A stretch of DNA of 64,000 bases from Anaerolinea sp. (GTDB lineage Bacteria; Chloroflexota; Limnocylindria; Limnocylindrales; CSP1-4): NCBI GenBank assembly GCA_013822395.1, contig PNKK01000007.1:3104-67103 (forward strand). The letters run 5' to 3'. This document shows, piece after piece, positions 1-64,000 of this stretch; the stretch's first letter is position 1; each line of letters begins with the position of its first letter. The position numbers were made by a program, and so were the translations under genes. Under the pieces are notes generated by a model that saw only the letters and a program-made list of their open reading frames with translations, did no database searches and had not been told where the DNA came from.

Positions 1-325
1 TCAGGAGCGTCTGCCGGTTGGCGACCTCGGTGAGAAGGTCCTGCGTGGCGAGGGTCCACGTCTGGGCGATCCGGTACGCCAGCTGCTCGAACCCGGTGCG
101 GAGGCGCGGGTCGCGGAGCCGCCGCATGTCGGCAAGCTCGAACGGATCGACGCCAGCCGCGAGTCGCTCGGTAAGCTCGGCGATGGTGCGCATCTGGCGC
201 CGGAGCACCGTCGCGGCGAACCCGGCCGTCCCGGCGAGGGCGCCGATGAGCAGCACCATGACGAGCCCGACGAGCAGCTGGATCGACGGCGGAAGATCCG
301 GGAACGGCAGATCCACGAGCTTCAT
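1..325 (-). CDS. 5' part of a membrane-anchored signalling protein, possibly a GGDEF diguanylate cyclase. The gene runs off the left edge.
   Basis: Not in the ORF track because there is no stop in the window. Reverse-strand ATG at 325-323 gives MKLVDLPFPDLPPSIQLLVGLVMVLLIGALAGTAGFAATVLRRQMR...AYRIAQTWTLATQDLLTEVANRQTLL. It has one hydrophobic helix. The last segment resembles the D-x-LT-x-L-x-NR entry into GGDEF domains. Third positions are G/C-rich. Confidence 0.4.
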   Translation of the reverse strand, partial: MKLVDLPFPDLPPSIQLLVGLVMVLLIGALAGTAGFAATVLRRQMRTIAELTERLAAGVDPFELADMRRLRDPRLRTGFEQLAYRIAQTWTLATQDLLTEVANRQTLL

Positions 326-635
326 CCCCCGGCGCACACCGAGCGCGCCTTCTCTTGCCCGAAGCAAGATGTCTGGTGCGGAGTGTCGTGCACGCGCCGG
401 CGGATCGCCATAGCGTGATGGTCCACGGGCTCGAACCCTGGGCCTGGTACCCATGAATGACCGCCCGGTGCGCCGGCGCACGTCCCGAACCGGGGTGGGA
501 GATACGTCCCGCCCAGCGGTCGGAGCAGCCGGGTCCGGTATGGCAGTGGGCGGTTCGTGGGGCGGGCGTCAGGTGTGAGGACGCACCGTCAGGACGGTAG
601 GAACGCGGGCAGCGTTGGGCACATCCCGCCCGGGC

Positions 636-2228
636 TCAGAGCGTCGGGACGCGCCGGAGGCGGAGGGCGAGCGACAGGCTGAGGCAGCGCTCGGGATCGT
701 CGAGGAACGGCCCGATAACCTCCTCGATCTTGGCGAGACGGTTTTTCAGCGTGTTGTAGTGGACGAATAGCTGGCGGGCGGCGAGGGCCATGTTGCGCGT
801 CGCCAGGTAGGTATCCAGCGTCCGGACGAGGGCGCTCGCGTGGGTCTGATCGTGCGCCTCCAGCGGCCCGAGCACGGACCGGCAGTACGCCTCCACCTCC
901 GTCTCGGGGACGTCGGCGAGGAGCCGGTCCACGCCAAGATCGGAGAAGAGGAGCATGTGGCCCGGACCGCGGCTCCAGCGCCCGATCGCGAGCGCCCGCC
1001 GCGCCTCATTGAACGACTGGTCGATCCGGAGCGGATCCGCGGCGGGCCTCCCGATCCCCACACTTACGACCCCGCCCGGGAGGCGCCGGGCGGCCTCGGC
1101 CTGGAAGGCTCCGCCGGCCTCGCGGAGGCCGGCGGAGCCGCCACCCGGCACGGCGACGAGCGCTCCGATCTCGCGGCTTCGCTCCCAGGTGATGGCCGAC
1201 GGCCCCAGGCTCGCGCGCGCGGTCTCGGCGAGCCGGTGCCGGAGCTCCCCTTCCTCGGGCGTGCCGGCGAGAGCCGCGAACGGCCGACCCGCAATGGCCT
1301 CGACCTCGGCGAGGAGCACGGCCCTCGGCATCGCGAGGTCCCAGGCAAAGGCGGCGGCGCGCTCCATCAGGACGCTCCGGTCCGCGACGTGGCCGGTCAC
1401 CAGCTCTTCGAGGCAGACCGCCTGGAAGCGCCGGTCTGCCTCGGCCACGGCCCGGGCCTGGACCTGACGCAGCGCCGCGACGGTCGCCGCGTGCTCGACC
1501 GCCTCGAGCTGCTCCGGCCCCAGGCCGGCGGATCCGCCCCTGACAAGGATCGCCCCGTATCGCTCCGTCCCGACCCGGATCGGCTGGACCGTGACATCGC
1601 CGGCCGGCTCCAGGTCCGGCTCCGTTCGCCACAGGAGGGCACCCCCGGCATCGACGATCGCGACGGCCCGGCCAATAAGCTCGCCCAGTGCCTCGGCGAT
1701 CTGCCGGAGCCCGCCTCCCGACAGGACGATCGACGTGAATCGATCGTGGATCGCGGCCGACCGCTGGAGCCGGACGGTCTGCGAAGCGAGGATCTCCGAG
1801 AGGACCGCGTTGATGATCTCGTTGAACGAGGCATCGGCGGGGAGCTCGATGAGCGGGAAGCCCAGCCGGTCGGCAGCCTCGATCATCGTCGGCGGGGTGG
1901 CCGAAATGTACCGCGTGGGCTTCAGGGCGATCCCGGCCAGGCCGCGCGCCGCGAGTCGCGGGATCAGGGCAGCGAGGGCCGCGGGATCGTCCCGGAGCGG
2001 GTACGCGGTGGTCAGCAGGAGCTCGTCCGGCTTCACCCAGTCGAGGATGTCCGGCACCTCCATGACGTTCACGGATCGAACCGGGCGATCCAGGCCAAGC
2101 GCCCCACCGACCACCGGGGCGCCGCGGAGGACCGGGAGTCGGACAACGTCAGCGATGCGAAGCGCAGTCGATGCCAGCACGTCCGGCGACGACGGAGCTT
2201 CCGGTTCCACACGGGACTCTGCCTGCAC
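636..2228 (-). CDS. PucR-family transcriptional regulator (purine/ureide catabolism type)
   Basis: 530-aa ORF. N-terminal PucR-type domain (VRSVNVMEVPDILDWVKPDELLLTTAY). C-terminal PucR HTH (LDTYLATRNMALAARQLFVHYNTLKNRLAKIEE). Confidence 0.85.
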   Translation of the reverse strand: MQAESRVEPEAPSSPDVLASTALRIADVVRLPVLRGAPVVGGALGLDRPVRSVNVMEVPDILDWVKPDELLLTTAYPLRDDPAALAALIPRLAARGLAGIALKPTRYISATPPTMIEAADRLGFPLIELPADASFNEIINAVLSEILASQTVRLQRSAAIHDRFTSIVLSGGGLRQIAEALGELIGRAVAIVDAGGALLWRTEPDLEPAGDVTVQPIRVGTERYGAILVRGGSAGLGPEQLEAVEHAATVAALRQVQARAVAEADRRFQAVCLEELVTGHVADRSVLMERAAAFAWDLAMPRAVLLAEVEAIAGRPFAALAGTPEEGELRHRLAETARASLGPSAITWERSREIGALVAVPGGGSAGLREAGGAFQAEAARRLPGGVVSVGIGRPAADPLRIDQSFNEARRALAIGRWSRGPGHMLLFSDLGVDRLLADVPETEVEAYCRSVLGPLEAHDQTHASALVRTLDTYLATRNMALAARQLFVHYNTLKNRLAKIEEVIGPFLDDPERCLSLSLALRLRRVPTL

Positions 2229-2316
2229 AATCTATCAATACTCGATAGTCAGATGGCATGTCAATGTGAACATCGGCTAGTGACGATACCGCGTCCACTG
2301 CCTAGGATTCACGGCG
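2229..2316. promoter_or_regulatory. Divergent control region between the pucR-like gene and the ylbF/fdrA operon, with inverted repeat CTATC-N7-GATAG
   Basis: Locally AT-richer stretch (aatctatcaatactcgatagtcagatggcatgtcaatgtgaacatc) in a very GC-rich genome. The inverted repeat lies at 2232-2248. Genes diverge on both sides. Confidence 0.35.
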
Positions 2317-3324
2317 ATGGAGGCGTCAGCGGTTCGGTTCGGGGTGCTCGACGGAACGCTCGTCAGCGATGCCATCCTGCCCCTGCTGGATCGAGGCGGT
2401 CGGGGCGAGGTCCACAGCGTCTTCGCCTCGGCCCTCAACCTCGAGGTCGGTGGCCACCTGATCACGATCACAGCTCGCTCGCTGGACCCGCTTCCCAACG
2501 GGATCCGGGTGGGACCCGATATGGACTTCCGCGGGGCAGGGCTCCGCCCGGGGCTCCGGGTTCAAGTGGGCGCATGGCGGATCGTGATCCCCGGGGCCAG
2601 GATGTGGATCGACCTCGACGGTGCGACACCGTGGTCGCCGCAGATCGCTCGAGCCAAGCGCGGCATCGCGGGTGACACCGCCCTCGAGCGCTGGCTCGCC
2701 CGCGCAGCGGGGGTTCGAGCGCTCGCGGCCACCCGGGTCGGACTCCGGTCCGACGGGCGGGCGGGCCTCGGGCCACTGCTCTCGCCCGCCGCGAGCATTC
2801 CTCTCCCGTCGGTCGCCGCGCTGGCGGCGCCGCGCCTGGCGCGACTGTCCGCGGCGCTCCGGGACGGGGGTGAGGCCGCGGCAAGCGCGGCGGCGGAGCA
2901 GCTGGTGGGCCTCGGACCCGGGTTGACCCCGTCGGGGGACGACGCGCTCGTCGGCGTGGCCGCGGCACTCGCTGCCACGGCCGGGCCGGACACCGCTGCC
3001 ACCGCCTTCCTCCGTCGCGCGGCCGACGGCGCGGCGGCGCGAACCACCGCCGTCGCCGCGATGTTTCTGTGGCACGCGGCCGCGGGCCAGTTCGCCGGCA
3101 GGCTCCATGCACTGCTTGCCGCGCTGCTTGATCCGGACCTGGAGCTCCTCGTCCCGGCGATCGATCGGGCAATCGGGTGGGGTGCGACGTCCGGCACGGA
3201 CACCCTGGTCGGCGTCCTTGCCGGCCTCGACGCCGTCGCGGGGCTCGTGGCGGGCGCGGTCCCGACGGACGCGGTCCCGACGGACGCGGTCCCGACCGGT
3301 TACCGCGCCAAGAGTGCCGCGTGA
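2317..3324 (+). CDS. DUF2877-family protein (YlbF/AllH-like)
   Basis: 335-aa ORF. It has a TPSGDDALVG motif and the Ala/Gly-rich composition typical of DUF2877. It is first in an operon with fdrA, DUF1116 and carbamate kinase. Its stop overlaps the fdrA GTG (GTGA at 3321-3324). Confidence 0.7.
   Translation: MEASAVRFGVLDGTLVSDAILPLLDRGGRGEVHSVFASALNLEVGGHLITITARSLDPLPNGIRVGPDMDFRGAGLRPGLRVQVGAWRIVIPGARMWIDLDGATPWSPQIARAKRGIAGDTALERWLARAAGVRALAATRVGLRSDGRAGLGPLLSPAASIPLPSVAALAAPRLARLSAALRDGGEAAASAAAEQLVGLGPGLTPSGDDALVGVAAALAATAGPDTAATAFLRRAADGAAARTTAVAAMFLWHAAAGQFAGRLHALLAALLDPDLELLVPAIDRAIGWGATSGTDTLVGVLAGLDAVAGLVAGAVPTDAVPTDAVPTGYRAKSAA
3256..3297 (+). repeat. 15-nt tandem repeat (gcggtcccgacggac, 2.8 copies) encoding AVPTD-AVPTD-AVPTG at the C-terminus of the DUF2877 protein
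   Basis: Read directly: 3256-3270 and 3271-3285 are identical, and 3286-3297 is a partial copy. Confidence 0.9.
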
Positions 3325-4931
3325 CCGTCCACGCGCGGGTCTTCCGGAACTGCTACCGCGACTCCGTCGAGCTGATGCAGATCGCGGCCGAGCTCGAGAG
3401 TCTGGCGGGGGTCGCGCGCGCCGGCCTCGTGATGGCCACGCCGGCGAACCGCGAGGTCCTCGCCGAGGCCGGCCTGCTCGCCGATACCGCGCTCAACGCC
3501 GGCCCGAACGACCTAGTCGTCGCCGTCGCCACGGACGATGACGCCGGGGCCGCCGCCGCGTTCGATCGCGCCTCGGTACGTCTGGCTGGAGCGGTCGAGG
3601 GCACCGCCACGGAGACGGTCCGGACGCAGGCGCGCACCATCGCCGAGGGCGTCGCGAAGCTCGGCGGGGCGGATGTCGCCCTGATCTCGACCCCGGGGAC
3701 CTACGCGACGGCCGAGGCGCTCAAGGCCCTCAAGCGCGGCGTGAACGTCTTTCTGTTCAGCGACAACGTGCCGGTCGAGGACGAGGTCGAGCTCAAGGCG
3801 CTGGCGGTCGAGCGCGGGCTCCTACTGATGGGCCCTGACTGCGGCACCGCGATCCTGGACGGCGTGCCGCTCGGCTTTGCGAACGCGATCCGGCGCGGGG
3901 AGATCGGGCTCATCGGCGCCTCGGGGACGGGGCTCCAGCAGGTCAGCTGCCTCATCGACCGGGCCGGTGCCGGCGTCTCCCAGGCGATCGGCGTCGGGGG
4001 ACGGGACCTGGACGCCCAAGTCGGCGGGGCGATGATGCTGGCCGCGCTGCGGCGCTTGAACGCGGATCCGGGCACGCGCGTGATCGTCCTGATCTCGAAG
4101 CCGCCGGCCGCGGAGGTAGCCCGCCGCGTGCTCGAGACGGCCGGAGCAATGACCACGCCCGTCGTCGTCAGCTTCCTCGGCGGTGACCCAGCCGCGGCCC
4201 GCGAGCACGGCCTGGTCCCGGCGTGGACGTTCGAGGCCGCGGCGACAGCTGCCGTCGCGCTGTCGCGTGGCGAGCCGATTTCCGACGGCATGACCGACGA
4301 CAAGCCGGCCGGTCGAGCGGGCGGCGACTCGGCCGGCGTTTCCGGCCCGACCGCGGACGCGATCGCCCGTCTCCGGCCCGGTCAGTGGCGAATCCGCGGC
4401 CTCTTCGCCGGCGGCTCGCTGTCCGGCGAGGCGAAGCTCGTCCTCCGCCGGACACTGGGTCCGGAGGCCGCCGCGGCCCACGAGATCCTCGACCTCGGCG
4501 ACGACGAGTACACGGTGGGCCGCCCGCATCCGATGATCGATCCCCGCCTCCGCAACGAGCGGATCGTGGACGCCGCCGACGACCCCGCCACGGCGATCAT
4601 CCTGCTCGACGTGGTCCTCGGCTACGGGTCGCACCCGGACCCTGCCGGGACACTGACGCCCGCGATCGGTGATGCGCAGGCGCGGGCGGCCCGGGCTGGC
4701 CGCTCGGTGGTAGTGGTAGCGTCTGTGTGCGGGACGGACGCCGATCTGCAGGGGCTGTCCGCCCAGGAGTCGATCCTCGCCGGCGCCGGCGTCCTCCTCG
4801 CACCGAGCAACGCCGGGGCCGCCGGTCTTGCCGCGGCGATCGCGGCGGGGGCCGCCGCGAGCAGCCCGGGCGGCGGAGTCGGCGGAAGCGGCGGCGGCAG
4901 TGACGCCGCCGCTTCCGTGGTCGCACGCTGA
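3321..4931 (+). CDS. fdrA: FdrA-family acyl-CoA-synthetase-like protein (AllF-like)
   Basis: ORF 3177-4931 trimmed to the GTG at 3321. VTVHARVFRNCYRDSVELMQIAAELESLAGV matches the FdrA N-terminal pattern (..Y.DSV.LM). It carries succinyl-CoA-synthetase-like Gly motifs (MGPDCGTA, LIGASGTGLQQV). Confidence 0.85.
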   Translation: MTVHARVFRNCYRDSVELMQIAAELESLAGVARAGLVMATPANREVLAEAGLLADTALNAGPNDLVVAVATDDDAGAAAAFDRASVRLAGAVEGTATETVRTQARTIAEGVAKLGGADVALISTPGTYATAEALKALKRGVNVFLFSDNVPVEDEVELKALAVERGLLLMGPDCGTAILDGVPLGFANAIRRGEIGLIGASGTGLQQVSCLIDRAGAGVSQAIGVGGRDLDAQVGGAMMLAALRRLNADPGTRVIVLISKPPAAEVARRVLETAGAMTTPVVVSFLGGDPAAAREHGLVPAWTFEAAATAAVALSRGEPISDGMTDDKPAGRAGGDSAGVSGPTADAIARLRPGQWRIRGLFAGGSLSGEAKLVLRRTLGPEAAAAHEILDLGDDEYTVGRPHPMIDPRLRNERIVDAADDPATAIILLDVVLGYGSHPDPAGTLTPAIGDAQARAARAGRSVVVVASVCGTDADLQGLSAQESILAGAGVLLAPSNAGAAGLAAAIAAGAAASSPGGGVGGSGGGSDAAASVVAR

Positions 4932-6427
4932 TGGCCGGCAACGCGACGGCCATCTCCCGCCTCTTCGACGGCCAGCTTCGCGCGGTGAACGCCGGCCTGG
5001 CGATGTTCGCCGAGGCACCCATCGCCCACGGGGCATCCGTGACCGCTCTCGACTGGCGCCCGCCGGCGGAGGGCGACCGTGAGGTCGGCCTCCTGCTTGC
5101 CAGGCTCCAGGACGACCCGGCGGATCCGATCGGCCGGACGGTCGCCGCGGCGAACGCGGAAGCCGTGGAGCGGCTTCTCGCGGCCCAGCCGCTCCTCGTG
5201 GACATCCGGCCGGCGCACGAGGCCCTCGGCCTCACGGACACGCGCCTGCTGCACTCAGGCCCGCCGATCCCGTGGGAGCGGATGTGCGGTCCGGTCCGGG
5301 GCGCCATCGTGGGGGCGATCCTGTTCGAGGGCTGGGCAACCTCCCCGGACCAGGCGGAGGCCCTCGCCGGCTCCGGCGCCATCGGCTTCTCGCCCTGCCA
5401 CCACCACGGCGCGGTCGGCCCGATGGCCGGCGTCATCAGCCCATCCATGCCGGTGGTCGTCGTGGAGAACGCGGCCGGCGGGACGCGGGCCCACGCTACG
5501 CTCAACGAGGGGCTCGGGAAGGTCCTCCGCTTCGGGGCGTACGACGCGTCCGTGCTCGAACGGCTCCGCTGGTTCCGGGACGTCCTGGGGCCGACGCTCT
5601 CGGCCGCGCTGGGCGCCTCCGGGCCGATCGACCTTCGCAGCCTGACCGGCCAGGCGCTCCAGATGGGCGACGAGGGCCACAACCGGAACATCGCGGCAAC
5701 GTCGCTCTTCACCCGAACCTTGGCGCCGTCGATCGTCCGGACCGCCGACACGGCGACGGCTGCGGCCGTCCTCGACTTCCTCCGCGGCAACGACCACTTC
5801 TTCCTCAACCTCTCGATGGCGGCCTGCAAGTCCGCCCTTGACGCTGCGCACGGCATCACCGGCTCGTCTGTGGTGACCGCGATGTCCCGCAACGGGGTCG
5901 AGTTCGGGATCCGCCTGTCCGGTACCGGCGACCGCTGGTTCACCTCCCCGGTCGGCGTCCCGGACGGCCTCTACTTCCCGGGCTATGGCCCCGACGACGC
6001 GAACCCGGACCTGGGCGACAGCGCGATCACCGAGACCTTCGGGATCGGTGGCTTCGCAATGGCCGCCGCGCCGGCGATCGTCCGGTTCGTCGGCGGCACC
6101 GCCGCGGACGCCCTCGAGCTCACCCGGCTGATGAACCGGATCACTCTCGCCCGGAACCCGGCCTACGCCCTGCCGTCGCTTGCCTTCGCCGGCACCCCGA
6201 CGGCGATCGACGCACGCCTAGTAGTGGATTCCGGGATCGCCCCGGTGATCAACACCGGGATCGCCCATCGGCAGGCCGGGATCGGCCAGATCGGGGCCGG
6301 AATCACCCGGGCGCCGCTGGGCTGCTTCGCGGCGGGGATCGGCGCGCTGGCATCCAGCCTGGGTCTCGCGAGCGCGGGGGTGCCGGCCCCGGCGACGGCG
6401 GCTCCCGGCTCCGGGGTGACCGCCTGA
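4931..6427 (+). CDS. DUF1116-family protein (YlbE/AllG-like)
   Basis: 498 aa. Conserved partner of FdrA. The ATG overlaps the fdrA stop by 1 nt (TGATG at 4929-4933). Confidence 0.8.
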   Translation: MAGNATAISRLFDGQLRAVNAGLAMFAEAPIAHGASVTALDWRPPAEGDREVGLLLARLQDDPADPIGRTVAAANAEAVERLLAAQPLLVDIRPAHEALGLTDTRLLHSGPPIPWERMCGPVRGAIVGAILFEGWATSPDQAEALAGSGAIGFSPCHHHGAVGPMAGVISPSMPVVVVENAAGGTRAHATLNEGLGKVLRFGAYDASVLERLRWFRDVLGPTLSAALGASGPIDLRSLTGQALQMGDEGHNRNIAATSLFTRTLAPSIVRTADTATAAAVLDFLRGNDHFFLNLSMAACKSALDAAHGITGSSVVTAMSRNGVEFGIRLSGTGDRWFTSPVGVPDGLYFPGYGPDDANPDLGDSAITETFGIGGFAMAAAPAIVRFVGGTAADALELTRLMNRITLARNPAYALPSLAFAGTPTAIDARLVVDSGIAPVINTGIAHRQAGIGQIGAGITRAPLGCFAAGIGALASSLGLASAGVPAPATAAPGSGVTA

Positions 6428-7380
6428 TGGAGCACCGAGCGGTGATCGCGATCGGCGGCAACGCCCTGATCCTGGACGGGCAGCGCGGGACGATCGCCGA
6501 GCAACGGGAGAACGCCAGGGAGACAGCCCGCCACATCGCGGACCTCGTGGCAGCGGGCTGGGGCATCGTCGTCACCCACGGCAACGGGCCGCAGGTCGGC
6601 TTCATCCTGCTCCGCTCCGAGCTTGTCCCGGAGGACGCACCGGTCCCGAAGCTCAGCCTGGAGATGTCCGTCGCGGACTCGCAGGGCGGGATCGGCCACA
6701 TCCTCGGCGAGGCACTTCTCAACGAGCTGGCGGAGCGCGGCTTCCCCGACCGGGTGGCCTGCGTCCTGACCCACGTCGTGGTGGATCCGGCCGACCCGGC
6801 GTTCGCGCGCCCCACGAAGCCGATCGGGCCGTTCTACGCCCGCGGGGAGGCGGAGGCGAAGGCGGTACGGGACGGTTGGACGATCATCGAGGACAGCGGC
6901 CGAGGCTACCGCCGCGTGGTGGCCTCCCCCGAGCCGGTGCGGATCGTGGAGTTGGCCCAGATCCGCTTGCTCGTGGAAGCCGGGTACGTGGTGCTGGCCG
7001 TCGGCGGCGGCGGGATCGCGGTCGTGGAGTTCGCGCCGGGCCAGTACCGGGGCGTCGAAGCCGTGATCGACAAGGATCGGGCTTCTGCCCTCCTGGCCAC
7101 GAGCCTCGAGGTGCCGCTGCTCATCCTGTCGACCGGCGTTGAACGCGTGGCCGTCCAATTCCGTCAGCCGAACGAGCGCTGGGTCGATCGCATGACGAGG
7201 TCGGAAGCGGCGGCATGCCACGCCGCCGGCGAATTCCCGAAGGGCAGCATGGGTCCCAAGGTGGAAGCCGCGATCCGGTTCCTGGACCGCGGCGGAAAGG
7301 AGGTCCTGATCACGACGCCCGCCGCGCTCGGCCGGGCGATCGAGGGGAAAACCGGGACCCGGATCGTTCCGGACAGGTAG
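6427..7380 (+). CDS. arcC: Carbamate kinase
   Basis: 317 aa. AVIAIGGNALI....IVVTHGNGPQVG signature and C-terminal KGSMGPKVEAA. TGATG overlap with the upstream gene at 6425-6429. Confidence 0.9.
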   Translation: MEHRAVIAIGGNALILDGQRGTIAEQRENARETARHIADLVAAGWGIVVTHGNGPQVGFILLRSELVPEDAPVPKLSLEMSVADSQGGIGHILGEALLNELAERGFPDRVACVLTHVVVDPADPAFARPTKPIGPFYARGEAEAKAVRDGWTIIEDSGRGYRRVVASPEPVRIVELAQIRLLVEAGYVVLAVGGGGIAVVEFAPGQYRGVEAVIDKDRASALLATSLEVPLLILSTGVERVAVQFRQPNERWVDRMTRSEAAACHAAGEFPKGSMGPKVEAAIRFLDRGGKEVLITTPAALGRAIEGKTGTRIVPDR

Positions 7381-7407
7381 GCAACGAGCATCCCAGAGGA
7401 GAAGACG

Positions 7408-8112
7408 ATGGCCAAGGTCAACGCAGAACCGTACGACTTCGAGCTCTCGATCCCGAAAACGGCGCTGGTGATGATCGACTTCCAGCGCGACTTCGTCTAC
7501 CCGGGCGGCTTCGGCGAGTCGCTCGGCAACGACACCTCGCTGCTGCTCCGGGCCGTCGGCCCGGCCCAGAAGGTGCTCAACGCATGTCGGGCGGCCGGCA
7601 TGTTCGTGATCCACACGCGGGAGGGTCACCGGCCGGACCTGTCGGACCTGCCGAGGGCCAAGCGGGAGCGCGGCAACGCCCCCCTGCGTATCGGGGACAA
7701 GGGCTCAATGGGTCGCCTGCTCGTCCGCGGCGAATACGGCCACGACATCGTCGACGAGCTCCATCCGATCGAGGGCGAGCCGGTCGTTGACAAACCCGGC
7801 AAGGGCGCTTTTTACGCCACGGACATGGACACGATCCTCCGGATGCGGGGGGTCGAGAAGCTCATCGTCACCGGCGTGACCACCGAGGTCTGCGTCACCA
7901 CGAGCGTACGGGAGGCGAACGATCGGGGCTATGACGCACTGGTGCTGGAAGACTGCGTCGGCTCGTATTTCCCGGAGTTCCAGCAGTCCGCGCTGGCGAT
8001 GGTGAAGGCCCAGGGAGGGATCTTCGGCTGGGTCAGCGACTCTGCCCGGTTCCTCGCGGCGCTCGAGGCGGCGCGGGGCGAGATGGTCAGCATGGCAGCG
8101 GCGACGCGCTGA
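7408..8112 (+). CDS. Isochorismatase-family cysteine hydrolase (RutB/BiuH/N-carbamoylsarcosine-amidase-like)
   Basis: 234 aa. TALVMIDFQRDF and LIVTGVTTEVCVTTSVREANDRGY (catalytic Cys context). GAGGAG RBS upstream of the ATG. Confidence 0.8.
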   Translation: MAKVNAEPYDFELSIPKTALVMIDFQRDFVYPGGFGESLGNDTSLLLRAVGPAQKVLNACRAAGMFVIHTREGHRPDLSDLPRAKRERGNAPLRIGDKGSMGRLLVRGEYGHDIVDELHPIEGEPVVDKPGKGAFYATDMDTILRMRGVEKLIVTGVTTEVCVTTSVREANDRGYDALVLEDCVGSYFPEFQQSALAMVKAQGGIFGWVSDSARFLAALEAARGEMVSMAAATR

Positions 8113-8144
8113 GCGCGCCGCACGAGGGAGCGTGAGGAGACACG

Positions 8145-9767
8145 ATGCAAGGAACAACAGCCGGCAGGCCCAGGCTCTGGGTACCCGGGGACTGGAACGC
8201 GTTCTTCGGACTGGGCACGAACGTTCTGCTCAACGTGCTGGTCCTGTCGTCGCTGATGCTCTACGTCGTCGGGCTGCCGGCAGACCAGGTCTTCGGCCGA
8301 ATCCTGCCGGCACTGGCGATCGCGCTGCCGCTCGGCAACCTGTTCTATGCCTATCTCGCGTATCGGCTCGCGCAGAGGGAGGGACGGGACGACGTCGCGG
8401 CGATGCCATACGGCCCCAGCGTCCCCCACTACTTCTTCGTGACCTTCGCGATCATGCTGCCGGTCCTCGGCAAGACCGGCGACGTCGGGAAGGCCTGGGA
8501 GGCCGGCATTGCCTGGGCGTTCCTGATCGGCGTGGTCGTCCTGATCGGCGCGTTCATCGGCCCGACCATCCGGAAGTTCACGCCACGGGCGGCGATGCTC
8601 GGCACGCTGGCAGGCATCTCGGTCGCGTTCATCTCGATGAACGCCTCGTTCGAGATGTTCAACGCCGCGTGGATCTCGCTTGCCACGCTGGCCATCATCC
8701 TGCTGTCGTGGACGGCCGGCGTCCGCCTGCCGTTCGGGATCCCGGGCGGCCTCGCGGCGATCCTCGTCGGCACGGTGATCGGCTGGCTCTCCTACGCGGT
8801 CTTCGGCTGGCAGGGGCTGGACCCAACCCAGGTCGAGGATGCGTTCGGTCAGTTCGGGATCAACCTGCCCAAGCCGGGCACGGAAGTCCTCTCCGGAATG
8901 TCCGACATCCTGCCGCTGCTCGTGACGGCCATCCCCCTCGGTGTCTACAACTTCACCGAGGGCATGAACAACGTCGAGTCGGCATCGGTTGCCGGTGACA
9001 ACTACAACCTCCGCCACATCCTCCTCGCAGACGGCATCGGGGCGATCGTCGGCTCGTTCCTCGGCAGCCCGTTCCCGCCCGCCGTCTACATCGGCCACCC
9101 CGGCTGGAAGGCGGTCGGCGGTCGGATCGGCTACTCGCTCGCGACGGGCATCGTCATCTCGGCCATCTGCCTGCTCGGCCTGGTGGCACTCTTCCTGGCC
9201 GTCGTCCCGCGCGCCGCACTCTTCCCGATCCTGCTGTTCATCGGGCTCGTGATCGGCGCCCAGGCATTCCAGACGTCGAAGGCAAAGTACGCGCCGGCGA
9301 TCGTGCTGGCCCTGGTCCCGAACATCGCCCAGTGGGCGAAGACGCTCGTGGACGGCGCCCTCGGGGCGGCCGGCACCAACGCGACGACGGTGACGTACGA
9401 AGCCCTCGGCAACCAGGGCGTGCTGTACGCCGGACTGGAGCGGCTCGGGGCCGGCGCGGTTCTGTCCGGGCTGATGCTTGCCGCGATCGCGTATTTCGTA
9501 ATCAGCAGGGAATACAGCCGGGCGATCATCTACGCGCTCATCGCCGCCGGGCTGTCCCTGATCGGCCTGATCCACGATCCGGCCGGTCTGATCTTCCAGA
9601 GTGTCGATAGCACCCTCCAGATCCGGCAGCCGGAGCCAGTCTGGATCGGCTACTTGCTCGGCGCCATCGTCATCTGGACCGCCGCATGGCGCGAGGGCCA
9701 CGGGACGATGGCGGAGCTTCGCGCTGCAGTCTCGACGCCGCCGACGGCTGACGATGTAGCGATGTAG
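8145..9767 (+). CDS. Multi-pass permease, tentatively NCS2/AzgA-like nucleobase/ureide transporter
   Basis: 540 aa and highly hydrophobic with at least 10 helices. GAGGAG RBS. By-eye resemblance to xanthine/uracil-type permeases only; the family is not verified. Confidence 0.55.
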   Translation: MQGTTAGRPRLWVPGDWNAFFGLGTNVLLNVLVLSSLMLYVVGLPADQVFGRILPALAIALPLGNLFYAYLAYRLAQREGRDDVAAMPYGPSVPHYFFVTFAIMLPVLGKTGDVGKAWEAGIAWAFLIGVVVLIGAFIGPTIRKFTPRAAMLGTLAGISVAFISMNASFEMFNAAWISLATLAIILLSWTAGVRLPFGIPGGLAAILVGTVIGWLSYAVFGWQGLDPTQVEDAFGQFGINLPKPGTEVLSGMSDILPLLVTAIPLGVYNFTEGMNNVESASVAGDNYNLRHILLADGIGAIVGSFLGSPFPPAVYIGHPGWKAVGGRIGYSLATGIVISAICLLGLVALFLAVVPRAALFPILLFIGLVIGAQAFQTSKAKYAPAIVLALVPNIAQWAKTLVDGALGAAGTNATTVTYEALGNQGVLYAGLERLGAGAVLSGLMLAAIAYFVISREYSRAIIYALIAAGLSLIGLIHDPAGLIFQSVDSTLQIRQPEPVWIGYLLGAIVIWTAAWREGHGTMAELRAAVSTPPTADDVAM

Positions 9768-9776
9768 CGATGTAGC
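9753..9776 (+). repeat. 8-nt tandem repeat gatgtagc x3 spanning the permease stop codon
   Basis: Read directly: 9753-9760, 9761-9768 and 9769-9776 are identical. The in-frame TAG is at 9765-9767. Confidence 0.9.
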
Positions 9777-9888
9777 GACTTGATCGCGCCGGTCGAGGCT
9801 GTCCCCCCACTCGACCGGCCTCATCCACGCCGCGGGCGGCTCCTCCGGGATCCGCCCGCGGCATTCCCGCTCCGCACCGGAGGCCATC

Positions 9889-10281
9889 GTGTCCACGCTC
9901 CTGTTCGTCAACGGTACGCTGATGCGCGGCCTGAAGCTCAACGCCAACTTGGCTGGGGCCACGTTCCTCGGCGAGTTCCGGACCGCCCCGAAGTACCGGA
10001 TCTACTCGATCGGGGACGTCCATCCCGGGATGTTCGAGGTCGCCGACGGCGGGATCTCCGTCCCGGGCGAGCTGTACGACGTGCCGGACGAGGTCTGGGC
10101 GCGGGTCGAGGCCGGTGAGCCACCACACCTCTACCGCGGACCGGTGGAGCTGGCGGACGGCCGGGTCGTGCCGGGCATCCTCTTCCCGCGCGAGATCGCC
10201 GAGGGCGGCGGCCACCGCGATATCACCGAGTTCGGCGGCTGGCGCGAATACTGGTTCACCCGCGAGGCCGGGGCGCACTAG
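9889..10281 (+). CDS. Gamma-glutamylcyclotransferase/AIG2-like protein (fold shared with the C-terminal domain of allophanate hydrolase)
   Basis: 130 aa. GTG start preceded by GGAGG. LFVNGTLMRG...VPGELYDVPDEVW pattern of the GGCT/AIG2 family. Confidence 0.65.
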   Translation: MSTLLFVNGTLMRGLKLNANLAGATFLGEFRTAPKYRIYSIGDVHPGMFEVADGGISVPGELYDVPDEVWARVEAGEPPHLYRGPVELADGRVVPGILFPREIAEGGGHRDITEFGGWREYWFTREAGAH

Positions 10282-10541
10282 ATCAACCTGCGGCCACCCA
10301 TGGATCAGTCGCCCCCGCCACCTACTGTCCGCTCGGCGTCGCGGACACGCCGCGGCGTACGCCGTTTTCCGGCGGGCCTTGTTCCACATCGGTCCCGCCC
10401 TCATCATATGACCGACCCGATCATGTGAGCCGACCCGCTCCGATCGTGACCTCCGTCACTGTCCCTTGCCGGCGGCCCGGCGCGATCCTGATCGTGACGG
10501 CACGGATGGCCGCGTGAGCTGTCTGCCGAGGAGGTGATCAG

Positions 10542-10748
10542 ATGTCCGGCAAGGTCGGAGACCGCATCATCATCGAATCCGAGCGGGTCCGTCAGCCCGA
10601 CCGCGAGGGCGAGATCCTTGAGGTCATCGAGGCCGAGTATGGAACCCGCTACCGTGTCCGCTGGGACGACGGCCACGAGAGCACGGTCCGCCCGATCGCG
10701 GGGAGCGCCCGGATCGTCAGCGCCGCGAAGGCCCGCCGCCGCGCCTGA
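10542..10748 (+). CDS. DUF1918-family small protein
   Basis: 68 aa. GDRIIIES....REGEILEV.....YRVRWDDGHES pattern. Strong GAGGAGG RBS. Confidence 0.7.
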   Translation: MSGKVGDRIIIESERVRQPDREGEILEVIEAEYGTRYRVRWDDGHESTVRPIAGSARIVSAAKARRRA

Positions 10749-10855
10749 CCCTCTGGTACCCGCACCCGAGGGTCCTTCGGGTCCGGTATCAGTCATCGCG
10801 TGGTCCTTGGCGGGTCGCCGCGGAGGAGGAAACGCCGGCCTTCGGCCTATTTCGA

Positions 10856-11758
10856 TCAGAGCGAATACAGCAGCCCGAAGCTCATCGCGACGACCGCAAA
10901 CGCCAGACCGGCCTTGACCCATGGTGAGTTGCTCCGGTTCCATCGCCCGAGGCGGCCGAGCACGCGCCGGTCCGACACGGCGACGAGGAGGACCACGAGC
11001 GGCACGATGTAGGCGAGGTTGTAGAGGGCCAGGAGAGCGAGGCCGGTCGCGCCGCCGCCCGAGGCGTTGAGGACCGCGAGGATGTCGAGGTAGATCGCAC
11101 CGGAGCACGGCACGGTGCAGATCCCGACGAGAACGCCGGCCCCGAGCATCCCCGCGAGCCCGCCGCGCTCGATCGCCCGGTGCATCCGGCCGTGGGTGCC
11201 GGCAGGGGCTGCCATCGATGGTCCCCAGCCCGGGAAGAAAACGTCCTTGAGCATCCAGAGGGCCATCAGCAGCGCGAGGACTGCAGCGACCCGGGTCACG
11301 AGGTGATCCTGGCCGAGCCAGCCGAGGAAGCTGAACAGACCCAACCCGATGAGGAAGTACGTCACCCAGACCGCCCCGACGTAGATCGAGCCCGCGCCCA
11401 GCAGCCGGCGGCGAGCCTCGAGCGTCGGGGAACCGTCCGCGGTCACGCTGTTGACCAGCGTCAGGGTATACGTCGCGAAGAGGACGAGGAGGGCGAAGGC
11501 GCACGGGTTCAGCCCGTCGGCGACGCCCGACGCCAGCACGACCGGGACGGTCAGGCCACCGAACGCGGCCGCGTCGAACGGTGAGACCGCGATCCAGGCG
11601 GACGAGGCGAGGGCCACGAGCGCGAGCGCACCGGCGAGGACGAGCGCCGGACGCGGCACGCTCAGGACGAGCGGTGGCGCCGGCTGGAGCGATTCCGGGA
11701 TCGTCCGGTGGAGCCCATCGGGGGCGGGGTCATGGCAGGCCGGCCGCTCTCCGTTCAT
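10856..11758 (-). CDS. ccdA: CcdA/DsbD-family thiol:disulfide electron-transfer membrane protein
   Basis: 300 aa, multi-pass. DGLNPCAFALLVLF motif and a second Cys in ICTVPCSGAIY. Confidence 0.75.
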   Translation of the reverse strand: MNGERPACHDPAPDGLHRTIPESLQPAPPLVLSVPRPALVLAGALALVALASSAWIAVSPFDAAAFGGLTVPVVLASGVADGLNPCAFALLVLFATYTLTLVNSVTADGSPTLEARRRLLGAGSIYVGAVWVTYFLIGLGLFSFLGWLGQDHLVTRVAAVLALLMALWMLKDVFFPGWGPSMAAPAGTHGRMHRAIERGGLAGMLGAGVLVGICTVPCSGAIYLDILAVLNASGGGATGLALLALYNLAYIVPLVVLLVAVSDRRVLGRLGRWNRSNSPWVKAGLAFAVVAMSFGLLYSL

Positions 11759-11761
11759 CCG

Positions 11762-12307
11762 CTACCCCCTTTCCACGACGATCTTCCCGTGCATCGTCGG
11801 GTTTTCCCGGCCACCGCAGCACGTGTCGCAGTAGATGTCGTAGTCGCCCGGGGTCATCGGCGCGGTAAAGGTGACCGCGACGCGGGACTCGGACACGGCG
11901 TCCGCCCCCGGCAGCTCTACCCGGATCCCGAGCTGGTCGCTGATCATCGTGTGGACGCCACCGTCCAGGTGCCCCGAGCTATCCTGCGTCCAGAAGTCAA
12001 GCGTAACGGTCTGACCGGCGGTCACCCGGATCTCCTTGGGGGTAAATCCGGCCATCGAGGCTTGGACGCCGATCATGTCGCCGGAGGCGGCGCCGCGCTG
12101 GCCGAAGAAGTCGCCGAACGCGAGGTAGCCGCCGATCGCGAGAACGCCGACCACGACCGCGGCGAACGCGACGGGCCGGGACCGCCCACCCCGTCGCTCG
12201 ACCGCGGGGTCGTGGCGCGACCGTGGCTCGTGCCGGCCGGTCCCTCGCTCGACGGCCCGCCGCTCCCGTCGAGAGACCGGATCAGCGCATCCGTTCGTCC
12301 TGGTCAT
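11762..12307 (-). CDS. Membrane-anchored cupredoxin-like protein
   Basis: ORF 11762-12775 trimmed to the ATG at 12307 (ATGA overlap with the flavodoxin stop). It has one TM helix (VAFAAVVVGVLAIGGYLAF). This is followed by a beta-rich domain ending DYDIYCDTCCGGRENPTMHGKIVV, a Cys/His/Met ligand pattern. Confidence 0.6.
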   Translation of the reverse strand: MTRTNGCADPVSRRERRAVERGTGRHEPRSRHDPAVERRGGRSRPVAFAAVVVGVLAIGGYLAFGDFFGQRGAASGDMIGVQASMAGFTPKEIRVTAGQTVTLDFWTQDSSGHLDGGVHTMISDQLGIRVELPGADAVSESRVAVTFTAPMTPGDYDIYCDTCCGGRENPTMHGKIVVERG

Positions 12308-12804
12308 CCTCGACGACCGCCTGAGATCGTCGCGAGCTCGGCGCCCCATCGGCGAGCTCGATCGAGCTCGCCGTCGCGAAGCGGACCGAACTTCCCATCG
12401 ACGACGAAATGCTCGGCCCTGGCCAGGGGCGGATAGCCGACCTTCGTCAGCTCCCGATCGATCACCCTCGTCGCGCTGCCCGGCGACCATCGGATCTTGG
12501 TCTCGAAGGAGGCGGATCGGCCGTGGCCGGCCGGCAGCCGTTCGAGCCAGGAGCGGAGCGTCGGCGCGGACAGATCCGGTGCCGGGTTCGTGTCCGGCCT
12601 GATCCCCGCCCGCATCCGCTCCCCCGGGAGCGAGAAGCCCTGGATCGGGGCGCCGGCCACCACCAAGTCGGCGTCGGCAACCCGATCGGGCGTCGCCTCG
12701 ACCGTCGACAGGGCGCGCGCGTCGGGCCCGATCCCCTCGGCGATCGCCCGCGCGACGGCCTCGGTGTTGCCCCACAGCGATTCGTAGACGGCGACGGCCT
12801 TCAT
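12304..12804 (-). CDS. Flavodoxin-fold protein
   Basis: 166 aa. The MKAVAVYESLWGNTEAVARAIAEG N-terminus is typical of the flavodoxin family. Confidence 0.7.
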   Translation of the reverse strand: MKAVAVYESLWGNTEAVARAIAEGIGPDARALSTVEATPDRVADADLVVAGAPIQGFSLPGERMRAGIRPDTNPAPDLSAPTLRSWLERLPAGHGRSASFETKIRWSPGSATRVIDRELTKVGYPPLARAEHFVVDGKFGPLRDGELDRARRWGAELATISGGRRG

Positions 12805-12996
12805 CCGCCCACCTCCGTGCTCTACAGCGTCAGCGGCACCATCGTCGTCTCGGAGGTGCTCGCAGGGCAGGGCCGCGACGCCCGTCCTCGATGGGCCATC
12901 GTGCCTCCTTCAGGTCAGGCGAGGGGCAGCCGCCTGATGCACCCCGGGCGGCGCTCGGCGCGGGCAGCGCGGCCGGTTCGGCGCGGTCCGGCCGCC

Positions 12997-14004
12997 CTAC
13001 CTTTCCTGGATCGTGGTCGGGGCGCCGTGGATGGCCGGGATCGTCCCGAGGCGCCCCGCCTGATAATCGGCCACGGCCTGCATGAGCTCCTCGCGCGTAT
13101 TCATGACGAACGGGCCCATCCAGGCGACCGGCTCGCGGATGGGGCGGCCACCGAGGATCAGGATGTCCAGGTCCGGACTGCGAGACTCCTGCCGGCCGAT
13201 CGGCAGCGCCGAGATCGCCACGGCGTTCCCTGCGCCGAAGACCGCGAGCTGGCCCATCTGGACCGGCGCGGCCTCCGAGACGCCCGGCACCGTGGCCCCG
13301 ACGGTTCCGTACCCGGACATGACGTACACCAGCGCGTTGTAGTCGGCCCGCCACGGGATGGACAGTCGGGCGCCCGGGCTGAGCGTCGCGTGGACGAGTG
13401 TCATCGGCGTGTAGGTGGACCCGGGCCCGGCAAGGCCAGTGACGTCGCCGGCGATCACGCGGACGAGCGCGCCGCCGTCCGGCGACGTGGCGAGTGCGAC
13501 CTCGCCCGCCCGGATGTCCTGGTAGCGCGGCGCGGCGAACTTCTGGGCGGCCGGGAGGTTGACCCAGAGTTGGAAACCGTGGAAGAGCCCGCCCTTCGCG
13601 ACGAGCCATTCCGGCGGCTTCTCGATGTGGAGGATTCCGGCGCCGGCGGTCATCCACTGGGTGTCACCGTTGGTGATGACGCCGCCGCCGCCGTTTGAGT
13701 CGGCGTGCTCGAAGACCCCGTCGATCATGTAGGTGACGGTCTCGAAGCCGCGGTGGGGATGCCACGGCGTGCCCTTTGGCTCACCCGGCGCGTACTCGAC
13801 CTCGCCCATCTGGTCGAGGTGGACGAACGGGTCGAGGTCGGCGAGGTCGACGCCGGCGAACGCGCGACGGACAGGGAAGCCCTCGCCCTCGTAGCCCTTC
13901 GGGGCGATCGTGACGCTCCTGATCGGGCGCTGGCGCACCAGTACGGGATCCGGCTCCGGGATGCGGGGCAGGACGGTGATGTCGTCGACGGTAATCGCGG
14001 GCAC
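12997..14004 (-). CDS. Pirin-family protein
   Basis: 335 aa. WHPHRGFETVTYMIDGVFEHADSNGG cupin motif and a bicupin length. Confidence 0.9.
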   Translation of the reverse strand: MPAITVDDITVLPRIPEPDPVLVRQRPIRSVTIAPKGYEGEGFPVRRAFAGVDLADLDPFVHLDQMGEVEYAPGEPKGTPWHPHRGFETVTYMIDGVFEHADSNGGGGVITNGDTQWMTAGAGILHIEKPPEWLVAKGGLFHGFQLWVNLPAAQKFAAPRYQDIRAGEVALATSPDGGALVRVIAGDVTGLAGPGSTYTPMTLVHATLSPGARLSIPWRADYNALVYVMSGYGTVGATVPGVSEAAPVQMGQLAVFGAGNAVAISALPIGRQESRSPDLDILILGGRPIREPVAWMGPFVMNTREELMQAVADYQAGRLGTIPAIHGAPTTIQER

Positions 14005-14074
14005 GGAGGTGCTCCCTGACTGGCCGAGGGCCGGGTTGCTCGACGGTCTCGCCGGTCACACCCGGCGCACCTGT

Positions 14075-14096
14075 CATTTGCGTGGCTGCGCAAATG
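14075..14096. promoter_or_regulatory. Perfect 8-bp inverted repeat CATTTGCG-N6-CGCAAATG between the APC permease and pirin genes
   Basis: Read directly. It is unusually AT-rich for this genome. There is no U/T tract after it on either strand, so it looks more like an operator than a terminator. Confidence 0.3.
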
Positions 14097-14176
14097 GTTG
14101 CTCAGTCAACGACATCTGTCAAGGGCGTCCGGCGCCGCGCCGTCCTGGATCGCGTCGACGCGGCGACCGGCCACGA

Positions 14177-15832
14177 TCACTCGACCGGGATCTCGCGGTA
14201 GCTCGCCTCCAGCTTCACACCGCGACCGGCGCGGATGATCCGCGAGACTTCGAAGATCACGAGCCCGGACACGACCGTCCCCGCGGCGATGAGGAACCGG
14301 ACGACATCCTTCGTCAGGTTGCCGTCCTCGCCGGTCAGTGGCTTGAGCGCGAACCCGTCGAGGATATTGACCCCGGAGAGCGGATCGTTGAGGTATGCCC
14401 ACATCGCGACGGCCAGCGCGACGAGGCTCAGGCCGCCGACGATCGAGATCACCGGCAGGCCACCGGCCCGCCAGGCGATCGGCGACGACTCCCACATCGC
14501 CGGACGGCGGTACGGGAAGGCGATCGCCGCGATCGAGACGAGCATGAAGCTGACGATGAACGCGATGATCCCGACCAGCGTGGTGAAGTCGGGATTCGTC
14601 GCATAGACGGAGAGCGCGAGGGCGCTCATGGCGCCCACGACGGCGAGCGAGAAGACCGGCGTGTGGTAGCGGTCGCTGACCGACGCGAACCGCGCCGGCA
14701 GGATGCCGTCGAGGCCGTAGGCGAGGAGGTTCCGCGACGCGTTGAGGATCTGGCCCGGGAGCCAGGTGTAGCTCCAGAAGACGAACCCGACGCCGACGAT
14801 CAGGGCGACGAGGAGATTGCCGGAGGCGTACGCCGCGAGCTCGGAGAACGGGAGTGGGTACGGCTGGCCCAGGACATTCGAGCCGTACGGATCCCACCCG
14901 ACCGCACCAAGAAACGTGGTCCCGACTGTGCCCGAGATGAGTGCCGTCAGGACGATCGCGACGCCGACCGAGACGACCGCCGCGATCGGCATCGACCAGA
15001 GCTGGATCCGGCTTGCGCGCTTGATCTCGCCCCCGATGTATGCGGACGACTGGTTGAAGACGAGCTCGAGGTAGATCCAGGTGATCGGGATGAGCGTCCA
15101 GTAGAAGTCGGTCGGCGCCTCGCCGAAGCCGTCGCTGACCGCCGTCGCGATGACCGCCGCGTGCGTCCCGGTCAGACCGGTCGCGGGGTCCCAGAAACGG
15201 TTGAAGCTCTCGACGAAGGTTTGGCCCGAGCCCGTGAGCATCACGAGCGCGATGAGCCCCAGGCCGATGAGCGCGATCCCGAACAGGACGTTCTGGATCC
15301 GGAAGTAAACGTTGAGCCCCAGGCTGAACACCGTGACCAGCGCCGCGAGCAGGACGAGGCCGGTGATGATCGTCCCCTCGGGGGTGACGAACCAGTTGCC
15401 GATGTCGAGGAGGGTGCTGTTCCCGCCCATGAGTCCGAGGCTGCGGAAGAGCGGGCCCAGGCCGTAGCGCGCGAAGAACGCCGACGGCACGCCCCCGTAG
15501 ATGAACCACCAGACGGTGTTGATCCAACTGGACATCATCCCGAGCCGCGGACCCAGGATCCGGCTGACGTACACGTAGTCGCCGCCCGAGCGCGGCATCG
15601 CGGCGGCGAGCATGGCGAAGACGAGGCTCGTCGGCAGGACGATCGCGAGCGCGAGCAGGTAGCTGCCCGTCAGGTTTCCGCCGGGATAGAAGGCGGTCTC
15701 GAGCTGCAGGGCGAACATCATCATCAGCCCGATGCTGACGAAGTTGATGTTGTAGACGAGCGTGCTCCAGGTCCCAGCCTCACGGACGAGGCCGGTTGCC
15801 TGGCGTTGGTAGAGATCCCGACCGCTGGCCAT
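14177..15832 (-). CDS. APC-superfamily amino acid/polyamine-type permease (copy 1)
   Basis: 551 aa, about 12 helices. N-terminal QATGLVREAG..TLVYNINFVSIG and PRSGGDYVYVSR motifs of APC transporters. Confidence 0.85.
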   Translation of the reverse strand: MASGRDLYQRQATGLVREAGTWSTLVYNINFVSIGLMMMFALQLETAFYPGGNLTGSYLLALAIVLPTSLVFAMLAAAMPRSGGDYVYVSRILGPRLGMMSSWINTVWWFIYGGVPSAFFARYGLGPLFRSLGLMGGNSTLLDIGNWFVTPEGTIITGLVLLAALVTVFSLGLNVYFRIQNVLFGIALIGLGLIALVMLTGSGQTFVESFNRFWDPATGLTGTHAAVIATAVSDGFGEAPTDFYWTLIPITWIYLELVFNQSSAYIGGEIKRASRIQLWSMPIAAVVSVGVAIVLTALISGTVGTTFLGAVGWDPYGSNVLGQPYPLPFSELAAYASGNLLVALIVGVGFVFWSYTWLPGQILNASRNLLAYGLDGILPARFASVSDRYHTPVFSLAVVGAMSALALSVYATNPDFTTLVGIIAFIVSFMLVSIAAIAFPYRRPAMWESSPIAWRAGGLPVISIVGGLSLVALAVAMWAYLNDPLSGVNILDGFALKPLTGEDGNLTKDVVRFLIAAGTVVSGLVIFEVSRIIRAGRGVKLEASYREIPVE

Positions 15833-15885
15833 CTCGCTCTCCTATCTGCCCGCGGCCGGCCGACCGGCCGCGGATTCCTCCCCAC

Positions 15886-16836
15886 CTAGCCGGACACAAA
15901 CTGTTGACCGATCACCTTGCCTTTCTCGAGCGTGACGAGGACACCCTGGAGGGTCCCCTCCCCGTAGGTGCTCCCGGGGTTGATCACGACCGTTCGTCCG
16001 ATCCGCCCGGCCGCCTTCGACTCGTGGATGTGACCGTGGAGCGACAGGACGGGCTGGACGAGTTCGATCGCCGCGCGCACGGCCGTGCTGCCGACCGGCT
16101 CGACGAGCGGCTGGCCACCCCCGGACTCGACTCGCAGGTCGGCCGTCAGCTTGAGTGCCAGGTCGAGCCCGGAACCGTGGGGTGGATCGTGGAGGTTGAA
16201 GATCGTGGGCTGCCCCGGCACGAGCTGAGTGACGAGCTCATCGAGGGCCGAGGCCATCCCATCCTCGGTGACCTCCCGCGGACTGTGCCAGGGCGTCGAC
16301 GTGGAGTAGCCATAGCTGACGACCTGGTACCCCTCGAGCTCAACTCGGCGGCCCTCCGCGTCCACGATCCAGTCGCCCTGGGCGAGAAGCGACCTGATCA
16401 TCGGTTCGTCGTCGTTGCCGGGCATCATCAGGGCTGGAATGCCGGCCTTCCGAAGCCGCTCATCGGCAAGCGTGACCCAGCGCTCGGCCGTCTCGGTCAT
16501 GACTCGGCTGAAGGCCGCCTTGAGCTCGCCCGGGTCGGCGAGTCCCGCGGCATCGTCCGGGGTGGTCCGAAGCGGGTAGAACCCGTTCGTCCGGATCCGG
16601 TCCTCGAGCTCGTCCAGTCCGGTGCCGGCCTCAACCTCGTGGACCCGCCCGAAGAGGGTGGCCCGGAATCGGCCCGGCGCGACCTCGACGATGGGGACGA
16701 GGGCCTTGCCCGTGATGTCGCCACCAAAGATCACGGCATCCGCGCCGTAGAACGGGGCAGCGCTGAGGAACTTGCGGAAGACGCGCTCGGATCCATGAAT
16801 GTCCGACGCGAAGAAGATCGTCAGGCGGCTCTTCAC
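15886..16836 (-). CDS. Calcineurin-like metallophosphoesterase (copy 1)
   Basis: 316 aa, GTG start. Motifs SDIHGS, GGDITGK, MPGNDD and LHGHIHES. No signal peptide. Confidence 0.8.
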   Translation of the reverse strand: MKSRLTIFFASDIHGSERVFRKFLSAAPFYGADAVIFGGDITGKALVPIVEVAPGRFRATLFGRVHEVEAGTGLDELEDRIRTNGFYPLRTTPDDAAGLADPGELKAAFSRVMTETAERWVTLADERLRKAGIPALMMPGNDDEPMIRSLLAQGDWIVDAEGRRVELEGYQVVSYGYSTSTPWHSPREVTEDGMASALDELVTQLVPGQPTIFNLHDPPHGSGLDLALKLTADLRVESGGGQPLVEPVGSTAVRAAIELVQPVLSLHGHIHESKAAGRIGRTVVINPGSTYGEGTLQGVLVTLEKGKVIGQQFVSG

Positions 16837-16933
16837 CGGTCTCCCGCCCCGTCGCGCTGCCGGACACGGCGTGTGCCGCGCCGGCCTGCCCGGTCGCCGA
16901 GGTCGCCCTGGCCAACGGCACCCTCCCCCCCGG

Positions 16934-17833
16934 TCACGGCAGGGCCGGCCGGTCGTGGAAGACCGGTGTCAGCGGGAGCGTCTCGGCGTGCGCGGCGATC
17001 TCGCCGGCCGTCGCGATCCACAGCCCGTCGATGGAGCGTGCATGGTCCATCAGCCGCTCCAGGGCCGCGGCGCGCGACGGCCGGCCGCTCGCGAAGGGAT
17101 GGTTCGTCAGGACGAAGAGGCCGCCCTCGGTCACGAGCGCATCGAGCTCGAGGGTCCAGAGCTCAAGGACCTTCGTCGGGCTCTCGATGAGTCCGGAGCC
17201 CGACAGGCCGGGGAGGTAGATGTACTGCTCCCAATCGTCGAGACCCCAATGGACGGGCAGCTCGATGATGCTCGGCGCCCCCGGCTCCGGGCCGGCGGCG
17301 ACCCGGTAGGGATGATCCGCGTCCATCAGGCTCGAGTCGTACCGGAACCCATGGCGCGCCAGGATCCCCGGGCTCGCCCCGCTCGCCTCCCACATCGGCG
17401 CACGCCAGCCGACCGGGCGGACCCCGGCCACGCGGTCCAGAGCCTCCAGACCGCGCAGGAGGAGCCGCTCCTCCTCTTCTGGCGGGAGCTCGGAAACCGG
17501 CTCGTGGAGATAGCCGTGGTGGGCGATCTCGTGGCCGGCGTCCCGGATCGAGCGGACGACCACCGGCCACCGCTCGGCGGTGTAACCGGGGATGAAGAAG
17601 GTCGCCCGGATGCCCTGGCGGTCCAAGATCCGGAGGAGGCGGGGCACACCGGTCCGCGGGCCGTAGGCTTGGTGCGTCATCACTGACAGGCGACGGGCCG
17701 CCTCGGGAGCCCCGGCGAGGATCGCACTCTCCGCATCCACATCGAAGGTGAATGCCGCCGCGGCGCGGTAGCCGGGCGGCCACGCGAAGGGGACGGTCGC
17801 GGCGCTGGCGTTCTGGTTTGTGTCCGGGCTCAT
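16934..17833 (-). CDS. Polysaccharide-deacetylase (NodB) family hydrolase; a PuuE-type allantoinase-like role is possible
   Basis: ORF 16934-18046 trimmed to the ATG at 17833 (MSPDTNQ). FTFDVDAES, RATFFIPGYTAE and GHEIAHHGYLHE motifs. Confidence 0.8.
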   Translation of the reverse strand: MSPDTNQNASAATVPFAWPPGYRAAAAFTFDVDAESAILAGAPEAARRLSVMTHQAYGPRTGVPRLLRILDRQGIRATFFIPGYTAERWPVVVRSIRDAGHEIAHHGYLHEPVSELPPEEEERLLLRGLEALDRVAGVRPVGWRAPMWEASGASPGILARHGFRYDSSLMDADHPYRVAAGPEPGAPSIIELPVHWGLDDWEQYIYLPGLSGSGLIESPTKVLELWTLELDALVTEGGLFVLTNHPFASGRPSRAAALERLMDHARSIDGLWIATAGEIAAHAETLPLTPVFHDRPALP

Positions 17834-17888
17834 GGTCGGATCCTCGCGATCGGGCGTCTCAGGACGGCTGCCGGGCACTCGAGACTGA

Positions 17889-18602
17889 TCAGGCCATCGT
17901 GGTCCCGCCGTTCGGCTGGAGCACTTGGCCCGTGTAGTAGGCACCCTCCGGGGCAGCCAGGAAGACCACCGTTGCCGCGATCTCGGCGGGCGAGGCGATG
18001 CGGCGGAGCGGTGCGGCGTTGGCATAGCGTGCCCGGACCTCATCAAGCGTCACGCCGGCTGCCTCGGCGTCGACCGCCAGCTGGGAGGTGTCGATCGCCC
18101 CGGGTGCCACGGCATTCACCCGGACGTCTGGGGCGAGCTCGCGGGCGAGCGCTTTCGTGAGGCCGACGAGGCCGGCCTTGCTCGACGCGTAGGCCGTTGC
18201 CCCTGGCCAACCGGTCACACCCCACTCGCTCGAGATGAAGACGATCGACCCACGGGCGTGGACGAGGTGCGGCGCCGCTGCGCGGGCGAGGCGGAACGAG
18301 CCGCCCAGGTTCGTGTCCACGATCCGCCACCAATCGTCCACCGGGTGCGTGTCGACGGGCGCCATCGTCATCGCGGCATGGTTGGCCACAACCAGATCCA
18401 GGCGGGAGAACCGCTCGACGACGCGTGCGACGAGCTCGTCCGCGACCGTCAAGTCAGCGAGATCCCCGGCGAACGGACCATCTCGGTGGGTCGCGGCTGC
18501 GACGGTCCAGCCTGCGGCTGATAGCGCCGTGACGAGGGCGCGCCCAAGCCCACCGGCGGATCCGGTCACGAGGGCGACCCCGGTCCCACCGTCGGCCGTC
18601 AC
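17889..18602 (-). CDS. SDR-family oxidoreductase
   Basis: 237 aa. VTGSAGGLG cofactor motif, YASSKAG catalytic motif and NAVAPGAIDT. Confidence 0.85.
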   Translation of the reverse strand: MTADGGTGVALVTGSAGGLGRALVTALSAAGWTVAAATHRDGPFAGDLADLTVADELVARVVERFSRLDLVVANHAAMTMAPVDTHPVDDWWRIVDTNLGGSFRLARAAAPHLVHARGSIVFISSEWGVTGWPGATAYASSKAGLVGLTKALARELAPDVRVNAVAPGAIDTSQLAVDAEAAGVTLDEVRARYANAAPLRRIASPAEIAATVVFLAAPEGAYYTGQVLQPNGGTTMA

Positions 18603-19336
18603 TGGATCACGACCCCGCCGTTCGGCGAATACAGGGCGCCGGTGGACCAGGGGGCCTCGGCGAGGTGCAGGATCGCCTCGGCGATCTCCGCAGGTCTTCC
18701 GATCCGCCGGAGCGGCACCGTGTCCGTGTACGACGGCCCCCGATCGCGGTCAGGCAGGAGCGGCGTGTCCACCGCGCCCGGCGCCACGATGTTCACCCGG
18801 AGGTGGGGGGCGAGCTCGCGGGCCAGAGATCGGGCCAGCCCGATGAGCGCCGCCTTGCCGGCGACGTAGTGAGCGACCTCCACGCCGCCGCACAGGGCAA
18901 GCTCGGAGGCGACCACTACGATCGACCCGTGGCCCCGGGCGCGCATCCCCGGGACGACGGCTCTGGCGACATGGAAACCGCCCCCGAGGAGGACCCGGAG
19001 GCTCCGCTCCCACAGGACGTCGTCGATCGCGACGAGCGGCCGCTCCTCGTAGAAGCCCGCGTTGCAGACCGCCACATCGATCGGTCCGAGGGCGTCCTCC
19101 GCCGCCCGGACCATCGTGGCGACGGCATCCGGATCGGCCACGTCGCAGCCGAATGCGATGCCGTCGACCTCCAGGGCAACGGCCTCGCCGGCGGCCCGGT
19201 TCGTGCCGTAGTGGACGGCCACACGATACCCGGCCGTGGCGAACCGCTCGGCCGTGGCGCGGCCGATCCCGCCGCTCGCCCCGGTGACGAGGACGACTCG
19301 GCCGCGGTCGGCGGCCGGGCCGCCCGATCGACTCAC
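18599..19336 (-). CDS. SDR-family oxidoreductase
   Basis: 245 aa. VTGASGGIG, YVAGKAA and NIVAPGAVDTPL motifs. 4-nt overlap with the downstream SDR. Confidence 0.85.
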   Translation of the reverse strand: MSRSGGPAADRGRVVLVTGASGGIGRATAERFATAGYRVAVHYGTNRAAGEAVALEVDGIAFGCDVADPDAVATMVRAAEDALGPIDVAVCNAGFYEERPLVAIDDVLWERSLRVLLGGGFHVARAVVPGMRARGHGSIVVVASELALCGGVEVAHYVAGKAALIGLARSLARELAPHLRVNIVAPGAVDTPLLPDRDRGPSYTDTVPLRRIGRPAEIAEAILHLAEAPWSTGALYSPNGGVVIQ

Positions 19337-19352
19337 CGGTGAACCTTCGCGC

Positions 19353-20966
19353 TCACTCGGGCGGGATCTCGGCGAACGCCCGCTCGATGCGAACGCCGCG
19401 CCGCGCCTGGACGATCCGTGCCCCGAGGTACCAGAGGATGCCGCTCACCAGGACGGCGAGGGTCAGGATCTTCATCCGGTCGTCGCCCAGGACCGCCGAG
19501 GTGGAATCGAGCCCGTTGATCGGATCCGCCCACCAGATGTACTCGACGATGAGGAGCGCCGCCGTCGCGACGACCCCGATGATCGACATGAGCGGGACGC
19601 CGCCGATCCGCCAGTTGACCGGCGATGAATCGAAGACGGTCTTGAGGCGGTACGGGAAGACGATCGCCGCGATCGCGCAGACCAGGAACGACAGGATCCA
19701 GCCGAAGATGCCGTACAGCGTGTTGAGCCTGAAGTCGCCGATCCCGATCGTGTACATGAAGAGGGAGAGCCAGCCCAGGATCGCCACGATCACGATGGCG
19801 ACCGTGGGCGTATGGCGCTGCTCATTGACCTCGGAGACGCGACGCGGGAGCAGTCCATCCAGCGACCAGGCGAGAAGCGCCCGCGTGGATGCGATGAAGT
19901 TGATCGGCAGCCAGACGTACGTCCAGAAGACGAAGGTGAAGCCGAGCAGGAACGCGATCACGATGTTGCCCGGGTAGGCGGCTGCGACGAGCTCGTTGTA
20001 GGCGGGCACGAAGGACAGGCCGAGCTGGTCGGGCGAGAAGTAGTTGGCGCTGACGCCGCCCAGGATCGGCAGCCCGACCAGCTGGACGAGGCTCGCCACG
20101 AGCAGGATCATGAACACCGACACGAACAGGATGCCGCCCGGCATCCCGATGAGCTGGCTCACCCGCGCCCGCCGGACCTCGCCACCAAGGAAGCTCGAGG
20201 TGATCGCGAACAGAACGATGAACTGGGCGAGCGTCGAGCTGAAGACGGTCTGCTGCGCGTCGTATGGTGCCGGCTCGATCGCCACCGAGCTCGCGTTGGC
20301 AAGACCACCCGCGGCCGAGATGTAGCGGTCGAAGTTGGCGGCAAAGTCGGCCGAGCTGCCCAGGAACGCGAGCCCGATCGCGATGGCGATGCCGAACAGC
20401 CCGATCGCGAAGACGGAGTTCTGGATCCGGAAGTAGGTCCGCGTCCCCAACGAGAAGATGACCGCGAAGAAGGCGATCAGGATCGTGCCGACGGCGAGGA
20501 TCCAGACCGGGTCCACGAAGCGGTTTCCAAGGTCGACGAGATCGGCATTGCCACTGGCGACGCCCAGCGTCCGGAAGAGGCCCGACAGGCCGTACTGGGC
20601 GAAATAGGCAGCGGGGACACCGATGTACACGGTCATCCAGGCCACCCAGTTCCACGACGCCACGAACCCCAGGAGCGGGTGGAGTGTTCGGCTGATGTAA
20701 ACGTAGTCGCCGCCGGACCTCGGGATGGCCGCGGAGAAGAAGGCGTAGACGAGGGCCATCGGCAGCGCCAGGGCGAGCGCGAGAGCGATGCCCTGGAGCA
20801 GGTCTGCGCCGGCATAGAAGCCGGGTACGAACAGCAGGACGAACGCGACCCCGATGCCGATGTTCTGGTTGTTGACGTTGTAAACGAAGGTGTCCAGCGC
20901 GCCGATCTCCTTCGTCAGACCCGTCGCCTGACGAGTGAAGACCTTCACGCCACCGCCGGCTGTCAC
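19353..20966 (-). CDS. APC-superfamily permease (copy 2, diverged paralogue of 14177-15832)
   Basis: 537 aa. RQATGLTKEIG..FVYNVNNQNIG and PRSGGDYVYISR motifs. It aligns by eye with copy 1 along the N-terminal half. Confidence 0.85.
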   Translation of the reverse strand: MTAGGGVKVFTRQATGLTKEIGALDTFVYNVNNQNIGIGVAFVLLFVPGFYAGADLLQGIALALALALPMALVYAFFSAAIPRSGGDYVYISRTLHPLLGFVASWNWVAWMTVYIGVPAAYFAQYGLSGLFRTLGVASGNADLVDLGNRFVDPVWILAVGTILIAFFAVIFSLGTRTYFRIQNSVFAIGLFGIAIAIGLAFLGSSADFAANFDRYISAAGGLANASSVAIEPAPYDAQQTVFSSTLAQFIVLFAITSSFLGGEVRRARVSQLIGMPGGILFVSVFMILLVASLVQLVGLPILGGVSANYFSPDQLGLSFVPAYNELVAAAYPGNIVIAFLLGFTFVFWTYVWLPINFIASTRALLAWSLDGLLPRRVSEVNEQRHTPTVAIVIVAILGWLSLFMYTIGIGDFRLNTLYGIFGWILSFLVCAIAAIVFPYRLKTVFDSSPVNWRIGGVPLMSIIGVVATAALLIVEYIWWADPINGLDSTSAVLGDDRMKILTLAVLVSGILWYLGARIVQARRGVRIERAFAEIPPE

Positions 20967-21025
20967 CCGTTCCCTCCTTCCGCCGCGCCCAGCTCAGGAA
21001 CGCGGCCTCGACGCTTTCCGCTTGC

Positions 21026-21979
21026 TCAGCCCGAGACGAGCTGATGCGACACGACCTTGTCCGCCCTCAGCGTGACGATGGCCCCGTAGAGCGTGCCGGT
21101 GCTGTACGTGCTGCCGGGATTGATCGCGATCGTCCGGCCCACCCGGGCAGCCCCGCGTGATTCGTGGATGTGGCCGTGCAGCGAGACGACGGGTTGCGTC
21201 CGCTCGATGAACGAGCGGACCGCCGTGCTGCCGACCGGCACCATGACCGTCTCCCCACCCTCGATGACGACCGAGAGGTCGTCGCGGAGCTTCGGCGCCA
21301 CGTCCAGGCCCGTGCCGTAAGGCGGGACGTGGGTGACCAGGACGGTCGGCTTGTCCGGGTCGAGCTGGGTCTCGAGTGCTGCCAGGCGGGCCGCGATCTC
21401 CTCCTCGCCGTATTCGCGGTGGGTGTGCCACGGCGTCCGGTTGGACGGCCCGAAGCCGAGGATCTGGTACTCGCCGAGTTGGACGACCCGGCCGTCGGTG
21501 TTGACGACCTCCGCGGATTCCCCGAGCACGTCGTCGACGTACCAGCCGTCGTCGTTGCCGGGCATCACGAGGGCCCGGATCCCGGTCCCGTGAAGCCGCT
21601 CGTCGGCGAGCGCGAGCCAGTCGCGGAGAGTCTGGGCCATCACCTCCGTGAACACGCGATCGCGCCGCTCTGGGTCGGCGTCCAGGTCGCTGTACGCCTG
21701 CTCGTCGCAGCGGTACGGATAGAACCCGTTGAACCGGATCCGTGCCTCGAGCTCCTGGACCTCGGCCTCGGTCCGCGCGGTCTGGACCCGCCCGGCGACG
21801 TTCGCCTCGACGCGCCCGTCGCGGCGCGCCACCACCGGCACGAGCGCCTTGCCCGTGACGTCGCCGGCGACGATCACCGTGCCCACGTTGTAGAACCGCG
21901 CGGCATTGAGGAACTTGCGCCAGCAGATCTCCGACCCGTGGATGTCGGCGACGACGTAGACGCTCTGGCTCTTGCCCAT
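21026..21979 (-). CDS. Calcineurin-like metallophosphoesterase (copy 2, paralogue of 15886-16836)
   Basis: 317 aa. ADIHGSE, AGDVTGKALVP, MPGNDD and LHGHIHES motifs. It ends ..QLVSG, like copy 1 (..QFVSG). Confidence 0.8.
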   Translation of the reverse strand: MGKSQSVYVVADIHGSEICWRKFLNAARFYNVGTVIVAGDVTGKALVPVVARRDGRVEANVAGRVQTARTEAEVQELEARIRFNGFYPYRCDEQAYSDLDADPERRDRVFTEVMAQTLRDWLALADERLHGTGIRALVMPGNDDGWYVDDVLGESAEVVNTDGRVVQLGEYQILGFGPSNRTPWHTHREYGEEEIAARLAALETQLDPDKPTVLVTHVPPYGTGLDVAPKLRDDLSVVIEGGETVMVPVGSTAVRSFIERTQPVVSLHGHIHESRGAARVGRTIAINPGSTYSTGTLYGAIVTLRADKVVSHQLVSG

Positions 21980-22047
21980 CTCGGCTCCTCAGGCCGCCCG
22001 CCACGCCGAGGCGGAGCTCACCGCGGCCGTCAGCGTCACGAGTGACG

Positions 22048-22995
22048 TCATCGGCCGGCTCGCCCGAGCGCCACGAGCGACAGCATCTCGTAGGCGAGGT
22101 TGGCGGCGAGGAAGGCCGTCTGTCCGGCCGGGTCGTAGGCAGGGATCACTTCCACGACGTCGAACCCCACGAAGTCGATGCCCGTCAGCGCCCGGACCAC
22201 GGCGAGCATGTCGTGAGCCGACGGTCCGCCAGGCTCGGGTGTCCCGGTGCCGGGCGCGAAGGCCGGATCGACGACGTCGATGTCGAAGCTGATGAAGGCG
22301 GGCCGATCCCCCACCCGCTCGCGGATCGCCGCCGCGGTCGCCGCGGGCCCGAGCGCGAAGACATCCTCGGTCGTGAGGTAGTCGAGGCCCAGGTCGCTCC
22401 GCAGGCCGGTCCAATCCTGCGCGGCATAGATCGGTCCACGCAGGCCGACCTCGATCGAGTGGTCGACATCGACGAGACCCTCCTCGATCGCGCGTCGCAT
22501 CCACGTCCCGTGGTTGTGCTGCTCGCCGAAGTAGCTGTCCCAGGCGTCGGTGTGGGAGTCGAAGTCGATCACCGCGACCGGGCCGCGCGAGCGGGTCGCC
22601 CGGAGGTGCGGCAAGGTACAGGCGTGGTCCCCGCCGATGAGGAGCGGGACGACGCCGGCCTCGACGATCGGGCCGACCGCGGCCTCGATGGCCGCGTAGC
22701 TGCGCTCGATGTAGCCGGGGACGATCGCCACGTCCCCGTAGTCGACGCACGACAGGATCTCGAACGGGGCGATCTCCAGGTTCGGGTTGTACGGGCGGAG
22801 CATCACCGACGCATCGCGCACCGCGCCGGGCCCGAACCGGCCGCCGACCCGGTAGGTCACGCCTGTATCGAACGGGACTCCCACCAGGGCCACGTCGACG
22901 TCCTCGAGCGTCCGCACGTGCGGCAGGCGGGCAAACGTCACCGGTCCCGTGAACCGCGGCGACTGGAGTGAATCAGCCGGCGTGTAGCGGGGCAT
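22048..22995 (-). CDS. Agmatinase/guanidino-acid ureohydrolase (arginase family)
   Basis: ORF 22048-23049 trimmed to the ATG at 22995 (MPRYTPAD), preceded by GAGGAGG. Motifs GVPFDTG, LLIGGDHACT, VIDFDSHTDAWD and SFDIDVVDPAFAPGTGTPEPGG. Confidence 0.85.
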   Translation of the reverse strand: MPRYTPADSLQSPRFTGPVTFARLPHVRTLEDVDVALVGVPFDTGVTYRVGGRFGPGAVRDASVMLRPYNPNLEIAPFEILSCVDYGDVAIVPGYIERSYAAIEAAVGPIVEAGVVPLLIGGDHACTLPHLRATRSRGPVAVIDFDSHTDAWDSYFGEQHNHGTWMRRAIEEGLVDVDHSIEVGLRGPIYAAQDWTGLRSDLGLDYLTTEDVFALGPAATAAAIRERVGDRPAFISFDIDVVDPAFAPGTGTPEPGGPSAHDMLAVVRALTGIDFVGFDVVEVIPAYDPAGQTAFLAANLAYEMLSLVALGRAGR

Positions 22996-23065
22996 CGATC
23001 CTCCTCGTCCGCCACCGGGGCCGCCCCGACAGTGTGGGGAATGGAGCACGAGACGGCGCGTGCAC

Positions 23066-24655
23066 TCAACTGTCGGGTCCGATGACGTTCACGTCCTTCT
23101 GTTGTCCGATCGGATGACGCTGGGCGTCCCACGTCCATACTCCGATGTAGAGCGCCACCCGGTCGAGAAAGACGAGCGGGTCGCGTCCTGACAGCGCCCG
23201 GATCCGACGGAGCCGGTGCCGGAGCGTGTTGGGGTGGATATGGAGGCGGCGTGCCGTCGCCTCGACCCCGCCCTCGAGGTCGAGGAACGTCCGGAGGCTG
23301 GTGAGCAGCTCTGAGCCGTGGGTCGCGTCGTGCTCGGTGAGCGGCACGATGAGCTGATGCGAGAAGGCGTCCAGGCGGTCCGGCGGCTGCTGCCCGAGGA
23401 GCGTGGCCACGTTGGCCAGGTCCCGCCACGTCGCCATGCCGCCGTGCCGGCGTGCCTCCCCGTAGGCGGCCTCCGCCTCGACGAGGCTCCGTCCGAGGTC
23501 GCTGAGCCGCCCGGCGCTCCCGATTCCGCCGGTCAGCCCTCGCGCGGTCGCCACGGCCGTCAGCCGCTCGAGATCGTCCGCGATCACCACGAGGCGGTCG
23601 TCCTGCTGGCCGGCGACGCTCCGCGGCAACGCCCGGCGGAGTGGCTCGGCGACGTGCGCCGGCCAGATCGAGACGAACAGCCGGGTCTCGTCCAGATGCG
23701 CCTCGTCGACTCGCTCGGCGAGCACAACCGGATCCGCGACGCCGAGCCGGACGATCTGGAGGAGGCGCCCGACGAACGCGCGGTCGCGCGACCGCTCCTG
23801 CGCCCGCGTCGCGAGCTCGATGGAGACGATCGGTGCAGCCTCGTACAGGATCTCGATACCGTCTGGGGCCGAGGACGATGGTCTGAGCCGGCACAACCAG
23901 CCGATGGTCTCCTGCTGGTGACGCACCGCCACGAGGTCACAGGTCGTGCCGTCGGCCTCAATGGTCGCCCGGCGGTCACCGGGCCGGACACGGCCGACCG
24001 CGCGTTGCACGGCCTCGACGGCCTCCGGCCCACCTGGTCCGACGACGGCCTCCGGTGACCCGTGGAGGTCGGCGATGACGATCACGGCGTCGAGCTCGCG
24101 GGCCAGGCTCAGCGTGATCCCGTCCAGCCCGCGGCCCTGGGCAAGGAGGTCGAGCAGGTGCATCTCGCGACGCAGCGCACGCCGGTCGCGATCCGCGCGA
24201 CTGGTCGCCATCCGCTCGGCGAGCTCTTCCGTGATCGCGATGAACGGGACATCGATCGGGACGTTGAGGAGTGGCAGTCCGGCGGCCTCGCAGGCGGCCC
24301 GGAGCTCCGGCGGCGAGGTGGAGTGGTAGTTGCCGCAGCCGAATCCGATCCCCGAGGCGTCCCGCTCCAGGACCGCCGCCACGAACGCCCGGCACGACGC
24401 CTCGTCGACGAGCACCGAGCCCATCGTCAGGACGAGCTCGTGGTCGCGAAGGTACGGCCGGGGGTCGAGAAGCTCGATCGCGTGGGCCCAGCGCACTGGA
24501 CGGTCCAGCCCGGCCTCGCCCGCGATGAGCTCGAGCCGGAGCGACCCGATCGCGAGCAACTCCCGGACCGTGGCCAGTCCGGGGCGGCTCGATCGACTCG
24601 CCCGTCCGAGCGGGCGTCCGGCGGGAGAACCGGCGTGCCTCTGGGTCATCGCCAC
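23066..24655 (-). CDS. PucR-family transcriptional regulator (second copy)
   Basis: 529 aa. N-terminal VRWAHAIELLDPRPYLRDHELVLT and C-terminal HTH (TARRLHIHPNTLRHRLRRI). Confidence 0.85.
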   Translation of the reverse strand: MAMTQRHAGSPAGRPLGRASRSSRPGLATVRELLAIGSLRLELIAGEAGLDRPVRWAHAIELLDPRPYLRDHELVLTMGSVLVDEASCRAFVAAVLERDASGIGFGCGNYHSTSPPELRAACEAAGLPLLNVPIDVPFIAITEELAERMATSRADRDRRALRREMHLLDLLAQGRGLDGITLSLARELDAVIVIADLHGSPEAVVGPGGPEAVEAVQRAVGRVRPGDRRATIEADGTTCDLVAVRHQQETIGWLCRLRPSSSAPDGIEILYEAAPIVSIELATRAQERSRDRAFVGRLLQIVRLGVADPVVLAERVDEAHLDETRLFVSIWPAHVAEPLRRALPRSVAGQQDDRLVVIADDLERLTAVATARGLTGGIGSAGRLSDLGRSLVEAEAAYGEARRHGGMATWRDLANVATLLGQQPPDRLDAFSHQLIVPLTEHDATHGSELLTSLRTFLDLEGGVEATARRLHIHPNTLRHRLRRIRALSGRDPLVFLDRVALYIGVWTWDAQRHPIGQQKDVNVIGPDS

Positions 24656-24690
24656 CGATGGTAGGCGCCCGGCCGTGGCTCGGGGGGCCG

Positions 24691-25635
24691 CTATGCGGTC
24701 CGGCCGAGGGTCTCCATGAGCATCCGGATGAACTTCGGCTCGTCCGCGTCCATCGCGAAGTGGACGTTCGGGGGCTTCCGGCTGCGGAAGCGGAAATCGC
24801 AGACCGTCCGCCCGACGGACAGTTCTCCGCCCGTCTCCACGTCGACCGGAATGAACTGCGTCGTGATGACGGTCGAGTCGATGATCGCACAGACGGCCAG
24901 CGCATCATGGACGGGCGCTGCGCTTGCGCGGTGCATCGGCTGCGTCGCGTCATAGCCCTCGATCCGCTTCTCGACGAAGCGCGCGGCCGCTTCGGCGGCG
25001 GGGGTGCCGAGGGCGCGGAGGGCGCGGCAGTCATCGAGTGAGACGAGCGCCCGATGCGTTGCATCGAGCGGGACCATCCGAATGGGGCGACCGCAGTTGA
25101 CCACGATCCGCGCGGCCTCCGGGTCCAGCCAGATGTTGAACTCGGCCGAGGCGGTCGAGTTTCCGTGGTCGTGGGCGCCGCCCATGATCACGATCTCGGG
25201 GATCTTCTCGAGGATCCGCGGCTCCTTCTGGATCGCGGTCGCGACATTCGTGAGCGGTCCGACGGGGACAAGGGTGATGTCGCCGTCCGAGGCCAGGAAC
25301 GTGTCGATCAGCCAGTCGACGGCGTGCCCCGGCTGGATGCGCGCCGTCGCCGCCGGCGGGAGGTCCAGGAGGTCGCCGTGGATCCGGCTCGCCGGGTTCA
25401 GCTGGGTCATCTGCTGCCGGGCGAGCGGCCTGGTCATCCCCTGGTGGACGGGAATCTGCGGCAACCCGATCCAGTCGAGGACGCGAAGGGTGTTCTCCGT
25501 GCAGCTGTGGACCGCCGTGTTGCCGTTGACGGTCGTGGCGCCGATCAGCTCGATGTCGGGCGAGAGCGCCGCGACCATGAGCGCGACGGCGTCGTCGGTT
25601 CCGGTATCGACGTCGAGGATGACCTTCGTGGGCAC
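24691..25635 (-). CDS. Nucleoside hydrolase (inosine/uridine-preferring family)
   Basis: 314 aa. The KVILDVDTGTDDAVALMVA signature (DxDxxxDD) is at the N-terminus. Confidence 0.9.
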   Translation of the reverse strand: MPTKVILDVDTGTDDAVALMVAALSPDIELIGATTVNGNTAVHSCTENTLRVLDWIGLPQIPVHQGMTRPLARQQMTQLNPASRIHGDLLDLPPAATARIQPGHAVDWLIDTFLASDGDITLVPVGPLTNVATAIQKEPRILEKIPEIVIMGGAHDHGNSTASAEFNIWLDPEAARIVVNCGRPIRMVPLDATHRALVSLDDCRALRALGTPAAEAAARFVEKRIEGYDATQPMHRASAAPVHDALAVCAIIDSTVITTQFIPVDVETGGELSVGRTVCDFRFRSRKPPNVHFAMDADEPKFIRMLMETLGRTA

Positions 25636-25729
25636 GGCGTCAGTCTGCCTGATCCGAGACGTCGAGGTGCGAGATCCGAAGGGGGCTCACCCGACGCCGA
25701 CCGTGCCGGCGGGACCGGATGGCCCTCGC

Positions 25730-27718
25730 CTACTGCTGGGTCAGCCGGACGAAGGCATCGACGTCCACCCGGGGGCGCCCCGCGGTCCCAGCGGCGACGA
25801 TCGTGATCTTGCGCTTCCCGGTGGAACCCCAGTTGAAGGCGAAGACAACCTGCTTCGCGGAGTACGTCTTGGCATACAGGCTGATCGACTTCTTGTAGAC
25901 ACCATCCACATACACCCGCGCCGATCCCCGGTCCGGCCCACGGTAGGCCACCCAGGCGACCCCGGATCCGGTGAACGTGTACGTGGCCGACGCGCCCTTC
26001 CGCGTCGTGTACTTCAGCGTGCCGCCGGAGGCGTAGCGATTCGCGGCGCTCTTCCAGGTTCCGGAGTAGACGACGGACGAGCTCGTCTGCTCCGTCAGGA
26101 GCGTGGCCCCGCGTGCCCCGGGCACCCACTCGCTCGTGTTGCCCACGCCGTCGGCGGCCCGCGTCGCATATCCATAGGTGGTTCCGAGGGTCAGTGGCTC
26201 GGTGACCGACGTGGACGATGCCGTGGGCAACGCCAGGTCCTCCCAGATCCCGTCGCCGACCTGGCGCTGGAGGCCGTAGGCGGCGATGCCACTGGGATCC
26301 GCAGCCGACCAGATCGTCTGGACGGGGATCGTGGAGTCCAGCTTGACGGGGTATGTCAGTCGGAATGCGGGCGCCGTGACCACGGGCGGCAGAGCATCGG
26401 TGACGGTGAGGGTCGCCGTGGTGGTTCGCGTCACGCCGCCGGCGCTCCCCGTGATCGTCAGGGGGTACGTGCCGGCGGGCGTCGGCATGCCGATTGCCGA
26501 CGTCGTCACCGTGAGCATTGACGACGTGTCCGTCACGGGTGACGCGCTGAGCGACGCCGTGGTCCCGGCCGGAAGACCGGCGACGCTGAGATCGATGGGC
26601 GTCGTGAAGAACGAGCGCGCGAGCGTGATCGCGAAGGTCGCCTGGCCTCCCTGCTCCACGGTGGCTGCCGGCGGCGACGGCGAGAGCGCGAAGTCCGCAC
26701 CGAAGGTCACGGGTGTCAGGTCCGTCCCGTTGTAGCGGTCCAGGTCCACACACCCGCTGATCCCCGGAACATACCCGCAGTTGTCGTACTGCCAGAACGT
26801 CCATCCGCGATTGGACCAGTTGTTCGCCGGGACCGTCGGGCCGGAGACGAACCAGTGGGCGACCCAGAGCACGTTGTACCCCTGGTCCGCGAAGGCGGTG
26901 GTATCGGCGAGGTACTTCCGCCAGAAGCTCGGGCTCGCATAGATCATCGGCCGCATGCCGGTGCGGGCATAGACGCGGCTCAGCCACGCTCCGACCCACG
27001 CCTGCAGCTCACCGGCGCTCAGCGTCCCCGCGACCTCGAGGTCCAGCGCCGGGGCCAGCATTCCCGGGACGAGCCCGAGGTTGTCCACGAACCAGTCGGC
27101 CTCACCCTCCGGGTTGGTGGGGTTCAGGTCCGGACGCGCGAAGTGATAGGCGGTGAAGGCCAGCCCGGCACTGCTCGCACCGAGCCTGTTCGTGACGTAC
27201 ATCGGGTCGACGAACCCGATTCCCTCCGTGGCCTTGGCGATGACGAATCGCTTTCCAGAGCCCGCGAGCGAGGTGAAGTCGACCGCTCCCTGCCACCGCG
27301 AGATGTCCACGCCCTCCAGGAAGGCCGGGGCATCGGCGGGCCTGAACAGCCCCGTGCCCGCGTAGGCCACGTCGACACCGAAGAGTGCCGAGACGCTCTG
27401 TCCGTTGACCGTCACGACCGAATACCAGGTCGACCCGGCGCCCGCCGAGCCGCAGGTCACCGACCAGGGGCCGCCCGACACGACCCCGGATACCGTCACC
27501 ACAGACCCAGTCGACAGCATGGTGGTGATCGAGGCGGACGTCGAGGGCGCCGAGCGCAGGTTCACCCCGCAGTTCGCCGCGAGGCTGGTGGTCGCGGCGA
27601 GGTCGGTCGCGGCTCGGGCGGTTGGTGCCACAAGCGGCATCATTTCCGCGAGGACGAGCAGGGCGAGCGCTCCCGCGAGCACGCGCCGGCGAGCGTCCCG
27701 TAGGGATCGAATGGTCAT
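25730..27718 (-). CDS. Secreted multi-domain GH25 muramidase with an SH3-like N-domain and Ig-like/beta-sandwich C-domains
   Basis: ORF 25730-27805 trimmed to the ATG at 27718 (MTIRSLRDARRRVLAGALALLVLA..ARA signal peptide). GH25 core GVDISRWQGAVDF...VIAKATEG.....AYHFARPD. The C-terminal 300 aa are beta-rich (..TYTFTGSGVAWVAY..). Confidence 0.8.
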   Translation of the reverse strand: MTIRSLRDARRRVLAGALALLVLAEMMPLVAPTARAATDLAATTSLAANCGVNLRSAPSTSASITTMLSTGSVVTVSGVVSGGPWSVTCGSAGAGSTWYSVVTVNGQSVSALFGVDVAYAGTGLFRPADAPAFLEGVDISRWQGAVDFTSLAGSGKRFVIAKATEGIGFVDPMYVTNRLGASSAGLAFTAYHFARPDLNPTNPEGEADWFVDNLGLVPGMLAPALDLEVAGTLSAGELQAWVGAWLSRVYARTGMRPMIYASPSFWRKYLADTTAFADQGYNVLWVAHWFVSGPTVPANNWSNRGWTFWQYDNCGYVPGISGCVDLDRYNGTDLTPVTFGADFALSPSPPAATVEQGGQATFAITLARSFFTTPIDLSVAGLPAGTTASLSASPVTDTSSMLTVTTSAIGMPTPAGTYPLTITGSAGGVTRTTTATLTVTDALPPVVTAPAFRLTYPVKLDSTIPVQTIWSAADPSGIAAYGLQRQVGDGIWEDLALPTASSTSVTEPLTLGTTYGYATRAADGVGNTSEWVPGARGATLLTEQTSSSVVYSGTWKSAANRYASGGTLKYTTRKGASATYTFTGSGVAWVAYRGPDRGSARVYVDGVYKKSISLYAKTYSAKQVVFAFNWGSTGKRKITIVAAGTAGRPRVDVDAFVRLTQQ

Positions 27719-27725
27719 CTCGTGC

Positions 27726-28331
27726 TCACGGCTGCCAGGGCTGCATCTCGATGGTGCCCGCCGATCCGGCGGGCCCGAGGCACGGCGGCACGCCGCCCAG
27801 GCCACTCGGCGAGTCCGGTGCGGCGACCACTCGACCCAGGCCCTCGGGGAGAACGAACGCCACGGTCACCGGCGGGGCGGGCTCCGGACCACAGTAGTTC
27901 GAGTCCCGGACGTCGGTTCTGAGAAGGCCGCCCGGAGCGACCTCGATCGCCTGCGACGCGCCCGGCGGCGCACCGTCGATCAGGATCGTGCCCCGACCGT
28001 CGAGGAGCTGCGGGCGGGTGAGGCCGAAGACCACGCAGGGATCGGTACCCGCGTTGCGGAGCTCCACGCTGCCGATACGGCTCCCGGCGGCCCCGCTCCA
28101 CCCCGTCACCTGCACGGCCAGCGAGGTCGGTGCGCAGGGACCCACGGCCGTCGAGCCCAGGGGCGAGGGTTGGGTGGTCTCCGCAACGGCGCTGGTCGGC
28201 GACGGTTCGAAGCCTGACGGACTCGAGGTGCCCTGTGGCACGCACGAGCTCGCGACCGCCCCCACGAGGAGCGCGACGAGAAACGAGATTCTCGCTCGAG
28301 CGGGCGAAACGACGGATGCCGCGGGCCTCAT
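27726..28331 (-). CDS. Lipoprotein with a DUF4232-like domain
   Basis: 201 aa. Lipobox-like LVGAVASSC. Paired Cys pattern (GPCAPTSL...LRNAGTDPCVVFG...NYCG...PPC) typical of DUF4232. Confidence 0.6.
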   Translation of the reverse strand: MRPAASVVSPARARISFLVALLVGAVASSCVPQGTSSPSGFEPSPTSAVAETTQPSPLGSTAVGPCAPTSLAVQVTGWSGAAGSRIGSVELRNAGTDPCVVFGLTRPQLLDGRGTILIDGAPPGASQAIEVAPGGLLRTDVRDSNYCGPEPAPPVTVAFVLPEGLGRVVAAPDSPSGLGGVPPCLGPAGSAGTIEMQPWQP

Positions 28332-28414
28332 GCACGTGACAGCCTACCCTGCATCGCGCGATCCGTCGCTGAGCCGATCGTCCCGTCGCGGCGTGTGCAG
28401 TCCGTCCGGTCGGA

Positions 28415-31210
28415 TCAACCGGCCTGCGCTCGGATTGCCTCACGGACGCGATCCGGCGTGGCCGGCAGCCGCGTGATCCGCGCGCCGGTCGCGGTGTGGA
28501 TCGCGCCGAGGACCGCCGGCGCGGTCGGGACGAGCGCGGGCTCGCCCACCCCCTTCGCGCCGTACGGACCGGCGGGCTCCGTGTCCTCGATGAGGATGCA
28601 TGCGATCTCCGGTACGTCGCCGATGGTCGGGATCAGGTAGTCATGGAGGTTCTCGGTCCGGCCGGGAACGTACGCCTCCATGAGTGCCATCCCGAGGCCC
28701 TGGGCGATGCCGCCGTGGATCTGGCCCTCGACCTGCGTCGGGTTGATCGCCCGCCCCACGTCGTGCGCCGCGACGATCCGGAGGACGCGTGTCGTCCCGA
28801 GCTCGACGTCCACCTCGACGAGCGCGACCTGCGCCCCGAACGCGTACGTCTCATACGGGTCCCCCTGGCCGTCGGGGTCGAGCGGTGTGGTCTTCGGGTC
28901 GTAGGTGCCGTGACCGAGGAGGACCGGCGCGTCGCCGCCGTCCGCCAGGTGGATCGGCGGGAGCTCGGCGAGATCGATCGTCACGGGCGGACGCCCCGGC
29001 GCGGTGCAGGCGGCCCGCCCGCCACCGAGCTCGAGCGTCGCGTCATCCCCGACCTCGGCGAGCATGAGCAGCTGCCGGCGGAGGTCCTCCGCGGCGAGCC
29101 GGGCGGCGTTGCCTGACACGAAGGTCTGCCGGCTCGCCGACGACTTGCCCGCATCCGCCGTCCGGTCCGTGTCCCCGGTCACGAGGCGCACCGTGTCGGC
29201 CGGCACCCCGAGCGCGTCGGCGGCGATCTGCGTCAGGACCGTGGACGCGCCCTGGCCGATATCGACCGCGCCCGAGTAGAGGGTCACCACCCCGGCGCGG
29301 TCGACGCCGAGCTCGATCGTGGAGGGATTCGTGATCGACGTGTTGCCGATGCCGTACCACATGGCCCCGATGCCGACGCCTCGCCGTCGCGGGTCGCGGC
29401 GGCCTGCCGCGTCCGCGGTCCACGCCTGCGCCTCGTGGCGCAGCCGCGCCCAGTGTGGCCGGAGCGCATCCAGACATGCCGGCAGTCCGGCGCTCGCCCG
29501 GAGCACCTGCCCGGTCGCGGTCACGGCACCGACCCGCAGGGCATTGCGGTACCGGAACTCGAGGGCGTCGATCCCCAGCTGTGCGGCCAGCTCGTCCATC
29601 AGCGCCTCATGGGCGATCGCCGCCTGGGGCACACCGAATCCGCGGAACGCACCCGCCGGGGGGTTGTTCGTGTGGATCGCGCGGGTAGTGGCGAAGACGG
29701 CGGGCACGGCGTACGGGCCCGGCGCGTGGATGGGAACCCGGTTGGCGACCGTCGGGCCCCACGAGGCGTAGGCGCCGGTGTCGAAATCACCGTGGAAGCG
29801 GAACGCGGTGAGGCGACCCGAGGCGTCCGCCGCGGCCCGGGCGCTGATGCGCGCCGGGTGCCGTTTCGGGCTCGCCGCCATCGACTCCGGCCGCGTCCAT
29901 GTGGCACGAACCGGCCGATCAAGCAGCCACGCGGCGGTCGCGATGAGCGGGTGGACGGACAGGTCCAGCTTGCCGCCGAACCCGCCGCCGCACGCCGTCG
30001 GGACGACCCGCACGCGGTCCGGGGCGATGCCGAGGATGAGCGCGACCTCGTCGCGGTCCATGTAGGGCGTCTGGGTGCTCACCACGACCTCGATCCGATC
30101 GCCGACGCGGCGGGCGTAGCCGGCCTCCGGCTCGATGTAGGCGTGCTCCACGAAGGACGTCTCGATCTCGATCTCGGCGGTCACGGCGGCGGCGGCGATC
30201 GCAGCGTCCACGCCGCCGCGAACGACACGGCCCTGGACGAGGACGTTGCCCGGCGCATGCGCATGGAGCTGCGGCGCACCGTCGGCGAGGGCCGCGTCCA
30301 TCTCGACAATCGGCGGGAGCGGCTCCCAGGCGATCGGGACCTCCGCGTCGTCGATCGCGTCGAGGACGCCCTCCTCGGCGACGAGGGCGCAGACCGCCTC
30401 GCCCCGGTGACGAACCTCGCCCTCGGCGAGCGCGGGCTGGTCCTTGCCGGTCGCGTAGATCCCGTACCGGTTCTGGCCGGGGATGTCCGCCGCCGTGAGG
30501 ACCCGGACGAGGCCTGCGTGACGCGCATGCAGCGGCCCGAGATCGCCGATCGTGAACCGCGCTCGGGCATGCGGCGATCGGACCGCCCGAAGGACCAGGG
30601 TCTCGGTCGGGTGTGCGTCCGCCCCGAACACGGCTGTCCCGGCGACCCGCTCGATCCCGTCGACCTTGGGAAACCGGGCCCCGACGGCTCGTCCGGGTCC
30701 GGGGTCCGGGTCCGCCGTGATGGGCTCCCTCCCGATGCTCGTCACCGCCTCGACGATCTTCCGGTAGCCGGTGCAGCGGCAGAGGACCCCGCCGAGGGCG
30801 TCCTGGATCTCGGACTCCGTGGGCGCCGGCGTTCGGTCGAGGAGGTCGTCTGCGGCGAGGAGCATCCCCGGCGTGCAGATCCCGCACTGGGCCGCGCCCG
30901 CGTCGAGGAACGCGCGCTGAAGCGCAGCGAGGTCGCCGTACTCCCGGGGCGAGTCCCCGTTCCCGCGAACGGCCAGCCCCTCCACCGTGCGGACCTCGGC
31001 ACCGGCGACCTGCGCCACCGGCACCAGGCACGCGAGGACCTGGCTGCCGTTGAGCCTGACCGTGCAGGCGCCGCAGTCGCCGGCGTCGCAGCCGATCTTC
31101 GTGCCGGTCAGCCCGAGGTCGTCGCGGAGGACATCGGCGAGCCGGCGCATCGGGTCCACCTCGAGGTCCACGGGCCTCCCGTTGACCGAGAAGCTGATCC
31201 ACGCGGTCAC
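28415..31210 (-). CDS. Xanthine-dehydrogenase-family molybdoenzyme with [2Fe-2S] small subunit and Moco large subunit fused in one polypeptide
   Basis: The 1151-aa ORF is trimmed to the GTG at 31210 (GTGA overlap with the FAD-subunit stop). N-terminus: GCDAGDCGACTV....CGICTPGM...LCRCTGY (two 2Fe-2S sites). This continues directly into the aldehyde-oxidase/XDH hammerhead and Moco domains (GGGFGGK, AFRGFG). Confidence 0.85.
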   Translation of the reverse strand: MTAWISFSVNGRPVDLEVDPMRRLADVLRDDLGLTGTKIGCDAGDCGACTVRLNGSQVLACLVPVAQVAGAEVRTVEGLAVRGNGDSPREYGDLAALQRAFLDAGAAQCGICTPGMLLAADDLLDRTPAPTESEIQDALGGVLCRCTGYRKIVEAVTSIGREPITADPDPGPGRAVGARFPKVDGIERVAGTAVFGADAHPTETLVLRAVRSPHARARFTIGDLGPLHARHAGLVRVLTAADIPGQNRYGIYATGKDQPALAEGEVRHRGEAVCALVAEEGVLDAIDDAEVPIAWEPLPPIVEMDAALADGAPQLHAHAPGNVLVQGRVVRGGVDAAIAAAAVTAEIEIETSFVEHAYIEPEAGYARRVGDRIEVVVSTQTPYMDRDEVALILGIAPDRVRVVPTACGGGFGGKLDLSVHPLIATAAWLLDRPVRATWTRPESMAASPKRHPARISARAAADASGRLTAFRFHGDFDTGAYASWGPTVANRVPIHAPGPYAVPAVFATTRAIHTNNPPAGAFRGFGVPQAAIAHEALMDELAAQLGIDALEFRYRNALRVGAVTATGQVLRASAGLPACLDALRPHWARLRHEAQAWTADAAGRRDPRRRGVGIGAMWYGIGNTSITNPSTIELGVDRAGVVTLYSGAVDIGQGASTVLTQIAADALGVPADTVRLVTGDTDRTADAGKSSASRQTFVSGNAARLAAEDLRRQLLMLAEVGDDATLELGGGRAACTAPGRPPVTIDLAELPPIHLADGGDAPVLLGHGTYDPKTTPLDPDGQGDPYETYAFGAQVALVEVDVELGTTRVLRIVAAHDVGRAINPTQVEGQIHGGIAQGLGMALMEAYVPGRTENLHDYLIPTIGDVPEIACILIEDTEPAGPYGAKGVGEPALVPTAPAVLGAIHTATGARITRLPATPDRVREAIRAQAG

Positions 31211-32070
31211 AACGCGAGCTCCTCGAGGGCGCGCCGAACGAGTACCCCGGCAGCCTCGCGGCGGTAGTCCGCGGGCGCCCGGACGTCGTCGATCGGAGCG
31301 AGCTCCGCGAGGTGCCCGGGCCGGACGACGTTGCCGATCCCGGGCACCAGGGGCCGGCCCACAAGCTCCGCCTCGAGGACCCAGAGGCGCTGGGCCACGA
31401 CCGAGCAGGCGCCGACGGCCATCCGCGCCGAGATGATGCGGCCACGGGCATCGCGCACGAGGACAGCGGCCACCATCGCGATGGAGATGACGAGGTAGGC
31501 GCGCGCGCCGAGCTTCAGGAAAGTGGACCCCGCCCGGAGTCCGTCGCCCACGGCCGGATCCGGCACGAACAGGCCCGTGACGAGCTCGTCCGGCGCCCGA
31601 ACGGTCTGCCGGTTGCCGGTCACGAACGCAGCTGCCGGGACGCGCCGCGTTCCCCGGACGGACGCCAGCTCGACGACCGCGTTCAACGCGATGAGGTTCG
31701 GGATCCCATCCGCGGCCGGAGAGGCGTTGCAGAGGTTCCCGACGATCGTCCCGCGGTTCTGGACCTGGAGCCCGCCCACGGCCCGCGCGGCACGCTTGAG
31801 CCCGTCGAACCACGGTGGGAGCGGCCGCTCTACGAGGTCCGTCCATGTGGCACCGGCAGGGAGCCACCAACCGCCGTCGAATTCGCGGATCTCGCGCAGG
31901 CCGGCGAGGCCGGAGAGATCGAGGATCTCTTGGTCCACGACCCGCCCCAGCCGGGCCGGGTAGTGGTCCGTCGCGCCCGCGACGACGACCCGCGGCCGCC
32001 CCTCGACCACGCCCGCGGCGAGCGCGGCGAGCGCCTCGGACACCTCGATCGGCCGCAGGTAGCTCGCCAT
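31207..32070 (-). CDS. XDH-family FAD-binding medium subunit (CoxM/XdhB-like)
   Basis: 287 aa. RVVVAGATDHYP and QNRGTIVGNLCNASPAAD motifs of the FAD_binding_5 family. Confidence 0.85.
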   Translation of the reverse strand: MASYLRPIEVSEALAALAAGVVEGRPRVVVAGATDHYPARLGRVVDQEILDLSGLAGLREIREFDGGWWLPAGATWTDLVERPLPPWFDGLKRAARAVGGLQVQNRGTIVGNLCNASPAADGIPNLIALNAVVELASVRGTRRVPAAAFVTGNRQTVRAPDELVTGLFVPDPAVGDGLRAGSTFLKLGARAYLVISIAMVAAVLVRDARGRIISARMAVGACSVVAQRLWVLEAELVGRPLVPGIGNVVRPGHLAELAPIDDVRAPADYRREAAGVLVRRALEELAL

Positions 32071-32121
32071 CAGCCCGTCATGCTCGCGTCGCCTACCGCT
32101 CGCCCGCGCTCGCCGCGGCCG

Positions 32122-33108
32122 CTACCCGGTGACCAGCGGCAGGACCCGCTCGGCCAGGACATCCAGGTTCGCGCGATCCCAGTCGAGCGGGTTGAGGACC
32201 AGGTGCTCCACGCCACCGAGGGCCTCGATCTTGGCGCGGATCCGGTCGGCCACCGCCTCGGCCTCGCCGAGCAGGTAGTACTGCTGCCAGTAGTCGAGGT
32301 CCATGCCGGAGTAGACGGAGAAGGCACGAGAGGCGGCCTCGGGTTTCTCGCCCGGACGAAGGACGTGGATGAAGTTCGAGTAGACCTTCGAGAGCTCGTG
32401 CGGGCCGCGCCCCAGGTCGGCCATGTAGCCCTGGATGGTGGCCCAGTCAGCGGCGACCATTTCGGCCGTCGCCGAGGCATGCGGAACCCAGGTCGTGGCG
32501 TACTTCGCGATGCGACGAAGGACGGGCTCGATCGACGGGACCTCCTCGCCGTAGATCCGCTCGGACGGCTGCGTCCCGCCGCCGATCCAGATCGGCGGGT
32601 GGGGCTGCTGGACGGGCTTCGGTTCGATGGTGAGGTCTCGGAACCGGTAGAACTGGCCCTCGTAGGTCACGTGATCGCCGGCCCACAGTGCGGTGATCGC
32701 CTCGAGCATCTCGTTCATCCGCCGGCCGCGCTCGCGGTGCGGGATCCGGAGCGCATCGAACTCCTCCCGGTTCCAGCCGACACCGACACCCAGGATGGAT
32801 CGCCCGCCCGACAGGACGTCCAGTGTCGCCCACTCCTTCGCAAAGGCGACGGGGTCGCGGAACGGGAGGACGAGGACCATCGTCCCGAGGCGGATCGTGC
32901 GGGTCACCCCGGCCAGGGCGCTGAGCAGGGCGACGGGCTCCAGCCAGGTCACGCGGTAGGCCGGCGGGGCCACGAGCAGGTGATCGATGACCATCGCCGT
33001 CTCGAACCCGAGCTCCTCTGCACGGCGCAGGTAAGCGCCCATCTCCCCGAGTGACGCGGTCCGCTCGCCGAGGGCAAACGACGGGAGCCTGAGGCCGAGT
33101 TTCATCAT
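32122..33108 (-). CDS. LLM-class (luciferase-like) flavin/F420-dependent oxidoreductase
   Basis: The ORF runs to 33147. Homology starts at MMKLGLRLP (ATG 33108), and 33147 is an alternative start. ILGVGVGWNREEF and RGRRMNEMLEAITALW are typical LLM motifs. Confidence 0.8.
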   Translation of the reverse strand: MMKLGLRLPSFALGERTASLGEMGAYLRRAEELGFETAMVIDHLLVAPPAYRVTWLEPVALLSALAGVTRTIRLGTMVLVLPFRDPVAFAKEWATLDVLSGGRSILGVGVGWNREEFDALRIPHRERGRRMNEMLEAITALWAGDHVTYEGQFYRFRDLTIEPKPVQQPHPPIWIGGGTQPSERIYGEEVPSIEPVLRRIAKYATTWVPHASATAEMVAADWATIQGYMADLGRGPHELSKVYSNFIHVLRPGEKPEAASRAFSVYSGMDLDYWQQYYLLGEAEAVADRIRAKIEALGGVEHLVLNPLDWDRANLDVLAERVLPLVTG

Positions 33109-33133
33109 CGGACGCTGCGCTCCGGATCCGTGG

Positions 33134-34345
33134 TCAATGACGGTCAACCGCGGGTCCGCCGCCGACGACCTCCGCGGGTCGGGCGGCCGGCGCGGTGTTC
33201 CGGCTCCGGCCGATCTTCACCTCGCCGTCGATGAGGACCATCGAGATCCCGGGCAGGTCCCCGACGGCCAGCGCGCCGAGAGCGGTGGATGCCGCCGACC
33301 CCACCGGCGCGTCGATCAGGCAGATGTCCGCCGCGCGGCCCGGCGCGATGACCCCGACATCGAGGCCGTGGACGCGGGCCGCGTTTCCGGTCGCCATCGC
33401 CACCGCGGCCTCGGGCGCGACGCCGCCGAGCGACGCCAGGTGGGCGATGACCCGGAGGATCCCGAGCGGGATGACGCCCGTTCCGGACGGGGCATCGTTG
33501 CCGATGATCACGCGATCGAACCCGGCGACCTCGCCGGCGACCCGAACCGCATGGATCGCGGCGCGGCCGTTGCCGCAGTGAACGATCTCGATCGCCATGT
33601 CGGTCGCCACGAGCCGCCCGATGTCGGCGTCGGACAGCGCGGTGGTCCCGCCGTTGATGTGACCGACGATGTGCGGCCGTGCCTCGAGAACCGCGTCTGC
33701 GCCGATCGCGCCCGAGCCCGCGATGGACGGACCGCCAGTGTGAAACGTGACCGTCATCCCGTGGCGTTTCGCCCATGCCACCATCGGCGCCGCCTGGGCC
33801 CCGGTCCGGACCGACCCGAGACCGATCTCCCCGATGAGTGTCACGCCGGCGGCGGCCATCTCGGCGAAATCGTGCTCCTCGAGGCCGAGCTCGAGGATCG
33901 GGGCGCCGGCGTGAACCTTGACGCCTGCCGGGCGAAGGTTCCGGTAGCTCTTCGAGGCCACGATCGCCAGGGCCTTGAGACCGACGCGGTCCTTCGGCCG
34001 GCCCGGGAGGTGAACCTCGCCGGCCGAGATGGCCGTCGTGACACCGCCGTGGAGACCGGATTCGATGAAATCGATCGAACGCTGGCGCGGAGTGAAGTCG
34101 CCGAACACCGGATGGACGTGGGAATCGATGAGCCCGGGGATGGCCGTCGTGCCGTGGGCATCGATGACGCGGTCGGCTCCGGCACCCTCGCCGGCCGCCA
34201 GCCCGCGTCCGACGGCTGCGATCCGACCGTTCTCGATGAGGATCTCGTCGGCGTCGACGAGCGGCGCCCCGATATCGCCCGAGACGACCAGCCCGAGGTT
34301 CCGGATGAGCGTGCGCGGCAGTGCCGTCGTGCTCCCGCCGGTCAA
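33134..34345 (-). CDS. Amidohydrolase-superfamily cyclic amidase, enamidase-like
   Basis: The 596-aa ORF is trimmed to the TTG at 34345 (TTGA overlap with the upstream stop). IRNLGLVVSGDI, IPGLIDSHVHP, HINGG, IIGNDAPSGTGVIPLGILR and GDLPGISMVLIDGE follow the enamidase-type pattern as I recall it. Confidence 0.7.
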   Translation of the reverse strand: MTGGSTTALPRTLIRNLGLVVSGDIGAPLVDADEILIENGRIAAVGRGLAAGEGAGADRVIDAHGTTAIPGLIDSHVHPVFGDFTPRQRSIDFIESGLHGGVTTAISAGEVHLPGRPKDRVGLKALAIVASKSYRNLRPAGVKVHAGAPILELGLEEHDFAEMAAAGVTLIGEIGLGSVRTGAQAAPMVAWAKRHGMTVTFHTGGPSIAGSGAIGADAVLEARPHIVGHINGGTTALSDADIGRLVATDMAIEIVHCGNGRAAIHAVRVAGEVAGFDRVIIGNDAPSGTGVIPLGILRVIAHLASLGGVAPEAAVAMATGNAARVHGLDVGVIAPGRAADICLIDAPVGSAASTALGALAVGDLPGISMVLIDGEVKIGRSRNTAPAARPAEVVGGGPAVDRH

Positions 34346-34914
34346 CGGAGGCCGTCCTCGCCGACGATGTCCTCGACCCGCCAGCCGCCGATCCGGGCGT
34401 GGGGACGTCCGCCGTCCGTCACGGCGAGCGCGAGCAGCAGCTCGTCCGATGCCGGGGCGTCCGGAACCCGGATCTCGACCGCGTCGAAGTGGCTTCGGAC
34501 GAGCATCGCCCTGATGTGGTGCACCGGGATGTCCAGCGTCGCGCCCATCCCGCCGCGCTTCTTGACCGAGGGCAGGATCGAGACGCCGCCGGCGCGGGCG
34601 CGGGTCGGGGCTCCGAACTTCGGGTGGAGGACTGCGGCAACGTGCTCCAGCTCGCCGGCCTCGCCGACGATCCCGCCCTTGCCGTACGCCTCGACAGGCC
34701 TGCCGAGCGCCTCCTGACAGCGCCGCATGAGCTCGTCGCCAAGGTGCTCCCCGAGGTCGATCAGCTCGGTCAGGTCGTCCGGGTTCCGGCCCGCGTACGG
34801 GTTCTTCACGACGACCGCGACGGCGACGCGACGGAGCGGTCGGGCGAGCGGCTTCCCGCCCTCCTCGTGGATCTCCTCGACGAAGGTCGCCCACTTCCGG
34901 ATTGTCACGGCCAT
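34342..34914 (-). CDS. 'Amino acid synthesis' family protein (DUF1185/PF06684)
   Basis: ORF trimmed to the ATG at 34914. MAVTIRKWATFVEEIHEEGGKPL..VAVAVVVKNPYAGR.....GGIVGEAGELEHVAAVLHP matches the family pattern. Confidence 0.7.
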   Translation of the reverse strand: MAVTIRKWATFVEEIHEEGGKPLARPLRRVAVAVVVKNPYAGRNPDDLTELIDLGEHLGDELMRRCQEALGRPVEAYGKGGIVGEAGELEHVAAVLHPKFGAPTRARAGGVSILPSVKKRGGMGATLDIPVHHIRAMLVRSHFDAVEIRVPDAPASDELLLALAVTDGGRPHARIGGWRVEDIVGEDGLR

Positions 34915-35098
34915 TCGCGCCCACCTCGTGCTCTGCGACGACACTCCACGCGAGTCTACCGCCCGGGCACCGGATGGGCGCCCGCGCTCTCGCCGCCCGC
35001 GCAACCGCCCGCGACCTCGCGCCGCGCGCGCCCTCGCGCGAAGGCGCGTACGATCAGCGGATCGTCCCACCTGCGGGGCGACCACAGATCGAGGGACG

Positions 35099-35356
35099 AT
35101 GACGAAGCATTCGAAGTTCGAGCGCCAGCGGCGTGCCGATGAGACCATCCGGGTTCAGGAGATCGAGCGGGCCTGGCAGGGCAGCATCCCGGCGCCGATC
35201 GCGGCCGAGTTCGCCGCGACCCTGAAGGCGGCCGGGGAGCGCGAACCATGGGTCCGCCAGCCCGACATGGCGCCGGGAACAGCGCCACGGCCGCCGCGCC
35301 CGGGACGGGAGCCCAAGCCCAAGAAGGACGACGCGACCCCGCGTCGGCGGTACTAG
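35099..35356 (+). CDS. Hypothetical small basic protein
   Basis: 85 aa. ATG preceded by GAGGGA. Third positions are consistently G/C. MTKHSKFERQRRADETIRVQEIERAW..; no family recognised. Confidence 0.4.
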   Translation: MTKHSKFERQRRADETIRVQEIERAWQGSIPAPIAAEFAATLKAAGEREPWVRQPDMAPGTAPRPPRPGREPKPKKDDATPRRRY

Positions 35357-35359
35357 CGG

Positions 35360-35707
35360 GTGCGCCGTCGCAAGGTCACGTACCCGCCCCCCAAGACCGC
35401 CACGAAGGGACCGCCGCCGGTCCTCGGTGCCGATCCACGGAACCCCGCCGGTCGCACCGTCTCGATCAACCTCGCCGCGGCCGCGGGCCGCGCCTCGATC
35501 CGGCTGGGTGACAAGGTCCGGATCCTGAGCGGCCTGTATAGCGGTGAGGTTGCCGTCGTCGAATCGGTCGCGGGTGGCGTGATCTCGTCAGCGATGGTCC
35601 GGACGGACGCCGGACGGACGCGTCGCGCCCGAACGATCGACCTCGAGCCGATCCGACCGGGAAGCGCCGCGCCAGCCGGCACCGAGGAACCATCCCTCGA
35701 GGCCTGA
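35360..35707 (+). CDS. Hypothetical protein with a KOW-like segment
   Basis: 115 aa. GTG start 4 nt after the upstream stop. Good G/C third-position bias. GDKVRILSGLYSGEVAVVESV resembles a KOW motif. Confidence 0.4.
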   Translation: MRRRKVTYPPPKTATKGPPPVLGADPRNPAGRTVSINLAAAAGRASIRLGDKVRILSGLYSGEVAVVESVAGGVISSAMVRTDAGRTRRARTIDLEPIRPGSAAPAGTEEPSLEA

Positions 35708-36088
35708 CCCACCCGGCCGACCAGGTCCGTGTCCCCGCCGAAACCATGCCGTAGCGGCGCGGGGTCCAACCCCCCAGATGGCCCGGAGCCGTTCGCGGCG
35801 GGATGCTCCGCCGGCCGATGACCGGCCCGACCCGCCAGAACCATCCCGAGCGGTGAGCCCGGCACCGCCGTGTCCGCCTCGGCTCCTCCGTGATTGCCAG
35901 GCGGGCATTCCGGCGTCGGCGGCGCCATAGGCCCAGCCGAGCCGCACCGGACGGGCACCAGCGGGTGGACCCCATGCCCGGATCAGAGCCTCACCGGCGC
36001 CCTTGTCGTCGTGGTGGCTTCCGAATGCCCACCTGACGATCGGGCCGGAGGCCAACTGACGGACGGGCCGCTGCCAGCGCGACTGCCC

Positions 36089-36188
36089 TTGACACTGCCC
36101 GGATGCGTCCAGATGGTGCTCAGCCCATCAACAAGATGGTGTCATCTCTTGATATCTCGTCGGATCTGCTTGATGATCCCTTGATATG
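36089..36188 (+). promoter_or_regulatory. Candidate promoter and repeat-dense leader of the mod operon
   Basis: TTGACA (36089-36094), 17 nt, then GATGGT (36112-36117). Direct repeat AGATGGTG at 36111-36118 and 36134-36141. CTTGAT(A/G) occurs three times (36148, 36169, 36180), the last overlapping the start codon. Confidence 0.35.
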
Positions 36189-36608
36189 AGCGACATTTAC
36201 CCTCACGTAGCCGACCGGCACCTGAGGGCCGGACAGGCGGCCGAGATGCTCGGTGTGACCGTGGAGACCCTCCGGCGCTGGGAGGTTGAGGGCCGCCTGC
36301 GGATCGTCCGGTCGGGGGGCGGCCAGCGGCTGGTGCCGATCGCCGAGGTCATCCGGTTGCTCGAACAGCGCCGGCGGGACAACCCGGATCCGCGCGCCGC
36401 CACGCAGTCGGCGCGCAACCGGTTCGCGGGCGTGGTGACGCGGATCGAGGCGGATCGCGTCGCGGCCGTCGTCGAGGTGCTCGCCGGGCCACACCGCATC
36501 GTGAGCCTGATGACCGCCGAGGCCGTCGCCGAGATGGGCCTCGAGGTCGGCGATCCGGCGGTCTGTGTCGTCAAGGCGACCAACGTGATCGTCGAAACCT
36601 CTCGGTAG
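36186..36608 (+). CDS. MerR/excisionase-type HTH fused to a TOBE (molybdate-binding) domain: a molybdate-responsive regulator
   Basis: 140 aa. LRAGQAAEMLGVTVETLRRWEVEGRL is the HTH. NRFAGVVTRIE.....VEV.AGPHRIVSLMT....EMGLEVGDPAVCVVKATNVIVE is the TOBE domain. Confidence 0.8.
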   Translation: MSDIYPHVADRHLRAGQAAEMLGVTVETLRRWEVEGRLRIVRSGGGQRLVPIAEVIRLLEQRRRDNPDPRAATQSARNRFAGVVTRIEADRVAAVVEVLAGPHRIVSLMTAEAVAEMGLEVGDPAVCVVKATNVIVETSR

Positions 36609-37430
36609 ATGACCGGTCGAGCCGCGGGCCGCCCCGTCGCGGCAGGCATCCTCACCGCTGTGCTCGCGCTCGGCGGGCTCGCCGCCGCCTGTTCCCCCCA
36701 ATCGAGCACGATCGGCGGTCCGGGGACAGAGCTGACGGTCCTGGCCGCGGCGTCCCTGCTGGACCCGCTGACGGCGATTGCCACCGCCTACGAGGCCGCG
36801 TCCGGCGTCAGGCTCGTCATGGTGACGGATTCGTCCACGGCCCTCCGGATCCAGGTCGAGGAGGGGGCACGCGCCGATGTCTTCCTGTCAGCCGACACGG
36901 CCAACCCGGAGACGCTGGCGGCTGCCGGGCGGACGGACGGAGCGGTCGTCCCGTTCGCGGGGAACCCGCTGGCGATCGTGATCCCGGCCGGCAACCCCGC
37001 CGGGATCACGTCCCCCGCGGATCTCGCTCGGCCGGGGGTGGCGATCGTTGCGGCCGGCGAGGGTGTGCCGGTGACGACCTATGCGACGACACTCCTCGAA
37101 CGCCTCGCGCGGTTGTCCGGCTATCCCAGCGATCTCGTCCAGGCATATGCCGCGAACGTCGTGACACGCGAGGACAACGTTCGGGCCGCCCTCACCAAGA
37201 TCGAGCTCGGCGAGGGCGATGCGGCGATCGTCTACGCCACCGACGCGGCCGGCTCGATCGACGCTGATACCGTCGCCATCCCGCCAGCAGCCAACGTCAC
37301 GGCAACCTACGGGGGCGCGGTGCTGGCGGGGGCCATGGACCTGGCCGCGGCCCGTGCCTTCCTCGGCTGGCTGGCCGGGCCGGACGGAGGGGCGATCCTC
37401 GCCTCGTTCGGGTTCGTGGCGGTCCCGTGA
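36609..37430 (+). CDS. modA: Molybdate ABC transporter substrate-binding lipoprotein
   Basis: 273 aa. Lipobox LAAAC. LTVLAAASL....DVFLSAD....AIVIPAGNP pattern. The ATG directly follows the regulator's TAG. Confidence 0.85.
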   Translation: MTGRAAGRPVAAGILTAVLALGGLAAACSPQSSTIGGPGTELTVLAAASLLDPLTAIATAYEAASGVRLVMVTDSSTALRIQVEEGARADVFLSADTANPETLAAAGRTDGAVVPFAGNPLAIVIPAGNPAGITSPADLARPGVAIVAAGEGVPVTTYATTLLERLARLSGYPSDLVQAYAANVVTREDNVRAALTKIELGEGDAAIVYATDAAGSIDADTVAIPPAANVTATYGGAVLAGAMDLAAARAFLGWLAGPDGGAILASFGFVAVP

Positions 37431-38230
37431 TCGGGCGGGCGGCGCTCGTGGCCTCGGCGGCGGCGCTGACCGTCTTCCTGGCCCTGCCGGTGGCGACACT
37501 CCTCGGCCGCGCCGTCGGTGACCGAGAGCTCGCGGCAGCATTCGGTTCGAGGGCCGTGCTCGAGGCGCTCTCGCTGAGCCTGGCGACCACCGCGGTGAGC
37601 CTCACGATCACGGTCGCCGTGGGAACCCCGCTGGCGTTCCTCCTGGCCCGGCGACGGTTCCGCGGATCGGGGCTCGTCGAGGTCCTCGTCGATCTCCCGC
37701 TCGTCCTGCCACCCTCGGTCGCCGGCCTCGCGCTGCTCCTCGTCTTCGGGCGCCGGGGTCTGCTGGGCGAGTCGCTCGACGCCGCCGGGCTCGCGATCCC
37801 GTTCACGACGGTCGCCGTGATCCTGGCCCAGGTCTTCGTGGCGGCGCCGTTCTACGTTCGCTCCGCCCGCGCCGGGATCTCGAGCCTGCCCCTCGACCTC
37901 GAGGACGCGGCGCGCGTCGACGGGGCGTCGGAGGTCGGGGTCTTCCGGCACATCATGGCCCCGCTGGCCGCTCCGGCGCTGGCCGCCGGGCTCGTCATGA
38001 GCTGGGCGCGATCCCTCGGCGAATTCGGGGCGACCATCCTGTTCGCCGGGAACGTGACCGGGCGAACGCAGACGCTGCCGCTCGTCGTGTACGCGGAGTT
38101 CGGGGCGGGCGACCTCGACGCCGCGATCGCCGCCGCCGCAGTCCTCGTCCTCGCGGCCGTCGGGGTCCTGGTGGCGGTGCGACTCGGCCGGCGAGGGCGA
38201 ACGCTCGACACGGCGGTCGGCGCGGCGTAG
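37427..38230 (+). CDS. modB: Molybdate ABC transporter permease
   Basis: 267 aa, 5-6 helices. EAA loop LEDAARVDGAS....FRHI. 4-nt overlap with modA. Confidence 0.85.
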   Translation: MIGRAALVASAAALTVFLALPVATLLGRAVGDRELAAAFGSRAVLEALSLSLATTAVSLTITVAVGTPLAFLLARRRFRGSGLVEVLVDLPLVLPPSVAGLALLLVFGRRGLLGESLDAAGLAIPFTTVAVILAQVFVAAPFYVRSARAGISSLPLDLEDAARVDGASEVGVFRHIMAPLAAPALAAGLVMSWARSLGEFGATILFAGNVTGRTQTLPLVVYAEFGAGDLDAAIAAAAVLVLAAVGVLVAVRLGRRGRTLDTAVGAA

Positions 38231-38277
38231 GGGCCACTGGGGCACGGCGTGACGAGAGCACCGGGCGCGGCGGTCGC

Positions 38278-38604
38278 TCAGCCGTCGCGCTGGCGCGGGG
38301 CTCCCTCTGGAGCCACGGCGTCGACGAACTCCGGGTGCCGCTTCAGGTAGGCCTCGATGAAGGGGCACCTCACACTCACGCGAACACCGGTCGCCCGAGC
38401 CTCCTCGAAGATGTGGCGGGCCAGCGCGGCCCCGATCCCGCGGCCGCCGAACGCCGGCGGGACCTCGGTATGGAGGAGAATCCTGCGCCTGCCCGCCAGC
38501 CGGTACTCCACGAAGCCCGCGACCTCCTCGTCCAGCCTGGCCTCGTAGCGACTCACGTCGGGGCGATCCTGGATCGTCAGCTGTTGCTCATTCACGCCGG
38601 GCAC
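38278..38604 (-). CDS. Small GNAT-family N-acetyltransferase (YjdJ-like)
   Basis: 108 aa. ..PPAFGGRGIGAALARHIFEEARATG..V...CPFI..YL..HPE pattern. Confidence 0.7.
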   Translation of the reverse strand: MPGVNEQQLTIQDRPDVSRYEARLDEEVAGFVEYRLAGRRRILLHTEVPPAFGGRGIGAALARHIFEEARATGVRVSVRCPFIEAYLKRHPEFVDAVAPEGAPRQRDG

Positions 38605-38668
38605 GATACCGGACGCGGCCGAGTGTGCCCCGGGCGGGGGTCGAATGGCCCTCGCGTCGGTGGCTTGA

Positions 38669-40456
38669 GTGGGGGACTATCCTCGCGCCGTGCGACCACT
38701 GCCCTCCCCGTTCGATCGGATCGCCGCCGGGCGCCGGGCCGAGATCGATGTGACCGGCAGTGAGCTCCTGAATCGACGGCTCCTGACCAAGGACCTCGCC
38801 TTCCCGCTCGACGAGCGGACGGCGTTCGGGCTCCACGGCCTCCTGCCCGACCGCGTCCTGTCGATCGAGGAGCAACTGGCCCTGGAGCACGAGCACCTCC
38901 GACGCAAGTCGGACGACCTCGAGCGCTACATCGGCCTGGCGGCCCTCCAGGACCGGAACGCCACGCTCTTCTACCGGCTCCTCGCCGAGCACATGGAGGA
39001 GTACCTCCCGATCGTCTACACGCCGACGGTTGGCCGGGCGTGCCAGGAGTTCAGCCACATCGTCCGGCGGACGAGAGGGATCTGGCTGACGCCTGCGGAC
39101 CGGGACCGGATCCCCGAGGTTCTCCGGGCCGCCCCGTACGAGGATGTTCGGCTCATCGTCGTCACGGACAACGAACGGATCCTGGGCCTCGGCGACCAGG
39201 GCGCCGGCGGCATGGCGATCCCGATCGGCAAGCTCGCCCTGTACACGGCAGCCTGCGGCATCCATCCGGTCCTGACGCTGCCCGTCTCCCTCGATGTCGG
39301 GACGGACAACAAAGCGCTCCTCGATGACCCGCTCTACCTCGGGTTCCGCGCGCCGCGGCTGCGAGGCGCCGCGTACGACGCCTTCGTGGAGGCGTTCATC
39401 CAGGGGGTCCACGCGGTCTGGCCGGGCTGCCTGATCCAGTTCGAGGACTTCAAGCAGCACAACGCGCTGCGGCTCCTGGATCGCTACCGCTTCCGTATCC
39501 CGTGCTTCAACGACGACATCCAGGGAACCGCGGCGGTCGTCGTCGCCGGCGTGCTCGCGGGACTCCGCCACCTCGGCACCGCGTGGGAGACCCAGCGGGT
39601 GGTTCTCGCCGGTTCCGGCGCCGCGGGGATCGGGATCGCGCGGCTCCTCCGGCTCGCGATGCTCGGCTCCGGGATGGGCGAGGCCGACGTCCGACGGGCC
39701 CTCGTCCTCGTCGATTCGCACGGGCTCGTGCACGATTCACGCGAGAATCTCGAGGCGGACAAGCACGAGCTCGCTTACCCGGCCGCGGCGGCCACCGACG
39801 CTGGACTGGTCATCTCCCGCCACGGGCGGGAGGAGCACCCGACGCTGCTCGACGTCGTCCGGGCGGTGACGCCCACCATCCTCATCGGGACGACCGGCCA
39901 CGCCGGCAGCTTCTCCGAGCCGGTGATCCGGGCGATGGCCGCCGGCACGGATCGTCCGATCGTTCTGCCGCTCTCCAACCCGACGGCCAACACGGAGGCG
40001 ACCCCGGCCGATGTCCTCGCGTGGACCGAGGGTCGCGCGCTCGTCGCGACCGGCTCGCCGTTCCCACCGGTCATCGTCGACGGGCGGCGTCATGAGATCG
40101 GCCAGGCGAACAACGTGTTCATCTTCCCGGGGGTCGGCCTCGGGGCGATCGTGTCGGAGGCGCGCGGGGTCACCGATGCGATGTTCCTGGCCGCGGCGGA
40201 GACGCTCGCCGGGCACGTGACGCCGGAGCGACTCGAGGGCGGCGCGCTCTACCCGAGCGTGACCACGCTGCGCGAGGTCTCCCGGGAGATCGCGATCCGG
40301 GTCGCCGCCGAGGCGCTCCGGGCTGGGTTGTCGCCGCTCCCAGCGGACACGGACGTGGCCACGCTGGTGGACGCCGCGATGTGGTGGCCCGACTACGCGC
40401 CATACCGGCGCATCGGCGTCCCGATGCCGCTGATGAGCTCCACCGCCGAGGGTTGA
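38669..40456 (+). CDS. maeA: NAD(P)-dependent malic enzyme
   Basis: 595 aa; GTG 38669, start uncertain by about 20 nt. LQDRNATLFYRLL, YTPTVG, ITDNERILGLGDQGAGGMAIPIGKL, FNDDIQGTA and GSGAAGIGIA motifs. Confidence 0.9.
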   Translation: MGDYPRAVRPLPSPFDRIAAGRRAEIDVTGSELLNRRLLTKDLAFPLDERTAFGLHGLLPDRVLSIEEQLALEHEHLRRKSDDLERYIGLAALQDRNATLFYRLLAEHMEEYLPIVYTPTVGRACQEFSHIVRRTRGIWLTPADRDRIPEVLRAAPYEDVRLIVVTDNERILGLGDQGAGGMAIPIGKLALYTAACGIHPVLTLPVSLDVGTDNKALLDDPLYLGFRAPRLRGAAYDAFVEAFIQGVHAVWPGCLIQFEDFKQHNALRLLDRYRFRIPCFNDDIQGTAAVVVAGVLAGLRHLGTAWETQRVVLAGSGAAGIGIARLLRLAMLGSGMGEADVRRALVLVDSHGLVHDSRENLEADKHELAYPAAAATDAGLVISRHGREEHPTLLDVVRAVTPTILIGTTGHAGSFSEPVIRAMAAGTDRPIVLPLSNPTANTEATPADVLAWTEGRALVATGSPFPPVIVDGRRHEIGQANNVFIFPGVGLGAIVSEARGVTDAMFLAAAETLAGHVTPERLEGGALYPSVTTLREVSREIAIRVAAEALRAGLSPLPADTDVATLVDAAMWWPDYAPYRRIGVPMPLMSSTAEG

Positions 40457-40599
40457 GTCCTCAGACGACTCATCTGCCGTTCGACCGCGCCCGAGCTGGA
40501 TCCTGTCGAACGCCATCTGGGCCAGCTGAGTCCTCAGACGACTCATCTGCCGTTCGACCGCGCCCGAGCTGGATCCTGTCGAACGCCATCTGGGCCAGC
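40454..40599. repeat. Two perfect tandem copies of a 73-nt structured unit, starting at the malic-enzyme stop codon
   Basis: 40454-40526 and 40527-40599 are identical by direct reading. Each unit has hairpin TGAGTC-N7-GACTCA and stem CGTTCGAC-N19-GTCGAACG. Confidence 0.95.
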
Positions 40600-40674
40600 T
40601 GAGTCGGCAGACGACTCATCTGCCGTTCGACCGAGCGTGACCCGCAGCTCGATCTGACGTCGCGAACAGCATGC
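40600..40674. repeat. 75-nt 'core' repeat copy A (third unit, different tail)
   Basis: tgagtcgGCAGAcgactcatctgccgttcgaccGagcgtgacccgcagctcgatctgacgtcgcgaacagcatgc. It is nearly identical to 50864-50938. Confidence 0.95.
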
Positions 40675-40788
40675 CGAGCGTGGTCATGAACGAAGTGCAC
40701 TCGGATGCGACTCAACCCGAGATTGGGCGACCGGCGCGATCGGTGGGCCGGGACTCGAACCAGGGCGCTTGGCTCGCGGCTGCCCCGG

Positions 40789-43557
40789 CTACTTGTCGCG
40801 TTCCGCTGAGGCGAGCGTGGCCTGCGCCGCCGCGAGCCGCGCCACCGGCACGCGGAACGGCGAGCACGACACGTAGTCAAGCCCGATCCGCTCGCACTTG
40901 GCGATCGAGGCGGGGTCGCCGCCGTGCTCGCCACAGATCCCGAGCTCCAGGCCCGGCTTCGTGGACCGACCCTTCTCGACGGCCGTCCGCATCAGCCCGG
41001 CGACGGCGTCATCGAGCGTCTGGAACGGGTTCTCCGGGAGGATCTTGTCCTCCACGTACTTGAGCAGGAAGCCACCCTCGGCGTCGTCGCGACTGAAGCC
41101 GAACGTCATCTGGGTCAGGTCGTTCGTGCCGAAGCTGAAGAAGTCGGCCTCGCGGGCGATCTCGTCAGCGGTGAGGGCGCCGCGCGGCACCTCGATCATC
41201 GTCCCGAACCTGTACTCGACGTGGACGCCGGCCTTCGCCTCGACAGTCTTCGCCTCCGCCTCAAGGAGCTCCCGGGTCCGGGCGAGCTCGTTCACGTGCC
41301 CGACGAGCGGGATCATGATCTTCGCGATCGGGTGGCCGCCGGCCTTCGTCCGGGCGATCTCGGCGTTCAGGATGGCCCGCGTCTGGACCTTCACGAAGTC
41401 CGGGATCATCAGGCCCAGGCGACAGCCGCGGAGCCCGAGCATCGGGTTCTGCTCGTGCATCGACTTGATCGTGGCGAGAAGCTCGCGATCCTCGTCCGTG
41501 GCGGCGTCACCGGCCTTCGTGACCTTGACCAGCTGCTCCTCCAGGTTCGGAAGGAACTCGTGGAGTGGCGGGTCGATGAGGCGGATGACGACGGGCAGGC
41601 CGTCCATCGCCTCGAAGATGCCCTCGAAGTCGCCCTGCTGGAGGACCTCCAGCTCCCCCATCGCGGCGTCGAACGTCGCCACGACCTCCAGCTCGTCGGC
41701 GGTCAGCGTCTCGCCCGAGGCGAGCTTCGCCTTCGCCCTGGTGGCCCGGTTTGCGACGAGGATCGCGCCGCGCACGATCTCCAGGCGCTCGCCCTCGCGG
41801 AACATGTGCTCCGTCCGGCAGAGACCGATCCCCTGGGCGCCGTACCGGCGGGCCTGCGCGGCCTCCTCCGGCTTGTCGGCGTTGGTCCAGACCTCCATGC
41901 GCCGGAGCTCATCTGCCCAACCGAGGATCGCCTGAAGCTCGGGCTGGTCCTCGAACCGGGCGGAGACCGTGGGGAGAGCGCCGAGGAACAGGTCCCCGGT
42001 CGTGCCGTCGAGGCTCACCCAGTCGCCCTCGGACACCTCGACGCCAGTCGTCGCGGAGCGGGCGGACTTCGTCCGGTAGTCGACGAGGAGATCCGCGCAG
42101 CCGGCGACGCACGGCTTGCCGATCTGGCGCGCGACGACCGCGGCGTGTGACGTCGCCCCACCGCGGGCGGTGATGATCCCCTCGGCAACGGCCATCCCGT
42201 GGAAGTCGTCCGGCGAGGTCTCGACCCGGACGAGGACGACCTTCTCGCCGCGGGCAACCCAGGCGACCGCGTCGTCGGCGTCGAAAACAGCGCGGCCCAC
42301 GGCCGCACCCGGCGACGCGTTCAGGCCCTTCACGATCTGCGAAGCGGTTGCCCTGGCCTTCGGGTCGAACTGGTCGCGGAGGAGTTGATCCACCATCGCC
42401 GGGTCGATTCGACCGATCGCCTCGGCCTTCGTGATGATCCCCTCTTCGACCATATCGACGGCGATCCGCACGGCGGCCGCGGCGGTCCGCTTGGCGGAGC
42501 GCGTCTGGAGCATGTAGAGCTTGCCGCGCTCGATCGTGAACTCGAGGTCCTGGACGTCGCGGTAGTGACGCTCGAGACGCTCGCCGATGCGCTGGAACTC
42601 AGCGTAGGCCTCGGGCATCTCGTCGGCCAGGTGGGAGATCCTGGCCGGGGTCCGGATGCCGGCCACGACGTCCTCGCCCTGGGCGTTGACGAGGTACTCG
42701 CCGAACAGGACCCTCTCACCGGTGTTCGGGTCGCGGGTGAATGCGACGCCGGTGCCGGAGTCGTTGCCCATGTTCCCGAAGACCATCGTCACGACGTTGA
42801 CGGCCGTGCCCAGGTCGTGGGCGATCTTCTGGTTCTCACGGTAGTCGCGGGCACGCTTGCCGAACCAGCTGGCGAAGACGGCCTTGATCGCCAGGTCGAG
42901 CTGCTCGTTCGGGTCCTCGGGGAAGCCTCGCCCGGCGACCTCGCGAACGATCGCCTTGAATTCGCCGGCGAGCTCCCGGAGATCCCCCGCCTCCAGGTCC
43001 GTATCCAGCTTCGCGCCGCGGGCGTGCTTCCTGGCCTCGAGGGCGTGGTCGAAGCGCTCGCCCGGGACGTCCATGACGATCCGCCCGAACATCTGGATGA
43101 ACCGGCGGTAGGCGTCCCAGCCGAACCGCTCGTTGCCCGTCAGCGCGACGAGACCCTGCAGGGTGGCCTCGTTGAGCCCCAGGTTCAGGACCGTGTCCAT
43201 CATGCCGGGCATCGAGAACCTGGCGCCGGAGCGGACCGAGACGAGAAGCGGGTTCGAGGGGTCGCCGAAGCCCTTGCCCGTCTGGGCTTCCACGGTGCGC
43301 ATCGCCTCGAGCACATCTTCCCAGAGGCCGTCGGGCAGGCGCTCCCCGGCAGCGAAGTAGTCGTTACAGGCTTCTGTGGTGATGGTGAAGCCGGGCGGGA
43401 CCGGGAGGCCCGCGTTCGTCATCTCGGCGAGCCCTGCCCCCTTTCCGCCGAGGAGGTCGCGCATCGTCGCGTCGCCCTCCGCGCCACCGCCGCCCCAGCT
43501 GTAGATGTAGCGCTTGGCGGCACGGTGGGCGCGCTCGGTCCGGGCGGCGGTGGCCAT
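40789..43557 (-). CDS. ppdK: Pyruvate, phosphate dikinase
   Basis: ORF trimmed to the ATG at 43557 (MATAARTERAHRAAKRYIYSWGGG). LLGGKGAGLAEM, GGATSHAAVVARQIGKPCV and GLCRTEHMF motifs, with a C-terminal PEP-utilising TIM barrel. Confidence 0.95.
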   Translation of the reverse strand: MATAARTERAHRAAKRYIYSWGGGGAEGDATMRDLLGGKGAGLAEMTNAGLPVPPGFTITTEACNDYFAAGERLPDGLWEDVLEAMRTVEAQTGKGFGDPSNPLLVSVRSGARFSMPGMMDTVLNLGLNEATLQGLVALTGNERFGWDAYRRFIQMFGRIVMDVPGERFDHALEARKHARGAKLDTDLEAGDLRELAGEFKAIVREVAGRGFPEDPNEQLDLAIKAVFASWFGKRARDYRENQKIAHDLGTAVNVVTMVFGNMGNDSGTGVAFTRDPNTGERVLFGEYLVNAQGEDVVAGIRTPARISHLADEMPEAYAEFQRIGERLERHYRDVQDLEFTIERGKLYMLQTRSAKRTAAAAVRIAVDMVEEGIITKAEAIGRIDPAMVDQLLRDQFDPKARATASQIVKGLNASPGAAVGRAVFDADDAVAWVARGEKVVLVRVETSPDDFHGMAVAEGIITARGGATSHAAVVARQIGKPCVAGCADLLVDYRTKSARSATTGVEVSEGDWVSLDGTTGDLFLGALPTVSARFEDQPELQAILGWADELRRMEVWTNADKPEEAAQARRYGAQGIGLCRTEHMFREGERLEIVRGAILVANRATRAKAKLASGETLTADELEVVATFDAAMGELEVLQQGDFEGIFEAMDGLPVVIRLIDPPLHEFLPNLEEQLVKVTKAGDAATDEDRELLATIKSMHEQNPMLGLRGCRLGLMIPDFVKVQTRAILNAEIARTKAGGHPIAKIMIPLVGHVNELARTRELLEAEAKTVEAKAGVHVEYRFGTMIEVPRGALTADEIAREADFFSFGTNDLTQMTFGFSRDDAEGGFLLKYVEDKILPENPFQTLDDAVAGLMRTAVEKGRSTKPGLELGICGEHGGDPASIAKCERIGLDYVSCSPFRVPVARLAAAQATLASAERDK

Positions 43558-43793
43558 GGCAGATGGGCTCCTTCGGGTGGCGGGGCGCAGGGCGGCGGGG
43601 CGGCCGCGGTGATCGATCGGTATCTGGCGGATTGTACCGTCGCCGGCCCGGATGGCCGACGATTGCGGCCGGGAGCCATTCCGGTCTCTTCTGCGTGGCA
43701 ACGCGGCCGGGCAGCATCGGCTTTGGGCCGGTGGGCCGGCCCGGGCCTCTACAATCCGGACGATCAGCCCCACACGGAGCCACCGCAACCCCG

Positions 43794-44603
43794 ATGACGC
43801 ATCACGTCGAGGACACGCGGGTCATCGAACCCGCGGCGTCCATCTACAACGCGACCCTCGTCCGGCGCGAGGACCAGACCGACGACCTCGCCTCCTTCTG
43901 GGTGAAGCTGGACGGGGAGCCCGTCCATTTCGAGCCCGGCCAGTACCTGACGATCGGGGTCATCGTGGACGGGAAGCTGCTCCAGCGGCCGTATTCGGTC
44001 GCCTCGGCGCCGCAGGCAAGTGGCACGGACGGCTACGAGTTCTACGTCCGCCTCGTCCCCGTCATCCGCTTCACGACCGCGCTGTGGCGCCTGCCCATCG
44101 GACACCAGATGCGGATGATCGGCCCCAAGGGCCGGTTTCTCCTGGACCCGGGCGACGACCGGACGCACCTGTACGTCTCCACGGGCACGGGGATCGCGCC
44201 GTTCATCAGCATGATCCGGGACACCATGGCCCGGGGCGATGAGCGGAAGACGGTCGTCCTCCACGGTTGCTCGTTCGTGGATGAGCTCGGCTACCGGGAG
44301 TACCTCGAGGGGCTCGAGCAGGACGGCGCCTATCCCCTCACCTACGTCCCGACCATCTCCCGCCCGAACGATCCGCGGAACGACGGCTGGACCGGTCGGC
44401 GCGGCCGAGCCGAGCATGTGGTCGCCGACGTGTGCGAGGACCTCGGGCTCAGGCCGGAGCGGACCGTCGTCTACATCTGCGGCAATCCGGACATGATCCT
44501 CAACGTCGAGCACGAGCTCATGCACCGCGGCTTTCCGGAGTTCCACGTCAAGAAGGAGCTCTACTGGCCGAAAGGCAAGGACGCCGCTCTCAAGGCCGGC
44601 TGA
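43794..44603 (+). CDS. fpr: Ferredoxin-NADP+ reductase (plant/Fpr type)
   Basis: ORF trimmed to the ATG at 43794. RPYSVAS (FAD), YVSTGTGIAPF (NADP) and ICGNPDM motifs. Confidence 0.85.
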   Translation: MTHHVEDTRVIEPAASIYNATLVRREDQTDDLASFWVKLDGEPVHFEPGQYLTIGVIVDGKLLQRPYSVASAPQASGTDGYEFYVRLVPVIRFTTALWRLPIGHQMRMIGPKGRFLLDPGDDRTHLYVSTGTGIAPFISMIRDTMARGDERKTVVLHGCSFVDELGYREYLEGLEQDGAYPLTYVPTISRPNDPRNDGWTGRRGRAEHVVADVCEDLGLRPERTVVYICGNPDMILNVEHELMHRGFPEFHVKKELYWPKGKDAALKAG

Positions 44604-44750
44604 CAGCGGTTCCGCGACCCGCCACCCACGGCATTCGGCGTGCCGGGACGTGACGTTTGGCCCCCACCAACCGTGCGATCCGGCGCTGTGGCGCGGACCC
44701 GCACTCCGGCGACGATCCAGACGAGGAATTCCTACCACGGCGGTCCCTGA

Positions 44751-45641
44751 ATGCATCGCATCGTCCAGAACGAGCGCCTCTCGCCGAACGTCACCCGGCT
44801 CGTCGTGGAGGCCCCACGGATCGCACAGATCCGGCAGCCCGGCCAGTTCGTCATCGTCCACCTCGGCCGCGGCGCGGAGCGGATCCCGCTGACGATCGCG
44901 GACGCCGATCCCGCCGCGGGCACGATCACGCTCGTCATCCAGGCCATCGGGAAGAGCACGAGCGACCTGGTCGAGCTCCAGCCCGGCGATACGATCGCCG
45001 ATATCGCCGGGCCCCTCGGCCGGCCGACCGAGCTTCCCGAGCGTGGCCACGCCGTGTGTGTCGGTGGCGGTGTGGGAACGGCGGTCATCCTCCCAATCGC
45101 CCAGGAGCTCCATCGTCGCGGTGTCGCGGTCACGAGCATCATCGGCGGCCGCTCCCGGGAGTGGGTGATCCTGGAGCCGGAGCTCGCGGCCTGCGGGACG
45201 GTGGTCGCCTGCACGGATGACGGCAGCTACGGTCGGCCCGGATTCGTCACTCAGGCCCTCGCGGACGTGCTCGCCGTCGGCCGCGTCGACGAAGTCTTCG
45301 CCGTCGGGCCCGTCCCCATGATGCGGGCCGTCGCGGAGATGACCCGGCCACTCGGTACCCAGACGACCGTCTCGCTCAACCCGGTGATGGTCGATGGCAC
45401 GGGGATGTGCGGCGGCTGTCGCGTGACCATCGACGGCGAGACCCGCTACGCGTGCGTCGACGGCCCGGAGTTCGACGGCCATCAGGTCGACTTCCGGGAG
45501 CTCGCCGACCGCCTGACCACGTACCGTCCGTTCGAGCAGGCGGCCCTGGAGCGCCGCGCCTGCAAGGTCGGGCTCCGAACGACGCCGAAGACCGATGGCC
45601 GAGCCGAGAGCGTGGTGCCAACCGAGGGAGTCAGCGCATGA
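44751..45641 (+). CDS. NfnA/SudB-like FAD/[2Fe-2S] subunit (dihydroorotate-dehydrogenase electron-transfer-subunit fold)
   Basis: 296 aa. QFVIV....ERIPLTIAD, CVGGGVGTAV and the C-terminal Cys cluster GTGMCGGCRV....ACVDGP. Confidence 0.8.
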   Translation: MHRIVQNERLSPNVTRLVVEAPRIAQIRQPGQFVIVHLGRGAERIPLTIADADPAAGTITLVIQAIGKSTSDLVELQPGDTIADIAGPLGRPTELPERGHAVCVGGGVGTAVILPIAQELHRRGVAVTSIIGGRSREWVILEPELAACGTVVACTDDGSYGRPGFVTQALADVLAVGRVDEVFAVGPVPMMRAVAEMTRPLGTQTTVSLNPVMVDGTGMCGGCRVTIDGETRYACVDGPEFDGHQVDFRELADRLTTYRPFEQAALERRACKVGLRTTPKTDGRAESVVPTEGVSA

Positions 45642-47194
45642 CCGAGCCGCGTCCCGTCCCGCCGGCAGAGCCCGCCGCCGGAGCGTCCCCCCCGCCGGCA
45701 GAGCCCGCCGGCGAGCGCCCCTCCCTGACCCAGAAGCAACGGATGGCGATCGGCCGAGTCGCCATGCCCGAGCAGGACGCGATCGTGCGGGCCACGAACT
45801 TCCGCGAGGTGAACCTGGGCCTGACCTACCAGCTCGCGATGCTTGAGGCGGAGCGGTGCCTCATGTGCCCGAAGCCGTACTGCGTCGACGGCTGCCCGGT
45901 TCGCGTCAACATCCCACGCTTCATCCGGCTCCTCCGGGAAGGCGACCTGCCCGGCGCCGCCGAATCGCTCCTCGACGACAACGCGCTCCCTTGTGTCACC
46001 GGCCGGGTCTGCCCGCAGGAGACCCAGTGCGAGGGCGTCTGCCTCCGGGCCAAGACGGGCAAGCCCGTCGCGATCGGCAGCCTGGAGCGCTTCGTCGCCG
46101 ACTGGGCCCAGGCGAACCCGGAGGCGTTGCCGGCCCGCAGCGCCACGCCGAGCAGCCGGCGGGTGGCGATCGTGGGATCCGGGCCGGCCGGCCTGACCGC
46201 AGCCGGTGAGCTCGCCAAGCGCGGCCACGACGTCACGATCTTCGAGGCCTTCCACGCCCCCGGCGGCGTCCTCATCTACGGCATCCCGGAGTTCCGCCTG
46301 CCCAAGGACATCGTCCAGGCGGAGGTGGACCGGCTGGTCGCCGACGGCGTGAAGATCGAGGCCAACGCGATCATCGGCAAGACGTTCACGCTGCCCGAGC
46401 TGCGCGAGCGCTTCGACGCGATCTTCGTCGCCGTCGGAGCGGGGCTGCCGGTCTTCATGAACGTGCCGGGCGAGAACCACAAGGGCGTCTACTCGGCCAA
46501 CGAGTACCTGACCCGGGTGAATCTCATGGGCGCCTGGCAGGAGGCCTCCGATACGCCCGTCCTGCACGGCCAGCGGGTCGTCGTCGTGGGCGGCGGAAAC
46601 GTCGCGATGGACGCCGTCCGGACGGCGCGACGGCTCGGCGCGGCCGAAGCGACGATCGTCTACCGGCGCTCGCACGATGAGCTTCCGGCGCGCGCGGAGG
46701 AGGTCCATCACGCTGAGCAGGAGGGCGTCCGGTTCGAGTATCTGGCCGCACCGGTCGAGGTCCTGGGCGACGAGGAGCGCTGGGTCACCGGGCTCCGCTG
46801 CCAGCGGATGGCGCTCGGCGAGCCGGACGCTTCTGGCCGCCGCCGGCCCGAGCCGGTCGAGGACTCCGAGTTCGATGTCCCGTGCGACATGGTCGTCGTG
46901 GCGATCGGCACGCGGTCCAACCCCCTGCTCACCGCCACGGCCCCGGAGCTCGAGGTCAACCCGTGGGGCTACATCGTCACCGACGCGCACGGGATGACGT
47001 CGATGCCCGGCGTGTTCGCCGGCGGCGACATCGTTCGCGGCGCCGCCACGGTCATCCTCGCGATGGGCGACGGCAAGCGGGCGGCGGCCTCGATCGACAC
47101 CTGGCTGCGGGGCGAGTGGCCGCCGACGCCCGAGGAGCCGACTGCGGCGGGCGCGGCACGCGAACGACCGGCGAGGGCGACCGCCCCCGCCTGA
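45638..47194 (+). CDS. GltD/NfnB-like NADPH-dependent oxidoreductase (glutamate synthase small-subunit family)
   Basis: ORF trimmed to the ATG at 45638 (ATGA overlap). CLMCPKPYCVDGCPV, CPQETQCEGVC, VAIVGSGPAGLTAA and VVVVGGGNVAMD motifs. Confidence 0.85.
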   Translation: MTEPRPVPPAEPAAGASPPPAEPAGERPSLTQKQRMAIGRVAMPEQDAIVRATNFREVNLGLTYQLAMLEAERCLMCPKPYCVDGCPVRVNIPRFIRLLREGDLPGAAESLLDDNALPCVTGRVCPQETQCEGVCLRAKTGKPVAIGSLERFVADWAQANPEALPARSATPSSRRVAIVGSGPAGLTAAGELAKRGHDVTIFEAFHAPGGVLIYGIPEFRLPKDIVQAEVDRLVADGVKIEANAIIGKTFTLPELRERFDAIFVAVGAGLPVFMNVPGENHKGVYSANEYLTRVNLMGAWQEASDTPVLHGQRVVVVGGGNVAMDAVRTARRLGAAEATIVYRRSHDELPARAEEVHHAEQEGVRFEYLAAPVEVLGDEERWVTGLRCQRMALGEPDASGRRRPEPVEDSEFDVPCDMVVVAIGTRSNPLLTATAPELEVNPWGYIVTDAHGMTSMPGVFAGGDIVRGAATVILAMGDGKRAAASIDTWLRGEWPPTPEEPTAAGAARERPARATAPA

Positions 47195-47201
47195 CCTGCC
47201 A

Positions 47202-48614
47202 TCAGCCCCGCGCCGCCTCCAGGCGATCGAGGATCGCCCGCTTCACGCCCTCGACCGGGATCCGCTCCTGGGTCATCGTGTCGCGGTCGCGGACCGTGAC
47301 CGCCAGGTCCTCGAGCGAGTCGACGTCCACCGTCACGCACCACGGGGTCCCGATCTCGTCCTGGCGTCGGTAGAGCTTGCCGATCGCCGCCGTGTCGTCG
47401 TACACGGCCATCAGGTCGCGCTTCAGATCGGCCAGGATCCGGTGGCAGAGCTCCACGATCTCGGGCCGCTTCTTGAGCAGCGGCAGGACCGCGACCTTAT
47501 ACGGCGCCAGCTCGGGATGAAGCGCCAGCGAGACCCGCAGCTCGCCGCGGACCTCCTCCTCACGGTAGGCATCGATGAGAAACGTGAATGCCGCCCGGTC
47601 GGCGCCGGCCGCCGCCTCCACGACCCACGGGATGAAACGCTCCTCGGTCGCCGGGTCGAAGTACTCGAGGTTCTCCCCGGAGGCCTCGGCGTGGCGCGAG
47701 AGATCGAAGTCGCCGCGGTTGTGGACGCCCTCCAGCTCCTTCCAGCCGAACGGGAACCGGTACTCGACGTCGACCGCCTTCTTGGCGTAGTGGGCGAGCT
47801 CGTCCGGCGCATGTTCGCGGAGGCGCAGCCGCTCGGGCGCGACACCGTACGCCTCGTACCACGCCTTCCGGCGCGGAAGCCACTCTTCGAAGGCGGCGGC
47901 GGCCATGTCGCCCGGGCGGACGAAATACTGCATCTCCATCTGCTCGAACTCGCGCATCCGGAAGACGAAGTTGCCGGGGCTGATCTCGTTCCGGAAGCTC
48001 TTTCCGATCTGGGCGATCCCGAACGGGATCTTCTTCCGGCTCGACTGCTGGACGTTCTTGAAGTTGACGTAGCTGCCCTGGGCCGTCTCGGGCCGGAAGT
48101 AGACGATCGAGGCGTCGTCCTGAACCGGCCCCATGTACGTCTGGAACATGAGGTTGAACCGGCGTGGTGCCGAGAGCGGTCCGCCGTCGTTCGGGCAGAC
48201 GAGCTCGAACCGCTCGACGACCGTCGGGTCGGCCAGATCGGCAACACTCAGGCCCTCGGCGCCCGGCAGCTCGTCGAGGCGGTAGCGGCGCCGGCAGGTG
48301 GCGCACTCGACCAGCGGGTCGCTGAACGAGCCGACGTGGCCGGACGTCACCCAGACCTGGGGATGCATGAGGATCCCGGCATCGAGGCCCACGATGTCGT
48401 CGCGCTCCTGGACCATCGCCCGCCACCAGGCCCGCTTGACATTGTTCTTCAGCTCCACGCCGAGCGGGCCGTAGTCCCAGACGGCGTTGATCCCACCGTA
48501 GATCTCGGAGCTCGGGAAGACGAACCCGCGCCGCTTGGACAGGCTGACGATCGTGTCGAGGTCCGGCACGGCGGCCTCGACGTCGTGCGGGTGTCTGGCG
48601 AGAGAGTCGGTCAC
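47202..48614 (-). CDS. glyQS: Glycine-tRNA ligase (single-chain class II)
   Basis: 470 aa, GTG start. [14 protein letters not shown]....WDYGPLG and [25 protein letters not shown] motifs. Confidence 0.95.
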
Positions 48615-48769
48615 GTGCGCTCCTCGGGACGGCCGTCCGTGGCAGGAACGGCCGCGGTTCGGGATCTCGGCCGTCGGATGCTAGCAGACGTGCGACCCGC
48701 CAAAGGAACAGCGTCCAAACAGGCCGCGGGGACGTGGGCCGGGGTCGTCCGCAGCCGCTCTCCCAGGCA

Positions 48770-49558
48770 TCACGTTCGCGTCTCGCTTCGGGCGCGTTCG
48801 CCGGCGCGGACTTCGTCCAGGAAGGCCAGCGATTTCGGTGACCTGTCCAGCGTGTAGGCGAGGAACGCCCGCATCGCGCCCTCGACCTCCATCTCGACCT
48901 CCGGGCGAACGCGGAGCGCCGCGAGCGCCTCGACGTCCATCCGCTGGTACGCCTTCAGGAGCTTCAGGGCCTCGAGCGACAGCCCGGCGATCCCGTTCGG
49001 TGGCCCAGGGCAGCGCTCGCACAGGACGCCGCCGAGCAGCGGCACCCAGCGGTAGCGTTCGTCCACCTCGAGCAGGCGGCCGCACTCGACGCAGCGGTCG
49101 ACCTCCGGCCGGATACCGAGCTCCTGGGCGAGGTGCATCTCGAACCAGCGCGCGACCCGACCGGGCGCCATCCCGGCATCGAGGAGCTCGTAGCCGCGCT
49201 TCAGGAGCACGTACACCGACTCCGTGGCGTGGCGCTCCTCCTGCGTCCGGTCCGCCAGCTCGGCCATGTACGACGCCGTGCCGAACGAGACGAGGTCGTC
49301 GCGAAGCCGCAGCCACGGGTGGATCACCTCAACCTGGGTGACGACATCGAAGGTGCGCCCATGGGCCAGCGCGAGCCGCAGCTCGGCGAACGGCTCCAGG
49401 CTGCCGCCGACCCGTGAGGTCGGCCGCCGGATCCCCTTGGCGATCGCCCTGACCTTTCCCGACCCCGGCGTCAGGAGGGTGAGGATCCTGTCCGCCTCGC
49501 CGTAGTCGAACCGCGACAGGACGATGGCATCCGTGGCGTAGCGGTGGGGTGCGGGCAC
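48770..49558 (-). CDS. recO: DNA repair protein RecO
   Basis: The 654-aa ORF is trimmed to the GTG at 49558. ..TDAIVLSRFDYGEADRILTLLT..GKVRAIAKG and zinc motif CVECG...LCERC. Confidence 0.85.
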   Translation of the reverse strand: MPAPHRYATDAIVLSRFDYGEADRILTLLTPGSGKVRAIAKGIRRPTSRVGGSLEPFAELRLALAHGRTFDVVTQVEVIHPWLRLRDDLVSFGTASYMAELADRTQEERHATESVYVLLKRGYELLDAGMAPGRVARWFEMHLAQELGIRPEVDRCVECGRLLEVDERYRWVPLLGGVLCERCPGPPNGIAGLSLEALKLLKAYQRMDVEALAALRVRPEVEMEVEGAMRAFLAYTLDRSPKSLAFLDEVRAGERARSETRT

Positions 49559-49693
49559 GATCCGGACGGTAGCACCACCGCGGCCGGCAGACCCGATCAA
49601 CGCGGCAACCGTGCCGGCGCCGCCGAGCGTGACCCCGCAACAGGCTACCGCCGCCGCGCACGTTTGCTCCGGCCCGGCTACACTCCCCGCGAG

Positions 49694-50719
49694 ATGTCGA
49701 CCGCTGCCCACGTGCTCGATCTCGGCGCGCTCATCGCGGACACCGAGGAGGAGATCCTCCGCCTCGTCCAGGATCGCGATCCGTCCACCGCGGGCGTCTA
49801 TGAGCAGTGCCGCTACCACCTGGGCCTCGACGGCACGGACGGTGTCTCGGGCAAGCGGATGCGGCCGCTCCTGGGCCTCCTCGCCTACGCCTCGATTACC
49901 GGTGATCACCGTGCCGCCCTGCCCGGGGCCGCCGCGGTCGAGCTCGGCCACAATTTCAGCCTCGTCCACGACGACATCGAGGACGGCGACCGCGAGCGTC
50001 GCCACCGCCCCACCCTCTGGAGCCTCCACGGCATCCCCCAGGCGATCAACACCGGCGACATGCTGTTCAGCCTCAGTCGGGTCGCCCTCCATCGCCTGAC
50101 CGACCTCGGCTTCAGCGATCGCAAGGTTCTCCGGCTGATGCGGCTGTACGACGAGACCTGCGTCGCCCTGTGCGAGGGCCAGTACATCGACATCGCGACC
50201 AGTGAGGCCGACGCGCTGATGTCGGTCGAGACCTATTTCGACATGATCGGACGGAAGACCGCGGCCCTGATCGCCGCCTCGATCGAGGCCGGCGCGCTCC
50301 TCGCGACCGACGACGAGAACGTCATCGCCAGCTACCGGGCCTTCGGCTGGGATCTCGGGATCGCGTTCCAGCTCAACGACGACCTGCTCGGGATCTGGGG
50401 CGCCGAGCAGGCCACCGGCAAGGAGCCGACCGACGTCGCCCGTCGCAAGAAGACGCTGCCCGTGATCTACGCCTTCGAGCACGCCGGGCCGGAGGATCGC
50501 GAGCGGCTGCGTATGCTCTACGCCGACCACGTCCCGACCGCCGAGGTCGTGGCCGAGATCGTGACGATCCTGGAGCGCACCGGAGCCGAGGACTACACGC
50601 GCTCCCAGGCTCGGCGCCACCGCGACCGGGCCCTGGCCAACCTCGACGCGGCCGGCGTCGTCCTGCCGGAGGCACGGGCGCGGCTCGAGGAGATCATCGT
50701 CCGGGTCATCGCGGCCTGA
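49694..50719 (+). CDS. Polyprenyl diphosphate synthase family protein
   Basis: ORF trimmed to the ATG at 49694. First Asp-rich motif LVHDDIEDGD and second FQLNDDLLG. Confidence 0.85.
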   Translation: MSTAAHVLDLGALIADTEEEILRLVQDRDPSTAGVYEQCRYHLGLDGTDGVSGKRMRPLLGLLAYASITGDHRAALPGAAAVELGHNFSLVHDDIEDGDRERRHRPTLWSLHGIPQAINTGDMLFSLSRVALHRLTDLGFSDRKVLRLMRLYDETCVALCEGQYIDIATSEADALMSVETYFDMIGRKTAALIAASIEAGALLATDDENVIASYRAFGWDLGIAFQLNDDLLGIWGAEQATGKEPTDVARRKKTLPVIYAFEHAGPEDRERLRMLYADHVPTAEVVAEIVTILERTGAEDYTRSQARRHRDRALANLDAAGVVLPEARARLEEIIVRVIAA

Positions 50720-50766
50720 GGCCGCTGACGGCAAACAGCTGACCGAATGGATTGCGGTCCTCGCCC

Positions 50767-50863
50767 TGAGTCCTCTGACGACTCATCTGCCGTTCGGCCG
50801 CTCGCGCTGGCGGGCCGTTCGACCGCTCGCGCTGGCGGGCAAGAACGGGAAGACATCCTCACC
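50767..50863. repeat. Repeat-family copy B1: hairpin TGAGTC-N7-GACTCA plus a 25-nt tandem duplication
   Basis: tgagtcctctgacgactcatctg, then ccgttcggccgctcgcgctggcggg (50790-50814) and ccgttcgaccgctcgcgctggcggg (50815-50839). The two 25-mers are 24/25 identical. Confidence 0.9.
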
Positions 50864-50938
50864 TGAGTCGTCTGCCGACTCATCTGCCGTTCGACCAAGC
50901 GTGACCCGCAGCTCGATCTGACGTCGCGAACAGCATGC
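50864..50938. repeat. 75-nt 'core' repeat copy B
   Basis: tgagtcgTCTGCcgactcatctgccgttcgaccAagcgtgacccgcagctcgatctgacgtcgcgaacagcatgc. It differs from 40600-40674 only by one substitution and the reverse-complemented 5-nt hairpin loop. Confidence 0.95.
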
Positions 50939-51092
50939 GTGGTGCCAGCGCTGGAATGCGGCGATGAGCTCGCGGGGTCCCGGTAGATCAGCTCGTCGAG
51001 GACCTCGTTGACGAGGGCTCGCTCGTGCCGGGGGCGATGGACGCGCAGGCCCGCGACGGCGCGGGTCGCCAGGTCGCGGCGTCCTCGGCCGG

Positions 51093-52430
51093 CTACCGGT
51101 CGATGTCGGCGGAGGCCTCGACCTCGCCCCGTGGGCGTCGCACCACGAGGACCTTGCCGACTCTCCGGCCGTCGGTCGTCTCGACCGTGAGCGTGAGGGT
51201 GTCCACCGCGATGGTGTCACCCGGCGCGGGCACACCGCCGACGCGATGGTAGACGAGCCCGCCGATGGTGTCGTACTCCTCCTCGTCCTCGAGGTCCAGC
51301 TCGATGTCGAAGAGCTCGCGCAGCTCGTCGACGTCGGCCCGGCCGTCGATCCGCACCTGGTCGTCCGACAGGCGGACGACCATCGGTTCCTCGACGTCGT
51401 ACTCATCCTGGATCTCGCCGACGATCTCCTCGAGGAGGTCCTCGATGGTCACGATCCCGGCCGTGCCACCGTACTCATCGAGGACGATGGCGATGTGTAC
51501 CTTCCGGCGCTGAAGCTCGTGGAGGAGGTCGTCGATCGTCATCGATTCGGGCACGAGCACGGGCGGACGGAGGAGCGTCCGGAGGGCCGGACGCGGCGCA
51601 GCGTCCGACTTCAGGTAGGGCAGCAGGTCCTTTGCGTAGAGAATGCCGACGACCTCGTCGATCGAATCTTCATAGGCGGGGATCCGCGAGTGACCCTCCT
51701 CGATGACGATGTCGATCGCCTGCTCGAACGACGCATCCGCCCGGATTCCGACGATCGAGACGCGAGGGACCATGACTTCGTGGACGCGGCGCTCCCCGAG
51801 CTCGATGACCGCATTGATCATCTGCTCCTCTTCGGCCTCGAGGACGCCCTGCTCCCCACCGCGCTCCACGATCAGCTTCAGCTCCTCCGCGCTGATCTGG
51901 GCCTCGCGGGAGACGTCTGCGCCAAGCGAGCGGGCGATCCAGTTGGTCAGCGCAGCGAGCACGTTGACCAACGGACCAAGCAGTCGACCGAGGAGATCCA
52001 CGGGACTGGAGAGGACGAGGGCGAACCGCTCGGTATGGGCGAGCGCAAGGGACTTCGGCACCAGCTCGCCGAACACGATGGTGAACAGGGACAGGAGAAC
52101 CGTCACCACGACCAGCGAGACGGCGGTCGCGTAGGAGTCCTCGACGCCGACCCCGCGGAGAAATCCGGCAAAAGCCTGGACGAGGCTCACGGCCGCGAAC
52201 GCCGAGGCGAGGAATCCGACAAAGGTGATCGCGAGCTGGACGACCGCGAGGAAGCGTCCCGGGTCCTCCACGAGGCGTCGAACCCGGCGGGCTCCGCGCA
52301 CGTCCTCGTCGACCATCTGCTCCACGCGGCTGCGCCGGATGGAGACGAGGGCGATCTCGGCAGCGACGAAGATCCCGTTGAGAAGGACGAGTCCGACGAT
52401 GATGAGGAGCTCGAGGAGGGTCTGGTTCAT
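51093..52430 (-). CDS. CNNM/HlyC-CorC-family transporter (DUF21, CBS pair and CorC_HlyC domains)
   Basis: 445 aa. [15 protein letters not shown] (DUF21), a CBS pair, and the C-terminal ..GD.I....L.L.V......R.. transporter-associated domain. Confidence 0.9.
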
Positions 52431-53890
52431 CGGTCTCCGGTGCCGCCCGGCCCGGTGTCTGTCGCCGACCGGGAGACGCCGCCGTCATTCGGCTCCACGG
52501 GGCGGGCACGCGGCTCCCGGACGCGAGCCGGGACGCCGACGGCCAGTCTGCCGGGCGGCACGTCCTTCGTGACGACGGCCCCCGCGCCGGTCCTCGCCCC
52601 GTCGCCGATCTCGACCGGGGCGACGAGCATCGTGTCAACCCCAAGAAAGGCCTCCCGGCCAATCGTCGTCCGATGCTTCGTCCGGCCGTCCCAGTTCGCG
52701 GTGATCGTGCCCGCGCCGACGTTCGTCCGCTCGCCGAGCTCGGCGTCGCCCAGGTAGCTCACGTGGTGCTGCTTCACGCCCGGGCCGAGGCGCGTGTTCT
52801 TGAGCTCGGCGAAGTTGCCGATCTCGGCGCCCCGCCCGACGTGCGATCCCGGCCGGAGGTGGCTGAACGGCCCGATCGAGACCCCGTCCTCGATCGTCGA
52901 CCGCTCGACGACGCTCGCCCAGACGGTGCAGGCACGCCCGATCGAGGAATCGACGATCGTCGTGTCCGGACCGATCGTGCTGCCCTCGGCGATCGAGGTG
53001 GCGCCCTTGAGGATGACGTTCGGCTCGAGGGTGACGTCCGGATCGAGCGCCACGGCCCAGTCGAGGTAGACCGTCGATGGGTCGCGCATGGTCACGCCGG
53101 CACGCATGTGCGCCTCGTTGCACCGAACGCGGAGCGTCCACTCGGCCTGCGCCAGCTGGGCCCGATCGTTGATGCCGTCGAACGTTCCGTCGTCATCGAA
53201 CCCGACCGCGCTCACGATCCGACCGTCCTCCCGCGCGAGACGGATAAGCTCGGTCAGGTACAGCTCGCCGGTCGTCGCGGACGGGGCGACGGACCCGATG
53301 CGCCGCCGGAGCCAGGCGGCATCGAACGCATAGCAGCCGGCGTTGATCTCGTTCGATTCGAGCTCATCCGCCGAGGCATCCTTCTCCTCAACGATTCGCT
53401 CGACGGTTCCGAACTCACTCCGAACCACCCGGCCAAGTGAGCCGGGCACCGCGGCGAAGACGCTCGCCAGCGCGATCGCGGCGTCATCCAGCCGGCGCTG
53501 CTCGAGGATCGACTGGAGGTGCGACGCGAGGACGAGCGGCACGTCGCCGGACAGGACGAGGACCTCGTCGATGTCGTCGGGGACGTCAGCGAGCCCCGCG
53601 CGAACGGCGTCGGCCGTGCCGCGCGGCTCATCCTGGAGGGCGAAGCGGATGTCGGGACCCAGCCCGGCGTCGCGGACCGCGGCCACGGCCGGCGAGTAGA
53701 CGACGACCGGCGGCGCGCCCGGGACGTCGAGTGCCACTTCGGCCCACGCGTCGAGCACGTAGGCGAGCATCGGCCGCCCGCACAACGGGTGGAGGACCTT
53801 GGGGGTTCGGGATCTCATCCGCGTCCCGAGACCCGCTGCCAGAATGATGGCGGCGGTTCGCCCGGTCGGCGCGGGTCGTGATGGGGTCAT
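52427..53890 (-). CDS. glmU: Bifunctional UDP-N-acetylglucosamine diphosphorylase / glucosamine-1-phosphate N-acetyltransferase
   Basis: ORF trimmed to the ATG at 53890. ILAAGLGTRMRS..PKVLHPL, with left-handed beta-helix hexapeptide repeats in the C-terminal half. ATGA overlap with the downstream gene. Confidence 0.9.
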   Translation of the reverse strand: MTPSRPAPTGRTAAIILAAGLGTRMRSRTPKVLHPLCGRPMLAYVLDAWAEVALDVPGAPPVVVYSPAVAAVRDAGLGPDIRFALQDEPRGTADAVRAGLADVPDDIDEVLVLSGDVPLVLASHLQSILEQRRLDDAAIALASVFAAVPGSLGRVVRSEFGTVERIVEEKDASADELESNEINAGCYAFDAAWLRRRIGSVAPSATTGELYLTELIRLAREDGRIVSAVGFDDDGTFDGINDRAQLAQAEWTLRVRCNEAHMRAGVTMRDPSTVYLDWAVALDPDVTLEPNVILKGATSIAEGSTIGPDTTIVDSSIGRACTVWASVVERSTIEDGVSIGPFSHLRPGSHVGRGAEIGNFAELKNTRLGPGVKQHHVSYLGDAELGERTNVGAGTITANWDGRTKHRTTIGREAFLGVDTMLVAPVEIGDGARTGAGAVVTKDVPPGRLAVGVPARVREPRARPVEPNDGGVSRSATDTGPGGTGDR

Positions 53891-54113
53891 GCAGGTGGCG
53901 ACAGGGTATGGGCGGGGCGTCGGGGGTGTCAATCGAGACGACCCGGGACGACCCTGGACGGGTCCCGATCCAGGGCAACGAGCTGGTACGTGGTGGGATA
54001 GAGCGCGACGACATGGGCGATCGACCGGCGTGATCCACGCCGATCTGTGCTGGTCGTGGATCTGCGCCACGGACCCTCCGTCCACTTCGTCGCTGGCGCA
54101 GCGCTGCTCGGCG

Positions 54114-54521
54114 CTACGTCACGAGAGAGGTCACGCGCACGCCGAGGCGATCGTAGGTCTCGCGGGCCCGCTGATCGAGTGTCAGCAAGGTCGCGCCAAC
54201 GGCGCGCACCGTCTGCCCGATGAGACCGTCGTACGAGGCGCCGCCCACGATCCCCAGCTGAGCCAGCTCACCGAGGAGATCGATCACGGTCGTGGCGTCG
54301 ACCTGGAGCGTTCGATCGCCGAAGGTGCTCGCCAGGAACTCGTGGACCAGGCCGGGCGAGGCGCGGTAGGGGTTCGGGAGGCGAGTCAGCACCGAATAGG
54401 CCTCGGCGGCGGCGTGTGCGGGAAGATGTGGCCGTTCCGCCATCGCCAGGCGCGCCGTTTCATGGTGCTCGTGCCATGAGCTGAAGGCGGCGACGATGAC
54501 ACTACTGTCGACCGCGTTCAT
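54114..54521 (-). CDS. vapC: PIN-domain toxin (VapC)
   Basis: 135 aa. The N-terminal AVDSSVIVAA carries the first acidic residue, with D at ..GASYDGLIG.. and ..LLTLDQRA. 4-nt overlap with the upstream antitoxin. Confidence 0.8.
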   Translation of the reverse strand: MNAVDSSVIVAAFSSWHEHHETARLAMAERPHLPAHAAAEAYSVLTRLPNPYRASPGLVHEFLASTFGDRTLQVDATTVIDLLGELAQLGIVGGASYDGLIGQTVRAVGATLLTLDQRARETYDRLGVRVTSLVT

Positions 54522-54763
54522 CGTCGGATACGCTCCAGTGTCTCGCGAACGAGGTCCTGCCTGAGCGGCGGGAGCGGCACATCCGTGACGGCGACCTTGA
54601 CACCGCCCCGCTCCTCCAGACGCATCGGAGTGGGTGGGACGTCGATCTCGAGGTGGCCATCCCGTGCCATGACCTCGAGCACCTGGCCGCCGTAGAGCGC
54701 GAGCTCCTCGCGGAGGGCCTTCGGTACGACGATCCGCCCGGCGCTGTCGATGGTGGTTCTCAT
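54518..54763 (-). CDS. vapB: AbrB/MazE/SpoVT-type antitoxin (VapB)
   Basis: ORF trimmed to the ATG at 54763. MRTTIDSAGRIVVPKALREEL is the swapped-hairpin SpoVT/AbrB motif. Confidence 0.75.
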   Translation of the reverse strand: MRTTIDSAGRIVVPKALREELALYGGQVLEVMARDGHLEIDVPPTPMRLEERGGVKVAVTDVPLPPLRQDLVRETLERIRR

Positions 54764-54781
54764 GGCGTGATCATAACCATG
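54761..54781 (-). promoter_or_regulatory. Candidate leaderless promoter/operator of vapBC
   Basis: The reverse strand reads CATGG-TTATGATCACG-CCATG. TATGAT (54775-54770) ends 6 nt before the ATG, and 5-bp inverted repeats flank it. Confidence 0.3.
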
Positions 54782-55088
54782 GTGCGTGCCACTCAGAATA
54801 CCAGCCGCCCTCGAGTCCTGACGGCGTCGCTCGAACGGCGCTCGAATCTGCAAGTGCGCGTCCTCTCGACCGTCAACATCGTCGCCCCTCGTCGAGGCGA
54901 ACGGACCTGGCTGGCAGTCCGTGCCCAAGCCGTCGGCCCTCTGAACGCGCCACGCTGCCGGCGACGGCGAGCAGCTGGGCAGGCGGCTCCACCGGCCGGG
55001 CCGGTGAGGAACAGGCAGCGATGAGGGAGCGCGCTGACGACACACCGAAGCCAGGTCGAAGGATCCCTCGTGCCAGCATGGATGAGTC

Positions 55089-55472
55089 TCAGCCGCGTCG
55101 CCGGGCGACGGCGTCGATCTCGACGAGGCCGCCCTTCGGCAGTGCCCCCACTGCGAACGTGGACCGCGCCGGCGGCGGGTCCGCCATGAACTGAGCGTAG
55201 ACGCCGTTTACCGCCGCGAAGTCCGCGATGCTGGCCAGGTAGACCGTCGTCTTCACGACGTCACCCCACGAGCAGCCGGCCGCGTCGAGGACGGCCGCGA
55301 GATTCCGGAGCGCACGCTCGGCCTGCGCCTCGACGCCCTCGGCCAGCTCGCCGGTCGCCGGGTCGAGCCCGAGCTGGCCGGAGCAGAAGACGAGGTCGCC
55401 GCTCGCGATGCCCTGGCTGTACGGCCCGATGGCCGCGGGAGCACCCGATGTCGAGACCGCCTGGCGGGTCAT
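55089..55472 (-). CDS. ridA: RidA/YjgF-family reactive-intermediate deaminase
   Basis: ORF trimmed to the ATG at 55472. APAAIGPYSQG....LVFCSGQLGLDP and PARSTFAVGALPKGGLVEI motifs. Confidence 0.9.
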   Translation of the reverse strand: MTRQAVSTSGAPAAIGPYSQGIASGDLVFCSGQLGLDPATGELAEGVEAQAERALRNLAAVLDAAGCSWGDVVKTTVYLASIADFAAVNGVYAQFMADPPPARSTFAVGALPKGGLVEIDAVARRRG

Positions 55473-56536
55473 GTCCGTCCCTCCGTTCCATGCGTCGTGC
55501 GTGCGTTCGTGGACTCGTCCGGCAAGGTGCCGGCGATCGAGGTGGCGATGATGGTCGGTGGTGCGTCTCCGGGCGGGACGATCGAACCGTCGACGACGCC
55601 GTCCCGGACCTCGGCGGCAGCCGCCTCCGCCGCGCTGGCCGAAGGATAGAGGACCCACAGGGTGGGCCCGGAGCCGGACAGGCCGACCGGGCGGCCGAGG
55701 CGCCGGATGAGGCCGCGGCGCAGGGTCAGGAGGCCCTCGACCACGGTGCCGGCGGCGGCGGCGAGGTCGTTGGCGCTCGCGAGGACGCCCGCTCGCGCGA
55801 CGAGACTCGAGGCGGAGAGGCCGGCCCGGAGCTCCAGCGCGAGGTGCTCGGAGGTCAGGCGGGTGGACCGCGGGTCGGCCGGTGCGCCGCCGCCGGCATC
55901 GAAGGCGGCGAAGACCGTCGGGGTGGAGGCGGGCACGGCCGGCGTCACGAGGAGGATTCCGGGCGCGGCACCCCGGATCGGCGGGAGGGGTGTCACCCGC
56001 TCGCCGCGACCCTCGACGAGGGCGGGGCCGCCCGCCAGGAAGAACGGGACGTCCGAGCCGACCCGAGCGGCAACCGTCAGCCGGAGGGCTGCCGTCCCGT
56101 GATCGAGGACCGCGTGGCCCGGGTCGAGCACGCCCCAGGCCTCGAGCGCGCCGTCGATCGCCGCAGCGGCATCGCTGCTCCCGCCGGCCAGTCCGGCGGC
56201 GATGGGAATGTGCTTCTCCAGGCGCGCCGCGAGCGGGAAGGTCTCCACGGCACGGCCCACCGCCGCGCGCGTCGCAGCGAAGGCTCGGAGCACGAGGTTG
56301 TCCTCGGCCGGCCCGGTGTCTGGGCCCTCGACCCGAAGGGTGTCGTGGGACGTGGTCGCCGGTGCGACGCTCAGCCGGTCGGCGAGCGCGAGCGGCACCA
56401 TGACCGAGTGAATCTCGTGGTAGCCGTCCAGCCGGCGACCGAGGACCGCGAGCGTCAGGTTCAGCTTCGCCGGCGCGAGGCGGACCACCGGCGGAAGCCG
56501 TCCGGCGACAGCCACGGAACGCCCCGGATCAACCAC
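55469..56536 (-). CDS. ispE: 4-diphosphocytidyl-2-C-methyl-D-erythritol kinase
   Basis: APAKLNLTLAVLGRR.DGYHE and the GHMP motif IPIAAGLAGGSSDAAA. The proposed start is the GTG at 56536, overlapping the rsmA stop; the exact start is uncertain. Confidence 0.8.
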   Translation of the reverse strand: MVDPGRSVAVAGRLPPVVRLAPAKLNLTLAVLGRRLDGYHEIHSVMVPLALADRLSVAPATTSHDTLRVEGPDTGPAEDNLVLRAFAATRAAVGRAVETFPLAARLEKHIPIAAGLAGGSSDAAAAIDGALEAWGVLDPGHAVLDHGTAALRLTVAARVGSDVPFFLAGGPALVEGRGERVTPLPPIRGAAPGILLVTPAVPASTPTVFAAFDAGGGAPADPRSTRLTSEHLALELRAGLSASSLVARAGVLASANDLAAAAGTVVEGLLTLRRGLIRRLGRPVGLSGSGPTLWVLYPSASAAEAAAAEVRDGVVDGSIVPPGDAPPTIIATSIAGTLPDESTNARTTHGTEGRT

Positions 56537-57497
56537 CGGTGCGCAGCCCGTCCAGCGCGGACCGGAGCGCCAGCCACTCGCCGACGGACAGGGTCTGAGG
56601 CCGCCGGTCACGGTCGATCCCGGCTGCGGCGAGCGCAGCGTCGACCCGGACGGCAGGAAGCCCGAGCTGCCGGACGAGGACGTTGTGGAGCATCTTCCGC
56701 CGTTCGCGGAAGCCGGCCTGGACGAGCGCCCAGAGCTCGTCGTCGGCGGCCACCGCCGCGGGATCGTCCGTCCCGGCGAGCGACCCGGGACGGTGGGGCT
56801 CGACGATGATGACCGCCGAATCCACGGCCGGGGCGGGCTCGAACGCCGCCGCGGGAACGCGCCGGGCGATCCGCACCCGGGCGTGATACTGGACGAACAC
56901 GGACAGGTAGCTCATCCGGCCAGGCGGCGCGGCGAGCCGCTCCGCCACCTCCCACTGGACCATCAGGACCATCCGCTCCGGCCGTGGGCCGCGATCCAGG
57001 AGCCGATGAAGGATGGGGCTCGTGATGTGGTACGGCAGGTTCGCCACGACCTGATACGGCGGCGGGACGAGGCCCGGGAGATCCTGATCCAGGGCGTCGC
57101 CCTCGATGAGTCGGAGCTCGCCTGGACCGGGCGTCCTGCTCGCACCGTCGATCACGACGCCCTCGAAACGATCCCGGAGGAGCGCCGCGAGCCGCCGGTC
57201 CAGCTCCACCGCGGTCACGGCCGCACCGGCGGCAAGGAGCGCCGCGGTCAGGATCCCGAGCCCGGGCCCGATCTCGAGGATGCGATCACCGGGCGACGCG
57301 CCCGCCTCGACGAGGATCGCCTCGAGGACGTCCGGGTCGGCGAGGAAGTTCTGGGAGAGCGAGTGACGTGTGCGCAGGCCCTCGTCGCGGAGAAGACGAC
57401 GGATCGCCAGTGGGTCAAGCCGGTCGAGCGCGGACCGGTCGAGCGCCGACGGGTTGCCGGCGCTCGCCACCTCACCCTGGCCCGCGGGAGCGGTCAC
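56529..57497 (-). CDS. rsmA: 16S rRNA (adenine1518/1519-N6)-dimethyltransferase
   Basis: ORF trimmed to the GTG at 57497 (GTGA overlap with the tsaD stop). SLSQNFL, LEIGPGLGILT and NLPYHITSP motifs. Confidence 0.85.
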   Translation of the reverse strand: MTAPAGQGEVASAGNPSALDRSALDRLDPLAIRRLLRDEGLRTRHSLSQNFLADPDVLEAILVEAGASPGDRILEIGPGLGILTAALLAAGAAVTAVELDRRLAALLRDRFEGVVIDGASRTPGPGELRLIEGDALDQDLPGLVPPPYQVVANLPYHITSPILHRLLDRGPRPERMVLMVQWEVAERLAAPPGRMSYLSVFVQYHARVRIARRVPAAAFEPAPAVDSAVIIVEPHRPGSLAGTDDPAAVAADDELWALVQAGFRERRKMLHNVLVRQLGLPAVRVDAALAAAGIDRDRRPQTLSVGEWLALRSALDGLRTGG

Positions 57498-58558
57498 TGC
57501 GACGCCAGCGGCAGCGAGGGTCGCGCATCGAGGTCCAGGCCGGCCCGCTCCCCGGCCGCAAGCCGGCGGGCCGCCGCCGCGCCGATCATCGCTCCGTTGT
57601 CCGTGCACAGGCCAGGTCGTGGGATGATCACCGGCACGCCCAGCCCGGTCGCCTCCGCGAGGAGCCGGTCGCGGAGCACCGCGTTCGCGGCCACGCCTCC
57701 CCCGAGCACGATCGATCGTGCGCCCGTGGCCCGCGCGGCGCGGATCGTCTTCGCGACGAGGACATCGGTGACCGAATCCTGGAAGCCCCAGGCGAGCTCG
57801 GCGACGCGCGGCTCGGGAAGGTGCGCCTCGGGATCGCCCGCAATTCCCGCCTCCGCCCGCTCGGCGTCCACGATTCGCCGGGCGGCGGTCTTCAGGCCGG
57901 AGAAGCTGAAGTCGAAGCTGTCGCCGAGCCAGGCCCGGGGAAAGGCGGCGTCGTGGTTGACGGCCCCGGACGCCGCTCGCTGGATCTCCGGGCCGCCCGG
58001 ATACCCGAGTCCCAGCAAGCGGCCCACCTTGTCGAACGCCTCGCCCGCCGCATCGTCCACGGTCTGCCCCAGGAGGCGGTACTCCAGGTGATCGTGCATC
58101 TCGACGAGGAAGGTGTGCCCGCCGGAGACTACGAGCGCGACGAGCGGGAAGAGCGGTTCGGAGACCTCGTCCTGCGCCGGGTCAAGAAGCCACGCCGCGT
58201 AGACGTGGCCCTCGAGGTGGTTGACGGCGACGAGCGGCTTGCCGTGGACCCAGGCGATCGTCTTCGCCGTGTTGATCCCCACCAGGAGCGAGCCGGCCAG
58301 CCCTGGTCCATGCGTCACCGCGACGGCATCGACATCGGCGACCGTCGCGCCTGCGTCGGCGAGGGCCTCGTCGAGGACCGGAAGGATCCAGCGAAGGTGC
58401 GCCCGGGCGGCGACCTCGGGCACGATCCCGCCGGTCGGGGCGTGCAGTGCGACCTGGCTGGCGACCACGTTCGCGTGGATCCGCCGGCCGCCCTCGACGA
58501 GGGCGATCCCGGTCTCGTCGCAGGACGACTCGATCGCGAGGATGAGCGGCCCGGTCAT
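57494..58558 (-). CDS. tsaD: tRNA N6-adenosine threonylcarbamoyltransferase
   Basis: 354 aa. ILAIESSCDETG, VTHGPGLAGSLLVG and VSGGHT motifs. Confidence 0.95.
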   Translation of the reverse strand: MTGPLILAIESSCDETGIALVEGGRRIHANVVASQVALHAPTGGIVPEVAARAHLRWILPVLDEALADAGATVADVDAVAVTHGPGLAGSLLVGINTAKTIAWVHGKPLVAVNHLEGHVYAAWLLDPAQDEVSEPLFPLVALVVSGGHTFLVEMHDHLEYRLLGQTVDDAAGEAFDKVGRLLGLGYPGGPEIQRAASGAVNHDAAFPRAWLGDSFDFSFSGLKTAARRIVDAERAEAGIAGDPEAHLPEPRVAELAWGFQDSVTDVLVAKTIRAARATGARSIVLGGGVAANAVLRDRLLAEATGLGVPVIIPRPGLCTDNGAMIGAAAARRLAAGERAGLDLDARPSLPLASQ

Positions 58559-59163
58559 GGGAGCTCCCGCTTCGAGGTCTCCGGAGCCGGCACGCCGCCG
58601 TCGAGGTGAGCGTCGGCGACCTCGGCCGGTCCAATTGGAGCCGGCGCGGCGGCGAGCGCTGCCCGGAGCTCGGTCAGCCGCCTCCGCATCGCGGCGCCGG
58701 TCAGCGGCTCGGTCGTCATGATCAGCGCATCCTCGCCGTTGTCCGAGTAGTAGCGCGGCCGCAGCCCAACCGGCCGGAAGCCGTACTTCTCGTAGAGTCG
58801 GCGCGCCGGGACGTTGGACAGCCGGACCTCGAGGGTCGCCTCACGAGCGTGCCGCGCAATCGCAAGGTCGAGCAGCGCCAGCAGGAGGGTCTCCCCGACG
58901 CGCTGCCTGCGCCAGGCAGGATCGACGGCAAACGTCGTGACATGGGCTTCGTCGACCATGAGCCAGATGCCGCCGTACGCGATGACGTCGCCGTCGGACC
59001 GGACGACGAGGTACGAGGCGAGGCGATTCGTTTGGAGCTCGCTCCGATAGGCATCGTCCGGCCAGGGCACGCTGAAGCTCGCTTGCTCGATTCGGTGGAC
59101 GGCCGGCAGGTCGTCCAGCGTCATCGGCTCGACACGGAGCCTCACCGGGGGCCGTGCGACCAC
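58555..59163 (-). CDS. rimI: Ribosomal-protein-alanine N-acetyltransferase
   Basis: GNAT fold with RRQRVGETLL acetyl-CoA motif and LEVRLSNVPARRLYEKYGF. The start is either 59163 or the ATG at 59124 (MTLDDLP). Confidence 0.8.
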   Translation of the reverse strand: MVARPPVRLRVEPMTLDDLPAVHRIEQASFSVPWPDDAYRSELQTNRLASYLVVRSDGDVIAYGGIWLMVDEAHVTTFAVDPAWRRQRVGETLLLALLDLAIARHAREATLEVRLSNVPARRLYEKYGFRPVGLRPRYYSDNGEDALIMTTEPLTGAAMRRRLTELRAALAAAPAPIGPAEVADAHLDGGVPAPETSKRELP

Positions 59164-59840
59164 GCGATCTCCCCGCTCGCCGCGCGGGATCCACGCGGGA
59201 GCGTCACGTACTCCGGAACGAGCCGCGCGACATCGTCGCCCGTGCCGGCGTGGAGCCGCCCGGCCCCCAGCTCAAGGAGCGCGGCCGCGAAGCCGGTGAG
59301 CGCCCCCTCGCCGCGGGCGACGGCGGCCTCCGGGGCACGATCCGCCAGGTCCACGGCGACGACGAGATCGACCGGCCCCAGCTCGGGCTCCGTGCCGCCC
59401 GGGAGGAGCCGGGCCGGCTGCGCGTCGCGAACCTCGACGCGGTCGTGCGGACCGGCCGGCAGGAGGAGGACGAGGTTGCCGGCGCTCTCCGGGTTCACGG
59501 TCGCGGCCGCCCGGAGCAGTGCGGCGCCCGTCCCGACGCCCGCGATCGGGACGCTCATCGCGTGGGCGAGCGCCTTGGCGGTGGCGATGCCCACCCGGAG
59601 GCCGGTGAACGCCCCCGGTCCCGTCCCGACGACGACGCCCACCAGGTCGGCTCGTGCGAGACCCGTCTCGGTGAGCAACCGCTCCACACCGAGCAGGAGC
59701 CGTTCGCCGTGGCGGTGCCCGGCAGGCCAATCGAGGGCGCGGACCTGGCGCCCGTCCGGCTCGCCCGCCGCGACGATGATCCGCGAGGTCGCGGTGTCGA
59801 TGGCGAGAAGCCACGGGCGCCGGGCTGAAGTCGTCGTCAT
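59142..59840 (-). CDS. tsaB: tRNA threonylcarbamoyladenosine biosynthesis protein TsaB
   Basis: 232 aa. LLAIDTATS and VVVGTGPGAFTGLRVGIATAKALA motifs. Confidence 0.85.
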   Translation of the reverse strand: MTTTSARRPWLLAIDTATSRIIVAAGEPDGRQVRALDWPAGHRHGERLLLGVERLLTETGLARADLVGVVVGTGPGAFTGLRVGIATAKALAHAMSVPIAGVGTGAALLRAAATVNPESAGNLVLLLPAGPHDRVEVRDAQPARLLPGGTEPELGPVDLVVAVDLADRAPEAAVARGEGALTGFAAALLELGAGRLHAGTGDDVARLVPEYVTLPRGSRAASGEIAWSHGPR

Positions 59841-60343
59841 CGAGCTGCCGCCGGATCGTCGAGCTCTGCGGCCTCGGCCGCCCCGACGTACCGAGCGAGA
59901 GTGGCGCCCCCGGCTTCGACCCGGATGCCGCGCGGCGCGTCACCCGTGCCGGCGATCCGGACGTCCACCCGTGAGGCCGGGAGGGCGGCCCCGAGCCGCT
60001 CCGGCCACTCGACGAGCGTGACCCCGGCCGCTTGGCGCTCGTCCAGGAGCCCGGCCGCCCAGGCGTCGCTCGCGTCCGAGAGGCGGTAGAGGTCGAGGTG
60101 GAAGAGGGGGATCCGGCCCTCGTGCTCGGCCATGAGCACGAACGTCGGCGAGTTGACCGTCGAGGTGACGCCGAGCCCGCACCCGAACCCCTTCGCGAAC
60201 GCCGTCTTGCCGGCGCCGAGCTCGCCCCACAGACAGACGAGGTCGCCGGGCGAGGCGACGCCGGCGAGCGCCGCGGCGAGCCGCTGCGTCGCCTCCAGGC
60301 TGGTGGTGGTCCGCTCGATCGAGAGCGGCGCCGCGGAGGTCAT
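59837..60343 (-). CDS. tsaE: tRNA threonylcarbamoyladenosine biosynthesis ATPase TsaE
   Basis: ORF trimmed to the ATG at 60343. L.GELGAGKTAFAKG (Walker A), SPTFVL and HLDLYRL motifs. Confidence 0.85.
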   Translation of the reverse strand: MTSAAPLSIERTTTSLEATQRLAAALAGVASPGDLVCLWGELGAGKTAFAKGFGCGLGVTSTVNSPTFVLMAEHEGRIPLFHLDLYRLSDASDAWAAGLLDERQAAGVTLVEWPERLGAALPASRVDVRIAGTGDAPRGIRVEAGGATLARYVGAAEAAELDDPAAAR

Positions 60344-60381
60344 CGCCCCCGAGCGTAGCGGATGGTCCGCGGACCTGCCGG

Positions 60382-61446
60382 TCAGACGAAGCGTTCGAGA
60401 TCCCCGAGCGGAACCGCGACCGGTGGTCGGCCGGCGAACCGCACGAGGCCCGCTTCGAGGACGACGCCGCCCGCGAAGCGACTCGGCCCGGCGAGTCCAA
60501 CCCAGCGACCCTCCGCGCCCACAAGCGGTCCGGCCACGACTCGGACGATGTCCGGCTCGGGGGGTGGCAGCTCGGCGTCCGGGTCGTCGATGACGAGGCA
60601 CGGCGGGTTGGCGACGATCGCGACGGCGCGCCCGGCAAGGTGCTCCAGGACCGCCATCACGGGCGATGCGATCGGGCGCCGCACGGCGCCGTCGAGAACG
60701 AAGATCGCGAACGGCGGCAGCCCGTGGACCGCCGCCTGGCCCCGCTTCTCCGAGGCGAGGACGTCGCGGCGCTCCTTCACGCCCAGAGCGGCCACAACGA
60801 TCCCGCGAACGCCGACGGCTCGGGCGCGGGTGATCGCCTCGGCATCGATGTGCGCACCGACGACGAGGATCGCCCCGGCGCCACCGACGTCGATCTCGGA
60901 TGCGCGGACCTCGCGGTCGCGTGGCGCGAGGACCTCGAGCCGCCCCGACGTCGGCCTGCCGAGGACCTCCCGGCCGAGGATGCCCTTGGCCGGCGAGTGC
61001 AGCCGAATTCCGATCCCGGGTCGCACCTCGCGGACGATGCCCGGAAACGGCGCCTCGAGCAGCTCATGGTGCTCACCGGTACCGATCCGCCACCGCCCAC
61101 CGCTCCGGAAGAGCAGCTCGCCCCGGGCGGTCTCGACCGCCGCCCTCCGGCGGCCTGGAGGCGGCGCCCAGTAGGCACCCGGCTCGGCGGCCCCGGGCTC
61201 GATCCGCCCCGTGACGACCTCCGTCCGCGGGTCGCGAACCCGATCCGCGAGCGGTGCGCCCCGGACCACCGCCTCGCCGAGCGCGACGAGCGGGCGATCT
61301 CCCGGTCGAAGCGGGAACGTCGCCTCAACCGGCCCGACGAGGATGGGGCGGGCGCGGACGAGCTCCAGGCCTGTCGGCACCGAGTCGACCTCTGTGCTCG
61401 CTTGTCCGGCGGCGGCTCGTGCCGACTCGCGAGGCGTCCGGCTCAC
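60382..61446 (-). CDS. Conserved-looking hypothetical protein of unknown family, with a possible barrel-sandwich N-domain and SH3/KOW-like C-terminus
   Basis: The 596-aa ORF is trimmed to the GTG at 61446 (GTGA overlap with the upstream stop). Third positions are G/C-rich throughout. Segments FPLRPGDRPLVALGEAVVRGAPLA, GGAGAILVVGAHIDAEAITRARAVGVRGIVV and VRVVAGPLVGAEGRWVGL. No family recognised. Confidence 0.5.
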   Translation of the reverse strand: MSRTPRESARAAAGQASTEVDSVPTGLELVRARPILVGPVEATFPLRPGDRPLVALGEAVVRGAPLADRVRDPRTEVVTGRIEPGAAEPGAYWAPPPGRRRAAVETARGELLFRSGGRWRIGTGEHHELLEAPFPGIVREVRPGIGIRLHSPAKGILGREVLGRPTSGRLEVLAPRDREVRASEIDVGGAGAILVVGAHIDAEAITRARAVGVRGIVVAALGVKERRDVLASEKRGQAAVHGLPPFAIFVLDGAVRRPIASPVMAVLEHLAGRAVAIVANPPCLVIDDPDAELPPPEPDIVRVVAGPLVGAEGRWVGLAGPSRFAGGVVLEAGLVRFAGRPPVAVPLGDLERFV

Positions 61447-63071
61447 CGGTCGTCCCCGGGCCAGGCAAGCGCAGCCCACGCCGCGAGGAGAGCGCGTCGG
61501 CGGTCGCGTCGCTCCGGCAGCCGAAGGGGGATGTCGCGGAGGTCCACGAGGAGCCCCGCGAGGCCACCCGTGACCGGAACCGCGACACGGCGTGCCCGCC
61601 GCACCACCCGCGCTGTCCCTCGGAACTCGAACGTGGCGAGCGCCGGAACACCCGGCGCCAGGTCCAGAATCGCGAGCTCGCCGGCCGTGAGCTCGTGCCG
61701 GGTCGCCACGCCGTCGTGATCGAGCGTCAGCTGACCCACGTTTGCGTCCGTGCGGCGGGCGCCGAGGCCACCGGCGAGGACCACACTCCCGAGCGGGACG
61801 AGGAGATCGCCGGCGATGTCGGCGAGGAGCGCGCGCCGCTCCGCGGGGTCCTCGATCGTCCCGATCGGCCCGAGGAGGCGCGCCGGGTCCGTGGCGAGCT
61901 GCGTCGCGCCCGTCCGCCGGATCGTGTCCGCCACGGCGAGCGCGATCGCCCGAGCCGGCGCTGCAGCGAAGCACCCACCGGCGATGATCGTGAGATCCGG
62001 GGCCAGGAGGGCGGACAGGTCGGGCGTAACGGCGGCGACCCGGGCAAGTGCCGCTCTTCCCGCCGCGAGCCGGAGGCGCGCACCGTCGCCCGCCGGATCC
62101 GACCACGGAATCGCGCGGAGCTCGCGCAACCGGTCGCCCATCCGGTGCCGGTCGAGACTGCCGGTCGTCCACGCCAGGACCTGGTCCACGAGGGCGTCGT
62201 CCGGATCGGGCGGCACGAGCGCGCCTCGAGCCGTCATAACGGCGGCGCTCGTCGGGTCGTCACCTGCGGCGCCGGGTGCCGCCACCACCCGGGTCCCGCC
62301 GTCGTGGCCGACCTCGAGCAGCTCAATCCGGCGATCGAGGAGATCAGCGAGCGAGGTGGCAGACGCCCGCAGCGCGCGCCGGCCGTCGAGCGGATCGGCG
62401 AGGAGGCCGTCCAGGACGGACCGGAGCCCCTCGTCCGGAGGCTTTCGAGGGCCGATCGCGGGGGCCCCCAGGATCCGGTCCGGATCGCCGGCCGCATCGG
62501 TCCCGAATCCCTCCGTCCACGTCCGCCGGCCGCGAATCGAGCCGCCCAGGATCACCCGGAGCTCCGGCCGCCGGCGCGCCACGGCGGCCACCAGCCCCGC
62601 GAGGTCGTCGAGTGCGGCGCGCTCGTCGGGCCCCGGTGGATCTCCTGCCGCGACGAGGACGGCCGAGACGTCGGACCGGAGCGCCAGCTCGGACATCTCC
62701 CGCGGGTCGTGGGTCTCCGTCGAGGCGCCCTCGACCTGCCAGGCCGTCCGGGCGGCGACCGCCTCGAGGAGGGCGACCGACCGGCGCGACGCCCCGATGA
62801 CGACGAGGTTCCTGGGCGGCGCACTCCGGCTCGCCAGCCGGGGCAGGGCGCCGAGGCCGGCCGGGCCGAGCCCGACGGCCTCGGCGAGCGGGGCGTCGGC
62901 GACCCGGATCCGGGATGCGAGAACAGCGAGAAGATCGTCCTCCTCGACGCCGGCCGGCGCGGCAAGGCTCCCGAGCAGGCGCCAGCGTTCGCCCGGGCGG
63001 CCGAGGAGCGCGACGGAGGTCGTGGCGGCGCCCGTGTCGACGACGGCGAGCGCGCTGAGAGCCCTGGTCAC
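61443..63071 (-). CDS. Hypothetical protein, possibly an ASKHA-fold (actin/sugar-kinase-like, MutL/EutA-type) ATPase
   Basis: 542 aa. AVVDTGAATTSVALL (phosphate-1-like), LLEVGHDGGTRVV (phosphate-2-like) and TIIAGGCFAAAP (adenosine-like). The family call is tentative. Confidence 0.45.
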   Translation of the reverse strand: MTRALSALAVVDTGAATTSVALLGRPGERWRLLGSLAAPAGVEEDDLLAVLASRIRVADAPLAEAVGLGPAGLGALPRLASRSAPPRNLVVIGASRRSVALLEAVAARTAWQVEGASTETHDPREMSELALRSDVSAVLVAAGDPPGPDERAALDDLAGLVAAVARRRPELRVILGGSIRGRRTWTEGFGTDAAGDPDRILGAPAIGPRKPPDEGLRSVLDGLLADPLDGRRALRASATSLADLLDRRIELLEVGHDGGTRVVAAPGAAGDDPTSAAVMTARGALVPPDPDDALVDQVLAWTTGSLDRHRMGDRLRELRAIPWSDPAGDGARLRLAAGRAALARVAAVTPDLSALLAPDLTIIAGGCFAAAPARAIALAVADTIRRTGATQLATDPARLLGPIGTIEDPAERRALLADIAGDLLVPLGSVVLAGGLGARRTDANVGQLTLDHDGVATRHELTAGELAILDLAPGVPALATFEFRGTARVVRRARRVAVPVTGGLAGLLVDLRDIPLRLPERRDRRRALLAAWAALAWPGDDR

Positions 63072-63150
63072 GACCCCATGCTACCGGCCGCGCGCGGGAG
63101 ACGGTCCGGCGAAGCGGCTGGGCGCCCGGCGCGGCCGGACGGCGTGACGC

Positions 63151-63453
63151 TCACGCGTCCCAGGCGGTCTCCTCATCGAGCTCCTCGAGGCGCTCGATGA
63201 GCTGTTCGATGCCGTCGTCGTCGGCGAGGATCGCGGTTGCCTCGGCGAGGTCTCCTCCGAACAGGCTCCGCAGCACCGGGTCGAAGAAGAGCATCGCATT
63301 CGCGCCGAGCGGCCGGTACGGCCGGCTCGCGTGGAGGAAATGGACTGCCGGCGCCGTCAATCCCCGGAGCTGGATCTCGCGGGCGACCTGCTCGACCATC
63401 TCCTCGCGCTGCTCATCCGTGGGCTCGAAGCCCGAACCACCAGGCTCGCTCAT
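63151..63453 (-). CDS. Hypothetical small acidic protein
   Basis: 100 aa. ATGA overlap with the macro-domain gene's stop. Good third-position bias. Acidic termini (EPTDEQREEMVEQ.. ..ERLEELDEETAWDA). No family recognised. Confidence 0.45.
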   Translation of the reverse strand: MSEPGGSGFEPTDEQREEMVEQVAREIQLRGLTAPAVHFLHASRPYRPLGANAMLFFDPVLRSLFGGDLAEATAILADDDGIEQLIERLEELDEETAWDA

Positions 63454-64000
63454 CCCTCGCCTCCCGCAGCCGGCCCCGATCGCCTCGTCGTGACGGCTCC
63501 CGGTGGCGTCGCGAGGGCCCGCTCGAACGCCCGGTACGCCGCCGGTCCGCGGAGCGCGAAGACCACGTGCTCGATGGCCTCGCTCCGCCCGAGCTCGTCA
63601 CGCACCACATCGACCGCGATCCGGGCCGCCTCGTCGAGGGGGAAGCCACCGACGCCCGTTCCAAGGGCCGGGAAGGCGATGCTCGTTGCACCGATCTCGC
63701 GAGCACGGGCCATCGCGCTTCGCACGGCGGCCTCGAGGACCGGGCCGGAGGTCCGGCGGTCGCGGTCGAGCGAGACCGCATGGATGACCGCCCTGGCGGC
63801 AAGGTTGCCGGGCTCGGTGACGACGGCGTCGCCGAGCCCGACGGGCCCCTGGCGGACCGCGGCGAGCTCGATCGCATCGCCGCCGGCGCGCTTCAACGCG
63901 CCACCGACCCCGGTCGACATCCAGAGCGTGGGGTTGGCGGGATTCACGATCGCGTCCACCTCGAGGACGCAGATGTCCCCGTTCCAAAGCTCAAGCCGCG
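63450..64000 (-). CDS. Macro-domain protein (ADP-ribose/O-acetyl-ADP-ribose hydrolase type); the 5' end lies beyond the window
   Basis: The reading frame stays open upstream of the track's GTG: ..RLELWNGDICVLEVDAIVNPANP.L....GVGGALKRAGG....AFPALGTGVGGFP are classic macro motifs. Confidence 0.8.
   Translation of the reverse strand, partial: RLELWNGDICVLEVDAIVNPANPTLWMSTGVGGALKRAGGDAIELAAVRQGPVGLGDAVVTEPGNLAARAVIHAVSLDRDRRTSGPVLEAAVRSAMARAREIGATSIAFPALGTGVGGFPLDEAARIAVDVVRDELGRSEAIEHVVFALRGPAAYRAFERALATPPGAVTTRRSGPAAGGEG

Follow-up and report, generated by a model that had tools for sequence, protein, structure and literature searches.

Ten minus-strand genes occupy positions 14177–25635 of the 64,000-nucleotide stretch of Chloroflexota DNA, probably from the class Limnocylindria, analysed here (the window), and nine of them, without the nucleoside hydrolase gene, form a recurrent modular cluster that is real, widely conserved and bacterial. 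The gene combination recurs in other phyla at 45–55% protein identity, which is more than chance. Our best explanation, at a little under even confidence, is that three conserved modules make up a catabolic, nitrogen-scavenging cluster under PucR control, whose nitrogen-rich guanidino substrate would be taken up and degraded to urea and an amino acid. The preliminary description of this DNA knew of no characterised pathway with such a gene combination, and we found no characterisation of it in published work either.

Gene order and extent of the locus

The largest gap in the ten-gene set is 97 nt, in keeping with the earlier claim of gaps of 100 nt or less. From the 25635 end downward the gaps are 35, 70, 68, 59, 16, -4, 55, 97 and 53 nt, the value of -4 being an overlap of two short-chain dehydrogenase (SDR) genes. 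Pfam and NCBIfam agree with the family order given earlier: IU_nuc_hydro, PucR+HTH_30, Arginase, Metallophos, AA_permease_2, adh_short twice, Polysacc_deac_1, Metallophos and AA_permease_2. All ten genes have GC3 of 0.84–0.93 and GC2 of 0.44–0.57, the signature of real genes in a contig of 70% GC. The first phosphoesterase gene lies at 21026–21979, whereas the longer ORF that was called automatically at 20994–22004 is a shadow in another reading frame (GC3 0.47). Ribosome-binding sites of the GGAGG/GAGGA type precede the starts of the ureohydrolase (22995) and NodB (17833) genes, supporting the start codons picked earlier. The minus-strand run exceeds ten genes and extends further on both sides, with a GH25 gene (25730–27805) 94 nt upstream of the set and a pirin gene (12997–14004) 172 nt downstream, so that co-directionality alone cannot delimit the unit; no riboswitch, promoter or terminator signals delimiting a transcript were found at the locus. 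Elsewhere in the window there is another PucR gene with oxamate-carbamoyltransferase-like genes, as well as a gene for a xanthine-dehydrogenase-like enzyme.

The inosine-uridine-type nucleoside hydrolase (24691–25635; PF01156, 286 bits; N-terminal DxDxxxDD motif) reached no NCBIfam equivalog cut-off. It had been counted as part of the island, a placement that its distribution contradicts, as it was found in none of 79 loci containing the metallophosphoesterase (MPE) and in one of 80 containing NodB. In the closest relative, L174, which has no PucR, ureohydrolase or NodB gene, its counterpart is 87.5% identical at the DNA level and adjoins a thymidine kinase gene on the same backbone. The nucleoside hydrolase is a neighbour on the chromosomal backbone and probably takes no part in the function of the cluster.

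The conserved core and its hydrolases

The core module comprises the SDR pair, an arginase-fold ureohydrolase (ARG-A) and a metal-type NodB, to which a PucR regulator and a permease of the APC superfamily are added. As proposed earlier, the genes form a recurrent syntenic unit in relatives and in other phyla, which disposes of the possibility that they are syntenic in no related genome. The arrangement APC-SDR-SDR-ARG-NodB plus PucR was found in M. smegmatis, Streptomyces, Phycicoccus and M. grossiae, and the core also recurs in many metagenomes, among them loci L149, L150 and L163 (the truncated L149 shows SDR-ARG-NodB, and no PucR was detected in L149 or L150). Operons of M. smegmatis (inferred identifiers MSMEG_4369–4376) and Streptomyces encode an APC permease, two SDRs, an agmatinase-family and a polysaccharide-deacetylase-family protein, a Rieske oxygenase, a reductase and PucR. 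Their SDRa, SDRb, ARG-A, NodB and PucR are orthologous to those of the window, with the same SDRa-then-SDRb order, and identities to the M. smegmatis copies are 55% for NodB (BLAST), 47% for ARG-A, 44% for SDRa, 33% for SDRb (33–39% when Streptomyces is included) and about 36% for PucR. However, these operons lack a metallophosphoesterase, carry the Rieske oxygenase and reductase that are absent from the window cluster, use a permease of another APC subfamily (closest to TIGR03428), and have ARG and NodB adjacent, whereas the two are separated in the window. The oxygenase and reductase replacing MPE suggest an alternative way of creating a hydroxyl, and an actinobacterial core without a phosphatase indicates that phosphate is no obligatory feature of the substrate. 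The inferred M. smegmatis identifiers are absent from the nitrogen-limitation-induced genes in the available part of the supplement.

The PucR gene (23066–24655; PF07905 and PF13556 matches) accompanies the cluster in L001, L098, L175, Actinomycetes MAGs, M. smegmatis, Streptomyces, Phycicoccus and M. grossiae, and its product is likely a substrate-responsive activator of the cluster. SDRa (18599–19336; PF00106, 156 bits; TGxxxGxG and YxxxK motifs) is a classical short-chain dehydrogenase, generic and FabG-like among its PDB relatives, and its stop overlaps by 4 nt the start of SDRb (17889–18602; PF00106, 138 bits; YxxxK), which is 38% identical to it and its probable partner.

ARG-A (22048–22995; PF00491, 284 bits) contains the metal motifs GGDH, DxHxD and DxD. 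Among its solved relatives, which include the agmatinase, guanidinobutyrase and guanidinopropionase groups named earlier, it was nearest to guanidinobutyrase GbuA (3NIO, 261 bits), followed by guanidinopropionase GpuA (3NIP, 244 bits), with proclavaminate amidinohydrolase (PAH) at 222 bits and all solved agmatinases at or below 200. Its 'SVMLRPYN' segment aligns with 'SVMIRPYN' of GbuA, including R72, an arginine capping the active site, for which contact with the carboxylate of the substrate has been proposed. The equivalent residue is kept in all ARG-A orthologues and is absent from agmatinases, which have alanine there in the solved structures, and from ARG-B paralogues. The earlier assignment to the agmatinase family therefore stands as regards the family and the release of urea from a guanidino group, but the specificity residue is of the GbuA type and not agmatinase-like. 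GbuA and GpuA of Pseudomonas aeruginosa and human GDAH/AGMAT are arginase-fold guanidino-acid hydrolases; they have the same binuclear-metal motifs as ARG-A, and the products of GbuA and GpuA, urea and an omega-amino acid, would be expected of ARG-A too. No curated model makes ARG-A their orthologue, however, and ARG-A is genetically coupled to NodB; we know of no description of GbuA or GpuA in an operon with a NodB hydrolase, SDR pair or phosphoesterase. Judged from its sequence, ARG-A likely targets a guanidino group with urea as product, and is predicted to perform the terminal, urea-releasing step.

After the core, Phycicoccus has a class-III aminotransferase gene and an aldehyde dehydrogenase gene, which would make sense if the route yields an omega-amino compound. 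They are equally readable as putrescine aminotransferase and aminobutyraldehyde dehydrogenase, which would suit a true agmatinase converting agmatine, or NodB-released N-acyl or hydroxylated agmatine, to putrescine for transamination and oxidation. ARG-A does pass the NCBIfam agmatinase equivalog TIGR01230 (209 against a cut-off of 174.3), and polyamines and agmatine are carried by APC permeases. Nevertheless, we consider an agmatine or polyamine pathway improbable, given that ARG-A misses the PRK02190 agmatinase subfamily cut-off (288 against 302), that every solved agmatinase scores below the characterised guanidino-acid hydrolases, that the carboxylate-capping arginine is conserved, and that known agmatine routes give the SDR pair no role.

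NodB (16934–17833; PF01522, 68 bits) is a CE4-like, predicted metal-dependent amidohydrolase and, by sequence, an orthologue of PDB 3RXZ, the M. smegmatis NodB (338 bits, compared with 79 for PuuE 3CL6). All five CE4 metal and catalytic residues are retained, and D31, D33, H101, H105, R144, P146, D199, D200, W201 and H245 are invariant in set A4. Its predicted activity is hydrolysis of an amide or cyclic acyl-guanidine, yielding a guanidino acid. Of 80 metagenome loci, most of them short, 39 have the NodB and ARG-A genes side by side, frequently overlapping. The two genes also adjoin or overlap in L086–L093, and in L086 and L087, where ARG is fused to NodB, its identity to window ARG-A is 85–88%.

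The window NodB has its fold and subclass in common with both PuuE allantoinase and the uncharacterised 3RXZ/3QBU NodB1.2 group, and PuuE, a metal-independent cyclic amidohydrolase of the NodB fold, shows that a 'polysaccharide deacetylase' can open small rings of the hydantoin type. The suggestion in the preliminary description that NodB could be a PuuE-type allantoinase nonetheless failed, as the protein scores 89 bits with the NCBIfam PuuE model (cut-off 424.6) and keeps the CE4 metal triad that PuuE does not need; it is paired with a ureohydrolase, not with an allantoicase or hydantoin racemase. This bears on a purine, pyrimidine or allantoin island, in which the nucleoside hydrolase frees a base, PucR acts as in Bacillus and NodB is the allantoinase. 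A PucR-family protein, a nucleoside hydrolase and a PuuE-related fold are all there, the window has the second PucR locus and xanthine-dehydrogenase-like enzyme, and an NCS1 permease and cytosine-deaminase-family enzyme often stand beside ARG-A/NodB. Even so, it seems to us decidedly improbable, since the cluster and the nucleoside hydrolase do not travel together, genes of the uricase, allantoicase, ureidoglycolate and dihydropyrimidinase kinds are all missing from the cluster, and arginase-fold enzymes act on guanidino or amidino, not ureido, groups.

Phosphoesterase-permease pairs and module boundaries

MPE1 (21026–21979) is predicted to be cytoplasmic and has marginal Pfam matches (PF12850, 30 bits; PF00149, 25 bits). 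Across 60 sequences its metal-ligand motifs do not vary: D12-x-H14, G39-D40, G141-N142-D143-D144 (GNDD, where GNH(D/E) is usual), H217 and G269-H270-x-H272. The AlphaFold model (pLDDT 94) has as its top fold matches aq_1956 (2YVT) and TT1561 (1UF3), uncharacterised structural-genomics proteins without assigned function. The calcineurin-like fold, metal ligands and GNxD motif are common to the window enzyme, these two proteins and the YfcE/MJ0936-type Mn-dependent phosphodiesterases, but the window MPE does not pass the YfcE model (21 against 56) and carries an insertion of about 90 residues (45–135) that forms a cap. The window MPEs belong to a new metallophosphoesterase family, comprising 428 clusters at 50% identity (E<=1e-30). 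MPE2 (15886–16836; marginal PF12850, PF14582 and PF00149 matches) is an old paralogue, 50% identical to MPE1, with the same invariant motifs. On sequence grounds, MPE1 is predicted to dephosphorylate an imported compound.

An APC permease gene lies directly beside the MPE gene in 70 of 79 loci from several phyla, and within 3 kb in 78. The pair occurs twice in the window, where APC1 (19353–20966; PF13520, 67 bits), a predicted importer, is paired with MPE1, and APC2 (14177–15832; PF13520, 69 bits) with MPE2. APC1 reached no NCBIfam cut-off and has no close solved relative; APC2 is 39% identical to it. The two types are distinct conserved lineages that occur together in L001, L012, Thermomicrobium and Actinomycetes MAGs, and MPE2-type genes recur with APC2-type permeases in L024, L036, L096, L099, L106, L109 and L174. 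In other lineages the MPE-APC pair is part of clusters of the choline/dimethylglycine type, alongside choline/ethanolamine kinase, Fe-ADH, ALDH and DAO+GCV_T enzymes, which fits a role with phospho-amino-alcohol-like substrates.

These contexts raise the possibility that the modules merely stand side by side, with nitrogen-related PucR regulation in common: the MPE-APC-SDR-SDR-MPE-APC block would use a phosphorylated choline- or ethanolamine-type amino alcohol, and ARG-A and NodB would form a two-enzyme pathway of their own, acting on a cyclic guanidine, for instance creatinine or glycocyamidine. L174 keeps exactly this block but has no PucR, ARG or NodB gene, and the breakpoints relative to the window are clean, at 24690/21980 and 17888/16837 (the latter removing NodB), so that the block can function, or at least persist, alone; the MPE-APC pair also occurs in B12-mutase contexts where, as in the choline/dimethylglycine ones, ARG and NodB are absent. 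Conversely, 38 of 80 loci combine ARG-A and NodB, in at least two gene arrangements, with an NCS1 permease and a CodA-family deaminase and have neither SDRs nor MPE, indicating that the modules are separable. This deaminase, of the cytosine/creatinine-deaminase family, scores 521 with the NCBIfam cytosine-deaminase subfamily model, above the cut-off of 483. Creatinine is classically degraded by creatininase, creatinase and sarcosine oxidase, and its use in Corynebacterium glutamicum involves the NCS1 permease CrnT and a CodA-type creatinine/cytosine deaminase. A context like that of creatinine systems recurs beside ARG-A/NodB in other loci, and the creatininase-creatinase logic, in which a cyclic acyl-guanidine is opened and the amidino group then hydrolysed to urea, matches the proposed order of NodB and ARG-A. 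However, the window has no creatininase (PF02633) or creatinase orthologue, for which NodB and ARG-A would be non-homologous replacements.

Against independent modules, Actinobacteria without any MPE have the SDR pair in one stretch with ARG-NodB, so the SDRs belong no less with ARG/NodB than with MPE. The full combination has also persisted in two phyla, with differing gene orders and identities of about 50%, which argues for selection on the combination: the core occurs with MPE in Chloroflexota (L001, L098, L175), and a core-like combination with MPE in Actinomycetes and Gaiellales MAGs (L013, L015, L016, L018, L020, L029, L058; 53–55% MPE identity). The Actinomycetes MAG clusters use ARG-B, an arginase paralogue with 30% identity and no GbuA-type arginine, so the final step may differ there. 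We regard independent modules as a possible but rather unlikely explanation. At the same time, the idea of an island as one fixed ten-gene block has to be given up in favour of a mosaic of three modules, each of which is also found apart.

A possible route for a guanidino compound

For the guanidino catabolic cluster that we favour, the gene families, the intactness of the catalytic motifs, the conservation of the modules and the GbuA-type arginine are shown by the sequences, whereas we infer the order of steps, the cyclic intermediate, the hydrolysis of a phosphate ester by MPE and the nature of the substrate. An APC permease would import a cationic or zwitterionic compound bearing a phosphate ester, and the cytoplasmic metallophosphoesterase would remove the phosphate, exposing a hydroxyl. 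The coupled SDR pair could then oxidise the alcohol in two NAD(P)-dependent steps, probably by way of a guanidino-aldehyde cyclising to a hemiaminal, to a cyclic acyl-guanidine (lactam) or other N-acyl form. NodB would open or deacylate this product to an omega-guanidino acid, from which the GbuA-like ARG-A would yield urea and an omega-amino acid. PucR may turn the genes on upon substrate or intermediate, and the second MPE-APC pair may handle a related phospho-compound or breakdown product. The steps suggested earlier, namely uptake, dephosphorylation, two redox reactions and hydrolysis of an amide or a ring, agree with the protein families encoded here.

Phosphorylated guanidino intermediates occur in aminoglycoside biosynthesis, and among the solved relatives of ARG-A, PAH ranks third; it is conceivable that the cluster makes a guanidino natural product, with a PAH-like ureohydrolase and an MPE that removes a protecting phosphate as in streptomycin-type pathways. 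We think this very improbable, because the cluster has no synthetase, amidinotransferase, glycosyltransferase, NRPS/PKS or resistance gene, has two APC-type importers and a PucR-type catabolic regulator, is followed in Phycicoccus by catabolic aminotransferase and ALDH genes, and is spread very widely in soil and freshwater metagenomes. The relatives of its core in M. smegmatis make the cluster testable there.

Gene content and boundaries of the cluster

Between 14177 and 25635, ten minus-strand genes were recognized as real from codon-position GC, in a window whose GC content is approximately 70% throughout. Pfam and NCBIfam returned the same families in the same order as the preliminary description: a nucleoside hydrolase (24691-25635), a PucR regulator (23066-24655), an arginase-family enzyme, ARG-A (22048-22995), a metallophosphoesterase, MPE1 (21026-21979), an APC permease, APC1 (19353-20966), two short-chain dehydrogenases, SDRa (18599-19336) and SDRb (17889-18602), a NodB-fold hydrolase (16934-17833), a second metallophosphoesterase, MPE2 (15886-16836), and a second APC permease, APC2 (14177-15832). 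A mechanically called ORF at 20994-22004 was rejected as the MPE1 gene, as it is an out-of-frame shadow with a GC3 of 0.47. Intergenic distances ranged from -4 to 97 nt, in agreement with the earlier claim of gaps of 100 nt or less. Of the nine starts that follow the nucleoside hydrolase, seven are preceded by Shine-Dalgarno-like sequences. The minus-strand run extends past both cluster ends, with a GH25 gene upstream and a pirin gene downstream, and therefore strand and spacing alone do not delimit the unit. The proposed co-directional island was thus upheld with respect to shared strand and short gaps, but not as a unit defined by these two features.

No riboswitch or other RNA signal reached gathering score when the window was scanned in full with Rfam, a promoter and terminator consensus scan found nothing exceeding shuffled expectation, and k-mers common to the intergenic regions were GC-rich noise that yielded no candidate PucR box. 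Support for a putative single operon, or one pathway, of nine genes comes entirely from synteny. APC2 and the pirin gene are separated by 172 nt (14005-14176) that contain a TTGACA hexamer and a perfect palindrome, CATTTGCG-N6-CGCAAATG, and look like a separate putative promoter and operator of the pirin gene, at the downstream cluster boundary.

The regulator has both an N-terminal PucR domain (PF07905, 94 bits) and a C-terminal HTH_30 domain (PF13556, 63 bits). SDRa and SDRb, whose genes overlap by 4 nt, are classical short-chain dehydrogenases (PF00106, 156 and 138 bits) with TGxxxGxG and Ser/YxxxK motifs in their translations; no specific NCBIfam equivalog passed for either, and comparison of SDRa with solved structures was uninformative, returning generic FabG-like proteins only. 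APC1 and APC2 match PF13520/PF00324 over residues 20-480, approximately, at 67-69 bits. No NCBIfam subfamily model passed for these permeases, and APC1 gave a weak xCT match and no close relative among solved structures.

Other loci of note are present in the window. At 636-6427, a second regulator of the PucR family (636-2228, minus strand) is divergent from an oxamate-carbamoyltransferase-like gene set, of which only the first gene has a family match (PF11392 AllH, 90 bits), while the next two, judged from translations only, are FdrA-like and DUF1116-like; this is a predicted separate nitrogen-heterocycle or oxalurate-type cluster. An isochorismatase-family hydrolase (7408-8112), a membrane protein of 540 aa for which Pfam gave no match at E ≤ 1e-5 (8145-9767), and a small protein that matches the allophanate-hydrolase C-terminal/GGACT domain (9889-10281) may form a further small unit for the use of amides or ureides (7408-10281). 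The block at 28415-35148, which has approximately 79% DNA identity to the closest relative, L174, encodes a xanthine-dehydrogenase-type molybdenum hydroxylase and its FAD-binding subunit, assigned from translations and syntenic L174 families; their neighbours, a luciferase-like monooxygenase and an 'amino acid synthesis' protein (PF06684), were both assigned by family scan.

The ureohydrolase and the NodB-fold hydrolase

ARG-A matches PF00491 with 284 bits, and its metal motifs (GGDH, DFDSHTD and SFDIDVVDP in the translation) are intact and align with those of the guanidinobutyrase GbuA. The preliminary description had placed it in the agmatinase family; it is indeed an arginase-fold ureohydrolase, but is closer to GbuA and the guanidinopropionase GpuA than to agmatinases. 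Among solved structures, the highest scores were to guanidinobutyrase 3NIO (261 bits), guanidinopropionase 3NIP (244 bits) and proclavaminate amidinohydrolase (222 bits), versus 200 bits or less for agmatinases. Of the curated agmatinase models, TIGR01230 was passed (209 versus a cut-off of 174.3) and PRK02190 was missed (288 versus 302). In GbuA, R72 of the adjacent subunit forms a cap over the active site and has been proposed to contact the acidic group of the substrate, and the human GbuA-type enzyme acts on guanidino acids, not agmatine (PMC9772407). The segment SVMLRPYN of ARG-A corresponds to SVMIRPYN of GbuA, including the arginine at the R72 position, which is present in all ARG-A orthologues, those of M. 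smegmatis and Streptomyces included. Agmatinases of Burkholderia and E. coli have alanine at this position, and ARG-B, a second arginase paralogue of some relatives that is 30-36% identical to ARG-A, has leucine or phenylalanine. Because ARG-A is nearest to GbuA and GpuA and has kept the R72-type arginine, we read it as a putative guanidino-acid hydrolase. Both this specificity residue and the ranking of relatives speak against an agmatine-type route, which we consider quite improbable.

The NodB-fold hydrolase (PF01522, 68 bits) was assigned to the NodB/CE4-fold metallohydrolases on the basis of the MT1 Asp-Asp, two MT2 histidines, RxP, DxxW and the MT5 catalytic histidine, and the corresponding residues (D31, D33, H101, H105, R144, P146, D199, D200, W201 and H245) do not vary among 12 orthologues. 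The suggestion that it could be a PuuE-type allantoinase was not borne out, as TIGR03212 scored 88.9 bits versus a cut-off of 424.6, and among solved structures the match to 3RXZ was 338 bits versus 79 bits for PuuE (3CL6). The protein is an orthologue of M. smegmatis 3RXZ. A structural survey describes 3RXZ as having no characterised function and names it, with just one other member of its subclass, as retaining the complete set of five CE4 residues; the survey authors suspect non-carbohydrate substrates in this group (PMC10967932). Reading the sequence by eye revealed no N-terminal signal-peptide-like segment, and the gene is always found in the company of cytoplasmic catabolic genes, which argues, though not decisively, against a cell-wall (polysaccharide or peptidoglycan) substrate.

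Modular recurrence across genomes

The cluster combination recurs in related and distant genomes, among loci of Chloroflexota and Actinomycetota, as expected of the island initially proposed. The full combination with the metallophosphoesterase occurs in three Chloroflexota loci (L001, L098 and L175; MPE identity 79-81%) and in MAGs of Actinomycetes and Gaiellales (53-55%), where the order differs, with a divergent PucR followed by NodB-APC-SDR(-SDR)-MPE-APC-ARG. A core without the metallophosphoesterase is found in M. smegmatis and a Streptomyces (APC-SDR-SDR-ARG-NodB-Rieske oxygenase-reductase-PucR), the oxygenase and reductase taking the place of MPE, and in Phycicoccus (PucR | APC-SDR-SDR-ARG-NodB-class III aminotransferase-aldehyde dehydrogenase), the one genome in which an aminotransferase and aldehyde dehydrogenase follow the core; M. 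grossiae has the minimal core set only. Identities between the window and M. smegmatis are 55% for NodB, 47% for ARG, 44% for SDRa, 33% for SDRb and approximately 36% for PucR, and the M. smegmatis permease belongs to another APC subfamily than those of the window. The M. smegmatis tags, MSMEG_4369-4376, were inferred from the coordinates of the neighbours FmdB (MSMEG_4368) and formamidase (MSMEG_4367). In the accessible portion of the published data, these tags are not among the M. smegmatis nitrogen-limitation genes, and other agmatinase and deacetylase genes are named (MSMEG_4459, MSMEG_1072/1074 and MSMEG_5728).

A scan of metagenomes with NodB, from which 80 loci (median length 6 kb) were kept, placed ARG-A beside NodB in 39. 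An NCS1 permease and/or a cytosine-deaminase-family enzyme (CodA) was present without SDRs in 38 of the 80 loci; 19 loci had an SDR match but neither NCS1 nor CodA, and one locus combined both types. ARG-A, NodB, NCS1 and CodA occur together in at least two gene arrangements, and the deaminase beside ARG-A and NodB passes the NCBIfam cytosine-deaminase subfamily (521 versus a cut-off of 483); no NCS1 or cytosine-deaminase genes were found elsewhere in the 64-kb window.

Comparison with L174 (87% MPE identity) revealed a common backbone of xanthine-dehydrogenase-like genes, nucleoside hydrolase, MPE1-APC1-SDRa-SDRb-MPE2-APC2 and pirin. L174 lacks PucR, ARG and NodB, has a thymidine kinase at the position of PucR and ARG, and aligns by blastn with breakpoints at window positions 24690/21980 and 17888/16837. 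The nucleoside hydrolase, initially counted as part of the island, is kept in L174 beside the thymidine kinase, and co-occurred with none of 79 MPE loci and one of 80 NodB loci. From these locus comparisons we conclude that the cluster is a mosaic of three modules, that the nucleoside hydrolase is probably a backbone gene and not a cluster member, and that the recurring SDR pair, NodB and ureohydrolase with PucR are likely under selection. Purine or allantoin catabolism, which is opposed by the exclusion of the nucleoside hydrolase from the cluster members and by the failed PuuE comparison, is very unlikely. It is possible, though doubtful, that the modules are independent and share only their regulation, an explanation favoured by L174 and the NCS1-type loci and weakened by the SDR-SDR-ARG-NodB operons of Actinobacteria.

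Close relatives carry extra genes between PucR and MPE (L001 4406-9981, L098 3675-5685 and L175 5335-9971). L001 and L175 have an ECF-type transporter whose T component is CbiQ-like, and L001 and L098 have an ARG-B without the GbuA arginine, L001 having both. These genes resemble nickel-dependent, sometimes heteromeric guanidine/metformin ureohydrolase systems, but the window has neither the transporter nor the second paralogue, and such a system was rejected for it. In L175, a 392-aa M24 (creatinase/prolidase-fold) hydrolase lies between the permease and the SDR pair (12688-13866); it was discarded as a pointer to creatine or ectoine, as no specific NCBIfam model matched. Class III-type zinc alcohol dehydrogenases recur beside the cluster (L150 4099-5819, L001 1320-2423 and L175 140-3652), accompanied in one case by a metallo-beta-lactamase-fold hydrolase and in others by an amidase. 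Their best model, S-(hydroxymethyl)mycothiol dehydrogenase, scored below its cut-off, and they could hint at formaldehyde release by N-demethylation in some cluster versions.

MPE1 and MPE2 are calcineurin-like metallophosphoesterases by fold and metal motifs. Their Pfam matches are marginal (for MPE1, PF12850, 30.2 versus 27; PF00149, 25.1 versus 21.5), and the metal-ligand motifs, in which GNDD replaces GNH(D/E), are invariant in 60 sequences. They represent a discrete full-length family of 428 clusters (50% identity) at E ≤ 1e-30. The structure model (pLDDT 94) matched aq_1956, TT1561, SbcD and 5'-nucleotidase in Foldseek with probability 1.0, and an insertion of approximately 90 residues probably caps the active site. 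Since the fold matches were either very distant or, like the nearest relatives aq_1956 and TT1561, uncharacterised, no function was transferred. By sequence, MPE1 had one marginal match to solved structures (2YVT, E = 0.08). A YfcE-family phosphodiesterase was rejected (TIGR00040, 21 bits for MPE1 and 20.5 for MPE2 versus a cut-off of 56.25).

An alignment-based scan with one genome per species identified 569 MPE relatives, and 80 loci were kept and annotated with phmmer. An APC permease directly adjoins MPE in 70 of 79 loci and lies within 3 kb in 78 of 79, across Chloroflexota, Actinomycetota, Dormibacterota, a few Proteobacteria and Bacillota, and one contig labelled Thermofilum (an archaeal genus), and MPE-APC is thus the most deeply conserved association. 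Named relatives of MPE belong to Chloroflexota, Limnocylindrales and Thermomicrobium, and Limnocylindria is the probable source of the contig. In Dormibacterota, the pair is flanked on one side by a choline/ethanolamine-kinase-family gene and a GntR regulator, and on the other by an Fe-alcohol dehydrogenase, an aldehyde dehydrogenase, two DAO+GCV_T demethylating dehydrogenases and ETF. It adjoins a GMC oxidoreductase and an aldehyde dehydrogenase in other Actinomycetota, and a B12-binding mutase-like protein, a MutL-type partner and a class III aminotransferase in Solirubrobacterales. These contexts, which are not proof, fit a role for MPE-APC in the import and dephosphorylation of small amine-bearing phosphate esters.

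In Dormibacterota and some Actinomycetota, MPE-APC lies inside choline/dimethylglycine-type catabolic clusters (L043 5603-19594 and L042 8175-15215) whose members include choline-kinase-family, Fe-ADH or GMC oxidoreductase, ALDH, DAO+GCV_T and ETF genes; the presence of kinase and phosphoesterase in one such cluster is a puzzling pairing. A recurring MPE2-type context (L028 5749-12613 and L077 5679-12595) comprises an APC permease, an arginase paralogue, a BtpA-family TIM-barrel protein, MPE, a PfkB kinase and 'NTP_transf_5', an uncharacterised nucleotidyltransferase family that also follows MPE-APC in Solirubrobacterales.

A candidate guanidino-compound pathway and its significance

We class this locus as a regulator-linked nitrogen-compound catabolic cluster; given its gene content, a biosynthetic cluster is extremely improbable. 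In the route that we propose, an APC permease would import the substrate, MPE would dephosphorylate it, and SDRa and SDRb would carry out two oxidations, in which a guanidino aldehyde would cyclise and the hemiaminal be oxidised to a cyclic acyl-guanidine. NodB would then hydrolyse this ring to an omega-guanidino acid, from which ARG-A would release urea and an omega-amino acid. We propose this route because MPE and the Rieske oxygenase with its reductase can both create a free hydroxyl upstream of the dehydrogenases. That NodB and ARG-A also occur with an NCS1 permease points to direct uptake as a second possible source of the cyclic intermediate.

It is conceivable, although unlikely as a whole, that guanidino-alkyl phosphate esters of animal or soil origin, such as guanidinoethyl phosphate or the earthworm phosphodiester lombricine, are the substrates of an undescribed pathway encoded by the cluster. 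The new phosphoesterase family would cooperate with a dedicated APC importer; the SDR pair would turn the freed guanidino alcohol, via a cyclic hemiaminal, into a cyclic acyl-guanidine of the glycocyamidine/creatinine type; the 3RXZ-type NodB would be a non-homologous 'creatininase'; and the arginase-fold ARG-A would be a non-homologous 'creatinase/glycocyaminase'. If this were true, NodB and ARG-A with NCS1 and a CodA-type enzyme would constitute a widespread, unrecognised system of creatinine/glycocyamidine utilisation.

The enzyme families are all known; the pathway and the MPE-APC module are so far undescribed. Within the literature that could be searched, we found no published study of this cluster or its M. 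smegmatis counterpart, nor any characterised pathway with this combination, as the preliminary description had also stated. Guanidino compounds, including guanidine, guanidino acids, creatinine, phosphagens and metformin-like pollutants, are a recently recognised microbial nitrogen reservoir, and several 'agmatinase' annotations have already proved to be other enzymes. The cluster joins four gene families (a GbuA-like ureohydrolase, an orphan NodB with a structure, 3RXZ, a coupled SDR pair, and an uncharacterised phosphoesterase-permease pair) in one undescribed route, in Chloroflexota and Actinomycetota that are abundant in soil and freshwater. The presence of the core in M. smegmatis makes it directly testable by genetics. 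It is a well-supported orphan pathway of wide distribution, which comes with the crystal structure of an orphan enzyme and with a model organism that is tractable. Its solution would assign function to thousands of proteins currently labelled polysaccharide deacetylase, agmatinase or Icc-related phosphoesterase.
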